From Minisyncoccota bacterium (lineage in GTDB: Bacteria; Patescibacteriota; Minisyncoccia; UBA6257; JAGOQP01), in NCBI GenBank assembly GCA_017991375.1, contig JAGOQP010000005.1, positions 8,348 to 72,347 on the forward strand: a stretch of DNA of 64,000 nt. Reading direction: 5' to 3'. The notes below the pieces were generated by a model. The model had not been told where the DNA came from, searched no databases, and saw nothing but the letters and a program-made list of their open reading frames with translations. Of the stretch, positions 1-64,000 are shown in pieces. The position numbers were made by a program, and so were the translations under genes. How positions within the stretch are numbered: the stretch's first letter is position 1; the number at the start of each line of letters is the position of its first letter.

Positions 1-450
1 AGTGCGCTCGACGCTATAACTAAAAAGAATCCATTTGCTCCTATTGAAGCGGTGCCACTTCCTCAACTTAGTGGAGCGGTGGCGGGTTCGATTGCTAACT
101 TCGTTTCGTATATGGGTCTTGCTGTTTCCAAGCAGTCGTCATATCCGTATGTCGCGTGGCATTTTGCGAGTTATCTTACCATGAGCGATGCTGTCTCTGA
201 TACATATCTTCAACAAACAGGGAAACTTCCCGCGCTTAAAACACTCATTAACAAAGGTATTCAAGCAGGGGATCGCAAAAGCGTTTTTCTTAAGTCGTTT
301 TTAACCGCTAAAACATGGGGGCAAGCTGACGCTACCGCTATTGCCTCTATATTTCGTTCAATGATATTTAATATTATTTCCGGGAAACTTGATCAGGGTA
401 AGGCGATCGGGGCGGCTCAAGAACAAATAAATCAATTGGGTGCTTACTGA
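1..450 (+). CDS. C-terminal fragment of a putative ABC-transporter solute-binding protein; the gene starts upstream of the window
   Basis: ORF is open to the window edge and stops at TGA 448-450. The 132-aa tail is hydrophilic and loosely resembles family-1 solute-binding proteins. Weak. Confidence 0.3.
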   Translation, partial: SALDAITKKNPFAPIEAVPLPQLSGAVAGSIANFVSYMGLAVSKQSSYPYVAWHFASYLTMSDAVSDTYLQQTGKLPALKTLINKGIQAGDRKSVFLKSFLTAKTWGQADATAIASIFRSMIFNIISGKLDQGKAIGAAQEQINQLGAY

Positions 451-471
451 TGATGTGGTATACTTTTTATT

Positions 472-837
472 ATGACAAAGCGTCTGTTGGTTCTATGTGC
501 TAGTGGTTTTTTGGGGGCTACCTTTTTTGTTTTTTCCATGCCGGCACACGCGGCTTTGGTGACCTGCGGGAACACTGACCAGAATCCATGCACGTTTACT
601 GATCTTCTTAATCTAGCTAATGTTGTTATACGTTTTGCGCTCTTTAACATCGCGCTTCCCCTTGTAACCGCGCTTGTTGTTTTTTTGGGGATTAAACTAG
701 TTATCTCCCGGGGAAAACCGGGGGAGTTTGCTCAAGCCAGAAAACAGCTTACCAATACACTCATTGGACTCGCGATTGCGTTTGGGGCGTGGATTATTGT
801 TGGTACTCTTTTGCGGTTTATCGCGATGCTTAAGTAG
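472..837 (+). CDS. VirB2/TrbC-like T4SS-pilin-family small membrane protein (paralog 1 of 5)
   Basis: 121 aa with a signal peptide (MTKRLLVLCASGFLGATFFVFSMPAHA) and a Cys pair (CGNTDQNPC). Two C-terminal hydrophobic helices are separated by the loop SRGKPGEFAQARKQL. The same architecture repeats in the next 4 genes. Confidence 0.5.
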   Translation: MTKRLLVLCASGFLGATFFVFSMPAHAALVTCGNTDQNPCTFTDLLNLANVVIRFALFNIALPLVTALVVFLGIKLVISRGKPGEFAQARKQLTNTLIGLAIAFGAWIIVGTLLRFIAMLK

Positions 838-853
838 GATATACTTACGATAT

Positions 854-1195
854 ATGAAACATTTTCTCTTCTCACTTCTTGCTTATGGTCTTGCTCTTAA
901 CGCTCGAGCTCAATCGGGGGGTGAGAGTGTAATATTAGAAAACCCCATCCCTGGAACAACCAGTTTGGAAGGGCTTATTGATAAGGTCATTAACTACTTG
1001 TTCATTATCGCGACTCCTATCGCTACTATTATGGCGCTTTACGCCGGGTTTGTTATATTAACCGGGAAGGGAAACCCGGCTAAATTGAAAGAGGGATATT
1101 CTATACTAAAGAATATCGCGATTGGTTATGGTGTTATTATATGCGCCAAGGGTGTCTCACTTTTAGTTATGGAGTTTTTAGGGGTTAACCAATAA
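854..1195 (+). CDS. VirB2/TrbC-like pilin-family protein (paralog 2)
   Basis: ATG at 854 is in frame with ORF 728..1195. Signal peptide MKHFLFSLLAYGLALNARA, then TM, loop TGKGNPAKLKEGYSILKN, then TM. Confidence 0.5.
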   Translation: MKHFLFSLLAYGLALNARAQSGGESVILENPIPGTTSLEGLIDKVINYLFIIATPIATIMALYAGFVILTGKGNPAKLKEGYSILKNIAIGYGVIICAKGVSLLVMEFLGVNQ

Positions 1196-1210
1196 TTATT
1201 TATTATTTTT

Positions 1211-1564
1211 ATGAAAAAACTAGCATATACATTGTTTGCGATAGTTCTTGGGGTCACTATTTTTACTCCAATCGCCCTGGGGGTGACCACGACCCCTCTT
1301 CCTGAATCGCCTATACAGAATTTTGAAGGGGAAAAAAGTGTTATGGGATTGCTGGAGAAGGCCGTTGTGTGGATGTACCGTATATTTTTTGTGATAGCTG
1401 TTTTATATATTCTTATCGCGGCATTCACTATCTTGACCGAAAAAGATAAGGCAAAAGCGTGGGAAAAAGGAAAGGCGCAACTTACTAACGCGGCAATCGC
1501 TATTGTGGTTGCCTTGGTCGCAAGCGGATTTGCGGCAGTCGTTAAATCGTTTCTTACCTCTTAA
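1211..1564 (+). CDS. VirB2/TrbC-like pilin-family protein (paralog 3)
   Basis: 117 aa with a signal peptide. TM, loop TEKDKAKAWEKGKAQLTN, then TM. Confidence 0.5.
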   Translation: MKKLAYTLFAIVLGVTIFTPIALGVTTTPLPESPIQNFEGEKSVMGLLEKAVVWMYRIFFVIAVLYILIAAFTILTEKDKAKAWEKGKAQLTNAAIAIVVALVASGFAAVVKSFLTS

Positions 1565-1567
1565 ATT

Positions 1568-2065
1568 ATGCGACTATTTTTTATTTCGCTTTTTTTGCTC
1601 ATTACTCTTCTTTTTACTGTTTCGGTTGCGTTGGCAGCAAACACGAGTGATTATGTTTCACCACTTCAGGATACGCTCAAATCCCCCATTACCGACTACA
1701 AACAGATTGCTGACGTGAGTACGTCGCGCGGGCTTATCTTTACCGTCATTACGTTCGCGTACTATCTTCTCTTTGCCGTCGCGACGCTTTTTATTATTAT
1801 CGCGGCGTACAATTTTGTTCTTGGTGGCGCTGATAAAAGTGGCAAGAAAGTTCAACTTGCTCAAGCGCAACTTAAGTATGCTATTATCGCGCTTATTGTT
1901 GGGCTTCTTGTTTTAGTGATTCCTAAATTGGTTACTAACACCGTGGAAAATGCCGGCACTGGCGCTAATACAACCGTGCCCCCTCAGAGCACCGCACGGG
2001 GGAATGATACGGATTATTGCACGCTTTATCCACTTGATCCGTATTGTCGCGTGGGGCCATATTAA
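1568..2065 (+). CDS. VirB2/TrbC-like pilin-family protein (paralog 4) with a C-terminal Cys-containing extension
   Basis: 165 aa with a signal peptide. TM, loop GGADKSGKKVQLAQAQLKY, then TM. C-terminal tail ends ...DYCTLYPLDPYCRVGPY. Confidence 0.5.
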   Translation: MRLFFISLFLLITLLFTVSVALAANTSDYVSPLQDTLKSPITDYKQIADVSTSRGLIFTVITFAYYLLFAVATLFIIIAAYNFVLGGADKSGKKVQLAQAQLKYAIIALIVGLLVLVIPKLVTNTVENAGTGANTTVPPQSTARGNDTDYCTLYPLDPYCRVGPY

Positions 2066-2158
2066 TTCGTGCTATGTACATAGAGCCATCGCTGTTTGTA
2101 CTTTTTATTTCTTTGTGCTATCATAGTATCAATAAGTAATTTATTATTAATATTTATT

Positions 2159-2539
2159 ATGAATAAAAAGACGTTGTTAGCGACAGGTATTACCGTGTTG
2201 ATTCTCGGTGTGTCTTTGGTTACCGCATTTGCTCAACCAAGCGGGCCGATCAACATTCCTGGTGTTGGGGTGCAGAATGCAAATCTGACCAGCGTTGGTG
2301 GGTGGGTCGGTGTTTTAATCACTGTTATTCGTTGGTTGTACCATATTCTATTTGTTGTTGCTGTTTTGATGATTATATGGGCGGCGTTCTTGTTCGTTAC
2401 GAGCAAGGGAGATCCAAAAAAGACAGATGTGGCAAAGAATATGATCAAATACGCGATCATTGGTATGATTGTCGCCCTTCTTTCTTACGTGATTGTGCAG
2501 TTCATTCAGAACGCTGTTACTAACACACTTACTTCGTAG
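2159..2539 (+). CDS. VirB2/TrbC-like pilin-family protein (paralog 5)
   Basis: ATG at 2159 (MNKKTLLATG...) within ORF 2096..2539. Signal peptide, then TM, loop TSKGDPKKTDVAKNMIKY, then TM. Confidence 0.5.
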   Translation: MNKKTLLATGITVLILGVSLVTAFAQPSGPINIPGVGVQNANLTSVGGWVGVLITVIRWLYHILFVVAVLMIIWAAFLFVTSKGDPKKTDVAKNMIKYAIIGMIVALLSYVIVQFIQNAVTNTLTS

Positions 2540-2552
2540 TAAACAAAATAAA

Positions 2553-2590
2553 AAACCGCCCCCTGATCGGGGTGGTTTTTTATTTTGCTT
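2553..2590 (+). terminator. Rho-independent terminator after the pilin array
   Basis: Hairpin ccgccccctgatcggggtgg followed by the T-run ttttttatttt. Confidence 0.6.
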
Positions 2591-2627
2591 ACACGGTGTT
2601 GGCGGAAACTCCTAACCTTTGGTCTTG

Positions 2628-2711
2628 TGTCGGAGGGGAGATTTGAACTCCCAAGACATTTCTGTCACTAGCTCCTAAGGCTAGCGCGTCTGCCAATTTC
2701 GCCACTCCGAC
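2628..2711 (-). tRNA. tRNA-Leu (anticodon UAG), type II with a long variable arm
   Basis: Reverse complement is GTCGGAG...CTAGC-CTTAGGA-GCTAG, with variable arm TGACAGAAATGTC, T-arm GGGAGTTCAAATCTCCC, and acceptor CTCCGAC+A. The acceptor stem pairs perfectly. Confidence 0.8.
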
Positions 2712-2789
2712 GTTGTCATGCAGAGATTATATTGTTTCTGTTTTGCCATTCTGATACAGAGCGTACATTGTTATGTATGTGATTGCAAA

Positions 2790-3698
2790 TTACGCGCGAC
2801 GTTTTCCGTGGAATGCTTGGTGGACATTTTTGAGCTCTTTGTTGGTAATATGTGTGTATACTTGTGTCGTGGCGATATTAGCATGTCCCAAAAGCGCTTG
2901 TACTGAGCGAATATCGGCTCCGTTCATAAGTAGATCGGTTGCAAATTGGTGTCTCAATTGGTGCGGGGTTATTTTTTTTACGATCCCTGCTTTTTTTGCG
3001 TAGTGTTGAACAAGACGTTGTATAGTGCGAGGGAGTATTTTTCCAAGAACTTTTGGATTTTTTGCTTTCGACATACTCACAAAAAGCGCTTCTTCCGCGT
3101 CGGGTCTTTTTTCTAGGTATTCTTTTATTGCTTTTTGAGCGCGCGGAGAAAGAAATACCACACGTAACTTTTGTCCTTTGCCTCTTACTGTTATTTCCCC
3201 GCGAGATATATCAAGATATCGAGAAAGCGAACAGAGCTCGCTGATACGCAGACCCGTTGAGAAAAGAGTTTCTAATAGCGCTCGATCACGCAGAGCTTTT
3301 AAGGAGGTGCCCTGAGGGCCCTTGAGAAATCGCTCCAGGTCCGCGTAGTCCACTACTTCTATCTGGCGTTGCTCTATTTTAGGAAGCTCTATTTGTTCGG
3401 GGAGTATGTTGAGAGGAACCTCGTTCTTTACGCAGTATTTTAGAAAATTTCGCAGAGCGATTGCGTAATAACTTTGTGTTTTGCGTTTTAGATATTCTAA
3501 TTCCTTTCCTTTTTTTCGAGATAGAGAGAGTCGAAACTGTTTGACTGCGTACTGCGTGACTTCTTTTATTGTTTTAGCACTGCTTTCTTTTACAAACGTG
3601 TTTAGGTAGCGGCGATAATTTTCCACCGTTTTTGGTGAACGATTTTTTTCTATTTCAAGATAGTCCAGGTAGTCATTTATAAGTTGTTGGAGAGACAT
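2790..3698 (-). CDS. XerC/XerD-family tyrosine site-specific recombinase
   Basis: 302 aa. C-terminal catalytic motif HQLRHQFATDLLMNGADIRSVQALLGHANIATTQVYTH and N-terminal core-binding helices (LDYLEIEKNRSPKTVENY). Confidence 0.8.
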   Translation of the reverse strand: MSLQQLINDYLDYLEIEKNRSPKTVENYRRYLNTFVKESSAKTIKEVTQYAVKQFRLSLSRKKGKELEYLKRKTQSYYAIALRNFLKYCVKNEVPLNILPEQIELPKIEQRQIEVVDYADLERFLKGPQGTSLKALRDRALLETLFSTGLRISELCSLSRYLDISRGEITVRGKGQKLRVVFLSPRAQKAIKEYLEKRPDAEEALFVSMSKAKNPKVLGKILPRTIQRLVQHYAKKAGIVKKITPHQLRHQFATDLLMNGADIRSVQALLGHANIATTQVYTHITNKELKNVHQAFHGKRRA

Positions 3699-3700
3699 AA

Positions 3701-3761
3701 CATGATGCTAATACTAACTAACGACTAACCACCTACAACTAACAACAAGAGAAATCGTTAA
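3701..3761. repeat. 61-nt interspersed repeat, copy A, identical to 34696..34756
   Basis: catgatgctaatactaactaacgactaaccacctacaactaacaacaagagaaatcgttaa occurs identically at both loci. A degenerate copy is at 18171..18218. Confidence 0.9.
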
Positions 3762-4057
3762 TCTTTGACCAGGACCGGGAAGACGATCTTTCATCTTTAG
3801 TCATTAATCCTTGACTGGGAGCGGGGAGGGAATCATTAATCTTTTATCGTTAATTGTTGACCGAGAGCGGGTAGCTATTAACCTTTGGTTTTTGATCGCC
3901 GGTCGTTAATTGCCGAATCTTATTATACACTTTTTAATATTGTGCGACAGATGGGTATATTGATTGTGGCTAATGGCCTTCCTATCTCGTCGCGGCGGGT
4001 TTGGAATGGTGCTCATGCATATGATTGACTTTTGGGGCTAAATGGCATATACTATAG

Positions 4058-4327
4058 ATGATGCTTACTACACGAAAAAAGCAAAACATTATTAAGGATG
4101 TTCGGGTTCATGACCAAGATACCGGTTCTGCACAGGTTCAGATAGGGCTTTTGAGTCGCCAGATCGACGAACTTGCAAAGCATCTTAAGACAAACCCCAA
4201 AGATAATTCCTCACGACGGGGGCTTTTGAAGATGGTCTCTAAGCGTCGCAAGCTCTTGGATTTTCTTGCGCGCACCGACGAAAAAGAATACGGGAGAGTG
4301 GTTAAGAAGCTTGGATTGAAGAAATAA
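4058..4327 (+). CDS. rpsO: 30S ribosomal protein S15
   Basis: 89 aa with ...GSAQVQIGLLSRQIDELAKHLKTNPKDNSSRRGLLKMVSKRRKLLDFL, the canonical S15 motifs. Confidence 0.9.
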   Translation: MMLTTRKKQNIIKDVRVHDQDTGSAQVQIGLLSRQIDELAKHLKTNPKDNSSRRGLLKMVSKRRKLLDFLARTDEKEYGRVVKKLGLKK

Positions 4328-4959
4328 TGAGCACCACACACAATCGAGATCAGCGCGTTGGGGTTTTTGTTGATGTACAAAATCTCTACCATTCGGCGAA
4401 GCATTTATATAATGCGCGGGTTAACTTTGCGCAACTTCTTACTTCGCTTGTGGGGCCACGCAAGCTGATTCGTGCGGTTGCGTATGTGGTAAAAAGCGAT
4501 CAGATGCTTGAGGGAGTTCGGTTGGAAAATAATAACGCGCCTACGCGTGTCGGGCGAGGCGCATCTGTCGCAAGCGGAACCGCAGAGGGACGTCATCTTT
4601 CACCCGAGGCGGCTTTTTTTGATGCGCTGGAGAAAAGTGGTATGGAACTTCGCGTGAAGGACCTACAGATTTTTCCTGGCGGGGCAAAAAAGGCTGATTG
4701 GGATGTTGGTTTGGCGGTCGATGCAATTCGCATGGCGTCGTTTTTAGATGTGATTATCCTCGTTACGGGAGATGGAGATTTCGTCCCATTAGTTGAATAT
4801 CTCAAATGGGGACTTGGGAGGCAGGTTGAAGTCGCGTCCTTTTCGCGCAGTACTTCATCTCGGCTCAGAGAATCTGCCGATGTATACATCAATCTTGAAG
4901 ACGATCCTTCGTTTTTGCTTCGCTCTCGGCCTTCGCGCGCGCGGGCACATAAACGTTAA
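4327..4959 (+). CDS. NYN/LabA-like domain protein (putative RNase), inserted between rpsO and pnp
   Basis: VGVFVDVQNLYHSAK ... VIILVTGDGDFVPLVEYLKWGLGRQVEV is the NYN (PF01936-like) signature. Its ATG overlaps the rpsO stop (taATGa). Confidence 0.6.
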   Translation: MSTTHNRDQRVGVFVDVQNLYHSAKHLYNARVNFAQLLTSLVGPRKLIRAVAYVVKSDQMLEGVRLENNNAPTRVGRGASVASGTAEGRHLSPEAAFFDALEKSGMELRVKDLQIFPGGAKKADWDVGLAVDAIRMASFLDVIILVTGDGDFVPLVEYLKWGLGRQVEVASFSRSTSSRLRESADVYINLEDDPSFLLRSRPSRARAHKR

Positions 4960-4969
4960 TTAGTAACTT

Positions 4970-7105
4970 ATGCAGCTTCGTAACAAGAAAGAATTTACCC
5001 TTCCTTTCGCGGGGAGGGATTTGACGTTCACTGTTTCGGATGTTGCCGGGCAAGCGAATGCCTCGGTGATTGGGCAGTATGGCGATACTGCCGTATTAGT
5101 CACGGTCGTGATGGGGAAAGAAGATCGCGCCATTGATTTTTTTCCACTTACTGTTGATTATGAAGAGCGATTTTATGCCGCAGGAAAAATTTTAGGGAGT
5201 CGCTTTGTTCGTCGCGAAGGTCGCCCTACCGATTTTGCCGTTCTTTCAGGAAGATTAATTGATCGTACTATTAGACCTCTTTTTGATCCACGACTGAGAC
5301 GTGATGTTCAAGTGGTGGTTACTATTCTCTCGTACGACGACGAAAACGATCCTGATTTCATCGCTCTCGCGACTGCCTCACTCGCGCTTTCCATCTCTGA
5401 TATTCCGTGGGATGGTCCAGCGTTGGGGGTTCGTGTGTTGCGTACTGCTGATGGCGTGGTGCTTAATCCTCTCAATAGTGCCGTGGCGGAACATGGGCTT
5501 ACCGAAGGAAACTTTAGCGCGTTTTTCTCGGGGACTGAGCGTCGTATAAATATGATAGAGCTTTCTGGTCTTAACGCGCGCAGTGCCGATGTTGAACAGG
5601 CGTTTTCGAGCGCGTTTAGCGAAATACAAAAACTCATCGCGTTTGAAAAAGACATTTGCAACGAAATTGGGAAGCCAAAAGCAACAATTGCGTTGGCTAC
5701 GATAGATGCTGATTTTGAAAAGATGGTGCGTGATCTTGCGTATGAGAAATTGCGTGACGCGCTCTTTCTTTCAAATAAAACAGAGCGGGCCACAGCTGTT
5801 TCCGCGTTGCGCAAAGATGTTGCCGAGCGTTTAACGCGTGATGGTGTTATCTACACCGAGGGAGATCTTGGGTCTATTTGGGAAGACCTTATAAACGAAA
5901 TTGTCCATCAGGAAGCGCTTGATGGAAAACGACGTGTCGATGGCAGGGCGTTTGATGAAGTTCGACCCCTTTATGCCGAGATTGGACTTTTTAAGCGACT
6001 TCATGGATCCGCTCTTTTTATGCGTGGCGAGACACAATCATTGGCGGTGACCACGCTGGCGGCTCCTGGATCGGAACAACTCGTTGAAAGCATGGAAGGA
6101 TCGGCAAAGCGTCGATTTATGTTGCACTACAACTTTCCCCCATTTTCCACGGGCGAGATTGGTCGCATGGGAATGCCGGGGAGGCGTGAGATTGGACATG
6201 GGGCTCTTGCTGAAAAAGCGCTCAGACCTGTTATTCCTTCTCAAGAAATTTTTCCTTATACGGTTCGCGTAGTGTCGGAAATTCTCTCGTCCAATGGGTC
6301 GTCTTCCATGGCGTCAGTGTGCGCTGGCACCATGGCTCTCATGGATGCCGGGGTTCCCATCTCTCATCCAGTCGCAGGTATCGCGATGGGGCTCATGACT
6401 CGTCAGGGATATGACCTTTCTTCTTCAAGTGATGAGTTTGTCGTGTTAACCGATATTCAAGGACCCGAGGATCACTACGGGGATATGGATCTTAAGATTG
6501 CGGGGACTCGCGAGGGAATTACCGCGATTCAAATGGATGTGAAAGTCGAAGGGATTACTCAAGCTATTTTTTCTCGCGCTATTTCGGATGGACAAAAAGC
6601 GCGGGAGCATATTCTCGAGGTTATTGAAAAAACTATTGCTGCTCCGAAAAAAGAACTTTCACCTTTTGCGCCTGTTATTATGTCCTTGACTATAAAGCCG
6701 TATCAAATTGGAGGCGTTATTGGCCCTGGGGGCAAGATTATCAATGGCATGATTGAGGACTTTGGGCTTCAGTCCATTGATATTGATGAATCTGGGCGCG
6801 TGTATGTAGCTGCCGATTCCGCCGAAAAAGCCGCCAAAGCCGTTGATCACATTCGTGGTATGACAAAAGAGTACGAAGTCGGAGATGTTGTTGAAGGTCC
6901 TATTGTTCGTCTTTTGGAGTTTGGTGGCATTGTTGACCTTGGTGGAGGCAAAGATGGCATGGTGCATATTTCAGAGGTGAAAAATGGATTTGTAAATAAA
7001 ATTACCGACGTGCTCAAAGAAGGGCAGGTTGTTAAGGCGAAAGTTATCAAGGTAGACGAGAGCGGAAAAATAGGGCTTTCGATCAAAGCACTTGGGACTA
7101 ATTAA
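4970..7105 (+). CDS. pnp: Polyribonucleotide nucleotidyltransferase (PNPase)
   Basis: 711 aa with two RNase PH domains plus KH/S1. Motifs: FFPLTVDYEERFYAAGKI, RP..R.IRPL, and the C-terminal S1 (GDVVEGPIVRLLEFGGIV). Confidence 0.9.
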   Translation: MQLRNKKEFTLPFAGRDLTFTVSDVAGQANASVIGQYGDTAVLVTVVMGKEDRAIDFFPLTVDYEERFYAAGKILGSRFVRREGRPTDFAVLSGRLIDRTIRPLFDPRLRRDVQVVVTILSYDDENDPDFIALATASLALSISDIPWDGPALGVRVLRTADGVVLNPLNSAVAEHGLTEGNFSAFFSGTERRINMIELSGLNARSADVEQAFSSAFSEIQKLIAFEKDICNEIGKPKATIALATIDADFEKMVRDLAYEKLRDALFLSNKTERATAVSALRKDVAERLTRDGVIYTEGDLGSIWEDLINEIVHQEALDGKRRVDGRAFDEVRPLYAEIGLFKRLHGSALFMRGETQSLAVTTLAAPGSEQLVESMEGSAKRRFMLHYNFPPFSTGEIGRMGMPGRREIGHGALAEKALRPVIPSQEIFPYTVRVVSEILSSNGSSSMASVCAGTMALMDAGVPISHPVAGIAMGLMTRQGYDLSSSSDEFVVLTDIQGPEDHYGDMDLKIAGTREGITAIQMDVKVEGITQAIFSRAISDGQKAREHILEVIEKTIAAPKKELSPFAPVIMSLTIKPYQIGGVIGPGGKIINGMIEDFGLQSIDIDESGRVYVAADSAEKAAKAVDHIRGMTKEYEVGDVVEGPIVRLLEFGGIVDLGGGKDGMVHISEVKNGFVNKITDVLKEGQVVKAKVIKVDESGKIGLSIKALGTN

Positions 7106-7124
7106 TTGATTATGATATCAAAAT

Positions 7125-7163
7125 CCCCCTCGTAACAAACGTTACGAGGGGGATTTTGTTTTT
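7125..7163. terminator. Bidirectional intrinsic terminator between pnp (+) and the 3D-domain gene (-)
   Basis: Perfect hairpin ccccctcgtaac-aaac-gttacgaggggg followed by attttgttttt. Confidence 0.7.
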
Positions 7164-7164
7164 C

Positions 7165-7674
7165 TTATAAGACGTTGATAGTTACTATCTTCTTTCCGAA
7201 CGAATGAGCCGTGTCATTATTAGCAAACCAAATATCTATAATATTCTGGTTATTGTATCGTTGGTTCATGCGATCCTCAACAGTAAATACCTTATCTCCA
7301 AATACGTCTGGAATGGTCACCTTAGTTCCCAAAGGCAAAAAGTTTGCAGCGATTACGCCATCATATACAAACGCTCCCGAAGCAGTAATGAATGGCGTGT
7401 CGTCTGTCTGGCTTTCTTGACTTGCGTATGCTGTTGCCCACACGGTCATTTCTTTCTTTGTTACCGTGGCAGCTTTCTTTGTTTTAACCACTGCTCTTTC
7501 AATAATAGAGTCGGTGACTGGTTGCTGAGTGCTGGGTTTTAACGCTTCTGATTTGACCGTGTATAACGTGTCAAAACCAGCTGCGTTGTTTGTTTGGATG
7601 CTTGTTATTTGCCCAACGGTAGAGCTTATAAGGGTTGCGGCAAAGGCAAATGACAGCGCTAAACGTTTACCCAT
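7165..7674 (-). CDS. Secreted 3D (Asp-Asp-Asp) domain protein (MltA/YocH-like cell-wall-binding fold)
   Basis: Signal peptide, then a C-terminal 3D-domain pattern with conserved Asp residues: ...TASGAFVYDGVIAANFLPLGTKVTIPDVFGDKVFTVEDRMNQRYNNQNIIDIW. Confidence 0.55.
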   Translation of the reverse strand: MGKRLALSFAFAATLISSTVGQITSIQTNNAAGFDTLYTVKSEALKPSTQQPVTDSIIERAVVKTKKAATVTKKEMTVWATAYASQESQTDDTPFITASGAFVYDGVIAANFLPLGTKVTIPDVFGDKVFTVEDRMNQRYNNQNIIDIWFANNDTAHSFGKKIVTINVL

Positions 7675-8124
7675 ATAGTGTTATTTTATGCTTATAAATC
7701 CTTATTAATGGCTATTTTTCTTGCTTTTTAGAGCAACAAAAAAGTCCCTGGGAGACCCCTGGACTGTACCTCCATTATACACGAGTGGGGGAAAAAGTCA
7801 AGTGGGGGCACTGGGTAGTGGTAAGTGAAAAGAGAAAAGTGGAAAGTGGGAAGAGGGGTGAAACATTTAAAGTGGAAAGTCCCCCTTCGTCCACCGTAGG
7901 TGGACTACGGAAGGATGAATGAAAAGCGGAACACTGGGTGAAGAAGAGGGGGTAAATGACTGTTAGTTTATGACTCGTTCCGCGTTTATCGTTTCACATG
8001 TAACTCGTCTATCTTTAATCGTTAACCAGGGACGCGTTTAGTATTTCGTATGGCGTACTTTGTTGGGGTGGATTTGCAACGAAATTGCGTGTTCTTATAG
8101 CGGAGGAGAGTATATGCTGGTATT

Positions 8125-8712
8125 ATGTGTTGTATGAAAGAGATCCTTACGCGGGCATTGGTACTAGGGTGTTTTGATGTTGGAGAGATGGATGGATTGG
8201 TCCGCCTGTATACAAAAGAGCTTGGCAAGGTGACGGCTCGTGCTCGGAGTATTCGCAAGATAACGTCAAAATCTGGCGGACATTTACAGCCACTCCATTT
8301 TGTAGTCACTCGGCTTGTTCGGCGATCGGGTGGTGGTGACGGATATGGCATCGTTGATGCAAGTGTTGATCCTATGTTTATAGGAGCATCTCCTCAAAAG
8401 CGATTTGATCTCATTCCTTTGATCGGGCTTTTAGACCGACTCACTCTAGATTATATGGCTGATGGTCGACTTTGGCTTTTTGTCGAAAAACTTTTTTTAA
8501 AACGATATGATCACCTTGACGCGGTGCGCACGCTCATTTCATTGTTAGGGTTTGACCCACGCTCCGCGGCATGTGCTCACTGTCACGCATGGTCTGTTTC
8601 CGCTTTTGTTTCTGGGCATGATGTTTTTTTATGTGATTCGTGTGCTTTGTCTGTTGATTCAAATGCGGTAGAATGGATAGGAGAGGACAAACAACCAACG
8701 ACTCATAACTAA
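8125..8712 (+). CDS. recO: DNA repair protein RecO
   Basis: N-terminal OB-fold region (ALVLGCFDVGEMDGLVRLYTKELGKVTARAR) and C-terminal Cys4 zinc motif (CAHCHAW...FLCDSC). The 3' end runs into repeat-like sequence (..EDKQPTTHN*). Confidence 0.6.
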   Translation: MCCMKEILTRALVLGCFDVGEMDGLVRLYTKELGKVTARARSIRKITSKSGGHLQPLHFVVTRLVRRSGGGDGYGIVDASVDPMFIGASPQKRFDLIPLIGLLDRLTLDYMADGRLWLFVEKLFLKRYDHLDAVRTLISLLGFDPRSAACAHCHAWSVSAFVSGHDVFLCDSCALSVDSNAVEWIGEDKQPTTHN

Positions 8713-8744
8713 CGACGCGTATTTTTTTGAGAATAAAATTTTAT

Positions 8745-10634
8745 ATGTCACTTGAGGATTTAGAAAAAGAACTTTATAGTGGTCGTCCCATTCACCGAGA
8801 GGCGCCTAACCAATCGTCCTCTACGCCCTCATTAGAAAATCCATCGCCTTTGGGGAGTCCGTGGGGGGTTGCTTCTTTAGACGACAACTCTCGTCCTATT
8901 CAAGTTGGAAGGTACTGGAAATTTATTCTTGTTTTTCTTGTTGTGGTGCTTGTAGGACTTGCTGGACTTGCTGGTTTTTATTTGTATCAATACTTTACCA
9001 CTCGTGATGTTTCGCTTGTGGCCGATGCCCCCAGTGAAATTTCTGTCGGGGTTCCGTTTACTCTTTCTCTTACCGTTGAAAACCTTTCACAAAAAGTACT
9101 TCAAGATTCTCGTGTCGCACTCGCGCTTCCTGATGGAGCGGTTTATTTAGATGATCCATCAAAACGCATCGTATCCATTGATCTTGATCCATTGGCCTCT
9201 GGTGAAGCGTCTCGGCGTGAAATTTCACTTGTTATTACCGGCGCATCGCTTGCCACCTATCGTTTTGAAAGTGTTTTTTCGTATCGCTACGATTCGGGAA
9301 CGCTCTCTAGTCGATTTGATAAGAAAAAAACCGTCGAGCTTCTTGCTCGGGATCCCGTGCTCGCACTTGAGCTTTCTGCTCCGGAAAAAGTGCTTCCTGG
9401 GGAAGATTTTGAAGTCAATATATCATATCAAAACACCGGACAGGTGACGCTTTTGGGGGCGCGTATCGCTCTTACTCTCCCGGTCGGATTTTCTGTTAAG
9501 AACTCAGATTTTGTTGTTGGTAGTGACGGTGTTGTCATTCTTTCCGATATTGCTCCAGGAGGGCGTGGGGTGGTAACACTCTCTGCGACCATGAGTGGCA
9601 AAGCGTATACTTTTTTTTCCATTGACGCGATCGCGCGCATTCCCCTTGGGTCTGTGATGTACGATATTGCGAAAAAGAGTGTTTCTGTTTCGCTTTCTCC
9701 GTCACCGCTCTCGTTGGATATTGGTGTTTCTGGTGGTAGCACCACTACCTATCCTGGGGACCTTCTTTCTTACCAGCTTTCTTTTTCAAATAATTCCGAT
9801 ATTAATCTTTCTGATGTGATTGTTTCGGCAACACTTAGCGGGGACTCTTTTGATCTTTCTTCTGTTGAATCAAGCGGTCACTTTGATGATGTTAAGAAAA
9901 CGATTACATGGACCGCCGCTTCAGAGGGTATTTTAAAAGAACTTCGCGCGCATGATTCGGGGAACGTTTCCTTTCGTGTTCGTATCAAAAAGACATTACC
10001 CACTTCTCAATTAAGCGACAAGAATTTCTCTGTACGCGTTCATGGGGAGGTGACCTCTCCTACCGTCCCTTACTCTGTTGTTGCACAAAAAACAATTGGA
10101 AGCGCAGATCTTGAGGTATCTGTTGGTGGGTCATTGAGCGTTGAGCAGCATGCCTATTTTGCAGATTCATCTAGTGATATAGCAAATGATGGCATGATTC
10201 CTCCACGCGTCGGAATTCCGACGGAATACACTATTCATTGGGACGCGTATGCTTTTTCAACTGATTGGGATGGGGTGCGCGTATCGGCATTTTTGGGTCC
10301 TGGTGTGAAATGGACGGGGAAGGTGAAAACGAATGGAAAAACCGTTCCAACGTATAATGAACGCACGCAAGAGATTGTGTGGGATATTGGACGTGTTAAC
10401 GCTGGGCGAGGGACCGTTGACCCTCCTTTAAGCGCTGTTTTTCAGATTAGTATTATTCCATCATTGAACCAAGTCGGCCAAACTCCTACGCTTGTGGCAA
10501 GCCCTGTTATAACGGGAACTGATGTATTTGTTGGTAAATCAATAACGCGTTCATTGCAGTCGGTCTCCACGCGCGATATAAGCGATGCAGATCGTCCTCT
10601 TAATTACGATAGGGTGGCGGGCAGTGGGCAGTGA
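8745..10634 (+). CDS. Hypothetical membrane-anchored surface protein with repeated beta-sandwich (DUF11/CARDB-like) modules
   Basis: First ATG at 8745 within ORF 8727..10634. Cytoplasmic N-terminus and one TM (FILVFLVVVLVGLAGLAGFYLY). Then reiterated modules such as 'PFTLSLTVENLSQ...LALPDGAVYL' and 'GEDFEVNISYQNTGQVTLLGARIALTLPVGF'. Confidence 0.4.
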   Translation: MSLEDLEKELYSGRPIHREAPNQSSSTPSLENPSPLGSPWGVASLDDNSRPIQVGRYWKFILVFLVVVLVGLAGLAGFYLYQYFTTRDVSLVADAPSEISVGVPFTLSLTVENLSQKVLQDSRVALALPDGAVYLDDPSKRIVSIDLDPLASGEASRREISLVITGASLATYRFESVFSYRYDSGTLSSRFDKKKTVELLARDPVLALELSAPEKVLPGEDFEVNISYQNTGQVTLLGARIALTLPVGFSVKNSDFVVGSDGVVILSDIAPGGRGVVTLSATMSGKAYTFFSIDAIARIPLGSVMYDIAKKSVSVSLSPSPLSLDIGVSGGSTTTYPGDLLSYQLSFSNNSDINLSDVIVSATLSGDSFDLSSVESSGHFDDVKKTITWTAASEGILKELRAHDSGNVSFRVRIKKTLPTSQLSDKNFSVRVHGEVTSPTVPYSVVAQKTIGSADLEVSVGGSLSVEQHAYFADSSSDIANDGMIPPRVGIPTEYTIHWDAYAFSTDWDGVRVSAFLGPGVKWTGKVKTNGKTVPTYNERTQEIVWDIGRVNAGRGTVDPPLSAVFQISIIPSLNQVGQTPTLVASPVITGTDVFVGKSITRSLQSVSTRDISDADRPLNYDRVAGSGQ

Positions 10635-11039
10635 AAAGTTGAACGTTGAACGAAGGAAAGATGAATAAATAATCATTAATCTTTTATCTTTAATCATTGA
10701 CCGCGCAGTGTTTATCGTCCATCTTTGACCACACACAGGTCAGGGCAACCTCCCATGTCTACCCATAGTGGACTACGGAAGGGCACGCAAATGGCATATA
10801 GCTAATAGCTAGGGGCAAAGAGTGTATGGCGAACATGAAGAAAGTGGAATGTCGAACGTTAAACGAGGGAGAGAGAAAGCAGATAATATTCATCTTTAGT
10901 CGCAATTTATTGCTCGTTCCGCGGTTATCTTTTTACGTTTAACTCATCTATCTTTTATCTTTGATTGTTAATCCTTGATTTATGGAGCTTCTTTTTTGTG
11001 GGGTTGCGAAAGAGCTCAAATGTCTATAAGCTTATTTGT

Positions 11040-12374
11040 ATGAAAAAAGAAGATACACAAAAAGATGCCGATTTGATGGATAAAATTGTTTCGCTCTGTA
11101 AGCGGAGGGGGTTTGTGTTTCCCGGGTCTGAAATTTATGGGGGGCTTGCCAATTCATGGGATTATGGACCGCTAGGGGTTGAGCTGAAAAACAATATTAA
11201 GCAATCGTGGTGGAATTTTTTTGTTCATCGGCGATCGGATATGTATGGGCTTGATGCCGCGATTATCATGAATTCAAAAGTATGGGAGGCGAGCGGGCAT
11301 ACAGGAAGCGGATTTGCTGATCCGTTACGTGAATGTATCGCGTGTCATCATCGTTTTCGGAGCGATCAACTTACCATGCACGCGTGTCCTGACTGTGGAG
11401 GAGTGCTTGGTGATGAGCGGCGATTTAATATTTTAATGAAAACATTTATTGGGCCGATTGAGGATTCAACTGCGCAAACGTATTTGCGGGGAGAAACGGC
11501 GCAGGGGATGTTTGTTGATTTTAAAAATATCCTTGACTCCATGTCCCCAAAACTTCCTTTTGGCGTTGCTCAGATTGGGAAGGCGTTTCGTAACGAAATC
11601 ACTCCAGGCAACTTCATTTTTCGCACGCGTGAGTTTGAGCAGATGGAGATAGAGTATTTCATCAAACCGACCGACGATTGGAACGTGTATTTTGAAGAGT
11701 GGCTTTTAGCGATGAAAAAATGGATGGCGACTGTCGGTATTGCCATAGACTATGTGCATGATCTTGAAGTTCCCGAAACGGAGCGAGCGCATTATTCAAA
11801 GCGCACTGTTGATCTGGAGTTCGATTTTCCCTTTGGTCGCAAGGAGCTTTTTGGTATCGCGTATCGAGGAGATTTTGATCTTGCTAATCATCAGCGGGCG
11901 ACTGGTTATGCGTTAACCTATTTTGATGAGGAAACAAAAGAGCGATATCTTCCTCATGTTATTGAACCAACATTCGGCGTTGAGCGCGGGCTTTTAGCTG
12001 TCCTAGTGTCTTCATATCGCGAAGAGACGGTCGGCGATGATACTCGCGCGTACCTTTCTCTTCCCGCGTCGATCGCTCCGTATAAAGCCGCTGTTTTTCC
12101 ACTCATGGCTAATAAACCAGATCTTGTTGCTAAAGCTCAGGATATATACGCCACACTTAGTGGCGCGCGGCTGGGAGCTATCGCGTTTGATGGGGGAGGA
12201 AATGTTGGAAAACGATACCGGAAACAAGACGAAATTGGAACCCCGTATTGCTTTACCGTTGATTATCAGACGCTTGAGGATGATACCGTGACTGTGCGTG
12301 ATCGAGATACTATGACGCAAGAACGTATTGCGGTTGATGATTTGATCGCGTTCTTAAAAGAAAAATGTTCGTAA
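11040..12374 (+). CDS. glyQS: Glycine--tRNA ligase (class II, dimeric GlyQS type)
   Basis: MDKIVSLCKRRGFVFPGSEIYGGLANSWDYGPLGVELKNNIKQSWW is a classic GlyRS N-terminus, followed by class-II motifs and a C-terminal anticodon-binding domain. The true ATG is probably 11040 (MKKEDTQ...) rather than 10965. Confidence 0.9.
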   Translation: MKKEDTQKDADLMDKIVSLCKRRGFVFPGSEIYGGLANSWDYGPLGVELKNNIKQSWWNFFVHRRSDMYGLDAAIIMNSKVWEASGHTGSGFADPLRECIACHHRFRSDQLTMHACPDCGGVLGDERRFNILMKTFIGPIEDSTAQTYLRGETAQGMFVDFKNILDSMSPKLPFGVAQIGKAFRNEITPGNFIFRTREFEQMEIEYFIKPTDDWNVYFEEWLLAMKKWMATVGIAIDYVHDLEVPETERAHYSKRTVDLEFDFPFGRKELFGIAYRGDFDLANHQRATGYALTYFDEETKERYLPHVIEPTFGVERGLLAVLVSSYREETVGDDTRAYLSLPASIAPYKAAVFPLMANKPDLVAKAQDIYATLSGARLGAIAFDGGGNVGKRYRKQDEIGTPYCFTVDYQTLEDDTVTVRDRDTMTQERIAVDDLIAFLKEKCS

Positions 12375-12388
12375 TGTATGCACATAAA

Positions 12389-12419
12389 AAAAGAGAGGGT
12401 AAGTCCTCTCTTTTTTGTT
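12389..12419. terminator. Bidirectional terminator between glyQS (+) and rnj (-)
   Basis: aaaaaaagagagg-gtaagtc-ctctcttttttg: hairpin with A-run and T-run on either side. Confidence 0.7.
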
Positions 12420-12422
12420 TTT

Positions 12423-14306
12423 CTACACCTCTATAATTGATGGCAGAATCATTGGGCGCCGCTTGGTTTTGCTGAAAACATATTGTCCGATTTGATCTCT
12501 AATGAGATTTCTCAAATAGTCATCGTCGACTGATTGCACACGCGGTACGCGCGTGATGAGGGACTTTATTTTTTTGCGAATTTCTTCGATAAGGTCTTTG
12601 TTGTTGTTTAGGTAGATAAATCCACGGGAAATTATGTCTGGGTTTTTGAGTAATTTTCCCGTGCGACGATCTAGAGTAGTAATAATAACCAACATTCCTT
12701 CTTGGGCGAGCATCATTCGGTCACGCAGAACCACTTCTTCTACGTCTCCCACGCCCAATCCGTCGACCATAACGTAATACGCTGGCAATGATTCATTGGC
12801 AACAGTAACACCATCTTTGTAGATATTAAGTATTTGTCCGTTATCAATAAGAAATGTGTGATCTGACGGAATGCCAATACTTTCGGCTAGGCGTACATTT
12901 GCCGCTCGCATGAAGTACATTCCATGGATAGGGACAAAAAATCTGGGGCGCATAATTTCTTGAATAAGCTTGAGATCTTCCGAGGGTCCATGTCCGCTTG
13001 CGTGAATGTCCACGTGTTGTGTTTGATACACACGCGCTCCCTGGCGCGTGAGGTTGTCTTTGAGTGTCTGAATGGGGCGTTCGTTTCCCGGAATTGCCGA
13101 TGCCGAGAAAATAATCGTGTCACCTTTTTTAATCGTGACTGTTTTGTGTTCTCCGTTTACTATTTTCATTAATCCCGCGCGTGACTCGCCTTGCGCTCCC
13201 GTCGTGAGGATCAGGATCCGGTCATCTGGGTAGTTGTTCATTTCTTCCGCGGAAATAATCGCGCCCTTTTTTGATTTGAGATATCCGAGGTTTTGGGCTA
13301 TTTGAACGTTATTTTTGAGGGAGAGGCCGTTTAGGATTATTTTTCTGTTGTGTTGTTCCGCGATTCTGAAAATATCAACGACGCGCGTAATAAGCGATGC
13401 AAATAAGCCGATTATAATTCTCCCTTGCGCGTTTTTGAAAAACTCATCGAGATTGTTAATCACTGTTTCTTCCGACACCGACGCGCCCGGTTTCTCGGCG
13501 TTAGTGCTTTCAAGAAAAAGCGTGTGCACCCCCTGCTTGGCTATTTCTCTGTATACATTTACATCCTCTGGGTGTGGTGTTCCGTTGATGTCTCGTTCTA
13601 CTTTGAGATCTGAGCAGTACACCATGTTTCCTACTGGTGTCTTTAACATAAATGATATGGAATCGGGAATGGTGTGTGTCGCGTTGAAAAATTCAGCCTC
13701 GAGATTTTGAGAAAGACGCACTTTTTCTCCGTGTTGTACCACGTGGATGTTGAGCTTTGGAGCATTTGGGAAATCCTCTTGTCGTTTGGTGATAATCGCC
13801 TTTGAAAACGCGGCTGTGTAGACCGGGATGTTGGCGCCTAGTTTATCAACTAAATAGGGGATCGCTCCTATGTGGTCATAGTGTCCATGCGTGATGATGA
13901 TCGCCTTTACGTTGGCGCGTTTTTTTTGTAACCCCGTTATGTTGGGAATAATGTAGTCAATTCCTGGGGTGTCTTCTTCTGGGAATTGAAGTCCCATATC
14001 CGCGATAATAATCTCGTTTTTATACTCAAACACTGACATATTGCGCCCGATCTCTTCTAATCCTCCCAGGGCGCAAAAACGTACCGCTTCCAAGTTTGGT
14101 TGGCTTTGTACTGGTGTGTGTTGCACGCCTGACGCGTGTTTTTTTGGGGGCTTGATCACGTGATGGGGTGCTAATTTGCGGCCATGGTGAGCGCCTCTGC
14201 TTTTTTGGTGCTGACGGTCTTGCCCCTGGAGAGGAATACTAGAATATGTGCGTAGGCGTGGTTTTTGTTTTGCCTGTTGTTCTTTTGATTGATGATGCAT
14301 ACTCAT
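12423..14306 (-). CDS. rnj: Ribonuclease J (metallo-beta-lactamase/beta-CASP) with a ~75-aa basic N-terminal extension
   Basis: ALGGLEEIGRNMSVFEY...ADMGLQFPE...IITHGHYDHIGAIPYL (HxHxDH) ... beta-CASP. The N-terminus is Lys/Arg/His-rich with no internal Met before the core. Confidence 0.85.
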   Translation of the reverse strand: MSMHHQSKEQQAKQKPRLRTYSSIPLQGQDRQHQKSRGAHHGRKLAPHHVIKPPKKHASGVQHTPVQSQPNLEAVRFCALGGLEEIGRNMSVFEYKNEIIIADMGLQFPEEDTPGIDYIIPNITGLQKKRANVKAIIITHGHYDHIGAIPYLVDKLGANIPVYTAAFSKAIITKRQEDFPNAPKLNIHVVQHGEKVRLSQNLEAEFFNATHTIPDSISFMLKTPVGNMVYCSDLKVERDINGTPHPEDVNVYREIAKQGVHTLFLESTNAEKPGASVSEETVINNLDEFFKNAQGRIIIGLFASLITRVVDIFRIAEQHNRKIILNGLSLKNNVQIAQNLGYLKSKKGAIISAEEMNNYPDDRILILTTGAQGESRAGLMKIVNGEHKTVTIKKGDTIIFSASAIPGNERPIQTLKDNLTRQGARVYQTQHVDIHASGHGPSEDLKLIQEIMRPRFFVPIHGMYFMRAANVRLAESIGIPSDHTFLIDNGQILNIYKDGVTVANESLPAYYVMVDGLGVGDVEEVVLRDRMMLAQEGMLVIITTLDRRTGKLLKNPDIISRGFIYLNNNKDLIEEIRKKIKSLITRVPRVQSVDDDYLRNLIRDQIGQYVFSKTKRRPMILPSIIEV

Positions 14307-14385
14307 TGATTATCTTTGTTGCGCAATCGCCTAATGAAAGTTTGTTTAAGCGAATACGCGTGTGAATTAATAATTATTTTTTGTG

Positions 14386-14469
14386 TGGGGATGGGGAGAT
14401 TTGAACTCCCATAACCTTGCGGTTACAGCGCCCTGAACGCTGCGTGTCTGCCAGTTTCACCACATCCCC
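14386..14469 (-). tRNA. tRNA-Leu (anticodon CAG), type II
   Basis: Reverse complement is GGGGATG-TG-GTGAAACTGGCAGAC-...CAGCG-TTCAGGG-CGCTG, with a long variable arm and GGGAGTTCAAATCTCCC-CATCCCC-A. Confidence 0.8.
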
Positions 14470-14474
14470 GTTTT

Positions 14475-15251
14475 TTAATCCTTTCTTGAGTATAAGTTTT
14501 TGACCGCCAGCTGGGTTAGATAGTGCTCTGGGTGACCAAGAAATGCAAATGTTTTTGGATTGTTTACTAATGCCCTATATAGCGATTGCCCGCGCGCATT
14601 TTTCAGTTTTTTGCTTGTTCCGTGTATCGGTTTTGCTGTTTCTTTGTAGTTCCAGTTTCGTTCCCACGCGAGAGCGGCGTTTTTCCATACGGGGTACCAT
14701 AGTGGGCCATGTGTTTTTTTGAAAAAGTTGTATTGCTGCGCATTTTTTTTATCGATGAATATGTTAGCAACGATTAATGACTCCTTTGGTGACGCGTTTA
14801 CCGTGCTGTGCGCGCATCCTGGGGGAATTATTACCGTGTCGTCTTTTTTCGCGGATATGATAAAAAGGATATTTGTTTTTTGTTGCTGTATGAGAAACGC
14901 GCCCCTTCCTTTGAGTACTTGATATACTTCCGGGTAGCCAACCTTCTCTTTATTTTTGGTATGCGTATGGCCAATCGTACGCGTTGCTTCGTCGCCGATT
15001 CTCCGCGGGTATATCATTGTTATGTCGTAGCGAAAGCCGTTTTTTTTGAACAACGCGATATCTTTTTTAAGCGCGACGCCACGATACACGCGATATAATA
15101 GGATATCTTTTTTGAGAGACGCATTCTTGAAAAAAGCTTTTGCGTCGCGATATGTCTTTATTGTTGTGTTCTCTACGCGCGTTTGGTGGTCAAATACGAG
15201 GCCGTTTGCGGTTTCGCGAAATAATGGAACAGTTTGTGTTTGGCGCGTCAT
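14475..15251 (-). CDS. Cupin-fold protein, probably archaeal-type glucose-6-phosphate isomerase (cPGI)
   Basis: TIGHTHTKNKEKVGYPEVYQVLKGRGAFLIQ and VIIPPGCAHSTVN match the cPGI metal-site motifs (TKGHFH...EVY..LKG.G..L.Q; PP..AH.TVN), as recalled from Pyrococcus cPGI. Confidence 0.5.
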   Translation of the reverse strand: MTRQTQTVPLFRETANGLVFDHQTRVENTTIKTYRDAKAFFKNASLKKDILLYRVYRGVALKKDIALFKKNGFRYDITMIYPRRIGDEATRTIGHTHTKNKEKVGYPEVYQVLKGRGAFLIQQQKTNILFIISAKKDDTVIIPPGCAHSTVNASPKESLIVANIFIDKKNAQQYNFFKKTHGPLWYPVWKNAALAWERNWNYKETAKPIHGTSKKLKNARGQSLYRALVNNPKTFAFLGHPEHYLTQLAVKNLYSRKD

Positions 15252-15253
15252 AC

Positions 15254-16921
15254 TTATTTAAAGACCCGTTTTGTCTTGAGATACCAGTACGTACTACTGG
15301 CAAAACGATCTGAGGGAATAGCAATTGTTCCCATGACAATTCCGTCTATGCTTGAGCGGTGCGCGTATATGTAGAGCGGTGATGTAATGAATAACGCGGG
15401 TACATCGTGTGAAATAAGTTGTTGAATTTCGTTAAGGGTTTGTTTTCTCTGCGCGCTATCGGGTGGGGATTTTCTCAGGGCCGTGAGCCGCGTGTCAACC
15501 GCGCTGTTTTCGTATAAGGAAAGGTTGAGCCCAGGAGCAAATTTTTCTGATGAGTGCCAGAATGAGAAAAGCTCCGGTTGCGTTGCCACCGTGCTTCCAA
15601 ATAAGAGTAATTGATAATCACGTGTTTTTATAACATCTTCCGCTATATTTTGTGGATCTATGAGAACCACTGTTGTTTTTATTCCTACGCGTTCCCATTG
15701 CACTTTAATCGCGTTGGCTATTTCTTTGAGGCCCAAGATGTCCGGTGTCTTTATGGTTACTAGCAACTCTTGTGTTCCCGATTTGTCTTTTTTTTCAAAC
15801 CACCCATTCGCGTTTTTTGTCCACCCCATTTGTTCTATGACTGTTTGTGCTTGTTGTGGGTTGTGGGTATCATTTTCTTCTATCGCTTTGTTGTATGTAT
15901 CTAGCGTTGGAGGAATCGGACCATGAGCTTCGAGGGCGGCATCTCCATAGACCGTTTCTATAATCTCTTTTTTGTTCGTCGCATACGCCAACGCCTGTCT
16001 AAAGGCCGTTTGAGCTAGTGGCGCGTAGGCGTTTTGATTTATAAAGAGCACGTACTGTTTTGTTGTGGGAGTTTTAATAATGCCGGTGCTTATGGTTGTT
16101 TTTTCGGTCGTCTTTTTATCTACTCCCCCAAATCCATCAAGTAATCCTTTGTTGTACGCGCGGATAAGCTCATCCTCATTTTCAAAGAATTTGATGACTA
16201 TTGTCTTGATATAGGGAGTTTTTTCTATTTTTTCGAATGCTGGGTTGGATTGTAGTGTGTAGCTGGTCACGAACGCATCTTTGCGTTTTTCTAATGATAT
16301 AAATTTAAATGGGCCGCTCCCTATGGGTTCGCTGTTGTATTGCGATAGTCGTATGTTCGCGGGCGCTATGTCCGCAAACAATTTTTTTGGAATTGGTCGG
16401 AGATTGCTCAGTAAAAGTGATTGAAATGGGGCGTAACTGCTAGCGCTGTTGAATCGAACCTCTCGTTCGCTCACGCGCGTAGGCATAATACCTTGCCATT
16501 CGCTAAAAAGTGGAGAAAGGGTATCGGCGTTTTGTATAAGCGCTATCGTAAAGATAATATCGTCGCTTGTTATTGGGGTGCCGTCGTGCCACTGCGCGTT
16601 TTCTTTGATGCGTACTGTCCACGTTTTAAATTGGTCATCGTGCGTGACGCTCTCTGCTAGGTCGTTTATATTCGCAAATAAAAGCGTTACTAGGTCACTT
16701 TGGGGAGCTAGTATCGGGTTAATAAACGACGGTTGGCCGATCACCCCTTCGGTGTATGTTCCTCCGTATGTCGGTATGGTTTGCGTGTGAACACGTATTA
16801 CGCGCGCGCCTACAAATGTTCCCGAGACGCCAGCGCACAATATCATGCACGCGATTATAAATCGTTCACGCCGCGAAAACGATCGCGCGAGCGCTTTTGA
16901 CAATGCTATGAGTCGTTTCAT
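15254..16921 (-). CDS. ABC-transporter substrate-binding protein, family 5 (oligopeptide/nickel type), membrane-anchored
   Basis: 555 aa with an N-terminal signal/TM. Size and scattered motifs (YTEGVIGQPSFINPIL...) resemble SBP_bac_5. Confidence 0.45.
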   Translation of the reverse strand: MKRLIALSKALARSFSRRERFIIACMILCAGVSGTFVGARVIRVHTQTIPTYGGTYTEGVIGQPSFINPILAPQSDLVTLLFANINDLAESVTHDDQFKTWTVRIKENAQWHDGTPITSDDIIFTIALIQNADTLSPLFSEWQGIMPTRVSEREVRFNSASSYAPFQSLLLSNLRPIPKKLFADIAPANIRLSQYNSEPIGSGPFKFISLEKRKDAFVTSYTLQSNPAFEKIEKTPYIKTIVIKFFENEDELIRAYNKGLLDGFGGVDKKTTEKTTISTGIIKTPTTKQYVLFINQNAYAPLAQTAFRQALAYATNKKEIIETVYGDAALEAHGPIPPTLDTYNKAIEENDTHNPQQAQTVIEQMGWTKNANGWFEKKDKSGTQELLVTIKTPDILGLKEIANAIKVQWERVGIKTTVVLIDPQNIAEDVIKTRDYQLLLFGSTVATQPELFSFWHSSEKFAPGLNLSLYENSAVDTRLTALRKSPPDSAQRKQTLNEIQQLISHDVPALFITSPLYIYAHRSSIDGIVMGTIAIPSDRFASSTYWYLKTKRVFK

Positions 16922-16958
16922 AATGCGTACGCGTTTTTTGGCGCGTATGGTTCCGTTT

Positions 16959-17177
16959 TTACAGTAAGAGAATGACTAGCGATGTTATAGCAAAGAGAGC
17001 CACGCAGACCACCGTGATTACAAATAGTGTTTTTTCCCATCCACGACGCTGTTGGGTAAACCCTCCCTCAGATCCTCCCAACGCTTCTGACATACCACCT
17101 CCGCGCTCTTGCAGTAGCACTAGTACGATTAATACCACTGATACCACTAATTGAGCTATAGCAATAATGCTTTTCAT
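16959..17177 (-). CDS. secG: Preprotein translocase subunit SecG
   Basis: 72 aa with two TM helices and the characteristic LLQERGGGMSEALGGSEGGFTQQRRGWEK loop. Confidence 0.7.
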   Translation of the reverse strand: MKSIIAIAQLVVSVVLIVLVLLQERGGGMSEALGGSEGGFTQQRRGWEKTLFVITVVCVALFAITSLVILLL

Positions 17178-17188
17178 AGAAGAAAGAG

Positions 17189-17563
17189 TTAGTCGCTATT
17201 TTGTTTAGCGAGTGTGTTTATCGCGAACATACATGCAAAGTTGATAACGCTGATGATGAGGGTAGCATAGACCAATGGATAAAGTCCAGAGATACTCAAT
17301 TCTTGCACAAATGAATCAAGTCCCCATAAAAGGAGAGCGTTTATAATAAGTGATCCTAACCCCAATGTTATGATCATTATAGGGGTGAGTAATATCTTAA
17401 TAAGTGGTCGTATAAGAATATACGCGATAGTGAAAACGCCAGCGACTTTTATGTATGCTTGGAGTGTTTGTTGGAGCGTTAGTCCGTCCACATAATGACT
17501 CGCGATATAAAAGCCAATCACATTACCCAATAGCAATATAATAAACCGAGCGAGTGTTTTCAT
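17189..17563 (-). CDS. Small 4-TM membrane protein (YvlD/phage-holin-4-like family?)
   Basis: 124 aa, highly hydrophobic with 3-4 predicted TM helices. No catalytic motifs. Confidence 0.3.
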   Translation of the reverse strand: MKTLARFIILLLGNVIGFYIASHYVDGLTLQQTLQAYIKVAGVFTIAYILIRPLIKILLTPIMIITLGLGSLIINALLLWGLDSFVQELSISGLYPLVYATLIISVINFACMFAINTLAKQNSD

Positions 17564-17637
17564 ATATATTAGTATAGCATATTCTAGTAATTCATCTTTG
17601 TGGTATACTAACTGTATTATTAAATCCTTTAACTAAC

Positions 17638-18162
17638 GTGCTCAAGCGTACGCGTATGAAATATACTAATCTTTTTGTTTTCGTGGTTATAGCCGCTTGG
17701 TTGTGTGCTGCTGTTGGGGTCTTTGCTCAGGACGTGACAGCGCAACTTGACCGCATACAGAGCGTTCTTAATCAATTACAGGATCAAACGCGTGTTTTTC
17801 AGACATCGCAGGTCGAACCTATCGGGAATGTGTTTGAGGGTCCGTTACGGCTTGCTCTTTCTCGGGGAGATGCTCATATTGATATTGAAGAGCTTTTTGA
17901 TGGTACCTTTGATATATGGGTGAGACGAGCTATTGTTTCGGGGATTGATGTTGGAGAGGGTGTTTTAGATGTCGATGCGCTCGGGCTCTCTGCCTCAGTT
18001 GGCATTTCCTCGTCGACACGCATTGTTTCTGAGGGGTGGAATTCTACCTCCCTTTCTTCTTTCTCTGTTGGTGATCGTGTGAATGTGTGGGGAATGTATG
18101 TCGACGGTGTTGATAATACGCTCTCTGATTTAGTAGCAAGAACCGTGAGAAAGGTTCGGTAG
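17638..18162 (+). CDS. Hypothetical secreted protein
   Basis: 174 aa with a signal peptide (LFVFVVIAAWLCAAVGVFAQD) and an Asp/Gly-rich mature part. Confidence 0.35.
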   Translation: MLKRTRMKYTNLFVFVVIAAWLCAAVGVFAQDVTAQLDRIQSVLNQLQDQTRVFQTSQVEPIGNVFEGPLRLALSRGDAHIDIEELFDGTFDIWVRRAIVSGIDVGEGVLDVDALGLSASVGISSSTRIVSEGWNSTSLSSFSVGDRVNVWGMYVDGVDNTLSDLVARTVRKVR

Positions 18163-18421
18163 TTGGTAATATGATGCTCATCTACTCACTAACGACTAAT
18201 AACCAACAACTAACAACAGCGGTAAGGAAAACTATTAACTGTTGATCCTTGACAAAATGGTTGGCGTTGTTTATGCTTAGTTTATTGAAATCCGCCGAAC
18301 CGAGCGGATTTGTTCTTAAAAAGTAACTTATAATCGAGACCTTACCAGCATAAAAAAATAACTCAACTTCGTATTGGTTTTGATTAAGCATGTTTGAGTA
18401 CTACACACACAAAGAAAATAT

Positions 18422-19633
18422 ATGTTAGATATAAAAAATTTACACAAAGCGATCGAGCAATTAGCAAGCGAAAAGGACTTGCCTGCTCGATTGATTTTTG
18501 AAGCGGTCGAAGCGGCGCTTGCTTCTGCGTATAAAAAAGAATACGAAAAGAGAGGTGAAATTATTCGTTGTGTTTTAAATGACAAAGATGGAACCGCGCA
18601 ATTTTATCAGATAAAAACCGTCGTCGATGAATCGACGATTCGTTTTCCTGAGCCAGAGGTTGAGGGCGAGGACGTAGCGCCCACCCCTGTGTCTGTCGAT
18701 GAGTCCGGAGAACCACTACTCCCTCTATACAATGAGGATCGACATATCCTATTGGAGGATGCTCAGCGTATAAAAAAAGACACGTTTGTCGGTGATGAAA
18801 TTCTTTTTGAGTTGGAAGCTCCCTCGAGTGATTTTGGACGTATTGCCGCACAAACCGCGAAGCAGGTGGTGCTTCAAAAATTACGTGAGATAGAAAAAGA
18901 TTCGGTCAAGCACGAATTTGAAGGACGTGTGGGAAATTTGGTGACGGGGTTGGTACAACGTGTTGAGCGAGGCACTGTTTTTGTTGATCTGGGGAAAACA
19001 GCTGGTGTTATGCCATTTTCAGAAAGCATACCAGGAGAGCACTACCGCACAGGAGAACGACTCAAGTTTTATTTGCTTTCGGTACAAGAAGGAGGAAAAT
19101 CTCCCAATCTTGTCCTTTCTCGATCACATCCCCAGTTTGTCGCAAAATTGTTTGAATTGGAGGTGCCCGAAATAAATGATGGCGTTATCGAAATTAAGGG
19201 TATTGTTCGTGAAGCTGGCAGTCGAACTAAAATCGCGGTTACCTCTTTTACAGAAGGAGTTGATCCCGTTGGCGCGTGCGTGGGACAGCGTGGCGCGCGC
19301 GTGATGGCTGTTAATAACGAACTTGGCAATGAACGTATCGATATTATTGAATGGTCAGACGATCCCGAGGCATTTGTCGCGGCGGCGCTTTCTCCCGCGG
19401 AGGTTGCTTCTGTTGAGCTTGTTTCCCAGCGCGAAGCACTCGTGCTCGTTCCCGAGGATCAGCTTAGCTTGGCTATTGGTCGCGGTGGGCAAAATGTGCG
19501 GCTAGCAGCAAAACTTACCGGGTGGAAAATTGATGTGCGTTCTGAATCAAGCCCCGATAAAGTTCAAGAGGGCGGCGTTGGTACCGATGAGATTGTGTCT
19601 GAGGAGCTCTCCAACGAAGAAGAAAAGGAATAG
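18422..19633 (+). CDS. nusA: Transcription termination/antitermination factor NusA
   Basis: N-terminal domain, S1 (GNLVTGLVQRVERGTVFVDLG) and tandem KH (GACVGQRGARVMAV...; LAIGRGGQNVRLAAKLTGWKIDV), followed by an acidic tail. Stop is TAG. Confidence 0.9.
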   Translation: MLDIKNLHKAIEQLASEKDLPARLIFEAVEAALASAYKKEYEKRGEIIRCVLNDKDGTAQFYQIKTVVDESTIRFPEPEVEGEDVAPTPVSVDESGEPLLPLYNEDRHILLEDAQRIKKDTFVGDEILFELEAPSSDFGRIAAQTAKQVVLQKLREIEKDSVKHEFEGRVGNLVTGLVQRVERGTVFVDLGKTAGVMPFSESIPGEHYRTGERLKFYLLSVQEGGKSPNLVLSRSHPQFVAKLFELEVPEINDGVIEIKGIVREAGSRTKIAVTSFTEGVDPVGACVGQRGARVMAVNNELGNERIDIIEWSDDPEAFVAAALSPAEVASVELVSQREALVLVPEDQLSLAIGRGGQNVRLAAKLTGWKIDVRSESSPDKVQEGGVGTDEIVSEELSNEEEKE

Positions 19634-19666
19634 AATTTTTATCAATTAATTTTTTTCATTTATCTT

Positions 19667-21667
19667 ATGAGTACATACGCATTTTATCTTATTTTCGCAC
19701 CTATCGCGGCGGCACTGGTCTATGGAGTGTATTTGGCACTTTGGCTCAAGAGCAAAAAAGTATCAGATGAAAAAATGGTTGCTATTTCTCGCGCGATTGA
19801 GGAGGGATCTATGGCGTACCTTAAGAGACAATACAAGACCGTTGCTATTGTTGCCGCTGTTCTATTTGTTGTTATTGCTGCTCTTCCTGAGCACTATGGT
19901 TTTGGTTTGTGGACCGCAATTGGGTTTTTGGTTGGAGGGGCCGCGTCTGCGCTCACTGGATTTATTGGGATGAAGGTGTCGGTTCGCTCAAATGCAAAGA
20001 CAGCACAAGAGGCTCATCGCGGGTTGGGGAGCGCTCTTTCACTGGCGTTTAAAGCAGGATCGGTTACTGGACTTATGGTATCTGGGCTTGGGTTACTCGT
20101 CGTTGCTGCGTTCTATTTGTTTTCTGGGGGCGATTTTCAAGGTCTTATCGGGCTTTCTTTTGGTGCGAGTTTAATTTCGGTTTTTGCTCGTTTGGGAGGA
20201 GGTATATTTACTAAAGCAGCGGATGTGGGAACTGATTTAGTTGGAAAGGTTGAAGCCGGTATTCCCGAAGATGATCCTCGTAATCCTGGTGTTATCGCCG
20301 ATAATGTCGGTGATAATGTTGGTGATTGCGCGGGTATGGCGGCTGATCTTTTTGAAACATATGCGGTAACACTCACGGCCGCGATTTTGCTTGGTACTAC
20401 TGTCACTCAAACAGCTCCGTCTATTTTATTCCCCTTGGCGCTCAGCGGTGTCTCTATTATTGCCTCTATCTTAGGATCATTTTTTGTGCGACTAGGAAAG
20501 CGCAAAAATATTATGGGCGCTCTCTACAAAGGACTTATCGCGGCGCTTATATTGGCTGCGGTTGGTTTTTATTTTGTATCGCAGGCGTTTTTTGGCGCTG
20601 CGTACCTTCGTGTGTATTTGGCGGCGCTTATCGGGTTGGTGGTTACTGGGCTTATGGTTGTGGTTACCGATTACTATACGGCGAAAAAATATCGACCAGT
20701 TCAATCAATCGCGCGCGCTTCGGCTTCGGGGCATGGAACGAACATTATTATGGGCATGTCTGTTGGATTTGAATCAACCATTGTTCCGATTATTGTTATT
20801 TGTGCGGCTATTGTTGGTAGTTTCGCGGCGGCCGGGCTTTATGGTGTCGCTATCGCGTCTGTCGCGATGCTTTCGGTTGCTGGTATTATTGTGTCCATCG
20901 ATTCGTTTGGGCCAATAACTGATAATGCTGGAGGTATTGCCGAAATGAGCGGACAACCCGAGGACGTGCGAACTGTTACTGATGCATTGGACGCGGTTGG
21001 TAATACTACTAAAGCAGTTACCAAAGGATACGCTATCGCGTCCGCAGGACTCGCGGCCCTTGTTCTCTTTTCTAGTTACGTGAGCGAGATGCGCCAGTCC
21101 GTTTCTACTATTACTTTTGACCTTTCTGATCATTTTGTGCTCATTGGGCTTCTTATCGGGGCTGCTATTCCATACTTCTTTGGCGCGTTGACGCTCAAAT
21201 CAGTTGGACGCGCGGCTGGAGCGATTGTTGAGGAAATCCGCAGACAGTTTCGTGAGATTAAAGGTCTTTTGGAGGGTACTGCCCAACCTGAATATGGAAA
21301 AGCGGTTGATATTGTAACTAAGGCAGCGCTCAAGGAGATGATTATACCAGCCCTCGTGCCTATTGTGGTTGTTCTTGTTGTTGGGTTTGGACTTGGAGCG
21401 AAAGCGCTTGGAGGGCTTTTAATTGGAACGATTGTATCGGGACTTTTTATGGCTCTTTCTATGACTTCGGGTGGTGCCGCATGGGATAATGCGAAGAAAT
21501 ATATCGAGGGAGGAAATTTTGGTGGAAAAGGATCTGATGCTCACAAAGCTGCTGTGACTGGTGATACTGTTGGTGATCCATATAAAGACACAACCGGTCC
21601 TGCTATCAATCCACTTATTAAGGTTATCAACATTGTCGCGTTGCTTATCGTGAAGTTTATTAGGTAG
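19667..21667 (+). CDS. hppA: Membrane-bound H+-translocating pyrophosphatase (V-PPase)
   Basis: 666 aa, polytopic. Diagnostic motifs [25 protein letters not shown] and DNAGGIAEM. Stop is TAG. Confidence 0.9.
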
Positions 21668-21871
21668 TGGGTAGTGGTAAGTGACCTTCTTCAGAGGCGG
21701 GCCAACTCATAGCTGGAGTGAATAGTGATTAGTGGAAAACGTGGGGCGCACATCGTATGTGGTGTCGCGTCACGCTCGTTCGAAGTTTGTAGAGCAAAAA
21801 AATTTATTCGTCGGGGCGAATCAATTGAGGAGGGGATATACAACATATAAAAAACAGATATACTTATTATT

Positions 21872-22459
21872 ATGAATCTTGTACCAACAGTTATAGAAAA
21901 ATCTCAATATGGGGAGCGCGCGTACGATATTTACTCGCGTCTACTCAAAGAGCGCATTATCTTTTTAGGTGGACCGGTTACCGACGATGTTGCCAACGCG
22001 GTCATCGCGCAACTGCTCCTTTTGGATCATGAAGATCCCAAAAAAGATATTATTATGTACATCAACAGTCCGGGCGGTTCGGTAACGGCGGGACTCGCGA
22101 TTTACGACACTATGCAACACGTCAAGCCGGATGTTTCTACTATGTGCGTGGGCATGGCGGCGTCTATGGCGGCGGTTCTTTTAGGAGCGGGAGCAAAAGG
22201 AAAGCGATTTGCTCTTCCGAATGCTGAGATTCTACTTCACCAAGTTATGGGTGGAGCCGAAGGACAAGCGACCGAAATTGAAATCACCGCGCGGCAGATT
22301 CTTAAGATTAAAGCGAAGCTTAACGAGATCCTTTCAAAACATACTGGGCAGACACTCTCAAAAATAGAAAAAGATACCGATCGGGACTATTATCTTAGCG
22401 CGTCGGAAGCAAAGGAGTATGGACTTATAGACACGATTATCAAGCAGAAGGGCAAATAA
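21872..22459 (+). CDS. clpP: ATP-dependent Clp protease proteolytic subunit
   Basis: [34 protein letters not shown]...GGSVTAG...[11 protein letters not shown]...LLHQ: Ser-His-Asp triad context. Confidence 0.9.
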
Positions 22460-22728
22460 ACAGATAATCATTAACCATTAATCTTTAATCCTTGACCGAG
22501 GAATGTATGGCGGGATATGAAGAAAGTGGGATGTCACAAGTTAAACGTTCTTCGATTCCGGTCTCATTCGAGTCTGAGGGCCTATCCCTCAGAGTCGAAG
22601 ACAGGATAAATGGAAAAGAGGAAAGGGGTGGCTGTTTATTGTTAATCGCATAATGTTAGTTGCTAATTGAAAAGTGTTCCTTAAGTGGGGCGCTTTTTGG
22701 TTGGGTATTGTTTTGCTATACTCTGTGT

Positions 22729-23748
22729 ATGACTATTGCTTTATTTCAAGCGCAGGGGTGGGAGCGGGAATACATACAAAAAAAATTACATGAAGCTGGC
22801 ATTGCATGTGATTTTTATGATGAACCGCTTTCTTTTGAAACGCTCCCTGAAAAACGTGATTATGACGCGCTTTCGGTGTTTGTTGGGTCATCTGTTACCA
22901 AAGAGGTTATCGACGCGTTTCCTCACTTGAAACTTATTACCACCCGGTCAACCGGATTTGATCATATTGATTGTTCCTACGCGCGATCAAAAAATATCGC
23001 GCTTGGATATGTTCCTTTTTATGGCGAGCATACTGTTGCCGAATTCACGATGGGACTCATTCTAACACTATCTCGGAAATTGTATTGGGGTATTGATCGG
23101 ATTAAGCGAGATAACTCATTTTCATATGATGGGCTTACCGGGTTTGATTTGAAGGGTAAGACGCTTGGTGTTATTGGGGCTGGGCGTATTGGGAGACGTG
23201 TGATTCGTATGGCGCGCGGCTTTGATATGAATGTTATTGCATACGATCGTTCGCCACAACCCTCTTTTGAAAAAGAGCTTGAGTTTTCGTACGCGAGTAT
23301 TGACGATGTGCTCACGCAGGCGGACATTATTACTTTGCATGTGTTTTATTCTCCCGAAACGCATCATCTTATTAATATGGAGAACATACACAAGATTAAA
23401 CGGGGCGCGTATTTAATAAATACCGCTCGCGGTCCTGTGGTTGACACCAAAGCGCTCGTGCTCGCGTTGGAGAAGGGTATTTTGGCGGGAGTGGGGCTCG
23501 ACGTGCTCGAAGAGGAAGGGATTATGAAAGATGAAATGGGGTATTGGTGGAAAGAATCGCCGGGGAATGAATATGGAGCCTTAGAAACCATACTACTTAA
23601 CTCTGTGCTGGCGAATATGCCGAATGTGGTGATTACTCCCCATAACGCGTTTAACACGCACGAAGCGATTGGGCGTATCTTAGATGCTGATGTGGAAAAT
23701 ATTAAAGCGTTTTTGGAAAAGAGCGCGGTTGCTTACCCTATTTTGTAG
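22729..23748 (+). CDS. D-isomer-specific 2-hydroxyacid dehydrogenase (D-lactate dehydrogenase-like)
   Basis: NAD-binding GVIGAGRIGRRV, catalytic-region motifs NTARGPVVD and ITPHNAFNT. ATG at 22729 within the longer ORF. Confidence 0.75.
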   Translation: MTIALFQAQGWEREYIQKKLHEAGIACDFYDEPLSFETLPEKRDYDALSVFVGSSVTKEVIDAFPHLKLITTRSTGFDHIDCSYARSKNIALGYVPFYGEHTVAEFTMGLILTLSRKLYWGIDRIKRDNSFSYDGLTGFDLKGKTLGVIGAGRIGRRVIRMARGFDMNVIAYDRSPQPSFEKELEFSYASIDDVLTQADIITLHVFYSPETHHLINMENIHKIKRGAYLINTARGPVVDTKALVLALEKGILAGVGLDVLEEEGIMKDEMGYWWKESPGNEYGALETILLNSVLANMPNVVITPHNAFNTHEAIGRILDADVENIKAFLEKSAVAYPIL

Positions 23749-23759
23749 TGTATATAAAA

Positions 23760-23798
23760 CCCCGCTTTGAGGCGCTTTGCCTGGAGAGCGGGGTTTTT
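23760..23798. terminator. Bidirectional terminator between convergent genes
   Basis: aaaaccccgctttgagg...ctggagagcggggttttt. Confidence 0.6.
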
Positions 23799-24216
23799 AT
23801 GCGCGGGTGATTTTCGAAAAAAGGGTTAGGATTATTGAGAGCGCTTGTTTTTTGAGCTGTTGTACTTTCGGGTGGTTGGATATTCGTTCAAGATGTTTGT
23901 GAAAAAGCGTCGTCAATATTGTGTAGGCAATGAGCGCTTGGAACCCTCTTGATTTAAGTAGTGGATACAATTTTGCTGGATATTCAACCGTATCTTTTAT
24001 AGTTGACACCACTGGCAAGCAACAGAGCACTGATATTACATAGAACGATGCTACTCGTGCCCAAAATGGCCAGTGAATCTTTGTCGCGTGATTGAGGCGG
24101 TACGCGTAGAATGGATACATCACAAAAATCCAAATCGTTGGGATAACTGGCAATACAATAAGCAAGACAATTGGGCCAGCTACTATTTCAAGTAGCGTTA
24201 TGATTGCTTCTCTCAT
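23797..24216 (-). CDS. Hypothetical integral membrane protein
   Basis: 139 aa with 3-4 hydrophobic helices. Confidence 0.3.
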   Translation of the reverse strand: MREAIITLLEIVAGPIVLLIVLPVIPTIWIFVMYPFYAYRLNHATKIHWPFWARVASFYVISVLCCLPVVSTIKDTVEYPAKLYPLLKSRGFQALIAYTILTTLFHKHLERISNHPKVQQLKKQALSIILTLFSKITRA

Positions 24217-24280
24217 CCCTCCTCCTTCTTTTGTAGAGTGCTGTTTTTGGACAGTACCAGATGTGTTATGCGTTGTAAAG

Positions 24281-24781
24281 TTATTTTGTTATCGAAAAAG
24301 CGGCAATACCAAACGCAACCGCAACATTCAAAGATTCTTTTTTACCGCGCATTGGAATCTCTATAATACAGTCCGCTTTTTTTAGAATGGTTTTTGGAAG
24401 ACCTGTTGTTTCTGTTCCTAGTATAAGAGCTACTTTCTTGTTTTTTGTTTCTTTTATTTTTGTGTATTTAATGGAGTGGGGTGATTGTTCAAGGGCGACC
24501 ATACTATATCCTTCTTTCTTTGCCTTCGCGATGACACGCGTCACTGACTTTTTGTATTCCCAGGGTACAAAAAATTCAGCGCCGAGCGCTGCTTTGTGTA
24601 TATCTGGTCTCGCGCGTCCAAATTTGTCGTGCGGTGTTGGCGTGATACCGCACAGGTATATTTTTTCAACTCCTACCGCGTCCGCTGTTCTTAAGATAGA
24701 GCCGACATTGTGCGCGCTTCGTATATTGTGCGCAATTACTACCATGTGTGGCACTATACCTTTTTGGGGCATCGCGCGCAA
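24281..24781 (-). CDS. SpoU/TrmH-family RNA 2'-O-methyltransferase
   Basis: HNIRSAHNVGSILRTADAVGVEKIYL ... LILGTETTGLP ... IPMRGKKESLNVAVAFGIAAF: SPOUT-knot motifs. Alternative start at Met-13 (24745). Confidence 0.7.
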   Translation of the reverse strand: MRAMPQKGIVPHMVVIAHNIRSAHNVGSILRTADAVGVEKIYLCGITPTPHDKFGRARPDIHKAALGAEFFVPWEYKKSVTRVIAKAKKEGYSMVALEQSPHSIKYTKIKETKNKKVALILGTETTGLPKTILKKADCIIEIPMRGKKESLNVAVAFGIAAFSITK

Positions 24782-24824
24782 CAGTATTTGTTTTCCTACT
24801 CTTTTTTGGTGTACACTAGCTTAT

Positions 24825-26075
24825 ATGTTTTCCTATCTCAAAAAAACCGATTCTGCGTTGTGGCACCTGGTGCATCGAGAGGCGCGGCGGCAAAAGGATT
24901 CTATCGATCTCATTGCCTCTGAGAATGAAGCTCCCGAAGGGGTTCTTGAATTACTCGGGAGTGTGTTGACTAATAAGTATTCCGAAGGGTATCCAGCCAA
25001 ACGTTATTATCCCGGGAACGAGATAATAGATTCCATTGAATTACTGGCGCATAAACGCGCACGGGCTCTTTTTGGTCTTTCTGAGCGATGGCACGTGAAT
25101 GCGCAGGCGTACTCTGGTGCTATTGCAAACTTGGCGGTATATCTTGGGCTTCTTGAGAAAGGGGATACTATCTTAAGTTTATCTCTTGATGCTGGAGGGC
25201 ATCTTTCGCATGGCGCAAAGGCTAGTTTTGTAAGTACATTTTTTACTATCGTTCACTACGGCGTTGACGCGCGTTATGTTATTGATTACGGCGGCCTTGA
25301 GCGCGCTATACAGAAACACAAACCAAAACTTGTTATCGCGGGGGCTTCCGCGTATCCGCGTGCTATAGATTTTGCTCGTATCGCTCGTTACGCACACGCG
25401 CGCGGAGCTTTTGTGCTTGCTGACATCTCTCACTACGCGGGACTTATAAGTGCTGGTGTGTATCCATCTCCATTTGATCATTCCGATGTGGTGATGACCA
25501 CTACACATAAATCTCTTTTTGGTCCACGCGCTGCTCTCATTTTTTGTGATACGCAGTCCGCGCTTGCGCGCAGGAAAAAAATTTCCATTGGCCACGCGAT
25601 AGATAAAGCAATTTTCCCCGGGCTTCAGGGGGGACCTCATAACAATACTATTGCGGCGATTGCTCATGGGTTGTTACTTTCGAAAAAATCAAAGGGGTAT
25701 TTTAAACGAGTACTTGCTAATGCTCTTTCTCTATGTGCCGCTTGTACACGCGAGGGGTTTACCGTTGTTGGCCGCACGACCGATTCACATCTTATGCTTT
25801 TGGATATGCGGCCGCTTGGTATAGATGGCGCCGCGGCCGAAAAACTTTTGGAGCGAGCGGGAATCTTAGCTAATCGTAATACTATTGCTGGTGATCTGAG
25901 GGCTCTTTTTCCTTCCGCTATACGCGTGGGAACGTACGCGGTTACCGCGCGCGGCATGCGAGAGCGTGATATGAATATAGTTGCACGATTTTTGGGAGAC
26001 ATACTTATCAAACGCTTATCTCCCGAGCGCGTGAGAAAGAACGTTTTGCGCTTCTTGAGTCGGTTTTCTGTCTAG
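24825..26075 (+). CDS. glyA: Serine hydroxymethyltransferase
   Basis: LIASENEAPEGVLELLGSVLTNKYSEGYPAKRYYPGNE ... GGHLSHG ... TTTHKSLFGPR (PLP-Lys). ATG at 24825. The longer ORF from 24387 overlaps the spoU-like gene on the other strand. Confidence 0.9.
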   Translation: MFSYLKKTDSALWHLVHREARRQKDSIDLIASENEAPEGVLELLGSVLTNKYSEGYPAKRYYPGNEIIDSIELLAHKRARALFGLSERWHVNAQAYSGAIANLAVYLGLLEKGDTILSLSLDAGGHLSHGAKASFVSTFFTIVHYGVDARYVIDYGGLERAIQKHKPKLVIAGASAYPRAIDFARIARYAHARGAFVLADISHYAGLISAGVYPSPFDHSDVVMTTTHKSLFGPRAALIFCDTQSALARRKKISIGHAIDKAIFPGLQGGPHNNTIAAIAHGLLLSKKSKGYFKRVLANALSLCAACTREGFTVVGRTTDSHLMLLDMRPLGIDGAAAEKLLERAGILANRNTIAGDLRALFPSAIRVGTYAVTARGMRERDMNIVARFLGDILIKRLSPERVRKNVLRFLSRFSV

Positions 26076-26117
26076 TTGAAACGCCATCCTTTTTATCTTA
26101 CTATAGACATACTTTCT

Positions 26118-26933
26118 ATGATCATCGTTGATGGAAAAGCTATTGCTCGCTCACTTATTGACGAGCTTAAAAAGAAGCCGACTCCCAATCGTTTTTTGGC
26201 CGTTTTTGTAGTGGGTGATCATATCGCGTCGCATACATTTATTTCTCGAAAAGAAAAAATTGCTCAAGAGCTTGGCGTTGATTTTAGAATTACTCATCTT
26301 GCTCAAGAAAGTTTAACGAGTCAGGTGTGTGATGCCGTATCTCGCGTCGCGAGTGACGATTTGTGTGGGGGTATTGTTGTTCAACTTCCGCTTCCCGCGC
26401 ACATTGACGCGCACGCGGTGCTCAATACCATTCCACCAGAGAAAGATATAGAGGTTCTTTCGGAAAAATCGCTTGGTGCTTTTTATACGCGTCGTTCTTT
26501 AGTGCTTCCTCCTGCTGTTTCTGTTGTTGATATTGTGTTAAATCGTGTCGGTATTCCGCGCGAAAATCTTTTTTCAGTTGCGGTGGTTGGGCAGGGCTTA
26601 CTGGTGGGGCGGCCGGTTACCGCGTGGTTTGCGGGGGCTGTTCCAGTGGTGTACGCTCTTAACAAAGGAAGTGATCTTGGGCTTTTGTCTCATGCTGATA
26701 TTGTTATCTGTGGCGCTGGGCACTCTCATCTTATTAAATCATCCATGCTCAAAACTGGGGCGGGGGTTATCGATTTTGGATGTGATTTTGATGAACAAAC
26801 GCGTATGGTGTGCGGAGATTTTGACGCGTCATCGGTTGAGGGACTTTCTTTTTATACCCCCACTCCGGGAGGCACCGGACCAATCTTGATCGCGTGTCTT
26901 TTTTCTAATTTTTTCATGTGCGCGCACGCGTAA
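26118..26933 (+). CDS. folD: Bifunctional methylene-THF dehydrogenase / methenyl-THF cyclohydrolase
   Basis: MIIVDGKAIARSLIDELKK... and downstream NAD(P)-binding VAVVGQGLLVGRPV, both FolD-like. Directly follows glyA, giving a one-carbon metabolism pair. Confidence 0.8.
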   Translation: MIIVDGKAIARSLIDELKKKPTPNRFLAVFVVGDHIASHTFISRKEKIAQELGVDFRITHLAQESLTSQVCDAVSRVASDDLCGGIVVQLPLPAHIDAHAVLNTIPPEKDIEVLSEKSLGAFYTRRSLVLPPAVSVVDIVLNRVGIPRENLFSVAVVGQGLLVGRPVTAWFAGAVPVVYALNKGSDLGLLSHADIVICGAGHSHLIKSSMLKTGAGVIDFGCDFDEQTRMVCGDFDASSVEGLSFYTPTPGGTGPILIACLFSNFFMCAHA

Positions 26934-26964
26934 TGTAGCTTTATCCCATTCGTTTTATTTTAGT

Positions 26965-27915
26965 ATGCGCCCTCTTTTTCGGTATGGTCTTGTGGTTGCC
27001 GCCTGTGTTATCGTTGGCGTTTTTTTATACGCGCTCATTATGTATCTTCCTGGTCGAAGCGTCGAGCTTGCAACATCGGTTGTTGCCGATGGAGCGGGGA
27101 CATTTACTACCTTGCTCAAAAACATATTTGCTCCACGTGACGTCTCTCTGGTTGTATTTGGAAAGCCCGGAGGATCACATCAGGGCGCCGATCTTGCTGA
27201 TGCGATTATTGTTGTTCACTACTCCCCAGATCGTAACGCGCTCACGCTCATTTCTATTCCACGAGATTTGTGGATCGCAGACGACCGTCGTCAATTTAAA
27301 ATTAACGAAGTGTTTCGTTTGAGCACTCCATCGGCGGTTATTAATACTATTGAACAAATCACTGGATTGAGTATTCGGGGGTATGTGACCGTTGACTTGT
27401 CTGTGGTTGAGCGTTTTATTGATGATCTTGGCGGTGTTGATGTTACTTTGCGTGCTCCCGCCGTCGATTGGGTGAGTGGATATACTATGCTTCCTGGTTT
27501 ACACCATCTTTCTGGGGAAGATGCCGTGTGGTTGATGCGTAATAGATTTAGTTCCGAGGGTGATTTTTTTCGTGAAAAAAACCAACACGCCATCGCGCGC
27601 GATGTCCTTTTGAAATTCAGAGCACTTGATCGAGACGCGCAACTCGCGCTTATGAATGCCTATATCTTTGACACATCGCTTCTTTCGGACGCGCACATTG
27701 ATGCTGATACCATTTTCTCTTATCTTCTTAACGCGCATCTTGAAACGCTTTCTGTGCGTAGTGTTGTGTTGGATTTTTCTACCAAACTACTAGTCAATTC
27801 TTCGGTGCTACTTCCTGGTGTGGGGACTACTACTCGCGTTTCGGTTCTTTTACCTACGCAGGGATTTGAGCGTTACGATGCCATGCGAGCATATATTCAA
27901 CAGATGCTCAAATAG
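26965..27915 (+). CDS. LytR-CpsA-Psr (LCP) family cell-envelope phosphotransferase
   Basis: N-terminal TM, then ADAIIVVHYSPDRNALTLISIPRDLWI...GYVTVDL, the LCP core. Confidence 0.65.
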   Translation: MRPLFRYGLVVAACVIVGVFLYALIMYLPGRSVELATSVVADGAGTFTTLLKNIFAPRDVSLVVFGKPGGSHQGADLADAIIVVHYSPDRNALTLISIPRDLWIADDRRQFKINEVFRLSTPSAVINTIEQITGLSIRGYVTVDLSVVERFIDDLGGVDVTLRAPAVDWVSGYTMLPGLHHLSGEDAVWLMRNRFSSEGDFFREKNQHAIARDVLLKFRALDRDAQLALMNAYIFDTSLLSDAHIDADTIFSYLLNAHLETLSVRSVVLDFSTKLLVNSSVLLPGVGTTTRVSVLLPTQGFERYDAMRAYIQQMLK

Positions 27916-27968
27916 CCACTCTTTTGAAGGTAAGAGGGTTTATAGAGCGGCATTGGTGGCGTTACTTT

Positions 27969-29033
27969 TTACTCAGATTCTGTTTCTGACGCCGTGCCAC
28001 TATCTGGTTTTTCTTTAAGGACTTCGCGAATGCGATGTTCTATGTCTTTGAGGAGTTTTTTATCCTCTTCTAATCTCTGTCTGGCGGCGTCTTGGCCAAC
28101 TCCTAACTTTTCTCCGCTGAACGACAATGTGTTTCCTGATTTCGTTACCACGCCCACTTTGAGACCACTATTTATGATGTCATTTTCGTACGAGATTCCC
28201 TTGCCGTAGAGAATATCAAATTCCGCGATTTTAAACGGCGCGGCTACTTTGTTTTTTACTACCTTTACTTTAACGCGGTTTCCAACAACTTCTTCTCCTT
28301 TTTTGATTTGGGCAATACGGCGAATATCCAAACGAACCGACGCGTAAAACTTAAGTGCTCGCCCGCCGGGGGTTGTTTCCGGGTTTCCCCACATAACTGT
28401 TCCGATTTGAGATCTAATTTGGTTGATGAAAATGATAATCGTGTCTGATTTTGACGCGATTGAGGTTATTTTTCGCAATGCTTGCGACATGAGGCGCGCT
28501 TGCAATCCAATCTGTTGATCTCCGATCTCTCCTTCTATTTCCGCACGGGGCGTTAGCGCCGCAACGGAGTCAACAACAACCATACTAATAATTCCCGATC
28601 GTGTTAGATTTTCTAAAATTTGAAGCGCTTCTTCTCCACTGTCTGGCTGAGATATTAGGAGCTCTGATGTTTTTACACCAATTCGCTTTGCGTAATCGGG
28701 GTCAAGCGCGTGTTCGGCATCTATGAACGCGCATTTTCCACCTTTTTTCTGTGCTTGCGCAATGACCGAAAGCGCGAGTGTTGTTTTCCCCGACATTTCT
28801 GGTCCAAATATTTCTATAATTCTTCCTTTAGGGAGCCCTTGTACACCAAGCGCGGCATCTAACGAAAATGATCCAGTGGGGATTGTTTCCACCTTCATCG
28901 TTGCTCGGTGGTCATCTAGCTTCATAATAGACCCTTCTCCGAACTTGCTCTGGAGGGATTCTATGAGGTCCTGGAGATCTTTTTGGTCTTCTGTTTGTTT
29001 CTGTGCTGGTTTTTTATCTTCTTTTTTTGGCAT
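27969..29033 (-). CDS. recA: Recombinase A
   Basis: [19 protein letters not shown] (Walker A), ...[11 protein letters not shown]..., L1/L2 loops, and an acidic C-terminus. Confidence 0.95.
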
Positions 29034-29246
29034 ACGATTGTTGTTAATGAGGGAAGTATATCAAAAAAACGAATCACTCACAAATTATCTTTTTGCGTAT
29101 GTTTTGACGCTTGCTGTTGAGGCGATAACCAATATACGCAGGTCCCCCGACCCCTTTTTTCACGATCGTGAAAAAAGGGGGTTGGGGAGGACAAGGGGCG
29201 AGCCAGAGTGCTTGTTGGATTGATTGGTGACTTATTATAAACGTAA

Positions 29247-29278
29247 AAAACACCGCGAGGGCGGTGTTTTGCATATTG
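29247..29278 (-). terminator. Terminator downstream of the small membrane-protein gene (also faces recA upstream region)
   Basis: aaaaacaccgcgagggcggtgttttgc hairpin. Confidence 0.55.
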
Positions 29279-29291
29279 GATGAATGTACTG

Positions 29292-29495
29292 TTATTTCTG
29301 ATCTGTACCCTGCGTGTTAGAAGATGGTTTCACAAACAAACTTATTATCGAGAAGACAATGAAAATTACTCCAACAATGACTAGCAATGCTACCCTATTT
29401 TTTTCTGAGCCAAGAAACGCAGTCCAGAAAAACAAAACTGCAAAAACAAAAAACATAATCGTTATCCCGAGATTATCCACCACATTCTTGGTCAT
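29292..29495 (-). CDS. Small 2-TM membrane protein, hypothetical
   Basis: 67 aa with two hydrophobic helices. Confidence 0.3.
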   Translation of the reverse strand: MTKNVVDNLGITIMFFVFAVLFFWTAFLGSEKNRVALLVIVGVIFIVFSIISLFVKPSSNTQGTDQK

Positions 29496-29578
29496 TTCCG
29501 GTCTCCTTTCGCGTACTTCGGATGCTAATTGTATGATATATTAGAAATACAATTCTGTCAAGATAAGTATACAACTAT

Positions 29579-29604
29579 AAGTATCTCACGTTCGTGAGAT
29601 ACTT
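29579..29604. promoter_or_regulatory. Perfect 11-bp inverted repeat upstream of clpB (candidate heat-shock operator)
   Basis: aaGTATCTCACG-ttc-GTGAGATACtt lies 80 bp upstream of the clpB ATG. A TGTATAAT-like -10 is at about 29659-29666. Confidence 0.4.
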
Positions 29605-29682
29605 GACGTGAGAGGAGTGAATTTGATACTCTGTTCAAACAACGATGCTTCATATTAGTGTATAATAGAACTGATTGTTACT

Positions 29683-32331
29683 ATGAATAATTTCAATCGT
29701 TTCACTATCAAAGCCCAAGAGGCACTGCAAGGAGCGCAAGAAACCGCGCTTGAACATGGACATACGGAGCTACGCGCGGTGCATCTTCTTGCTTCCCTTC
29801 TTGAGGACGCTCAGACATTGGTAACGCCCATGCTTCAACATGCGGGAGTTTCTGTTGACTCGTTTAAACAAGAAGTTGCTAAAGAATTACAGCGCCAACC
29901 CAAAGTGTTTTCATCTCAACCGCTTTCGCCACACCAACTCTTTTTATCATCGGAGTTGTTGCAGATACTTGATCGAGCCACAAAAATTGCTGGAGAAAAA
30001 AAAGATGAATATATCTCGTGTGAACATTTGCTTGTCGCGCTTGCTCAAACGCCATCTTCGGCTGGAATGTTATTACAACAGGTTGGATTTCACCCAGAAA
30101 TTGCCCTAAAAGCACTTGATGTGATACGAGGGAGTTCTCATGTGACGGACGAAATGCCAGAGACGAAATTTAACGTTCTTGAGAAATATTCCATCAATCT
30201 CACCACGCGCGCACGCGAAGGAAAGTTGGATCCAGTGATTGGGCGCGATGAGGAGCTTCGGCGTGTTATTCAGATTCTCTCTCGTCGTACCAAAAATAAT
30301 CCCGTGCTTATTGGAGAGCCGGGCGTTGGAAAAACTGCCGTTGTTGAAGGGCTTGCCCAACGTATCGTGTCGGGAAATGTTCCAGAAAGTTTGAAAGGAA
30401 AAGAGCTCCTCATGCTTGATTTAGCGTCGTTAGTCGCCGGAACAAAATTTCGCGGTGACTTTGAGGATCGTCTCAAGGCGTTTATGAAAGAGGTCCAGCA
30501 ATCCGAGGGCAAAATCATTTTGTTTATAGATGAAATTCATACTATTGTCGGCGCGGGAGCTGCTGAAGGAGCCATAGATGCTTCAAATATGCTCAAACCC
30601 GCACTCGCGCGCGGAGAGTTGCGCGCCATTGGGGCCACTACTATTCGCGAGTACCAGCGGTATATCGAAAAAGACGCGGCGCTTGAGCGCAGATTCCAAC
30701 CTATTATGGTTGACGAGCCGTCTATCGATGATAGCGTGGCTATTTTACGCGGACTCAAAGAAAAGTATGAGGTACATCATGGCATCCGCATATCGGATCA
30801 GGCTATTATCGCGGCGGTAAATCTTTCCGCGCGGTATCTTGCCGATCGTTTCTTGCCTGACAAGGCAATCGATTTAGTGGACGAAGCGGCCGCGGCGCTG
30901 CGACTTGAGTTTGATAGTGTGCCGCACCATATTGAAAAAGTAAGGCGCGAACTCACTCGGCTTGAAATTGAAAAACGCGCCCTCTCGAGCGAAAAAGGAT
31001 CAAAACGATCGGCGCGTTTAAGCGAGGTGGAAAAAAAGATCGCGCAACTTAAGAAGGAAGACGAGGCGTTTTCATCTCAGTGGCAAGGAGAAAAAGAAGT
31101 TTTTACCAAAGGACACGAGCTTCAACGTTCCATTGAGGATCTGAAACATAAAGCCGAACTTGAGGAGCGCGCTGGTAATCTTGAGCGTGTGGCTCAAATT
31201 ACTTATGGAGAACTTCCCGTTCTGGAAAAAGAACTCAAGCAATTTGAGAAAAAGCGCGTGCTTCAAACAAAACAAAAAACAGCTGGCACGGTACGCGAAG
31301 TAGTTGATGAGCAGGACATTGCGGCAGTCGTTTCTCGCTGGACCGGCATTCCTGTTTCTAAGATGCTTCAATCAGAAGAGGAAAAACTGCTTCACATCGA
31401 AGATATATTACGCGCGCGCGTTATCGGGCAGGAGCAGGCGCTTGGTGCTGTCTCTAACGCTCTCCGTCGCGCGCGCGCAGGACTTTCTGATGAGCACCGC
31501 CCTTTAGGCGCGTTTGCGTTTTTGGGGCCTACAGGTGTTGGGAAAACAGAGCTTGCGCGGGCACTCGCCGAATTTATGTTCAACGACGAGAAGGCGCTTA
31601 TTCGTGTTGATATGTCGGAGTTTATGGAGAAACACTCGGTTTCAAAACTCATCGGATCCCCGCCGGGATATGTGGGTTATGAAGAGGGGGGACACCTTAC
31701 GGAACTTATTCGTCATCGTCCTTATAGTCTTGTTCTCTTTGACGAGATAGAAAAAGCGCATCCAGAGGTGTTTAATATTTTACTTCAGGTAATGGACAAT
31801 GGGCGACTCACAGACGCAAAAGGAAAGAGCGTCAATTTTCGCAATACGATTATTATTTTAACCTCAAATATTGGAAGTGAATTTTTCAAAGAATCTTCGT
31901 CATCGGTTGGTTTTGAGCGTGAGCAGAGCGAACAAGCAAAACAAAAAGAAGCACTTAAAGAGACGCACGAGAAGATTCGTCAGGAACTCAGAGAATATTT
32001 CCGTCCTGAGTTTCTTAACCGTCTGGATGAAGTTATTATCTTTAATCCACTAAGCGAAAAAGATATCAGTGCTATTGTTGATATCCAACTTGAGCAGATG
32101 GTCGTTAAACGCATGGCGGCCCGGGGATTTAGCGTTTCTATTGATACCGCGGTGCGTACGTTTGTGGCGCGCCAGGGATACGATCCATTGTATGGAGCGC
32201 GTCCAATAAAACGCGTTATCCAACGATCGATTTTAGACGTGCTTGCTGATAAGATAATCAAACATGAAGTTACCGATGGTAAAAAAATTAGGATTGGTTT
32301 TAAAGCGCCCGCTACTATTACTGTCTCTTGA
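29683..32331 (+). CDS. clpB: Chaperone ClpB (AAA+ disaggregase)
   Basis: 882 aa with N-domain, two AAA modules (GEPGVGKT; GPTGVGKT), a long coiled-coil M-domain, and the sensor motifs. Confidence 0.95.
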
Positions 32332-33019
32332 GGCGTTAGTGGGGGTGGCGCTTGTTCAGTGGACGAACATATCTCGCTCATGGTTCGTGGCGTTTTTGTT
32401 TATTGGTTATGCGTTATGGCTTTACACGGCGCGCGCTGTCGAGGGAGCGGTGCCTCTGGGGGTTTTGTATGTTGTTTTTATTGGGATTACTATATGTGTC
32501 GCGTTCGTGCTTCCCGCTGGGCTTTCGAATGCGGTCATATTTCTTTTCCTTGGTTTTTTGTTGTGGGTTGTTGTAGCTGTTCGAAGATTGTTATTCGCCA
32601 CGCATGCTCGGCAAATGCTCGGTATCTTCTTTTATTTTGTGGTGTTTCTTGTTTCGGCATACGCAAGCGCGGCAAGTCCTTCGGGCGCATGGTGGGCGAC
32701 CTTTCTATTTCTATTTCTCTTTTTCTTTTTAACGGTGCGCGAATATGTACGCATGGTTCTTGCCGATCATTCGTCTCGTATCACTCTTTTCTCGCTAGTT
32801 ATTGGACTTTTGTGCGCTCAGCTTTTGTGGGTACTTTCGTTGTTATCGGTCGGGTTTTTAAACGTTGCTTCACTCGTGTTGGTGTTTTTGATTGTCGCGC
32901 TTGATTTAAGTGGACATTTCTTTGCTGGAACACTCAGTCGGCGGACGCTTTTGAACAGTGTTGGTTTTCTGAGTTTTTTTGTGTTGCTTATTGTGGTTCT
33001 TCCTCTTTTATTTTCCTAA
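32264..33019 (+). CDS. Hypothetical polytopic membrane protein (start uncertain; 5' part of ORF overlaps the clpB end)
   Basis: Very hydrophobic 6-7 helix protein. The real start is likely a GTG/TTG after 32331. Confidence 0.3.
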
Positions 33020-33022
33020 CGT

Positions 33023-33520
33023 ATGAATCACATTCGTTTTTGTAGTGATAGCGCTACTGTTACGCAACAACTGGGAGCTACCGTGGCGCGCCATCTTTTT
33101 CGCTCTCGCCATCGAGGGGCCTATACTCTTTTACTTAAAGGTGATTTAGGAGCGGGGAAGACGACATTTACTCTTGGTTTTTTGAAGGCGCTGGGGGTTC
33201 GTCCTTTGGCCGCGAGTCCTACGTTTGTGATTATGAAGAGATACGGGGTTAACAAACAACAGACAACAAACAACAGACAACAAAGAAAAAAAACAAACAG
33301 ACCTAAAAAACAATTGACTATTTATCATTTGGATGCATATCGGTTGCGGGGAAAAAAAGACCTGAGAGCTTTAGATTTTGATTCAATTATGAATGATTCA
33401 TACGCGATTGTTCTTATTGAATGGCCAGAGAATATAAAAGGAATACTGTTTCCCAACAAACTCACCATCCGATTTTCTTATGGGAAAAAAGAGAATGAGC
33501 GGGTGATATCTGTTGGATAA
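33023..33520 (+). CDS. tsaE: tRNA threonylcarbamoyladenosine biosynthesis protein TsaE, with an in-frame low-complexity insertion
   Basis: TLLLKGDLGAGKTTFTLGFLKALG (P-loop) ... SPTFVIMKRY[GVNKQQTTNNRQQRKKTNRPKKQLT]IYHLDAYRL. The bracketed segment is extra relative to the usual TsaE spacing. Confidence 0.75.
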   Translation: MNHIRFCSDSATVTQQLGATVARHLFRSRHRGAYTLLLKGDLGAGKTTFTLGFLKALGVRPLAASPTFVIMKRYGVNKQQTTNNRQQRKKTNRPKKQLTIYHLDAYRLRGKKDLRALDFDSIMNDSYAIVLIEWPENIKGILFPNKLTIRFSYGKKENERVISVG

Positions 33521-33530
33521 TTTACATAAA

Positions 33531-33552
33531 ACAAAAAGCCCCCTCGGGGGGC
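33531..33552 (-). terminator. Terminator for the minus-strand gene 33586..34053
   Basis: On the minus strand: cccgccccccgagggggc + tttttgtttt. Confidence 0.5.
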
Positions 33553-33585
33553 GGGAAGAAGGTGTTGATTTAACACCGCTGTTGG

Positions 33586-34053
33586 TTAGGGGATGCTTGC
33601 GAGCGCTGTTTGGGCTAAATCGTTACAGACGTCTCTCATGCGAGCAATAGATTCTCTTGGTATGTTATTGGAGCTTTGGATAAACAGTTTCAGCAGGTCA
33701 ATGAAAGATACAACCATAGATACCAACTCTTTTATTTTAATCGTGCCGATATTTGGCGAAACGAGCAACATGTTCACTACTGACGACAGTATCGATATGT
33801 CTGAAATATCGCCCATCTCAACTCTTTCAATCGCGCTGAACAAATCCGCTATGAGTTGTTCCGTGATAAAATGGAGATTAGGAGCTCGTTTTCCTGTTAG
33901 ATACATCTCAAAAATCGTCGCCATATCTGAGGCATGAGTCGCAAACACACGTGAACTCAATGTACTAGTAAACATAACTCCTTGTTGGCTTCGCATAAGC
34001 CCTCCTTCTGAGTTATGTCTGCATAGTACTCTTTTTTTGATGTGAGTCAACAA
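33586..34053 (-). CDS. Hypothetical protein
   Basis: 155-aa ORF, AT-rich, with no recognisable motifs. The internal Met at MRSQQGVMF may be the start. Confidence 0.3.
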   Translation of the reverse strand: MLTHIKKRVLCRHNSEGGLMRSQQGVMFTSTLSSRVFATHASDMATIFEMYLTGKRAPNLHFITEQLIADLFSAIERVEMGDISDISILSSVVNMLLVSPNIGTIKIKELVSMVVSFIDLLKLFIQSSNNIPRESIARMRDVCNDLAQTALASIP

Positions 34054-34111
34054 AAACCGCCCTGGGGCATTGCCGTTTGGGCGGTGGTGTTCGAAACGAT
34101 CCTCTTGGTGA

Positions 34112-34567
34112 CTAGTATAGCCACTCGTCTGTCTTCTGGTTTAGATGCTCTGGGAGCACCTTCCAGTGTCTCTCCCTTCCTGGTCCGCATACTTCAACTT
34201 GGATTTTCCTCCAGGCGGACGCTCCGGTTGTTTTCGGCAGAGGGTACACCGAAACAACTTTCTGGAATGAGTAGAAGTTGTTACAGAGACCCCTTCTCGT
34301 GAGGGGGATGGACACGACTTTCCATGGTTCCAGTTTCTCCCACACGATCTTTCTGTCCAGGACGACAAAGAGTGTCGTGCCGGTGGCGTTCTCGATGGTG
34401 ATCGAATCGCCAGTCGAGATGACAAGGCCGGTCCTGACCTGGACTCCGGCGACTGTTTCCCCGCCGAGTCCGGGAACCTCGATGAGATACGCCTGGCTGG
34501 CGCATCCCACCAAGATGATGACGGAGACAACAACGAAGAGGACGCTCAACATTCTTGTGGCTTTCAT
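34112..34567 (-). CDS. Putative lipoprotein encoded in a GC-rich compositional island
   Basis: MKATRMLSVLFVVVSVIILVGC is a lipobox (LVGC). The coding region is visibly GC-richer (GC3-rich codons such as ctg, gcg, ccg) than flanking DNA. Confidence 0.45.
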   Translation of the reverse strand: MKATRMLSVLFVVVSVIILVGCASQAYLIEVPGLGGETVAGVQVRTGLVISTGDSITIENATGTTLFVVLDRKIVWEKLEPWKVVSIPLTRRGLCNNFYSFQKVVSVYPLPKTTGASAWRKIQVEVCGPGRERHWKVLPEHLNQKTDEWLY

Positions 34568-34695
34568 GGCGCCACCTCCTTTTGGGTTCTGGTACAAATC
34601 ATATCATATTATCAATATATTGTCAATTCTCTTTGAAAAAGTAAGCATGAAAGCTCTTTTTATTCGTTTTTAAATACAAAAGGGGTATAATAAAG

Positions 34696-34756
34696 CATGA
34701 TGCTAATACTAACTAACGACTAACCACCTACAACTAACAACAAGAGAAATCGTTAA
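34696..34756. repeat. 61-nt interspersed repeat, copy B (identical to 3701..3761)
   Basis: Exact 61/61 match to copy A. It ends 17 nt before the PilB-like ATG. Confidence 0.9.
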
Positions 34757-34772
34757 CCTTTTATCACTATTC

Positions 34773-36491
34773 ATGTCTGACATCCAAGATCAACTATCAC
34801 GAATGCGTAGAGACGCGGAAGAACGTGACGCGCAACGCAGGGCATCGTCATATGGACTCTCGTACCTTGCTCCCGAAAAGGTTTCGGTCTCTTTAGACGC
34901 GCTTGGGCTTATCCCAGAAGAAAAAGCAAAACAAAGCCAGTGCGCAACTATTGCCATCAAAGGAAAGCGTATCGCGGTCATCGCCTGTGACTCTAAATTC
35001 TCTCAGACCGTCGCTCAGCTCAAAGAGCTTGAGACACAAGGATACTCAGTTAATCTTTTTATCGTTTCTCTTAGTTCGTTACTGTACGCCTTTTCTTTTT
35101 ATAAATTTGTTCAAAAAGAACGCGGGGCGATTTCTGGGAAAGTCCGCGTTGGATCTCAAATAAATGAGTCATCGGACACTTCTTCCGAAAAAACCGTTTC
35201 TCAAAAAGGACTTGATACTATAGCGGCGGTGCATGCCGCGCTTGAGAATCGTATCGCTGGGGGACAAATTTCCGATATGGTTGATACGTTACTCGCGGGC
35301 GCTTTGGGAACGCGCGCATCCGATATTCATTTGGAACCAGGGGACTCGGTTTCCAAATTACGTTATCGCATTGATGGTAATTTAAATGATGTGCATGGCT
35401 CTCTAAGCAACAATATATATCACTCAATTGTTTCTCGGATAAAACTTCTTTCAAATCTTAAACTTAACGTAAAAGATGAACCGCAAGACGGACGTTTCAC
35501 TATTAATTTTCCCAACAAAGATGTGCAGGTGCGTGTTGCACTAGCGCCATCAGAATTTGGCGAAGTGGTGGTGATGCGTCTTTTGGACCCGGACGCGATT
35601 AACCTTTCGCTTTCTGACTTAGGTCTTCGTGACGATGATCGTGTAATCGTGGAGGAGCAACTTGCAAAGCCGTATGGAATGGCGCTCAATACCGGTCCTA
35701 CTGGGTCGGGTAAAACAACTACTTTGTACGCGTTCCTGCGACACAAAATTACTTCTGAGGTGAAAATTATTACTATTGAAGATCCTATTGAATACCATCT
35801 TGATGGTATCCAACAAACGCAAGTTGACAATGAAGCAGGATACACGTTTGCCTCTGGTTTGCGATCGCTCATGAGGCAGGACCCTGATGTTATTCTAGTT
35901 GGTGAAATCAGAGACAAAGAAACCGCCGAAATCGGGGTGCAAGCGGCGCTTACTGGGCATTTGGTGTTCTCAACTGTTCACGCCAATGAGGCCGCGGGAG
36001 CGATCCCTCGTCTTTTTGATTTAGGAGTAAAAGCAGCAAGTCTCGCGCCAGCTCTCAATTTACTTATTGCTCAACGCTTAGTTCGTCGATTGTGTTCGTC
36101 GTGCAAGGAGAAAGATGAAGCAATAAATGCAGACATAAAGGAAAAAATAAAAGCTCACGCGCTTGCGCTTCCTGCTCGCGTGGACGGGAAAAAATTTGTT
36201 GATGCGTGTGAGTTTTATAAACCGGCTGGGTGTGAAAAATGCAATAATACCGGATTTAAGGGGCGCGTGGGTATTTATGAGCTACTAGTGGTGACTGATT
36301 CATTGCGTGCGCTCATTCAAAAAGAAGTTGGACAAATAGAATTTCAACAAGCGATCGCGCATACCGATTTTGTTTCAATGCAAAGCGACGGCGTGTTAAA
36401 AGTTATGTCGGGCCTTACGACACTTGAAGAAGTTGAGAGTGTGACGGGGAAGATAGCATGGGGGAATCTAGGCGTTAAAAGTAAAGAGTAG
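34773..36491 (+). CDS. Type II/IV secretion-system ATPase, GspE/PilB family
   Basis: GspE N-terminal domain, Walker A NTGPTGSGKTTTLYAF, Asp/His boxes, and a C-terminal tetracysteine (CSSC...CEKC). Confidence 0.85.
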   Translation: MSDIQDQLSRMRRDAEERDAQRRASSYGLSYLAPEKVSVSLDALGLIPEEKAKQSQCATIAIKGKRIAVIACDSKFSQTVAQLKELETQGYSVNLFIVSLSSLLYAFSFYKFVQKERGAISGKVRVGSQINESSDTSSEKTVSQKGLDTIAAVHAALENRIAGGQISDMVDTLLAGALGTRASDIHLEPGDSVSKLRYRIDGNLNDVHGSLSNNIYHSIVSRIKLLSNLKLNVKDEPQDGRFTINFPNKDVQVRVALAPSEFGEVVVMRLLDPDAINLSLSDLGLRDDDRVIVEEQLAKPYGMALNTGPTGSGKTTTLYAFLRHKITSEVKIITIEDPIEYHLDGIQQTQVDNEAGYTFASGLRSLMRQDPDVILVGEIRDKETAEIGVQAALTGHLVFSTVHANEAAGAIPRLFDLGVKAASLAPALNLLIAQRLVRRLCSSCKEKDEAINADIKEKIKAHALALPARVDGKKFVDACEFYKPAGCEKCNNTGFKGRVGIYELLVVTDSLRALIQKEVGQIEFQQAIAHTDFVSMQSDGVLKVMSGLTTLEEVESVTGKIAWGNLGVKSKE

Positions 36492-36625
36492 AATAATCCA
36501 GGATTGCGAATACATTCGAATACCTTACGGATTCAAAAAATAAATAAGCACATAACTAGAAACGAGATGCTAAACACCAATAAGGTTAAGCAAATAAGAT
36601 AACAAATAAAGCAGAATTCACACAA

Positions 36626-36657
36626 AAACACCCTCGATGTTATATCAAGGGTGTTTT
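36626..36657. terminator. Bidirectional terminator between the PilB-like gene and the rplT operon
   Basis: aaacaccctcgatgttatatcaagggtgtttt. Confidence 0.6.
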
Positions 36658-36667
36658 GAATATAAAA

Positions 36668-37015
36668 TTATTTTTTGACTACTTTTACGATTTCGGTAAA
36701 TACAGTAGGGTATTTTTCCGCGATTTCAGCAAGGACTTTGCGATCGAGTTCAATGTTATTCTTCTTAAGACCAGCGATGAATTTACTATAGGACAATTCA
36801 TGAGTTCGTACGGCAGCGTTTAATTTCACTAGCCATAACGCGCGCGCGGTTCGTTTTCTCTCTTTACGTCCGCGGAACATTCTGCTTTGAGCATGAAGGA
36901 GCGCTTCTTTCGCGGCGCGTTCTTTTGATTTTCTTCCCCAACGGAACCCCTTTACTTTTTTAAGTAGTCGCTCTCGTTTTTTGTGGGCAATAGTACCTCG
37001 TTTTACTCGTGTCAT
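36668..37015 (-). CDS. rplT: 50S ribosomal protein L20
   Basis: MTRVKRGTIAHKKRERLLKKVKGFRWGRKSKERAAKEALLHA is canonical L20. Confidence 0.9.
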   Translation of the reverse strand: MTRVKRGTIAHKKRERLLKKVKGFRWGRKSKERAAKEALLHAQSRMFRGRKERKRTARALWLVKLNAAVRTHELSYSKFIAGLKKNNIELDRKVLAEIAEKYPTVFTEIVKVVKK

Positions 37016-37041
37016 ATGTTATATAGTTGAACGTGATGTTT

Positions 37042-37221
37042 TTATAGTGAACCTGGACGTTTAATTATTTTTTTAGTAAAGACCGATTCAGTAATGAGCC
37101 GCTTTTTTCTTCGAATCTGATTCCCGGTCTTTTTAGCGCGAAAATGGCACTGCGCTATCGTGCGGGTGATTCCTTTTTTGTTTTTGGTTATTTTGACTCG
37201 TGTCGTGATTGATTTTTTCAT
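37042..37221 (-). CDS. rpmI: 50S ribosomal protein L35
   Basis: MKKSITTRVKITKNKKGITRTIAQCHFRAKKTGNQIRRKKR is basic and L35-like. It sits in the infC-rpmI-rplT operon position. Confidence 0.75.
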   Translation of the reverse strand: MKKSITTRVKITKNKKGITRTIAQCHFRAKKTGNQIRRKKRLITESVFTKKIIKRPGSL

Positions 37222-37225
37222 AACA

Positions 37226-37750
37226 TTATTTACCACTCTTTTTTATTATCTGCATAATAATTCCTTTACCGCCTAAACGATGAGGCATAGTGACGGTGTA
37301 AGGGACCTGAATCATAGCAAGAAATGCTTTAAGACGTTCCTCGGCCCATTCTCTTTTCCCCTTTTCTCTTCCGCGGAGCACTAAACAAATTTCTATCTTG
37401 TTATTTTCCTCTAGAAACTCTTCTGTTTTCTTTGCTCTGATGCGTAGATCATTTTCTGCCGCGCGAGCGGTAATGCGTACCTGCTTGAAATCTCCAGCGC
37501 TTTTGTGAGCTTGTGCCGCTTGCTTTTTTGCCTCTTTCTCCTGTTGATAGCGGAATTTGTCAAAGCTCATTATTTTAGCAATCGGTGGTTGAGCAGTTGG
37601 GGAAACCTCAATCAGGTCAAGATTTTGTTCGAGCGCGCGCTTTAGCGCCTCGTCTTTTTGCATGACGCCGAGGTTTTTACCTTCCTCATCAATAACCCGC
37701 AACTCGGGCGTGGTAATTTGATGGTTGATTTTATACTGCTTGGTAACGAT
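37226..37750 (-). CDS. infC: Translation initiation factor IF-3 with a non-AUG start
   Basis: The ORF-track start 37702 is a TTG. The conserved IF3 N-terminus (IVTKQYKINHQITTPELRVIDEEGKNLGV) continues in frame upstream to an in-frame stop (cta at 37754-56). The most upstream possible start is ATC at 37750-37748. C-terminal domain is typical (ICLVLRGRE...). Confidence 0.8.
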   Translation of the reverse strand: MVTKQYKINHQITTPELRVIDEEGKNLGVMQKDEALKRALEQNLDLIEVSPTAQPPIAKIMSFDKFRYQQEKEAKKQAAQAHKSAGDFKQVRITARAAENDLRIRAKKTEEFLEENNKIEICLVLRGREKGKREWAEERLKAFLAMIQVPYTVTMPHRLGGKGIIMQIIKKSGK

Positions 37751-37840
37751 AAGCTAAAAAATTATTTTTTTTGATGCGAACGTGCATATAGGGCTTTCTT
37801 TATGCGTTCAAATCTCAATAACAGTAGCTGATTTAGGGGT

Positions 37841-37950
37841 GGATGTCAAATGATCGGATATCAGATGTCAGAGGTCGGAGATCAGATATCGGATGGCAGA
37901 GATCAGATGGCGGATATCGGACGTCAGATGTCAGGGGTCAGATATCGGAG
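37841..37950. repeat. Degenerate tandem 9-12-nt repeats (GATATCGGA / GATGTCAGA / GATCAGAT units)
   Basis: ...gatgtcaaatgatcggatatcagatgtcagaggtcggagatcagatatcggatggcagagatcagatggcggatatcggacgtcagatgtcaggggtcagatatcggag... A related short array is at 49427..49485. Confidence 0.7.
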
Positions 37951-38016
37951 GGCCGGAAGCAAATGGCGGGAGTTTTTCTTCCCCATCCTCTTTCGTTAAA
38001 ACTACGGATGACACTC

Positions 38017-38050
38017 CTAAAACAAAATAAGCCGTCTGGCTTATTTTGTT
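38017..38050 (-). terminator. Terminator downstream of ssrA
   Basis: Minus strand: aaaataagccagacggcttatttt + gtttt. Confidence 0.55.
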
Positions 38051-38094
38051 TACGAAGCGCTGCGCACTTCGTAGTCCACTGTAGTGGACGAAGG

Positions 38095-38419
38095 AGTGGA
38101 GATGGCGGGAGTTGAACCCGCATCCAGGATAGACCACTATAAACGTCTACATGTTTAGTTTCAGAAAGAAACGATTTTCGCTCTCTTGATGTCCGTGCGT
38201 GTACGAGAGCGCTCTACGCACGTAAGTTCCATATATAACACCGGTTAACTCCCTATGAAACATCAGGAACCGATGGCCTGCGGCTAAGATACCTTAAGGT
38301 TCTTATGCGTAGGCAAGAGCTAATTTTTGGTTAGCATCTATTTTGTGTGTCGGATTAATGAGGCGACGGCTCAACATGCAATTTGTAGCGCGCGTATCCT
38401 GTCGAGGCCTGGCATCCCC
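38095..38419 (-). ncRNA. ssrA: tmRNA (SsrA)
   Basis: Minus strand: 5' GGGGATGCCAGGCCTCGACAGG..., internal tag ORF GCTAACCAAAAATTAGCTCTTGCCTACGCATAA encoding ANQKLALAYA*, and a 3' tRNA-like end GGATGCGGGTTCAACTCCCGCCATCTCCA. The ~10-nt ends are approximate. Confidence 0.85.
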
Positions 38420-38472
38420 GGTAGTGACTAATAACCTATAACTAACAGCTAACGACGAGACAGAAGAATGAA

Positions 38473-38910
38473 TTACTCAATTCCTCTGCTGGCAGAACGT
38501 TGGGTGTCGCGTTTTTTTATCGTTTCACGCTTGTCTCCCTTGGTTTTGCTTTTAGCAAGCCCTAATTCCAACTTTATTTTGCCATGATTATTATACAATT
38601 TTAGTGGCACTAGCGTCAAGCCCTTCTGTTGCGTGGCACCTAGGAGCTCTTTTATTTCTTTTTTATTGAGCAATAATGCGCGTGCCCGCGTGGGGTCATA
38701 CCCCGGAGCCGTGTTTTTTTGTTGGTAGGGGCCGATAGTGGCGCCTACAAGCCATGCGGTATTATTGTATATTTTTGCGAACGAGCCGATAATACTTGCT
38801 TTGCCAACCGTTACCGCTTTTGCTTCGTGTCCGAGTAATGAAAGCCCCGCCTCGTAGGTTGAGAGGATTTCATAATCGAATCGTGCTTTTTTATTTACAA
38901 TCGGTTCCAT
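38473..38910 (-). CDS. smpB: SsrA-binding protein SmpB
   Basis: KKARFDYEILSTYEAGLSLLGHEAKAV...GKIKLELGLAKSK. Adjacent to ssrA. Confidence 0.9.
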   Translation of the reverse strand: MEPIVNKKARFDYEILSTYEAGLSLLGHEAKAVTVGKASIIGSFAKIYNNTAWLVGATIGPYQQKNTAPGYDPTRARALLLNKKEIKELLGATQQKGLTLVPLKLYNNHGKIKLELGLAKSKTKGDKRETIKKRDTQRSASRGIE

Positions 38911-39001
38911 GCTCTTTTGTAGTATACATAAAAACGACGCATTGTTATATGCGTTACCGTATTAGTTGAAGAAAGGGCGCATATTTGCTATAGTTTTTTG
39001 T

Positions 39002-42000
39002 ATGCTACGAAATCTTAAATCGTTTACCCCTCCCGAACTAGAAGAAAAAGTGCTGGCACTCTGGAAAGAAAAGAATGTATTCAAAAAATCTATTACTCCC
39101 AAGAAAGGCGCGCGTGTTCGCCGATTTAATTTTTGGGAAGGACCGCCAACTGCCAACGGACGCCCCGGGATTCATCATGTGCTCGCGCGAGCGTTTAAAG
39201 ACGTGGTGTTGCGATTTAAAACGATGCAGGGCTTTATTGTTCCTCGAAAAGGGGGGTGGGATACGCACGGATTACCAGTTGAACTACAAGTAGAAAAGCA
39301 ACTAGGATTTACATCAAAAAAAGACATTGAAGCATTTGGTGTCGCTTCGTTTAACCAAAAGTGTAAAGAGTCGGTGTGGCTGTATAAGAGTGAGTGGGAG
39401 AAGCTCACTGAACGTATGGGGTATTGGTTGGATCTTGAACACCCATATGTGACGTATCACAAGAGCTATATGGAGTCGCTGTGGTGGATTATCAAACAGA
39501 TTTGGGACAAGGGGTTGTTGTATAAAGGACACAAAGTTGTTCCCTGGTGCACGCGTTGTGGCACGGCTCTTTCGTCTCACGAATTGGCACAAGGGTACAA
39601 AGAAGTAACTGATACATCGGTGTATGTAAAGTTTAAATTATTACCAAAACAAAAAATCGGTTCTTTTGTTACTGATGATAATACATTCATTCTTTCGTGG
39701 ACGACAACGCCGTGGACATTGCCAGGAAATGTTGCGCTCGCGGTTGGAGAAAAGATTCAATACAAAGCAGTGAAAGACCAAGAGAGTAAAGAAGTGTACA
39801 TCTTAGCATATGAATTAATAGAGAATGTGTTAAAGAAGGATGGATTGGAACCTATATCCGATATAAAAGGAAAGGATCTTGTCGGACTTTCGTACGAACC
39901 TCTTTTTAACGTGCCGTCACTCCATTCGGGCACATCATACCGCGTATATCCTGCTGATTTTGTGACGACAACCGATGGAACCGGTGTTGTGCACACCGCG
40001 GTTATGTACGGTGAAGATGATTACGTCTTAGGAAAAGAAGTTGAATTGCCACAAAAACACACCGTTGATGAGCAAGGATTTTTTACTAAGGAGGTAGTCG
40101 ATCTTGCGGGTCTCTACGCCAAAGATAAAAAAACAGAAGAAACTATTGTGCGTATTCTTTCGCAAAAAAATCTAATTCTTTCCACAGTTCCTCACACACA
40201 TGACTATCCTCATTGCTGGAGATGTGGCACGCCTCTTTTGTACTACGCTCGCTCATCGTGGTTTGTCGCGATGTCGAAATTACGCGCCCAACTTATTGAA
40301 TCAAACAAGGACACCATTTGGGTCCCCTCACATATTAAAGAAGGACGATTTGGTGAATGGCTTTCTGAAGTTAAGGATTGGAATTTTTCCCGTGAGCGGT
40401 ATTGGGGAACACCGCTTCCTATATGGGAATGTTCGTGCGGTCATCAAGAGGCGATAGGGAGTTATATGGAATTAAGTGCGCGTCTGCCACACTCTACTAA
40501 CCGCTACATTTTCGTGCGGCACGGAGAAGCGGGCCATAATATAAAACATATCATTAACTCAGATCCTAAAAATAAAGACGAATTTTCTCTCACTAAAAAA
40601 GGAGAACAACAGGTTGCAAAAACAGCGGCACAACTTAAAAAAACATTTAAGCGAGTAGACGCGCTCTATTCATCCGATTTTATTCGTGCCAGAGAAACGG
40701 CGAGTATTATCGCTCGCGCAGTGGGGGCATCTCACGTTCATTATGACCCGAGATTAAGAGAAATTTTTGTCGGTTCATTTGAAGGAGAGCATATGGATCG
40801 ATACCATCACTACTACGCATCACTCGAAGAAAAATTTATAAAACCAGCTCCCGAGGGAGAAAGTTTACAAGATGTTGCCGCTCGCGTGTGGGATTTTATC
40901 TCCGCGTGTGAAAAGAAGCATACAAATGAAACCATTGTGGTGGTAAGTCACGAGTATCCTATATGGATGCTTGAAGCAGTGCTTTCCGGTTGGAGTCAAG
41001 AGGAGGCGGTAGCCAAAAAAGAAAGCCGTGGCGATGATTTTATTGCTCTTGCCGAGTCGCGCGCGGTAGAGTGCGTCGCCGCGTCACGTGACGAGAAGGG
41101 TTTTGCTGATTATCACAAACCATACATTGACGCGGTTACTATTCCCTGTAAGAAATGCGGTGCTCATATGACGCGCGTGAAGGAGGTTGTAGATGTGTGG
41201 TTTGATTCTGGCGCAATGCCGTTTGCGCAATCGCATTATCCATTTGGGGCAACCAACAACCAACCCTTCGATCCCTCAGGATCTGCCATAAGCAGACAAC
41301 CAACAACCAACGAAAAAAAATAGGGAACGAAAGATAAAAAACAAAACATCGATGAGCTTGTCTATCCGGCGGAGTATATTTCCGAAGCCATTGATCAAAC
41401 ACGTGGGTGGTTCTACACCCTATTAGCGGTGGCAACGCTTTTGGGAAAGCCCACCCCGTATAAAAACATTATTTGTCTTGGACACATCAACGACAAAAAT
41501 GGACAAAAAATGTCCAAGTCAAAAGGAAATATTGTTGATCCATGGGGAGTGGCCAACAAATATGGCATGGATGCTATTCGGTGGTATTTGTACTCCGTCA
41601 ACAGCCCGGGAGATCCAAAGAACTTTGATGAGGACGAGGTGGCAAAAATTGTACGTAGCGTACTACTCACACTCTATAACTCGTTTGTATTTTTAAACGT
41701 GTATGGAAAAGACAAGTTGTTGCTTACCAGACAGCCGGCGGCAGTGGGGGCGCTTGATACATGGATCTACGCGCGCGTTGCCCAGGTAAGTGCCGCGGTA
41801 CGTGAACGTATGGACGCATACGACATTACCAAATCCACTCAACTCATAGAAGAATTTATCGACGATTTGTCGCGGTGGTATATTCGTCGTTCTCGCAAGC
41901 GATTTCAGCGCCCTCAAAACGCGGCCGAACATCAACGCGTGTCCGCGGTTCTTGCATTTGTGCTTTTTGAAACAAGTAAAATAATCGCTCCATTTCTTCC

Positions 42001-42676
42001 TTTTTTTGCCGAGGAGCTTTATCAGTCGCTTGTTCATATGTATCGATGCGATGCTAAGGACTCTGTTCATCTGGCGTCATGGCCGCAAAGTTCAAAATCA
42101 ACATTTAATAATGCTTTGTGCGAGCATATGACGCGAGTGCGTTCCATTGCTTCACTCGCATTAGCGTTGCGCGCTGAGCTTGGTATAAAAGTTCGTCAAC
42201 CGCTTGCCACTCTGACGGTTAAGGGAGATGTTTTTTCGGGAGTATTTGCACAAGAACTTCTGGATATTCTTAAAGAGGAGGTGAACGTAAAAAACGTGGT
42301 GTTCGATAAAAATCTTGATACCGATGTTATATTAGATACTGTTATTACGCCAGAACTTAGAGCAGAAGGATTGCTTCGCGAAATGACTCGTGTGGTACAA
42401 GATCTTCGTCAAGAGGCGGGGTATGTGCCGCAAGATACTATCGCGCTGTGGATCGACACCAATGGTTCGCTCGCGCCGCTTCTTCGTACGCATCAGGAAC
42501 GGTTTGCAAAAGACGTTGGAGCATACGTAGTTAATTTTGAAAAAAGCGCACTCTTTGACGCAGAAATAGAGACCAAGGTTGATGATCAGCGGGTGTGGGT
42601 GGGGGTCAAAAAAGAGACAAACAACTCACGACATACAACCAACAACAAGAAAGAAAAGAAGAATAAGAGGCATTAA
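39002..42676 (+). CDS. ileS: Isoleucine--tRNA ligase (type 2, Cys-knuckle type). One frame throughout, interrupted by a single in-frame TAG at 41321-41323, with an embedded histidine-phosphatase domain
   Basis: HIGH = PGIHHVLARAFKD. KMSKS = KMSKSKGN (41507-41530). The editing/CP1 and anticodon-binding regions are present. Across the TAG the frame reads ...[44 protein letters not shown]..., which is the conserved IleRS '..DQ.RGWF' block. A PGAM-like domain (RYIFVRHGEAGHN ... IVVVSHEYPIWMLEAVL) sits between WECSCG and PCKKCGAH. Confidence 0.85.
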
Positions 42677-42717
42677 ATTCAACACTGTTTCTGGCGGTTT
42701 TAAATTGTGCTGTATCA

Positions 42718-42750
42718 AAAAAAGAAGGGATATCCTTCTCTTTTTGAATT
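42718..42750 (+). terminator. Terminator after ileS
   Basis: aaaaaaagaagggatatccttctcttttt. Confidence 0.65.
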
Positions 42751-42786
42751 CACCAACCTCCACGATCGTGGAGGTTAACGGGAGAG

Positions 42787-43698
42787 TTATTTGAGGTATG
42801 CTTTTACGTTCGTGCTCATTTTCATAAAGATGTCATAAGTCCCCCGTATTTGAGAAAGGGCCTTGGTAACCAGCTCTTCTATGTGCTGGTTGATAAGAAC
42901 TTCCTCTGGTGGTCTTTTTTCAGTTGAGCTCGCGTCCAATTCTTTTTCATACGCAATAGCAAGGTCGGTAGAGAGTTTTTCTATGAATAACTTTGTCGAC
43001 GTACCTTGATGGGGAGTGTAAAGATTAAACACAATAGTAGTTGCCTGATCGTTATATTGGTGCGCGTTTTTTGCTGACACACTTGCTTGGTCGAACATTT
43101 TACGAAGCGACTGATTTTTAGTGAGCTTTTTTTCGTAGATGTTATTAATATCCACGCCAATTTTTTCTAGTCGTTGATCGGTGAGTTTTAAAATTGAATC
43201 GATTGACGCCGTGACAGCAATATTATTTGCTTGAGTAAGAAGAGGGTCTATAACAGTGGTTTTTATCGTCTCGATTTCCTTTGCGACGTTTTTTAGTTCA
43301 TCAAGGGTTGTGCTCTGCGTAAGCGTGTCTTGACTTTTTTCTAACGTGTCGGTGGCGTTTTCTAACGACTTCGTAAGCGTCTCTTTTATGGCGTCCCACT
43401 CATCCGAATCGGGAAGTATCGCGTCAGACACTCTCTTTTTCATTTCTAATACCTGTGTTTTTGATACATCGATAACGTCCGCGATGATACTTTTTTTCAA
43501 TTTCAACTCAAGCTCTGCTTTTTGCTCGGCAGAGAGCGTGGTGTCATCCTTGATAGTGGCAAGTTTTTGAAGATCGTCTTTGGTTGTTGAAAGTTTTTGT
43601 TCAATATCAGGTGACTGCGCCCACACCGGAACCGCGCTTGTAAGGAGCGCGATTGATATCATGCTTATAGCAAAATAATAAAATAATCTTTTTCTCAT
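42787..43698 (-). CDS. Secreted coiled-coil protein (third gene of sigma module 1; DUF5667-like?)
   Basis: Signal peptide + Ala-X-Ala site (VPVWAQS), then ~270 aa with a K/E/L/T-rich coiled-coil prediction. Confidence 0.35.
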   Translation of the reverse strand: MRKRLFYYFAISMISIALLTSAVPVWAQSPDIEQKLSTTKDDLQKLATIKDDTTLSAEQKAELELKLKKSIIADVIDVSKTQVLEMKKRVSDAILPDSDEWDAIKETLTKSLENATDTLEKSQDTLTQSTTLDELKNVAKEIETIKTTVIDPLLTQANNIAVTASIDSILKLTDQRLEKIGVDINNIYEKKLTKNQSLRKMFDQASVSAKNAHQYNDQATTIVFNLYTPHQGTSTKLFIEKLSTDLAIAYEKELDASSTEKRPPEEVLINQHIEELVTKALSQIRGTYDIFMKMSTNVKAYLK

Positions 43699-43702
43699 AC
43701 TA

Positions 43703-44227
43703 TTATTTACTTATCGTGTCTAAGATATTATTTATTTCTGTATTTATATCGTGTATTGCGCTGGGATCTTCTACTTGCGTTATTTTCTGCGCCTCAGTTC
43801 CAATAACTGTTTCGTTAAGATGATTGAGTTGTTGTGTTGATACATTATTAAGAGCGCTTGTTGTTTCACGCGCTGTTTTCTTAAAATGTTCGATTTGTGC
43901 CAATTGTATTGAAATCGTTTGATTAATCATATCTGCTTCGGCGACAATTTTCTTTTCGTTTAATCCTGGCAAGAGCAAAGGAGAGAGTTGTATGGTGGCA
44001 ACATATACACCCATTGCCAAAAGTCCAACCACCATAACCAAAGAGGCGGTATTTACCAAAGAGAGTACAAATGGCCGGCGCGCGATTCCGATAGGCAACG
44101 ATTCCACGGTTTCTCTTGTTGATTGTTTTGGCGCCGCGAGAATCAACCGTTTTGCCATACGGGAATAATCCGCGTCCGGGCGGATTGTTTTTAATTGGTT
44201 AAATACATTGCGTAAACGGTTATTCAT
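43703..44227 (-). CDS. Putative single-pass anti-sigma factor
   Basis: 174 aa with a cytoplasmic N-terminus, central TM (FVLSLVNTASLVMVVGLLAMGVYV) and an extracytoplasmic C-terminus. Immediately follows the ECF sigma gene with a 1-nt gap. Confidence 0.45.
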   Translation of the reverse strand: MNNRLRNVFNQLKTIRPDADYSRMAKRLILAAPKQSTRETVESLPIGIARRPFVLSLVNTASLVMVVGLLAMGVYVATIQLSPLLLPGLNEKKIVAEADMINQTISIQLAQIEHFKKTARETTSALNNVSTQQLNHLNETVIGTEAQKITQVEDPSAIHDINTEINNILDTISK

Positions 44228-44228
44228 A

Positions 44229-44777
44229 CTACTGTTCTATTGCTTTTTTTATCTTTTTTAGCGCCCTCATCTGTATAATGCGGACGGCTCCTTGTGTTTT
44301 TCCTATGGCTCGGGCTATTTCTTTATGTGATAACTCCTGTACGAATCGCATGAGGATAATATCCTGCTGTTCATGGGAGAGCATCTTAAGCGCTTCCATA
44401 ACGCGTTGCATATCTAATCGTGTCGCTGTTTCTTTTTCGATCCCCTCTGTCGCGCCAAGCGCTTCTTCGGCGATTGCCTCTATGTGTATTGGCGTGTGTT
44501 GTGTTCGGTAGTGATCGATAACTTTATTTCGCGCGATCCGGTAGAGCCAACTCGCAAAAGGGAGTCCATGGTCTATAAAATGTTCTATGGTTTGCCACGC
44601 GCTCAAAAATACTTGGTGGGTGAGATCCTCGGCGTCCTCACGACGGCTTACTTTGAGATAAATAAACCGATAGATGGCTGGCTGATACCGGTCATAGAGC
44701 AAGCCAAAAGCCGAGGACTCACCCTCCGTGGCTCTTTGTATCAGCTCTTTTTCATTATCGGTGTGTCCATCTACCAT
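44229..44777 (-). CDS. ECF-type RNA polymerase sigma-70 factor
   Basis: Region 2 (LLYDRYQPAIYRFIYLKVSRREDAEDLTHQVFLSAW) and region 4 HTH (LSHKEIARAIGKTQGAVRIIQMRALKKI). Confidence 0.8.
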   Translation of the reverse strand: MVDGHTDNEKELIQRATEGESSAFGLLYDRYQPAIYRFIYLKVSRREDAEDLTHQVFLSAWQTIEHFIDHGLPFASWLYRIARNKVIDHYRTQHTPIHIEAIAEEALGATEGIEKETATRLDMQRVMEALKMLSHEQQDIILMRFVQELSHKEIARAIGKTQGAVRIIQMRALKKIKKAIEQ

Positions 44778-44921
44778 ACTTTATAACGAATTATATTCCC
44801 TTTAGTTTCACTAACTCTCTTAAAAAAGGCCTTTTTTGGCCCGATACTCCTTATTTTAGCACATATTTTTCTATTAACCACCTTTTTGCCTTTTGAGATT
44901 GGCTCATCTATTATATGAGCA

Positions 44922-46175
44922 ATGAACAAGTGGGTAATCGGCTTTTGTGCTATCCTTCTCTTTTTTGTTGGAGGCGCTTTTTTGCTTTGGGTACATCGAA
45001 CGTCGTCTCTGTCGTTAGTAGACAATAAAGAAGCCCACACATCTCCCTCTCTGGATTCGACTTCAACCCCATTGGTAGTAGACGACTTTCAAAAAAATGT
45101 AACCGCATATTGCGGGCCAGATACGGTTCTTTTTGATCAAGTTGATACATATTACTGTCAGTCATCTCCCAAGTTGGATCGGTTTAGACTTTTTGAAATA
45201 AATTTAACCGACAATCGTATTCTTTTTTATGAAAATGGTATGTTGGGGCGCACATTCCCAGTTGCGTATCAGGCGCCCTATGGGGCGTGGTTTCAAACTC
45301 CAACGGGATATTTTACCGTGGGCGTCAAAAAACAGAAATTCCTATCGTCGATCGTCCCGGTTTTTATGGAAAACGCCGTTCAGATGTACGAAGATTTTTT
45401 TATCCATAATATTCCCTATTATCGGGATGGAACAAAAGTGACCAGTCAGTTTTCTGGGGGGTGTCTTCGTCTCGAGGACGATATTGCCAGGGATTTTTTT
45501 GACTTGGTACAGTCAGGAGATTCTGTGGTGTCGTACACCACACTTACTAACCTCACGGTACGTTCCGGTTTTGCTAGTCCGGTACAACAAAATATGTTTT
45601 GGATTCGCCAGCGGTTTAATTCTCCGCTCAAAGTGCAGTGGAAATGGTCTGCCGATAAGCGCGATGATTACATTCAACACGCGGGCCTTGATCTTGCTCC
45701 CATTCCTCACTCATTAGATCGGGGAGTATACAGCATCGGGTCGGGCGTTGTCGATCGTATTATTTATAATGGTCAGGATGACGCAGGATTGGGTAATACG
45801 ATTATTATTAAGCATTTGTTTGACGGCACGGCTGTTTATTCACTTTATGGGCACCTAGCTTCGATTTCCGAATCGCTTTCTGTTGGTCAGAGTATCGCGA
45901 CGGGAACATCTATTGGTATTGTCGGTAATACTGGGTACGGGTGTTCGTATTGGCATGTTGGTGCTGATGGGTGTGAGGTAATCGATGATCCAGATGTCCA
46001 TCTTCATTTTGAGTTAAAAAAATCACCAACACTTGAACCCCCAATAGATGCATCGTGCCCGATCGCTAACCATAAAGGAGATCGATGTATCGGATACACA
46101 CCAGAAAATCCAATGCAATTTGGTTATTATGATCCGTTCACCTTTCTGTTTGAAGATCAATCGTTTGGACTATGA
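44922..46175 (+). CDS. Membrane-anchored L,D-transpeptidase (YkuD) fused to an M23/LytM peptidase domain
   Basis: YkuD core: FYENGMLGRTFPVAYQAPYGAWFQTPTGYF...IHNIPYYRDGTKVTSQFSGGCLRL (catalytic His/Cys). C-terminal M23: HAGLDLA...GNTIIIKH...YGHLASI...GNTGYGCSYWHVGADGCEVIDDPDVHLHFEL. Confidence 0.7.
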   Translation: MNKWVIGFCAILLFFVGGAFLLWVHRTSSLSLVDNKEAHTSPSLDSTSTPLVVDDFQKNVTAYCGPDTVLFDQVDTYYCQSSPKLDRFRLFEINLTDNRILFYENGMLGRTFPVAYQAPYGAWFQTPTGYFTVGVKKQKFLSSIVPVFMENAVQMYEDFFIHNIPYYRDGTKVTSQFSGGCLRLEDDIARDFFDLVQSGDSVVSYTTLTNLTVRSGFASPVQQNMFWIRQRFNSPLKVQWKWSADKRDDYIQHAGLDLAPIPHSLDRGVYSIGSGVVDRIIYNGQDDAGLGNTIIIKHLFDGTAVYSLYGHLASISESLSVGQSIATGTSIGIVGNTGYGCSYWHVGADGCEVIDDPDVHLHFELKKSPTLEPPIDASCPIANHKGDRCIGYTPENPMQFGYYDPFTFLFEDQSFGL

Positions 46176-47086
46176 GGCGCATATTAATCAATGGCGTGCT
46201 TTTTATAGCGGTGTTTGTCATCGTCGGTTTTTTCTTTATTCATCACAATTCATTTTTCCCTCTCGTTAATAGAGAGCCTTTTTCTGACTATAGTTCATTC
46301 CCAAAACTGCGCGTTGCCACGCCGTACCCTTTTTTGGGTAATCTTATTTCTACTGTTGGGGGAGATCGCGTTGATATTATCTATATGCGTTGTGAAATTG
46401 ATGACGCTGATTGTGTAGGTACTTTTAAAAATACTATTGATCGGGACGATATTAAAGCTCTTTTTGTGCTTGGGCTCGCGGTGGATTCATGGGCGACGTC
46501 GCTTGACGACAAAATTGCAGTCGTCTCTTTTTTTGACGCGCTCAATTCGTCAACGGTTCACTCCGATTCTCAGAATGAACGCGTATTTCCAAAACGGGAT
46601 TCATATTTTTGGCTCGCTCCCTCTCGTGTACGGAAAATGACGGACTATATAGCTCGAACTTTGGCACAATTAGACGCGCTTCATCGGGAGCTTTATATCA
46701 GCAATGCGTATGACTATGGCGCTATGCTTGATATCGCGCGTCGCCAAGCGCGCGATGGAATCGCTCATAACAATCGCAAACCTCTTTTTGTGTACGGTGA
46801 TACCTGGGGCGATTTTCTAAGCGATATAGAAATTACTCCACGAGAAAATATTATTCCCGCTTCGTCTTCCAATGTATTTTTTGACAAAGTAGCCAAACAA
46901 ATCAGAGCGCATAATGGAGTCCTTTTAGTTGACACGACATTTCCCCTTTCTGATTTTGCTCTGCGTACGCGAGAGCATCCTATCGCCACGGCTCTTATCG
47001 ATCCTTTGGGGGATCTTTTTAATACTGATTATATTGATGTGTTCCGTTACAACGTTGCTCAGATTGCTCGTGTTGTGTTGCCATAA
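46172..47086 (+). CDS. Hypothetical membrane-anchored protein, possibly a degenerate TroA/ZnuA-like periplasmic binding fold
   Basis: N-terminal TM. Spacing of hydrophobic blocks resembles the ZnuA family, but the metal-binding His are not evident (DDADCVGTF where HEYEP would be). Confidence 0.25.
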   Translation: MRRILINGVLFIAVFVIVGFFFIHHNSFFPLVNREPFSDYSSFPKLRVATPYPFLGNLISTVGGDRVDIIYMRCEIDDADCVGTFKNTIDRDDIKALFVLGLAVDSWATSLDDKIAVVSFFDALNSSTVHSDSQNERVFPKRDSYFWLAPSRVRKMTDYIARTLAQLDALHRELYISNAYDYGAMLDIARRQARDGIAHNNRKPLFVYGDTWGDFLSDIEITPRENIIPASSSNVFFDKVAKQIRAHNGVLLVDTTFPLSDFALRTREHPIATALIDPLGDLFNTDYIDVFRYNVAQIARVVLP

Positions 47087-47184
47087 TACACAGACATTTT
47101 ATTGTTTGTGGGTAGGAGATTGGTGCGGTATACTCAATAGGTGTCTTGAGCGCGACACATTTTGTGTATGAGAACGTCTTTTCT

Positions 47185-47736
47185 ATGGAACGATTGAATC
47201 TCAAAAAACTTGTTACTCAATCGCGCGAGCTTGATCAGGAAGCATTTTCTATTTTGTATAAAGAATATATCACTCCGGTGTATCGGTTTTTATATATTCG
47301 CACGGGCAACCGAGATCTCGCGCAGGATCTTACCCACACTACTTTCGTTAAAGCATGGGAGGCGCGAAGTACCCTTATTCAATCTCATCGGGCATGGCTT
47401 ATCTCCATCGCGCGCAACACGCTCATCGATTATTGGCGGAAAAAAAAGGAGATTCCGCTTGATGACACGCATACACAATCGCTTTTGGATGAGAGTAGCT
47501 CATTAGAATATCAGCTTGATAAAGATAGACAACGCAAGGGTGTTTATGCCGCGTTATCGCAATTGAGTGATGAGCAACAAGAAATTATTATACTAAAGTT
47601 TATTTCGGAGCTTGATAACAAAACCATTGCTCGTGTTACTAAAAAATCACAAACAGCTATTCGCTCGTTGCAGTATCGCGCGCTTACTCAACTTCGTCGT
47701 GTGTTAAGAAAAGAAAATAATCAGGGTTACCAATAA
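47185..47736 (+). CDS. ECF-type RNA polymerase sigma-70 factor (paralog of 44229..44777)
   Basis: Region 2 ILYKEYITPVYRFLYIRTGNRDLAQDLTHTTFVKAW and region 4 LSDEQQEIIILKFISELDNKTIARVTKKSQTAIRSLQYRAL. Start at Met-14 of ORF 47146. Confidence 0.8.
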   Translation: MERLNLKKLVTQSRELDQEAFSILYKEYITPVYRFLYIRTGNRDLAQDLTHTTFVKAWEARSTLIQSHRAWLISIARNTLIDYWRKKKEIPLDDTHTQSLLDESSSLEYQLDKDRQRKGVYAALSQLSDEQQEIIILKFISELDNKTIARVTKKSQTAIRSLQYRALTQLRRVLRKENNQGYQ

Positions 47737-47737
47737 T

Positions 47738-48382
47738 ATGCGCCAAACAGTCACACGCCATACTAGCATAGAGCAGGCAGTGCAGGCCGCTGATCCACAT
47801 CAAGCACTAACGTTTTTAAAAGAGCTTTCCGATACTGAGCTGGCGGATGCGTTATCGGCGCTCAGCGCGCATGCCGATACCATAGAGCCCGATAAGGCGT
47901 TTGTACTCTCTTTGATTAGCGAACTGTCAAATCGGGGAGCGTCAACTAAATCTTCACTGAAACAATCAATAATACCCATGGGGAACACGCGTTTTCGGAT
48001 GCGGGTTAGACTTTTGTCTATGGTACGTTTTGTCGCGCCAGCTGTTTTAGTGATGCTTGTTGGCGTAGTGGTCCTTCTCCATCCATTTTCGAGAGAGCAG
48101 CAGCAGGTAGCCGAATTAAAAACGATTGGTAGTAGTGAAAAAACATTTTCTGAATCATCGTCTCACATTGCGCCCTATTTTACCGAAGAGAAAGCGCTTT
48201 CTGGTGTTGATCAGTCCATTGCTGATATTGCTCAACTTTCGGCACCAGTGGAACAGAATTCATTTGATGTTACAGCAGTCGATAAGGAGGCAGCGCAAGC
48301 TATGGCGAGTGCCGATCTTAACATATTGTGGGCAAGCGATTCTGCAATCAAGGAAATTGACATTGCCTTGAGTAATTTTTAA
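47738..48382 (+). CDS. Putative single-pass anti-sigma factor (module 2)
   Basis: Starts 2 nt after the sigma stop. Central TM VAPAVLVMLVGVVVLL. Confidence 0.45.
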   Translation: MRQTVTRHTSIEQAVQAADPHQALTFLKELSDTELADALSALSAHADTIEPDKAFVLSLISELSNRGASTKSSLKQSIIPMGNTRFRMRVRLLSMVRFVAPAVLVMLVGVVVLLHPFSREQQQVAELKTIGSSEKTFSESSSHIAPYFTEEKALSGVDQSIADIAQLSAPVEQNSFDVTAVDKEAAQAMASADLNILWASDSAIKEIDIALSNF

Positions 48383-48391
48383 AAGTGGTGT

Positions 48392-49252
48392 ATGTATACA
48401 TATATGGAAAAAGTTCGTTATGCTCGGGTGGTAGTGGCTCTATGCGCAGGTATTATTTGTGTCTTTTGCATTGTGCGCACTGCGGGGGCTCAAGAAAACG
48501 ATGATGATTTTGATCGTTCACTTAATCGTTTCCGTGTAGAGCAAGAAGAGTTACAGAAAATACGCGTGGAAAGCCAGAAAGAAAATCAATCAAAAGCACG
48601 CCAAAATCAAAATGATCGCGTTGTTGAAAAAAGTAGGGCCGTTTTAGAGCGAAGTATTGATGTATTGTTGGCACGCACCACCCAACTAAAAAAACGCGTT
48701 GACACACAAAAATCACTCTATGGGGATTTATTATCGCGTATTAATCAACTACTTCTTGCCGAACGTGAGACGCTTAATGATTTTCTGGAGCGCATCCGTG
48801 GGGCGTCAAACGCATCTGAATTACGCATGATTGCCCAAGACATCAAATCGTACCGTGACGAGCATGGCGATGATGTGGGGGAGGTTATGATCTTAGCTCA
48901 TCTGGCTCAGCTCAAAAATACGGTGCTCGCGCAGGCAACTGCCCGCGCCGATGCTCTGGGAGAACGCTTGGGCGATTTAAAAAATGACGGTCGTGATACA
49001 AAAGAATTAGAAGTGCTTTTGGGAACGGTTCAAGAAAAAATAACCGAAGTTCAAAAAAGAGTATCTGAAGTGGAAAGAAAAATAGCTATTGAAACCTTGA
49101 GTCGTCTTGATAAAACAGAAATTCAAAAAACACTTTCTGAGGCACAGAGTCTTATCAAAGATATATATGGGCTGTTTAGAACAATCGCGCTGCGAGGGTC
49201 GGTGTTGTTTGGGTCATCTACAACCGACGGAGTTTCCACATCTACTCAGTAG
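48392..49252 (+). CDS. Secreted coiled-coil protein (third gene of sigma module 2)
   Basis: Signal peptide (VVVALCAGIICVFCIVRTAGAQE) followed by E/K/Q/R-rich heptad-like sequence. Confidence 0.35.
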   Translation: MYTYMEKVRYARVVVALCAGIICVFCIVRTAGAQENDDDFDRSLNRFRVEQEELQKIRVESQKENQSKARQNQNDRVVEKSRAVLERSIDVLLARTTQLKKRVDTQKSLYGDLLSRINQLLLAERETLNDFLERIRGASNASELRMIAQDIKSYRDEHGDDVGEVMILAHLAQLKNTVLAQATARADALGERLGDLKNDGRDTKELEVLLGTVQEKITEVQKRVSEVERKIAIETLSRLDKTEIQKTLSEAQSLIKDIYGLFRTIALRGSVLFGSSTTDGVSTSTQ

Positions 49253-49318
49253 TAATTAAGTAATCTTGAAAAAAGTCAGATACAATGGCACAATAACAAG
49301 CGCCGGCGTTTTTTATCT

Positions 49319-49391
49319 CCCCTCATAGCTCAATTGGTAGAGCTGCTCCCTCTTAAGGAGAAGGTTCTAGGTTCGAGTCCTAGTGGGGGGA
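49319..49391 (+). tRNA. tRNA-Lys (anticodon CUU)
   Basis: CCCCTCA-TA-GCTC-AATTGGTA-GAGC-T-GCTCC-CTCTTAA-GGAGA-AGGTT-CTAGG-TTCGAGT-CCTAG-TGGGGGG-A. Confidence 0.85.
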
Positions 49392-49495
49392 CTCTTCCTG
49401 TGTTTGTTTACAAAAATGTGGGAGGATGAGATCGGAGAGTGAATATCGGAAGGATATCAGATATCTGAAATCTGGCGTCTGACCTTTGAATAATT

Positions 49496-49568
49496 GCGGG
49501 TGTCGTATAGTGGCTTATTATACTTCCTTGCCAAGGAAGAGATGGGAGTTCGATTCTCCTCACCCGCT
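49496..49568 (+). tRNA. tRNA-Gly (anticodon GCC)
   Basis: GCGGGTG...CTTCC-TTGCCAA-GGAAG...GGGAG-TTCGATT-CTCCT-CACCCGC-T. Confidence 0.85.
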
Positions 49569-49656
49569 CGTTGAAATAACTCACAACCTACAACCTACAA
49601 CTTACAACAGGGACTTGTGTAGTTAGTCGTCAGTCGTCAGTTGTTAGTCATCTCTG

Positions 49657-49728
49657 TACCTCCGGAGGGATTTGAACCCCCAATAACAGGTTCGAAGCCT
49701 GTGGTGATATCCGTTTCACTACGGAGGC
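49657..49728 (-). tRNA. tRNA-Arg (anticodon UCG)
   Basis: Reverse complement: GCCTCCG-TA-GTGA-AACGGATA-TCAC-C-ACAGG-CTTCGAA-CCTGT-TATTG-GGGGG-TTCAAAT-CCCTC-CGGAGGT-A. Confidence 0.8.
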
Positions 49729-49773
49729 GACTTTTAACGCGTAGACGCGCTTGGTGTATAATAAAACGATTAT

Positions 49774-51243
49774 ATGGTTTCCGTCAAAGTTCCACATGAA
49801 ATTATTGCCCTCATGACCACGTTAAAAAACGCGGGTTTTGAGGCATATGTGGTTGGAGGATGTGTGCGCGATGCTCTATTGGGAATCGTTCCACATGATT
49901 GGGATGTTACTACAAATGCCACCCCAGATCGTGTCCAAGAGTTATTCCCAGAACATGTCTATGAAAATGCATTTGGAACAGTGGGTGTCAAAACTGGAAG
50001 TGATGATCCCACCTGCGCGATTGTTGAAGTAACCACCTATCGCGTTGAGCAAGGATATTCTGACGCGCGCCATCCCGACTCTGTTTCTTTTGCGCGCACT
50101 GTTTCAGAAGATCTTGCTCGCCGTGATTTTACGGTTAATGCTATCGCGCTTGCTGTTGACGATAATGGTTCGGTGATTGAAATAATAGACCCGTTTGGGG
50201 GACAAGATGATAATACAAAAAAGATTATTCGCGCTGTTGGTGATGCTCGAACACGATTTGGAGAAGACGCACTTCGTATGATGCGCGCGGTGCGATTATC
50301 TGCACAACTAGATTTTACTATTGACATAGACACGCAGCGCGCCATTTCTGATCAGGCACACCTTCTTAAGCGTATTTCAAAAGAACGTGTGCGGGATGAA
50401 TTTATTAAAATAATTATGACTCCGCGTGCCGCGTGGGGAGTTCAACTATTAGAATCATTTGGGTTACTCACTTTTATCGCCCCCGGTCTTCGAGAAGGAA
50501 TTGGTGTTACTCAAAATTTGCATCACATTTATACCGTGTGGGAACACAATTTGCGAACGCTTGATTATGCGGCGACAAAAGGGTTCTCTCTCCCCATTCG
50601 ATTGGCCGCGCTTTTTCATGATGTGGGTAAGCCTCGTTCAAAACGTGGAGAAGGGGAATATTCAACATTCTATTCGCACGAAATGGTAAGTACGCGCATT
50701 ATTCGTGATACTCTGCGCGATTTGAAATTTTCTTCCGATGTTGAACGGGATGCGACACATTTGGTGCGATATCATATGTTTAACTATGCCGTGGGTGACG
50801 TATCCCCTGCGGGAGTTAGACGCTTGGTTGCTCGCGTGGGAGAACACTATATTGATGATCTTATCAAGCTGCGTGAGGCGGATCGTATCGGATCAGGAGT
50901 CCCTAAAGCAATGCCGTATAAGTTGCGGCATCTTCTGTTTATGATCGAGAAGGTAAAAAACGACCCCATTTCTCCAAAAAAATTAGTTATTAACGGTACG
51001 CAGATTATGGACATGCTCACTCTTTATCCCAGTCCACGAGTGGGGCATATTCTTAATGCGTTGTTGGAGGAAGTTATTGATGATCCTACGCGTAATGAGT
51101 ATGGCTATCTTTCGACGCGCGCGCGGGAACTTAATATGTTATCTGACCAGGAGCTTGAGAAACTTCACATAAAAGCACAGCAAGCAAAAGAAGCATTTGA
51201 CGCGGTCGCCGAAGAAGAAATAAAGAAAAAACACAAGGTATAA
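49774..51243 (+). CDS. cca: CCA-adding tRNA nucleotidyltransferase with a C-terminal HD domain
   Basis: Pol-beta head GGCVRDALLG..DWDV (DxD), RDFTVNAIAL, and HD motifs (LAALFHDVGKP ... HMFNY). Confidence 0.85.
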   Translation: MVSVKVPHEIIALMTTLKNAGFEAYVVGGCVRDALLGIVPHDWDVTTNATPDRVQELFPEHVYENAFGTVGVKTGSDDPTCAIVEVTTYRVEQGYSDARHPDSVSFARTVSEDLARRDFTVNAIALAVDDNGSVIEIIDPFGGQDDNTKKIIRAVGDARTRFGEDALRMMRAVRLSAQLDFTIDIDTQRAISDQAHLLKRISKERVRDEFIKIIMTPRAAWGVQLLESFGLLTFIAPGLREGIGVTQNLHHIYTVWEHNLRTLDYAATKGFSLPIRLAALFHDVGKPRSKRGEGEYSTFYSHEMVSTRIIRDTLRDLKFSSDVERDATHLVRYHMFNYAVGDVSPAGVRRLVARVGEHYIDDLIKLREADRIGSGVPKAMPYKLRHLLFMIEKVKNDPISPKKLVINGTQIMDMLTLYPSPRVGHILNALLEEVIDDPTRNEYGYLSTRARELNMLSDQELEKLHIKAQQAKEAFDAVAEEEIKKKHKV

Positions 51244-51370
51244 ATAGTAAATAACTTTATCTTAGGTTTGAGTGAGAGTTTATCGAAGAGAGTTTGTGCG
51301 CAGAAGAATGGCAATGAATCAAGTATCTGTTGTCGGTCGTTGGTTATTAGTCGTAGGTTATACTAGTATT

Positions 51371-52183
51371 ATGCTTGGATTTTTTGATTCGGGGCTTGGG
51401 GGGCTTACGGTGTTGCGTGAAGTAGCAAAAGAACTTCCGCAGTATTCGTATATCTATTTAGGAGATAATGCGCGCACTCCTTATGGATCGCACAGTCACG
51501 AAGTTATCTATCGCTTTACTAAGCAGGGAGTGTTGGAACTTTTTAAACGTGGGGCGCGGGTGGTTATTCTTGCGTGCAACACCGCTTCTTCTGTCGCGTT
51601 GCGTAGAATCCAGCAAGAATTTTTACCACAGCGCTATCCTGATAGGCGCGTGCTAGGGATTATTATCCCTACCGCCGAAGAAATTGTTTTACGCACCACC
51701 TCAAAAGAAGTGGGAATTTTTGGAACCGAAGCGACGATTCATTCATTCGCCTACGCGAAAGAAATCACAAAACTTAATGATTCTATCAAAGTTCACCAAC
51801 AAGCATGTCCGATGCTTGTTCCTATCATTGAAGCGGGAGAGATTGAATGGGAGGGGCTTTCTCTTGCGGTAAAAAAATACACAAACGAACTTTTTTCTCA
51901 AAGTAAAAAAATTGATTCGGTTGTGTTGGGGTGTACGCACTACGCGCTTATAGAAGATATTTTTACTCGTCACATTCCTGATGATGTTGCGGTTATTTCT
52001 CAAGGAACGCTTGTCGCGCGCAAACTTGCTGACTACTTAACTCGGCACCCAGAGATTGAAATCACCCTTGATCGTTCGCGAGAGCGAACCTTTCTTTCGA
52101 CCGAGGATTCATTTCGAGTGCGAAACCTTTTCTCTCTTTTTTGGGGTGAATCCGTCGAGATGAAAAAAATAGCCTTTACCTAA
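51371..52183 (+). CDS. murI: Glutamate racemase
   Basis: FFDSGLGGLTVLREV ... VILACNTAS ... VLGCTHY (the two catalytic Cys contexts). ATG at 51371 within the longer ORF. Confidence 0.85.
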   Translation: MLGFFDSGLGGLTVLREVAKELPQYSYIYLGDNARTPYGSHSHEVIYRFTKQGVLELFKRGARVVILACNTASSVALRRIQQEFLPQRYPDRRVLGIIIPTAEEIVLRTTSKEVGIFGTEATIHSFAYAKEITKLNDSIKVHQQACPMLVPIIEAGEIEWEGLSLAVKKYTNELFSQSKKIDSVVLGCTHYALIEDIFTRHIPDDVAVISQGTLVARKLADYLTRHPEIEITLDRSRERTFLSTEDSFRVRNLFSLFWGESVEMKKIAFT

Positions 52184-52339
52184 CACTCGAGCATTAAAAC
52201 GAAATAGCAATACACGCGCTTTTTCTTTGGGGCGCGCATTATAGCAAGTAGTCGCGTGTTGCGCCTAGTCATTGATATATGTTTTTTGCTATACTTACCA
52301 TAATCATTAGCAAAAGATACTTGGGTAGATTATTATCTC

Positions 52340-52849
52340 ATGCTGCCGCCTTTTTATTCGTTTAAACTTCTTTCTCGAGATGAAGCGCGTCGTGTCCGTA
52401 CGCCGTCTTCATTGTCTTCTGGCGACGCTCGTCGCGTTGATAATAATAAACGCGCTTTTATAAAACTACTAGGTGTTGTTGGGCTCGGTTTTATTGTGAC
52501 AGCTCTTTTTCCTAAAAAAGCCGACGCGCTCGTTTTTGGCAGCGCTCCAGCGTCAAATGTTGTGGGGGTAAAAAATGCTTCAAATACTAGAATTAATCCG
52601 GCAACTGACGAGAAGCTAGACGCGATTGTGACGGCGCTTAATGCGTCGGGCGGATACAAGATTTCCGATTTAGACGATTCGGGAACAATAAATTATTTTG
52701 GATATGTCGCGTCTACTGGCGCATGGTACATTTTGGCGTATAACACGTCTACAAACACATTCCGGTATATCAAAGGAGATTCAAGTTATTCAACAAACTG
52801 GACCAATAGATCTTCTCTCTCATACGATTACTACGATGTTGTGTTTTAA
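52340..52849 (+). CDS. Hypothetical secreted protein with a Tat-like (KR) signal motif
   Basis: ...RRVDNNKRAFIKLLGVVGLGFIVTALFPKKADA resembles an S/T-R-R-x-F-L-K signal, then an S/T/N/Y-rich C-terminus. Confidence 0.35.
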   Translation: MLPPFYSFKLLSRDEARRVRTPSSLSSGDARRVDNNKRAFIKLLGVVGLGFIVTALFPKKADALVFGSAPASNVVGVKNASNTRINPATDEKLDAIVTALNASGGYKISDLDDSGTINYFGYVASTGAWYILAYNTSTNTFRYIKGDSSYSTNWTNRSSLSYDYYDVVF

Positions 52850-52889
52850 ATAATTTTTATTATCAAATAATGTTTGCGATGATATACAT

Positions 52890-53315
52890 ATGAAGGCGAT
52901 ATTAAAACAAGTTACCGATTTTGATTCGACATCTTCTGACGAATCTCTGATCAAAAAAAATACTATAGTCAAAGAAGAAAAAATAACTTCTAACGATGGT
53001 GGCCAAGAGCGTGTTGAACTGATAAAAAAAGAAATTGAGGTTATCGAGCCGATATTTATTGAAGTGGATGATCGGACATATATCAAGTTCGATAAAAGTT
53101 CGCATCGTTCTGAAACTATTAATGTTGGCGAATTACGGGATCGCAAACAAGAAATTGAAACACGGCTTGCTCTTTTAAACGACTACTCCGATGAAAACTT
53201 ACTAGCATGGGCAAAGAGTAATTACCCAGGAGAAACGGGTGTCAAAGAAAGAGAGCAGTTAATAAGCGAGCTTAATACTATTAACGGTAATTTAAACGAA
53301 ATCGATGGCGATTAA
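52890..53315 (+). CDS. Small acidic hypothetical protein; overlaps the downstream giant ORF, suggesting translational coupling
   Basis: 141 aa, E/D/K-rich with no TM. Its stop overlaps the start of the 854-aa ORF by 11 nt. Confidence 0.35.
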   Translation: MKAILKQVTDFDSTSSDESLIKKNTIVKEEKITSNDGGQERVELIKKEIEVIEPIFIEVDDRTYIKFDKSSHRSETINVGELRDRKQEIETRLALLNDYSDENLLAWAKSNYPGETGVKEREQLISELNTINGNLNEIDGD

Positions 53316-55869
53316 GGTTGCTACATCATCGGGGAACTTCAACACCGCAGGTACGTGGTACACGGGAACAGAAACCAATACTGGAAGCACGGGCGGTACA
53401 ACTATGTCGACTACCCGTTACACGGCTGCTTTTACCGCCCCAAACACGACGAACACTTGTCAAGGGATAGTCGTATTAATGTATAGTTTGCCAACGTCGT
53501 CTCTTTCAAGTGTTACTGCGCAACTGCAAGAGTATAATGGGAGTACGTGGAATGATTGCGCCGGGGCGTCGATGACTCTTAACGAAAGCGACATTGACGC
53601 GTTCCGTTACTACACCGCTTCAACCACTGTTGCGTTGTTCTTGTATTTCAAGTTCGGAACGCCTTACACGTACACGACGACCTCTGCGGGTTATTATCGC
53701 GTAAAGCTTTCTCGCGCAGTGGCGAGCGCGTCAACCGCCGTGTATGCAAGCACGGTGACGAGTGAGGTGTGGGGGGTTATTGTTGATGACCGCACAGGCG
53801 CACCAGCTTCTTCAGATACGTGTTATGTGGTTGGCGTAACGGGGACGAAGACGACGGTGACGCTTGATGGTGCTTGCGCTTGCGGCCCAACGGTTGCGAC
53901 TGATGGTACTGATTATAGTACGATAACACCCTCTAACTCTGCTAACTGGGGGTTGTGCATAGGTTATCAAGGACAAGTCATTCCCGATTCAACGCAAAAC
54001 ACAACTCTGACAATGAATGGTTCTGCTCCGATTGTCGTTGCTGGAGGTCAGCTTAACTTCGGAACAGCTTCCGCGCCTTACACCGCTTCGTATACCGCGC
54101 AGATTGTTTATAACCCAAAAACGGCTTATTCGTGTGGTATTAGGGTTTATGGGTACAATGCTTCGTTAGAGCATTTCAGTATGGTTGGTCAGAGTAAGAC
54201 ATACAAGACCACCTATACTTCTGGCGCTGGAACGACCGCGAGTCCTTTAGTGGTCGCTGACGCGACTGGCTGGGCGGTTGGAGACCTCATCGGAGTGTCG
54301 GGCGATGCTTACAACAAACACGAGTTTAAGTACATAAAGACACTTGCGGGAACGTCTATCACCACTGCCGATAGTGTTGGTGGCGCAGAAAGCGGTTTTT
54401 CAAACACTCATTACGCGGCTGATTGGGTGCTGAACCTTTCTCGTAACGTGAAAATGGTTTCTTCGGGCGCGAACAAGTTTTGGTTCGGTTTTTTGAACAA
54501 TGTTTCTACGACTGCGGGGATTATGAAGTACGCAGAGTTTTCAGACATCGGAGGAAACGCGAGTTCACGGTTTACTTTTTTCATCGCGAACACTGCTCGC
54601 CACGCAATCAATATTGAAGGGTGCGCCATTTATGACATTCGCAACACGACTAATCTTACACAACCGTTGATTTACGGCTACGACACCTCTAACGCAAGCA
54701 ACACATACAAGAACAACGTGCATTTCGTGGCGGTGCTCGCAACAGTTCCTTATGTGAGTACGATGGCGCGGTTGTCGTTGAAGAACAACTCTGCCACGAA
54801 CGTTACAAACAATTATTTCGTCGGCGGTAGATACATTGGGTGTGACTTGTATGGCTATGGAGCGACGTACGATAATTTTCACGTCAGAAACGCGAGCGCA
54901 GGATATTCAAGCTCAACTTCTTACGCGGGAATAATCGCCAATAGTGGCGCTAACGTCACGCTACAAAACTGCACAGTCAATGCTTCGCGGAGTCACGCAC
55001 TAACCATAAACGCCAATGACAACAATCTTCTCGTGAAAAACTGTTCTTTTGGGACGGTGTATGCGAACAGCGCGCTTGGCGATGTTTCGCTCAATTCATT
55101 TGGTTCGTACAGCACGGCAGTTTTTGACTCGTGCGACTTCAGTAGCGCTGGCGGGTGGTATTTCTATGTAGCAGGATCCAATGGGTATATGTATAACTCT
55201 GCGGGTTCTCAGTATGCTTTCCAAAACTATGATAATTCAAGTGGCGACCACAGGGTGTATAAACCTGAGGGTGATATACAAAGAACTGCAGCGGGACTTA
55301 CCGATACAACGGTCAGAACGACTGGCGGGAGTTGTTTAAGATTTACTCCGATAGATACGACAAACAGATTAGAATGGTCGCAGGATGTTCCTGTCGGCGA
55401 CGTTACCGCGCAAACAATGACTGTCGGCGTGTGGTGCAAGATTAACAGCGCGACATATTACGCGGGAACGAATCAGATGCCTCGCCTTACAGTAGATTAT
55501 GATAACGGCACGACGGCTTACGCGGAGGCGGCAGAATCAACTGATTGGCAATTTCTATCTATCCCCGTTACCGCCACAACTTCATATCCTAAATGGGAAC
55601 TAACCGTCTCTGCATTGACTGATGCTACAAGCACAGATGCTTATGTTTACTTCACCGACTTCTCGGTGCTCTACCCTGCGGGTTATCAGCTGAAACTCGG
55701 AGAACTGGCTTACTTTGCAGATGGAGAGCCGTTAAAGCCGACGATAGCGACCAATTTGTCACCTGCTGATGTATGGGCGGTGAGCACGAGCGGGCTTACT
55801 GGTGATGGGACAATAGGAAGGTTTGTTACAAAGTTATTAACGGTGGCGAAGTTTTTGGGGCTAAAGTAA
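53305..55869 (+). CDS. Large S/T/N/G/Y-rich protein with a predicted right-handed beta-helix (tailspike / pectin-lyase-fold-like), no signal peptide
   Basis: 854 aa. Repetitive N-x-T/S and 'NVTLQNCTV / NLLVKNCSF' rungs typical of parallel beta-helices. N-terminus MAIKVATSSGNFNTAGTWYTG has no hydrophobic leader. Confidence 0.4.
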   Translation: MAIKVATSSGNFNTAGTWYTGTETNTGSTGGTTMSTTRYTAAFTAPNTTNTCQGIVVLMYSLPTSSLSSVTAQLQEYNGSTWNDCAGASMTLNESDIDAFRYYTASTTVALFLYFKFGTPYTYTTTSAGYYRVKLSRAVASASTAVYASTVTSEVWGVIVDDRTGAPASSDTCYVVGVTGTKTTVTLDGACACGPTVATDGTDYSTITPSNSANWGLCIGYQGQVIPDSTQNTTLTMNGSAPIVVAGGQLNFGTASAPYTASYTAQIVYNPKTAYSCGIRVYGYNASLEHFSMVGQSKTYKTTYTSGAGTTASPLVVADATGWAVGDLIGVSGDAYNKHEFKYIKTLAGTSITTADSVGGAESGFSNTHYAADWVLNLSRNVKMVSSGANKFWFGFLNNVSTTAGIMKYAEFSDIGGNASSRFTFFIANTARHAINIEGCAIYDIRNTTNLTQPLIYGYDTSNASNTYKNNVHFVAVLATVPYVSTMARLSLKNNSATNVTNNYFVGGRYIGCDLYGYGATYDNFHVRNASAGYSSSTSYAGIIANSGANVTLQNCTVNASRSHALTINANDNNLLVKNCSFGTVYANSALGDVSLNSFGSYSTAVFDSCDFSSAGGWYFYVAGSNGYMYNSAGSQYAFQNYDNSSGDHRVYKPEGDIQRTAAGLTDTTVRTTGGSCLRFTPIDTTNRLEWSQDVPVGDVTAQTMTVGVWCKINSATYYAGTNQMPRLTVDYDNGTTAYAEAAESTDWQFLSIPVTATTSYPKWELTVSALTDATSTDAYVYFTDFSVLYPAGYQLKLGELAYFADGEPLKPTIATNLSPADVWAVSTSGLTGDGTIGRFVTKLLTVAKFLGLK

Positions 55870-55875
55870 TATCAT

Positions 55876-56613
55876 ATGCGCGCGAGGCAATCTTCTGGAA
55901 AAAAAATTTCTACTTTTTATCCATACCTTGATGATATTCGTCAGCGTGTGTATGGATTAGCGGTTATCTTTCTCGCGCTCTTTACTATTGGATTTTTAAG
56001 TTCGGGGGTGTTATTGCGTGCCGTTGTATTATTCTTTACAATTCCTGGCGTTTCGATCGTGACTACATCTCCGTTTCAATTTGTTGATCTCGCGATGACC
56101 ATTGGCATTTTAATGGCGCTTATCGGATGTATTCCACTTTGTGTTTATCACCTATACGCTTTTTTAAAAGATTGTCTCCATACTCGTGAGCGATTCTTAT
56201 TCTTTTTGCTTCTTCCTGCAAGCGCGTTACTTTTTGCGCTTGGCTTTGCCTATGGATTTGGCGTTTTATACTACGCGTTGAGCGCTATAGCCGCTCTTAA
56301 TATTTCCCTAGGGACTCCTAACTTATGGGACATAGGACGATTTCTCTCTCAAATTGGGGTGAGCGCTGCCTTACTTGGACTTTTATTTCAATTTCCAATC
56401 ATACTCATTTTTTTGCTTCGCGGAGGCATTATGAGTCCTGATTTTCTTAAATCAAAATGGCGTCACGCGATTATGATTATTCTCATTTTTACCGCGCTCC
56501 TTCCTCCTACTGATGGACTCTCTCTTGTTATTATGGTTGTTCCGCTTATCGTATTATATGTATGTGTCTCTTTTATGGCGCCGTTTATTGTTCGTCGCCG
56601 GACGGCGGCGTAA
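55876..56613 (+). CDS. tatC: Twin-arginine translocase subunit TatC
   Basis: YLDDIRQRV..., TTSPFQFVDLAM...YHLYAFLKDCLHTRERFLFFLLLP, and GIMSPDFLKSKWRHAIMIILIFTALLPPTD parallel E. coli TatC blocks (HLIELRKRL; SPFFTP..ERR; GITSPEDLRKKRPY...LTPPD). Confidence 0.75.
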   Translation: MRARQSSGKKISTFYPYLDDIRQRVYGLAVIFLALFTIGFLSSGVLLRAVVLFFTIPGVSIVTTSPFQFVDLAMTIGILMALIGCIPLCVYHLYAFLKDCLHTRERFLFFLLLPASALLFALGFAYGFGVLYYALSAIAALNISLGTPNLWDIGRFLSQIGVSAALLGLLFQFPIILIFLLRGGIMSPDFLKSKWRHAIMIILIFTALLPPTDGLSLVIMVVPLIVLYVCVSFMAPFIVRRRTAA

Positions 56614-56629
56614 TACTCTGGTGGTGATT

Positions 56630-58213
56630 ATGTGTATAAAGTATACTATTACTATGCGCGCACGTTTTGGAATTTTTCTTTTTGTATGTTGTGGGGCGTT
56701 TTGGTGTATTGGAACGTCCTCGTATGCGTATGAAACCGTTCTTCCAGGAGGCGCTATTACCATAGGCGAGTTTGTCTACGATGATGATTTTCAAGCAACC
56801 ACAACCCCTTGCACGGTGTCAGTATATAATCCTTCGGGTGGGTTGGCAGTAAATACAGCAATGACTGCCGAAAGTAATGGGTGGCACTATTATGTGTTTA
56901 CCGGCACAACGGCAGAGGGTACATGGCCGACATTAATTCAATGTGGATCAACAACGACGGGGGATCTTATTAAAATGGATAAAACATTCTATGTGGGGTA
57001 CGCTCCTGTTGTGACGTCAACTATTCCTGATCTTGTAGCGCAAACGGTGTGGGGGTATGCCACGCGCACGCTTTCATCCGGAGCATCTATTGTAAGTGAT
57101 ATTTGGGGAGGAGCTGGACGATCGCTCACGACGTTTGGAACGCTTGTGTCTGACGTATGGAGCGATGTTTCTGTTCCCATCAGGCGACTAAGCGACAACT
57201 TATTTAGCGGTGGCGGATCTATTGCGACAGAACAACAACTTCAAACCGCAACTAGTACATTGCAACAGGGAATCACCTCAATCGGAGCGACACTCAACGC
57301 TCGTTGGGATGTTTCTTTGTCAAACGTTGAGCGGGTTCTTGTTGGAAAAACATATCGCGCAAAAGTGAGCGTGCTTATGGCGTCCTCTACGCCGGCTGAC
57401 TCATACGCGCTTCCTCTGGTAACATTGTACGATGCTGACCGAAATGCCGTGGTATCAGCAGTTGCAATGACGAAACTTTCGGCGGGCGTGTATGAATACA
57501 CCTATAGCGTTCCAGGATCAGCCGCCGAGGGCCTGTGGGAAACAGTAGTAACAACGGAAGTGGAAGCGGGAAAAACATTAACAACAAACGACTATTGGAG
57601 TGTTGAGGGTTCTCCCGCGCAAGTTATTATTAATGGAGTGACCGATACCACTATTCCCGATATTGTTGCCAATGTGACCATTACCAATGAAGGACTGACC
57701 GGATATGAGTATCACTATGAATGGTGTGTTGTGGCAGAAAGTTCAAATACTTGTGGTGATGGAGATGATATGTATTACGCGTCCGCGTCAAAATACATAA
57801 ATGCGGGAGAAGATTGGAACACTAATTTAACCGCTGTCGTTTCTTCAGTCGGATCGTATCTATTTAAATTAGTTGTGTATTATGGCACTGAACAATCGGG
57901 CTCGTCTAGAACATTTACTGCTCAAACAGCATCCGCGCCTCCTGGAGGGGGTGGAGGAGCCGGGGGTGGGGGTGGCACGCAACAAACAACTGCACCAACT
58001 CCGTCGGGGACACCACTGGTTAACACTCAATGTCGTGGCGCGGATTTTAATTTGGATTCAAAGGTAAACTCAATTGATTTTTCAATTTTACTCGCGTTTT
58101 GGAAGACAGCGTCGCCATTCAAAAACCCTTGCGTGGATATTAATACGGATTTGAGAGTTGATTCAGTCGATTTTTCTATACTTATGTATCAGTGGGGTAA
58201 AAAGGGAATATAA
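56630..58213 (+). CDS. Secreted protein with a Gly-rich linker and a C-terminal type-I dockerin domain
   Basis: Signal peptide (RFGIFLFVCCGAFWCIGTSSYA). Linker APPGGGGGAGGGGGTQQTTAPTPSG. Duplicated Ca-binding segments ADFNLDSKVNSIDFSILLAFW and DINTDLRVDSVDFSILMYQW. Confidence 0.6.
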   Translation: MCIKYTITMRARFGIFLFVCCGAFWCIGTSSYAYETVLPGGAITIGEFVYDDDFQATTTPCTVSVYNPSGGLAVNTAMTAESNGWHYYVFTGTTAEGTWPTLIQCGSTTTGDLIKMDKTFYVGYAPVVTSTIPDLVAQTVWGYATRTLSSGASIVSDIWGGAGRSLTTFGTLVSDVWSDVSVPIRRLSDNLFSGGGSIATEQQLQTATSTLQQGITSIGATLNARWDVSLSNVERVLVGKTYRAKVSVLMASSTPADSYALPLVTLYDADRNAVVSAVAMTKLSAGVYEYTYSVPGSAAEGLWETVVTTEVEAGKTLTTNDYWSVEGSPAQVIINGVTDTTIPDIVANVTITNEGLTGYEYHYEWCVVAESSNTCGDGDDMYYASASKYINAGEDWNTNLTAVVSSVGSYLFKLVVYYGTEQSGSSRTFTAQTASAPPGGGGGAGGGGGTQQTTAPTPSGTPLVNTQCRGADFNLDSKVNSIDFSILLAFWKTASPFKNPCVDINTDLRVDSVDFSILMYQWGKKGI

Positions 58214-58224
58214 TATTCATAACT

Positions 58225-59118
58225 ATGAAGCGCTATTACGTTGTATATCTGTTCGTGTTGGTTATTGCAGTGTTTCTTATGCGTGGCGGCGAGGTTTTTG
58301 CCGCGACTGTTTATCCAGTTATTGATTCTTCGTCCGTGCGCGTTGGTGATACGGCGGTCATTACTCTTTTTCTGGATACCGAAGGAGAGACCATAAACAC
58401 CGTTGATGGGTCGTTTTCTCTTGGGGCCAATACGCAACTACTCGCGGTAAAAGATTTTTCTTTCGCGGGAAGCGGATTTTCATATTGGGTTCATCATCCT
58501 TCTCTCTCGTTAGAGAGCGGAATCATTTCTTTTGTTGGGGGCGCCCCAGGAGGAGTATCTGGCTCGTCCGTCGTGCTTTTTAAAACGATTGTGTTAGCCA
58601 AAAAGACGGGGACCATATCCATTACTCCAGGAGCTATTAACGCCTATCTTAATGATGGGAAAGGGACGTTGATTTCTGTTCGCACAAAAACACTTTCAGT
58701 TACGGCGGAAAAACAAACGGGAGAACCAAATGATTCATGGGCGCGAGTGCTTGCGTCCGACACGCGTCCTCCTTCTGATCTGCGTGTTGAATTTGGAAAA
58801 AGTACTGAACTTTTTGAAGGAAGATGGTTTGCATCAATACGCGCGGCCGATAGCGAATCGGGGATAGACCGATATGAGGTCATGGAAAACGGTCGTTCCG
58901 TTGTCCTGGCAACTCCTTTATATGAACTCTCCAACCAATCAGGAAATGCTCGTCTTAACGTCGTTGTCTACGATAAAGCTGGTAATAAAAGCGAGATAAC
59001 AATCAGTCAAGACAAGGGATGGCCATGGTGGTATGTTGTTGTCATCGTCGTTGTTATCGTTTGTGCGTTATATATTATTCGTAGATTTATACGAAGAAAA
59101 AAAATTATTCAATGGTAA
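58225..59118 (+). CDS. Membrane-anchored cohesin-domain protein 1
   Basis: Signal peptide, then a ~140-aa segment with cohesin-like beta-sandwich pattern (VGDTAVITLFLDT...INTVDGSFSL...ISFVGGAPGGVSGSSVVLFKTIVLAKKTGTISI...NAYLNDGKGTLI). C-terminal TM WPWWYVVVIVVVIVCALYII + RRFIRRKK. Confidence 0.5.
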   Translation: MKRYYVVYLFVLVIAVFLMRGGEVFAATVYPVIDSSSVRVGDTAVITLFLDTEGETINTVDGSFSLGANTQLLAVKDFSFAGSGFSYWVHHPSLSLESGIISFVGGAPGGVSGSSVVLFKTIVLAKKTGTISITPGAINAYLNDGKGTLISVRTKTLSVTAEKQTGEPNDSWARVLASDTRPPSDLRVEFGKSTELFEGRWFASIRAADSESGIDRYEVMENGRSVVLATPLYELSNQSGNARLNVVVYDKAGNKSEITISQDKGWPWWYVVVIVVVIVCALYIIRRFIRRKKIIQW

Positions 59119-60842
59119 CAGCACATGTTCGTCGAGCTCTACTTTTTTTCGCGTGTGGAAGCGCGTTTGTTTTAGGACACCTTTTTTTGCCTCAGAGTGT
59201 TTACGCGGCGACATTGTCGTTGAGTCCGTCTGTTGCGGTTTCTCACGTTGGTGATGTTTTTACCGCGCGCGCGCTGATAAATACCGAGGGAAAATTCATT
59301 AACAATGCCGAAGCGATCATCACATTTCCTACTGATATTGTTGAGGTTGTTTCTGTAAGCGCAAAAAACTCCATCTTTTCTCTCTGGGTAGAACAGCCCA
59401 GTTTCTCAAACGCGTCTGGTCAAATTTCATTTAACGGTGGTGTTGTTAATCCGGGTTACTCTGGGGTTGGCGGAGAAGCGATTAGTATTGTTTTTCGTTC
59501 CAAAAAAGAAGGAGTTGCTCATCTGCTGTTGAGTAATGTAGCCATTCGTGAAAATGATGGATTGGGCACCAATGTGCTTAGTTCGTTCTATTCAACACAG
59601 GTTGTTATCCAAGGCGCGATAAAGCCGACTCCGTCTCTTGGTCCAGCGGTTGATGCTGATGAACAAGCGGCCCGAGCTGATGAATCGCTTGGTAATGGTG
59701 AAGCTCCTGTTGTATCTTCTCCGACGTGCCCCGATCAAAGCGCGTGGTGCTCAGATTCCTCTCTCACGTTCAATTGGGAGCTTCCTTCACATGCGTTTGC
59801 GGTGCAGACATTACTCGGAGCAAAACCGGACTCTGTGCCGTCGGTATATTATAGTTCTGGCATCAATACAAAAAAGGTAGATACTATAGAAGATGGAACA
59901 TGGTATTTTCACGTTCGTTACCGTGACGCGAGCGGATGGTCAAAGACAGCGCACTATCGAGTGAATATAGATACAACAGCACCCACACTTTCGCTTTCAG
60001 TAAAGCGACAAGGACAAACAAATGGGTTGCATATTGTTTCACAGGACACTTTATCGGGAATTTCTCGATACGAAGTAGTCATTGACGGTCGTAAGCAATT
60101 TGGTATTGCGGCGCATGAAGCTCAACAAATGATTTTACTCCCAGGCGTTTCTACTGGAGAACATACTGTTGCCGTAAGCGCGTTTGATAACGCGGGGAAT
60201 AGAGCGAGTAAGGAGGTTGTATTTATCGCGCCCGATCCGATTGCTCCGACCATCTCTCTTGAATCAGAGCGCGTGAACGCTCGAGAGCCATTTGTTCTCT
60301 TGGGGTCATCGTTATATCCTCGATCGGCGGTACGGGTTGCCGTTATGCCCGAAATAGGAGAAGCGATTGTTTATGATGTTAGCACCGATGCCGCGGGGCG
60401 GTTTGAGGTGACTGGGAAATCGCTTATGTCTTCTGGTGTTTATTCTATTTCAGCACGAATTGTTTTACTGGATGGATCTCTCGGCCCAGAATCAAACAAA
60501 GTGTTTTTGATTGTTGATACCTCTTTTGAATTTTCAATTGGATCATTGAGTATCGCGCTCTCTTTGTGGATGATAGTTATCATTATTATAGGCGTCATCA
60601 TAGTAGTAGGAGGTGGGGTTTACCTAGCGCACAGAACACGGAGACACAAAAAAACACACCGCACTGCTCAACAGCGAACCCATGAAATGTTCGATCTTCT
60701 TATTGAGCGCGCGCGGCATCAGATGAAACTACTCGAGCAGATTAGACGCCAAGATGGATCGGCAAGCGAATATACAACGGCAATGCGCGAGCTTGATAAA
60801 ACACTTGATAAACTTTCGGAACTTTTTAAATCAAAAATTTAA
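59112..60842 (+). CDS. Membrane-anchored cohesin-domain protein 2 with Ig/FN3-like modules and a cytoplasmic coiled-coil tail
   Basis: Paralogous cohesin-like N-domain (HVGDVFTARALINTEGKFINNAEAIITF...ISFNGGVVNPGYSGVGGEAISIVFRSKKEGVAHLLL). Middle has beta-rich Ig-like modules. C-terminal TM (LSLWMIVIIIIGVIIVVGGGVYLA) + HRTRRHKK + coiled coil. Confidence 0.5.
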   Translation: MVTAHVRRALLFFACGSAFVLGHLFLPQSVYAATLSLSPSVAVSHVGDVFTARALINTEGKFINNAEAIITFPTDIVEVVSVSAKNSIFSLWVEQPSFSNASGQISFNGGVVNPGYSGVGGEAISIVFRSKKEGVAHLLLSNVAIRENDGLGTNVLSSFYSTQVVIQGAIKPTPSLGPAVDADEQAARADESLGNGEAPVVSSPTCPDQSAWCSDSSLTFNWELPSHAFAVQTLLGAKPDSVPSVYYSSGINTKKVDTIEDGTWYFHVRYRDASGWSKTAHYRVNIDTTAPTLSLSVKRQGQTNGLHIVSQDTLSGISRYEVVIDGRKQFGIAAHEAQQMILLPGVSTGEHTVAVSAFDNAGNRASKEVVFIAPDPIAPTISLESERVNAREPFVLLGSSLYPRSAVRVAVMPEIGEAIVYDVSTDAAGRFEVTGKSLMSSGVYSISARIVLLDGSLGPESNKVFLIVDTSFEFSIGSLSIALSLWMIVIIIIGVIIVVGGGVYLAHRTRRHKKTHRTAQQRTHEMFDLLIERARHQMKLLEQIRRQDGSASEYTTAMRELDKTLDKLSELFKSKI

Positions 60843-60856
60843 AAAGACGTAATATA

Positions 60857-60884
60857 TAAAACCCCGCCACTGGCGGGGTTTTAT
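60857..60884. terminator. Bidirectional terminator between cohesin gene 2 (+) and tatA (-)
   Basis: aaaaccccgccactggcggggtttt. Confidence 0.7.
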
Positions 60885-60887
60885 ATA

Positions 60888-61043
60888 TTACTTTTTCTTT
60901 TGATCGTCATCCTTAAACGCTCCTCGTAAATGTTTTACGGACTCTACGATACTTTTGGTTAATTCTGGTATTTTCTTTGCGCCAAACAAGAGGACGAGGA
61001 CGATTGCGATGATTATTATCTCTTTTGTTCCAAGACCGAACAT
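60888..61043 (-). CDS. tatA: Twin-arginine translocase subunit TatA/E (51 aa; below the ORF-track size cutoff)
   Basis: Reverse-strand translation MFGLGTKEIIIIAIVLVLLFGAKKIPELTKSIVESVKHLRGAFKDDDQKKK* parallels E. coli TatA (..LLIIAVIVVLLFGTKKL....FK..). Confidence 0.7.
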   Translation of the reverse strand: MFGLGTKEIIIIAIVLVLLFGAKKIPELTKSIVESVKHLRGAFKDDDQKKK

Positions 61044-61202
61044 ATTATGTTATGGCTTAATACTAATATAAGAAGTATAGCATACCATACAAAAAAGTCA
61101 CTACGGGCTTATTATGAAGATCATTACTATCTAAATATACGCAACGAGTTTTTCTTGCGCGGGAGCGCTTTTTGCTGTAGAGTTTAAGCACTCGAAATGA
61201 AT

Positions 61203-61273
61203 CGGGATATCGTATAGTGGTAGTATACACGTTTCGGGTGCGTGAGGCTTGGGTTCGATTCCCAATATCCCGA
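61203..61273 (+). tRNA. tRNA-Pro (anticodon CGG)
   Basis: CGGGATA...CACGT-TTCGGGT-GCGTG...TTGGG-TTCGATT-CCCAA-TATCCCG-A. G37 is present. D-arm slightly atypical. Confidence 0.75.
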
Positions 61274-61412
61274 CAAAGAATAGTGACCAGTGATTAGTGA
61301 ATAGTGGATAGTGAACAGTTCTCCTAACGAAAACAAAGATCTTCCGTTAAGAGGGTTTTTGTTGTGGTTGGGTGGTTTGTTTTAGCGGTTCAGTGCTCTA
61401 TAATATATATGT

Positions 61413-62453
61413 ATGAATTCATCAAAAAACCAACCAGTGCTTATTACTATTCTTTTGGTCGGAATGCTTATTTTGGCATTCTTTATTATGTTGCCATATC
61501 TTACCGCCATCATTTTGGCGATGGTGTTGGCGATTGTGTGCGAGCCGTTATATCTGCGGATAAAGAAAGTTGTTCGTATCAACTGGATTGCGTCGTTAGC
61601 GATGACGCTCTGCGTGTTAATCATCTTTCTACTGCCGCTTTCATTTTTTGGAACACTGGTATTTAACGAAGCCCGGGATATGTATATAGGGTCAATAGAG
61701 GGAGCGGATCTTGATACTGTTGGTGGGCTTCCCTCTCTTGTCCAACAATATGTCGCGCGGCACATTCCTACGCTTGCGGGAACGCTTGACGTAGCACAAT
61801 ATACTCAGGATGTATTGGCGTGGGTGGTGCAAAACGTAGGGGGAGTGTTTTCTAGCATTGTTCAAGGAGTGGTGACATTCGCGCTCAGTTTATTTATATT
61901 CTTTTACTTTCTTAAGGACCAAAAACTATTTGAACAATTTCTCTCGCGGTTTAGCCCGCTTACCGAAGAAAACACCAATAAGATTGTTGATAAAATTAAA
62001 CGGAGCGTGAACTCGGTTGTGGGGGGATCCTTAGTAGTCGCGGTCTTGCAGGGTATTGTAACTGGTTGTGGGTTTGCGCTTTTTGGCATCCCCAATCCAG
62101 CACTCTGGGGAGGCATCGCGGTTGTTGCCGCCTTGGTGCCCACATTTGGAACATCGTTGGTTGTCGTTCCCGCGATCGTCTATCTTTTTGCAAACCATCA
62201 TATTGGAGCGGCGATTGGGTTGTTGGCGTGGGGGTTTCTCGCGGTTGGCATGCTAGACAACTTTTTGGGGCCACAGCTCGTCAAACGAGGTACAAAAGTA
62301 CATCCGCTCATCGTGCTTTTGAGCGTGCTCGGCGGCGTAGGAATATTCGGGCCGATTGGATTTATTATGGGACCGTTGGTGTTTAGTTTATTATTTGCCC
62401 TGTTGGAAATGTATCGAGAAACATGGCATGAGGAAGCTCGTCACACGATATGA
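61413..62453 (+). CDS. AI-2E family (PerM/UPF0118) membrane transporter
   Basis: 8-TM protein with an LVVAVLQGIVTGCGFALFGIPNPALWGGIAVVAALVPTFGTSLVVVPAIVYLF core typical of the family. Confidence 0.5.
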   Translation: MNSSKNQPVLITILLVGMLILAFFIMLPYLTAIILAMVLAIVCEPLYLRIKKVVRINWIASLAMTLCVLIIFLLPLSFFGTLVFNEARDMYIGSIEGADLDTVGGLPSLVQQYVARHIPTLAGTLDVAQYTQDVLAWVVQNVGGVFSSIVQGVVTFALSLFIFFYFLKDQKLFEQFLSRFSPLTEENTNKIVDKIKRSVNSVVGGSLVVAVLQGIVTGCGFALFGIPNPALWGGIAVVAALVPTFGTSLVVVPAIVYLFANHHIGAAIGLLAWGFLAVGMLDNFLGPQLVKRGTKVHPLIVLLSVLGGVGIFGPIGFIMGPLVFSLLFALLEMYRETWHEEARHTI

Positions 62454-63406
62454 TTATTGTTTACGTTGTTGTTATTTGCGCGCTTTTTTACGCGCTTGGT
62501 ATGGTTGCCGACCGAGTTATCGCCCACATTCGTGAAGTTGCGCGACGGTTGGGGGTGAGTGTTTTTTTTCTTGGTTTGTTTTTGGGAATATTCACATCTC
62601 TTGCTGAGTTGAGTATTGGTATTGGAGCTCTGATGCGCAACACCCAAGCGCTTACGGTTGGAAATTTGCTCGGCGGTATTGTGGTGTTGATGGGATTTAT
62701 ATTGGGACTTGGATTGGTATTTAATCGAACGATCAATACCGATGGACATATTAAAACCATCGTTCCGTATCTTGTCTTTATTCTCTTGCTGTTTATTTTG
62801 GGTTCCGATAAAACACTTTCACGCACTGATGGAGTTATTATGCTTGTCGCGTATGTGGCGCTGTTGGGGATGATGTATTATCACCATCGTGTAGCGCGGG
62901 CGCGCGATCGCGCAGACGAAAAAGATACCTTCAAACCAGAGACACGTTATAAAACTATATTAGTGGTTACTCGCTTGCTCGGATGGCTCGTGCTCGCGTT
63001 TATGATTGCTCAAGGTATTGTGGAGCTTGCGATGCGCATATTACCGCAGTTGGGACTTTCGGCATTTGTTGTTGGTATTGTGGTTTTTTCGATAGGAACA
63101 AACCTTCCAGAGCTGATGGTTACCATTCGTTCGTGGCGGCGGCATATCACCTCGCTCTCATTGAGTACCATTTTGGGGTCGGCGATGGCAAACGTTATGA
63201 TTGCGGGACTTTTTGCTTTGGCGCGTCCGATTGATATTATCACCGACGATTCTTTTGTTCTTCTGGCTATTGTGGCGAGCATATTGGGGCTGTTCTTTTT
63301 GGTTTTCTATAAAACAGGGCGCGTGCTCACGCGGCGCGAGGGAGTTGTGCTACTAATCATCTACGCGCTTTTTTTGGCGGTACAAATAACTCTCATACAA
63401 CAATGA
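62450..63406 (+). CDS. CaCA-family cation/Ca2+ antiporter (YrbG-like)
   Basis: Two alpha-repeats: ...SLAELSIGIGAL...GNLLGG... and ...FSIGTNLPELMVTIRSW... (GTSLPEL-type). Start overlaps the upstream stop (ATGA). Confidence 0.55.
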   Translation: MIIVYVVVICALFYALGMVADRVIAHIREVARRLGVSVFFLGLFLGIFTSLAELSIGIGALMRNTQALTVGNLLGGIVVLMGFILGLGLVFNRTINTDGHIKTIVPYLVFILLLFILGSDKTLSRTDGVIMLVAYVALLGMMYYHHRVARARDRADEKDTFKPETRYKTILVVTRLLGWLVLAFMIAQGIVELAMRILPQLGLSAFVVGIVVFSIGTNLPELMVTIRSWRRHITSLSLSTILGSAMANVMIAGLFALARPIDIITDDSFVLLAIVASILGLFFLVFYKTGRVLTRREGVVLLIIYALFLAVQITLIQQ

Positions 63407-63771
63407 TTTCATACGATGATTTTTCGCGCGTTGAGCTTAGAACAGCGCGTGTGATGCACGCGGAGCGTGTAACGGGATCCGATAAGTTACTTCGGCTTGA
63501 TATTTCAGTCGGTGATGTTGATGACGCGGGGAGTTTGATAACACGCCAGCTTGTTGCGGGTATTGGAAAAAACCATGAGCCGGAACAGTTGATTGGAAAA
63601 ATGATTATTATTGTTGCAAACTTGGAGCCAAAAATGTTTCGCATAAAGACAGAAGAAGGGGTGGTTGAGTTGGAGAGCAGGGGCATGTTACTCGCGGCGT
63701 CGAATGATACACAAGGACCAGTTCTTTTGACGACGATGGAAGATATTGAGGGAGGGAGTGGGGTGAGGTAG
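63403..63771 (+). CDS. tRNA-binding domain protein (CsaA/Trbp111 / MetRS-C-terminal 'Myf' fold)
   Basis: FSRVELRTARVMHAERVTGSDKLLRLDISVGD....RQLVAGIGKNHEPEQLIGKMIIIVANLEP is the OB-fold tRNA-binding signature. Confidence 0.5.
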   Translation: MISYDDFSRVELRTARVMHAERVTGSDKLLRLDISVGDVDDAGSLITRQLVAGIGKNHEPEQLIGKMIIIVANLEPKMFRIKTEEGVVELESRGMLLAASNDTQGPVLLTTMEDIEGGSGVR

Positions 63772-63982
63772 GAAAATGTGGAAAGCCCTCCTTCGCTCAT
63801 CTAATGAGCTTCGGAAGGGCACGCACGTGGCAAGTGGAATGTTAAATGTCAAAAGTGAATAGTGAGTAGCGAATAGTGTGGTGGGCGAGGAATAATGGGT
63901 AAATAACTTTTTTGCAAACAAGTAATTGGAAATAGAAAAAACTTGCGGAAAATAAATAAATAAGTACACTAGTATACACAAT

Positions 63983-64000
63983 GGGCCTATGGTCTAGTGG
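63983..64000 (+). tRNA. 5' end of a tRNA gene truncated by the window edge (identity not determinable)
   Basis: GGGCCTATGGTCTAGTGG reads as acceptor stem + D-arm (...TCTAGTGG). Confidence 0.35.

Follow-up and report, generated by a model that had tools for sequence, protein, structure and literature searches.

Results

Organization of the locus

The locus lies within a 64-kb stretch of DNA from a candidate-phyla (Paceibacteria) genome, referred to here as the window, and comprises eight genes (Table 1). Two three-gene units (triads A and B), each encoding a sigma factor, a single-pass membrane protein and a secreted helical protein, are arranged in mirror image around ldt-M23 and a gene for a ZnuA-like protein, as originally predicted. 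An ORF check of the window returned all eight ORFs with the same coordinates and strands, and Pfam and NCBIfam confirmed the domain calls (ECF sigma regions 2 and 4 in both sigma factors, YkuD and Peptidase_M23, and the ZnuA fold). Genes within each triad are separated by only 1–9 nt, and the divergent sigA and ldt-M23 genes are 144 bp apart. The hairpin beyond the 3′ end of thirdA probably terminates transcription in both directions and closes the operon of triad A.

Table 1. Genes and sequence elements of the two triads and the genes between them (window coordinates)
Feature	Position	Strand	Description
Hairpin with flanking T/A runs	42723..42739		between convergent IleRS and thirdA genes
thirdA	42787..43698	-	exported all-helical protein, 303 aa; signal peptide, cleavage site VWA|QS; unannotated family
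antiA	43703..44227	-	single-pass membrane protein, 174 aa; putative anti-sigma; start 1 nt past sigA stop codon
sigA	44229..44777	-	ECF sigma factor, 182 aa; Pfam Sigma70_r2 1.3e-18, r4 3.4e-13
PsigA	44784..44810	-	ECF-type promoter: TGAAAC (44810-44805), 16-nt spacer, CGTTA (44788-44784); ends 6 nt before sigA ATG
GC hairpin then T-run	44827..44842	-	sigA strand, just upstream of PsigA -35
ldt-M23 promoter	44886..44914	+	sigma-70-like, TTGCCT-N17-TATTAT; ends 7 nt before ATG
ldt-M23	44922..46175	+	membrane-anchored L,D-transpeptidase (YkuD) and M23 metallopeptidase fusion, 417 aa
ZnuA-fold protein	46172..47086	+	membrane-anchored, 304 aa; Pfam ZnuA 1.2e-15; start overlaps ldt stop codon by 4 nt
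PsigB	47152..47179	+	ECF-type promoter: GACAC (47154-47158), 16-nt spacer, CGTCT (47175-47179); ends 5 nt before sigB ATG 47185
sigB	47185..47736	+	ECF sigma factor, 183 aa
antiB	47738..48382	+	single-pass membrane protein, 214 aa; putative anti-sigma
thirdB	48392..49252	+	exported all-helical protein, 286 aa; signal peptide AGA|QE

Sigma factors and their promoters

Regions 2 and 4 are the only sigma regions in SigA and SigB, and both proteins pass the ECF superfamily model; SigA scores 103.7 bits against TIGR02937 (NCBIfam), for which the cut-off is 42.9. They are 36% identical in pairwise comparison (E 1e-36), and across genomes they form separate clades, with mean identities of 55% within SigA, 45% within SigB and 32% between the two.

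AAC/CGT promoters, a co-transcribed anti-sigma factor and positive autoregulation are hallmarks of ECF systems (PMC8103513), and a search for ECF promoters found a conserved motif upstream of each sigma gene, at the head of each triad. At least 15 loci have the sigA motif, TGAAAC-N16-CGTT, immediately before sigA, and about ten sequence-distinct loci have the sigB motif, (A/G)nCAC-N16-CGTC, immediately before sigB. Both are bipartite, have a fixed 16-nt spacer and end 2–6 nt before the sigma ATG. Because the -10-like element is so near the start codon, the transcripts would have little or no mRNA leader; the spacing is also tighter than in standard ECF geometry, and a small error in the assigned start codon or in the reading of the promoter is therefore possible. 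For sigB, promoter geometry makes ATG 47185 the preferred start, since the alternative TTG 47146 lies upstream of PsigB. Of 19 loci, 13 have a hairpin and T-run comparable to the one upstream of PsigA, with varying sequence but conserved structure.

We scanned the window (~64 kb) and ~402 kb from related loci for the motifs, and neither sequence set yielded a target of either sigma factor beyond its own triad; a weak site, for instance at ldt, or regulon members elsewhere in the genome may have escaped these scans. The two autoregulatory sites in the window score 30.0 and 28.4, and the next-best site scores 14.2; all 15 strict matches to the sigA motif in the 402 kb lie directly upstream of a sigA gene. 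Judged from sequence, this pattern implies two separate self-activating operons with one conserved ECF-type promoter each. Since the sigA and sigB motifs are distinct at -35 as well as at -10, the two circuits should be insulated from each other.

Conservation of the block

The conservation of triad architecture is borne out in related genomes: over 15 genomes and metagenome contigs of Paceibacteria/Parcubacteria carry the eight-gene block, which is therefore old and not the result of a recent duplication. The mirror arrangement is found in the window and in loci L001, L004, L006, L007, L025, L026, L031 and L037, as well as, without ldt-M23, in L020–L022, and because it recurs in this way it is not a matter of chance.

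The mirrored layout could nevertheless lack any joint function, with the triads and the ldt/ZnuA-like pair being independent of each other and held together by synteny in small, slowly rearranging genomes. We give this reading real weight, although on balance we lean against it. Triad B comes and goes independently: it is missing in L023, L027, L029 and L032, where the next gene after the ZnuA-like one is that for the CCA enzyme. In L005 the two triads lie on the same side, and the flanking housekeeping genes (IleRS ... CCA enzyme ... MurI) are syntenic as well. Part of the adjacency between ldt and the triads may thus be conserved synteny in small genomes. Against a purely syntenic origin, L004 keeps the complete eight-gene block between different flanks (adenylosuccinate lyase, HU), and the ZnuA-like gene adjoins sigA in every locus that was sampled through thirdA and has enough flanking sequence.

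The exported third proteins

AxA-type signal peptides can be read directly from the sequences of both third proteins. The AlphaFold (AF2) model of ThirdA (pLDDT 91.8, pTM 0.82) has seven long helices after the signal peptide, and that of ThirdB (pLDDT 79, pTM 0.65) has the same helix order, including a 58-residue central helix. The original description of these proteins as secreted coiled coils therefore stands as regards secretion and helicity, but the models resemble bundles of several helices more than the classical two-stranded coiled coil.

BLASTP relates ThirdA to ThirdB at E 0.038 only. Profile–profile comparison (hhalign) aligns 201 collinear columns with a probability of 96.2% and E 2.4e-9, the ThirdB HMM matches the window's ThirdA at E 3.5e-9, and intermediate family members match both profiles; by these comparisons the two are remote homologues, and paralogues within the locus. 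The family is large, with 438 clusters at E<=1e-3 in an exhaustive profile search with ThirdA, and its members are always exported. ThirdA and ThirdB have no match in Pfam, NCBIfam or the PDB and appear in public records as 'hypothetical protein', which upholds the view that the third gene is undescribed, and a Foldseek search of the PDB with ThirdA gave nothing below E 0.1. One orthologue of ThirdB, from Wolfebacteria (UniRef100_A0A0G1CBG2), is named 'DUF5667 domain-containing protein' in UniRef, after an uncharacterised Pfam family. DUF5667 is not among the best 25 of the 43 current Pfam matches of this protein at E<=10, is not listed among those of the window proteins at E<=10 and received no mention in the literature searched; the name adds no functional information.

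It is possible, though in our estimate rather unlikely, that the third protein is purely an output, with a structural or protective role in the envelope and no regulatory one, and that the gene 2 product serves both as an anti-sigma factor and as its partner in the membrane. The large and invariably exported family, and the lack of sigma targets beyond the triads in the window and the 402 kb of related loci, would be in keeping with this. So would four genomes (L009, L010, L011 and L013) in which sigB is absent and thirdB persists beside a short antiB that keeps its transmembrane helix and membrane-adjacent conserved motif, the pair being preceded by a housekeeping, sigma-70-type promoter (TTGAAA-N17-TATACT). 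However, neither the fold nor any motif of the third protein points to an enzymatic or structural function, and a pure output fits the present data no differently from a co-regulator; the two are not mutually exclusive.

The membrane proteins encoded by the second genes

The single-pass topology of AntiA and AntiB was read directly from the protein sequences. The cytoplasmic part of AntiA, ~50 residues long, carries a conserved I-x-P-x-x-[DE]-F-S motif and is followed by one transmembrane helix and a helical outer domain in which a conserved SPLFLPGLN motif adjoins the membrane (alignment A6, 16 orthologues). AntiB has ~90 cytoplasmic residues, one transmembrane helix and an outer domain that opens with a conserved PFxxExxQVxELK motif (alignment A5). 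Neither protein has any Pfam or PDB match, and neither Pfam nor a PDB profile search detects an anti-sigma domain in them. The triads had been predicted to be paralogous gene for gene; this holds for the sigma and third genes but not for the second, as AntiA and AntiB show no significant similarity (BLASTP E 85; profile comparison probability 5–6%).

The undetected anti-sigma domain, the small cytoplasmic part of AntiA and the lack of demonstrable homology between AntiA and AntiB would all suit a gene 2 product that serves the third protein solely as membrane anchor or chaperone, with the sigma factors regulated in some other way. We consider this improbable. Gene 2 keeps a strict place immediately 3′ of the sigma gene, with 1-nt gaps or overlaps, and lies between the sigma gene and gene 3 in 13 of 13 metagenomic loci and in all five distant family members with sufficient upstream sequence on the contig. 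The cytoplasmic motif of AntiA is kept in distant triads, and in the four genomes without sigB the cytoplasmic domain of AntiB is missing too; neither has left a remnant there, and there are no mixed cases.

The ldt-M23 and ZnuA-like genes

Both domains of the Ldt-M23 protein score above the Pfam cut-off (YkuD 39.4 bits, M23 51.6 bits), and its catalytic motifs are intact, with H162, SGGC181LR, H253xxxD257 and H360LH362 invariant in alignment A2. The ZnuA-like protein lacks the canonical metal-binding histidines when aligned to Synechocystis ZnuA (1pq4/2ov1), with DPHIW versus DSYFW and FHPSW versus YGDTW. We read the ldt gene and this degenerate neighbour as a pair coupled in translation and transcribed separately from the triads, from a sigma-70-type promoter that is also present in L001.

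Direct transcriptional control of ldt-M23 by both circuits, first proposed alongside a possible response of the circuits to this enzyme, is very unlikely: although the pair adjoins triad A in most Paceibacteria loci and ldt diverges from sigA across a short intergenic region, even a relaxed AAC/CAC-N16-17-CGT motif is found on the ldt strand in none of 19 ldt-M23 upstream regions, the window's own ldt promoter is sigma-70-like, and triads exist without ldt, both in L020–L022 and L027/L028, with some close relatives retaining the two triads, and in distant loci, where ldt is absent altogether. In Paceibacteria the ldt and ZnuA-like genes keep their place beside triad A without being detectable targets of either sigma factor.

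Discussion

We interpret the locus, with moderate confidence, as two ancient, paralogous and self-contained ECF operons that activate themselves, each encoding a sigma factor, a membrane anti-sigma factor and an exported helical bundle. Gene 2 would encode a kind of anti-sigma factor that current models fail to detect, whose short cytoplasmic N-domain would keep the sigma factor inactive, and each operon would activate its own transcription from its own ECF-type promoter. A perturbation of the envelope may release the sigma factor and so boost the whole triad. Gene order, and co-retention in the four genomes without sigB, suggest that the exported protein acts outside the membrane with the outer domain of the anti-sigma factor; it may be what the circuit chiefly produces, and it probably modulates the stability of the anti-sigma factor as well, much like RseB with RseA.

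The order of ECF sigma factor, single-pass membrane anti-sigma factor and exported protein in one operon is shared with rpoE-rseA-rseB(-rseC) of E. coli, the promoter of which is autoregulated (PMC8103513). Genes 2 and 3 here have no sequence relationship to their E. coli counterparts, however, and the outer-membrane protein and LPS signals of the rpoE system are not applicable to the monoderm-like CPR bacteria that are the hosts here. RseB binds the outer domain of the anti-sigma factor and gates its proteolysis, whereas in these triads both the interaction and the proteolysis are only putative. RseB is also not all-helical, unlike the bundle modelled for the third protein.

The promoters invite comparison with those of sigW-rsiW, sigX-rsiX and sigM-yhdL-yhdK of B. 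subtilis, which read TGAAAC-N16-CGT(A/C); PsigA is an essentially classical AAC/CGT promoter and likewise fronts its own sigma/anti-sigma operon, whereas the -35 element of PsigB has CAC in place of AAC. Other differences are that the promoters here abut the start codon and are essentially leaderless, and that the anti-sigma factors have no class I anti-sigma domain. The sigM operon also has three genes, including a second membrane component, but the third gene here encodes a large exported helical protein and not a small membrane protein.

Of the NCBIfam models, that of the BldN family (TIGR02952) scores best with both sigma factors, at 147.5 and 115.7 bits, but as both scores fall below the cut-off of 206.45 we do not assign them to it. 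BldN has a membrane anti-sigma factor, RsbN, with an unconventional, non-class-I binding domain, and drives the production of secreted surface proteins. Profile searches with AntiA and AntiB retrieved no anti-sigma factor among PDB sequences.

In our reading, the triads would combine an ECF sigma factor and its anti-sigma factor with a new, loosely RseB-like exported partner from an undescribed all-helical family.

Two ECF sigma genes head conserved three-gene operons

All eight ORFs of the original prediction were recovered with the coordinates and strands it gave. They form a mirror block in which two divergent triads, each made up of a sigma gene (sigA or sigB), a membrane-protein gene (gene 2, antiA or antiB) and a third gene (gene 3, thirdA or thirdB), flank ldt-M23 and a ZnuA-like gene. 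ECF (group 4) factors were recognized by having sigma regions 2 and 4 only, measuring ~180-200 aa and matching the ECF superfamily model. Both sigma factors are of ECF type, with Sigma70_r2 and r4 alone (Pfam, NCBIfam) and TIGR02937 scores of 103.7 bits for sigA and 82.6 bits for sigB (cut-off 42.9), and neither reaches the BldN family equivalog TIGR02952 (147.5 and 115.7 bits; cut-off 206.45). They share 36% identity (E 1e-36) and fall into separate sigA and sigB clades across genomes, so their duplication is ancient. Each triad has a three-gene operon structure, with intergenic gaps of 1-9 nt.

Scanning a genome collection with Ldt-M23 and metagenomes with thirdA, and looking up family members by exact match, yielded about 35 loci; all the named ones belong to Paceibacterota/Parcubacteria metagenome-assembled genomes, Wolfebacteria included. 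The triad architecture is conserved in these related genomes: nine loci hold the complete mirror block, and others hold reduced or rearranged forms (table). Five of six sampled distant members of the gene 3 family are likewise third in a unit of sigma gene, small membrane protein and third gene; the contig of the sixth ends too early to show a sigma gene. A convergent HU gene usually follows these distant triads, and ldt is missing. In L035 and L036, distant triads adjoin metal-transport genes, encoding either a Zip permease or an ABC_tran protein with an ABC-3 permease. The window block has at this place a ZnuA-fold protein without its metal ligands, and the triad may have a historical link to Zn/Mn uptake.

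Positions of features in the window (W) and related loci, and arrangements of the block
Feature	Locus	Position	Strand	Remark
sigA	W	44229-44777	-	
antiA	W	43703-44227	-	
thirdA	W	42787-43698	-	
ldt-M23	W	44922-46175	+	
ZnuA-like gene	W	46172-47086	+	
sigB	W	47185-47736	+	
antiB	W	47738-48382	+	
thirdB	W	48392-49252	+	
PsigA	W	44784-44810	-	TGAAAC-N16-CGTT
PsigB	W	47152-47179	+	nCAC-N16-CGTC
PsigA motif without usual ATG	L027	5863-5887		
PsigA motif without usual ATG	L028	3285-3309		
Hairpin and T-run	W	44827-44842	-	also L001, L004, L006, L007, L011, L013, L020, L023, L026, L029, L032, L033
Inverted repeat at PsigB	W	47141-47168	+	
Inverted repeat at PsigB	L004	about 3862-3887		
Inverted repeat at PsigB	L005	about 2614-2639		
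Short antiB homologue	L009	11360-11656		
Short antiB homologue	L010	11256-11555		
Short antiB homologue	L011	11251-11553		
Short antiB homologue	L013	11254-11526		
Distant triad by metal-transport genes	L035	3153-3917		
Distant triad by metal-transport genes	L036	157-1629		
IleRS gene	W	38966-42676	+	
In-frame TAG in IleRS gene	W	41321-41323		
Three tRNA genes	W	49319-49728		Lys-CTT, Gly-GCC, Arg-TCG (Arg-TCG opposite strand)
Large ORFs, little or no annotation	W	53305-55869; 56513-60842		
Complete mirror block	W, L001, L004, L006, L007, L025, L026, L031, L037			L037, Wolfebacteria
Both triads and ZnuA-like gene, without ldt	L020-L022			
Both triads on one side	L005			
Triad B absent	L023, L027, L029			CCA enzyme after ZnuA-like gene
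Triad B absent	L032			other genes after ZnuA-like gene

Each sigma gene has its own ECF-type promoter motif

The classical hallmarks of ECF systems are AAC/CGT promoters, a co-transcribed anti-sigma factor and positive autoregulation (PMC8103513). Each of the two paralogous sigma genes is preceded by a conserved ECF-type promoter motif of its own. In the upstream alignment, every sigA follows PsigA, in which TG(A/T)AAC and CGTT(A/T) are exactly 16 nt apart and the ATG comes 3-6 nt on, and this motif is conserved in at least 15 loci. PsigB, before every sigB, reads (A/G)nCAC, 16 nt and CGT(C/T)n, with the ATG 2-6 nt on; it was found in about ten loci and combines a canonical -10 with a CAC variant of the -35. 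In 402 kb of loci there are 15 occurrences of the strict sigA motif, each at sigA, and in the 64-kb window the two matrices score 30.0 and 28.4 at their own sites, the next-best score being 14.2. Neither the window nor the 402 kb of loci gave further regulon members when scanned with the motifs. Judged by sequence, both genes thus have the autoregulatory AAC/CGT promoter of an ECF factor, with putative sigma dependence, and because PsigA and PsigB differ in both elements, insulation of one circuit from the other is expected. A TTG at 47146 was ruled out as the sigB start since it lies upstream of the conserved PsigB.

No Shine-Dalgarno-like motif was seen at -16 to -6 of 47 window ORFs (all of at least 150 aa), which makes leaderless or near-leaderless expression plausible, although the -10 element is unusually near the ATG in both promoters. 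A -10-like hexamer stands 10-14 nt ahead of the ATG in many window genes; with the lack of SD motifs, this suggests SD-independent translation in this genome, often with little or no leader. Two loci, L027 and L028, carry a good PsigA motif where the ATG usually found 3 nt downstream is replaced (…CGTTATATAGAGTAGAAG).

Two further elements accompany these promoters. A GC-rich hairpin followed by a T-run lies just upstream of the PsigA -35 on the sigA strand in the window, and 13 of 19 loci have such a hairpin, varying in sequence and constant in structure; it resembles an intrinsic terminator, and no obvious gene lies upstream on that strand. At PsigB, some loci have an inverted repeat that overlaps the -35, GACAC-N4-6-GTGTC, which could serve another regulator as its operator or could arise by coincidence from the -35 sequence.

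Gene 2 encodes putative anti-sigma factors

The membrane topology and export signals of the triad proteins are clear: each sigma gene is followed, after a gap of 1 nt, by a gene for a single-pass membrane protein, and thirdA and thirdB carry an AxA-type signal peptide. Class I anti-sigma factors are defined by an N-terminal anti-sigma domain (ASD; zf-HC2 or RskA-type N-domain) recognizable by Pfam or by similarity to solved structures, and gene 2 falls outside this class. No Pfam model was matched at E<=1 in 16 antiA and 9 antiB orthologues, and PDB profile searches with antiA and antiB returned no anti-sigma factor and no solved relatives. Homology between antiA and antiB was non-significant for whole proteins, N-domains alone and outer domains alone, their alignable part being only a short cytoplasmic I-x-P-x-x-x-F/Y motif. 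The claim that the triads are paralogous gene for gene stands for the sigma pair and for thirdA and thirdB, and is unproven for antiA and antiB, where none of these tests is significant.

A function for antiB is indicated by four loci (L009, L010, L011 and L013) that lack sigB, show no sigB pseudogene remnants and keep thirdB. Here antiB is reduced to about 95 residues (90-100 aa), retaining the transmembrane helix and the conserved membrane-adjacent motif (the first outer segment); its C-terminal tail and its cytoplasmic domain are both missing. That the cytoplasmic domain is lost along with the sigma factor supports the view that it binds sigma and acts as an anti-sigma domain. The stub of membrane and outer segments has been kept along with thirdB, which suggests a joint action of the two outside the membrane. 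The short antiB-thirdB pair is preceded by a strong promoter of sigma-70 type, TTGAAA-N17-TATACT, giving a leader of about 35 nt. A terminator-like hairpin also precedes each short antiB.

Gene 3 defines an exported helical family

AlphaFold models of thirdA (pLDDT 91.8, pTM 0.82) and thirdB (pLDDT 79, pTM 0.65) are all-helical, and their first five helices are alike in order and lengths, including a 58-residue central helix. BLASTP between the two is unconvincing (E 0.038). Their homology is established by profile-profile comparison (probability 96.2%, E 2.4e-9, 201 collinear columns), by the match of the window thirdA to the thirdB HMM (E 3.5e-9) and by the many intermediate family members that match both profiles. 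Word-indexed searches with thirdA, thirdB and a 36-sequence profile gave 1-3 proteins each; the family was found by exhaustive HMM search and amounts to 438 clusters at 50% identity (E<=1e-3).

That the third gene is undescribed, as had been claimed, is confirmed. The family is without a Pfam match or a structurally characterized relative: neither thirdA, thirdB nor 36 family members matched any Pfam or NCBIfam model, MucB_RseB included, and Foldseek searches of the PDB with both models gave generic helical-bundle/GPCR noise (E above 0.05, TM about 0.2). Relatives are named hypothetical in public records, apart from one UniRef entry called 'DUF5667'. In current Pfam, DUF5667 was unlisted for thirdA at E<=1 and for thirdB at E<=10, and for the orthologue so named it was not one of the best 25 of 43 families matched at E<=10; the literature searched makes no mention of it.

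The wall enzyme and the ZnuA-like protein between the triads

The ldt-M23 product is a membrane-anchored fusion of YkuD and M23 domains (Pfam, NCBIfam). Residues invariant in an alignment of its orthologues (A2) are intact in both the YkuD domain (PF03734, 39.4 bits, cut-off 23.4; catalytic H162 and S178-G-G-C181-x-R183) and the M23 domain (PF01551, 51.6 bits, cut-off 28.7; zinc-binding motifs H253xxxD257 and H360-L-H362). The original prediction proposed that the sigma circuits control or respond to this enzyme, and that ECF motifs be sought before each triad and before ldt-M23. They precede each sigA and sigB and are absent before ldt-M23: even a relaxed motif on the ldt strand was found in 0 of 19 ldt upstream regions, and the window gene has TTGCCT-N17-TATTAT ending 7 nt short of its ATG. 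Direct sigma control of the wall enzyme is therefore unsupported. When the search took in the upstream regions of genes 2 and 3 and of the ZnuA-like gene as well as those of ldt, it gave three isolated relaxed matches only. A common role in the envelope, or mere synteny, may account for the conserved neighbourhood of ldt and the triads.

There is a 4-nt overlap between the ldt stop codon and the start of the ZnuA-like gene, whose product has the ZnuA fold over residues 49-300 of 304 (PF01297, 58.1 bits, cut-off 29). Compared with Synechocystis ZnuA, DPHIW has become DSYFW and FHPSW has become YGDTW, with ligand His replaced by Tyr and Gly, and inspection of the first-ligand region found no His. 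No ABC-3 or ABC_tran gene lies inside the window block or in the scanned flanking ORFs. The protein thus has neither the ligand histidines nor the adjacent ABC permease and ATPase that mark ZnuA/TroA cluster A-I, and is, by its sequence, a repurposed fold, not a zinc-binding protein. Delivery of zinc by this protein to the M23 domain was rejected because the metal-ligand histidines are missing.

Other genes around the block

The IleRS gene has a histidine-phosphatase (His_Phos_1) insertion. In the window, one in-frame TAG stands immediately behind eight consecutive A's, and the L001 orthologue is one intact 1207-aa ORF; either the gene is really interrupted or the homopolymer was misassembled. 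Triad B is directly followed by three tRNA genes, the only Rfam matches in the region, followed by genes for a CCA-adding enzyme and glutamate racemase; cca-murI also follows the block in Wolfebacteria (L037). Beyond lie large ORFs with little or no annotation, including one 854-aa protein without a Pfam match, and others encoding predicted surface proteins with Dockerin_1, MG2 and Big_13 fragments, adjoined by a TatC gene.

Discussion

The triad is a real, conserved and previously undescribed ECF sigma/anti-sigma variant in CPR bacteria, distinguished by a new exported partner family and by clear promoter motifs. CPR/Patescibacteria have tiny genomes with very few regulators. In the literature searched, no paper addresses ECF sigma factors in these bacteria, the few keyword co-occurrences being unrelated.

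In the mechanism we propose, gene 2 would sequester the sigma factor via its N-domain, gene 3 would associate with the outer domain of gene 2 and serve as both output and modulator by an RseB-like logic, and an envelope signal would release the sigma. We consider this overall picture of two ECF sigma circuits reasonably probable; for gene 3 in particular, the RseB-like role is a tentative proposal. Its resemblance to RseB/MucB is functional and positional only, whereas sequence and fold, here all-helical, are unrelated.

With still less assurance, we suggest jointly that the triad could be a signalling unit found lineage-wide in Paceibacteria and perhaps more widely in CPR, that gene 3 could be a new class of extracytoplasmic ECF anti-sigma partner, that the anti-sigma could use a minimal, yet-unclassified sigma-binding segment of ~40-90 residues, that transcription could begin from ECF promoters at or within a few nt of the start codon, and that the pair of membrane protein and helical bundle could also work without a sigma factor, as in the four sigB-less genomes. 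Such sigma-free working would imply that an envelope function came first, with sigma control added or removed later.

The idea that the neighbouring peptidoglycan enzyme is regulated by these circuits is attractive but lacks support, and our results correct it. They provide two predicted orthogonal sigma/promoter pairs whose clear motifs are directly testable, a natural experiment, in the sigB-less loci, that ties the membrane protein's cytoplasmic domain to sigma, and a sizeable unannotated exported family locked to triad operons. The PsigA and PsigB motifs would permit regulon prediction in uncultured Paceibacteria, and gene 3, if it is indeed an extracytoplasmic anti-sigma partner, would be a novel way for bacteria without an outer membrane to sense the state of their envelope.
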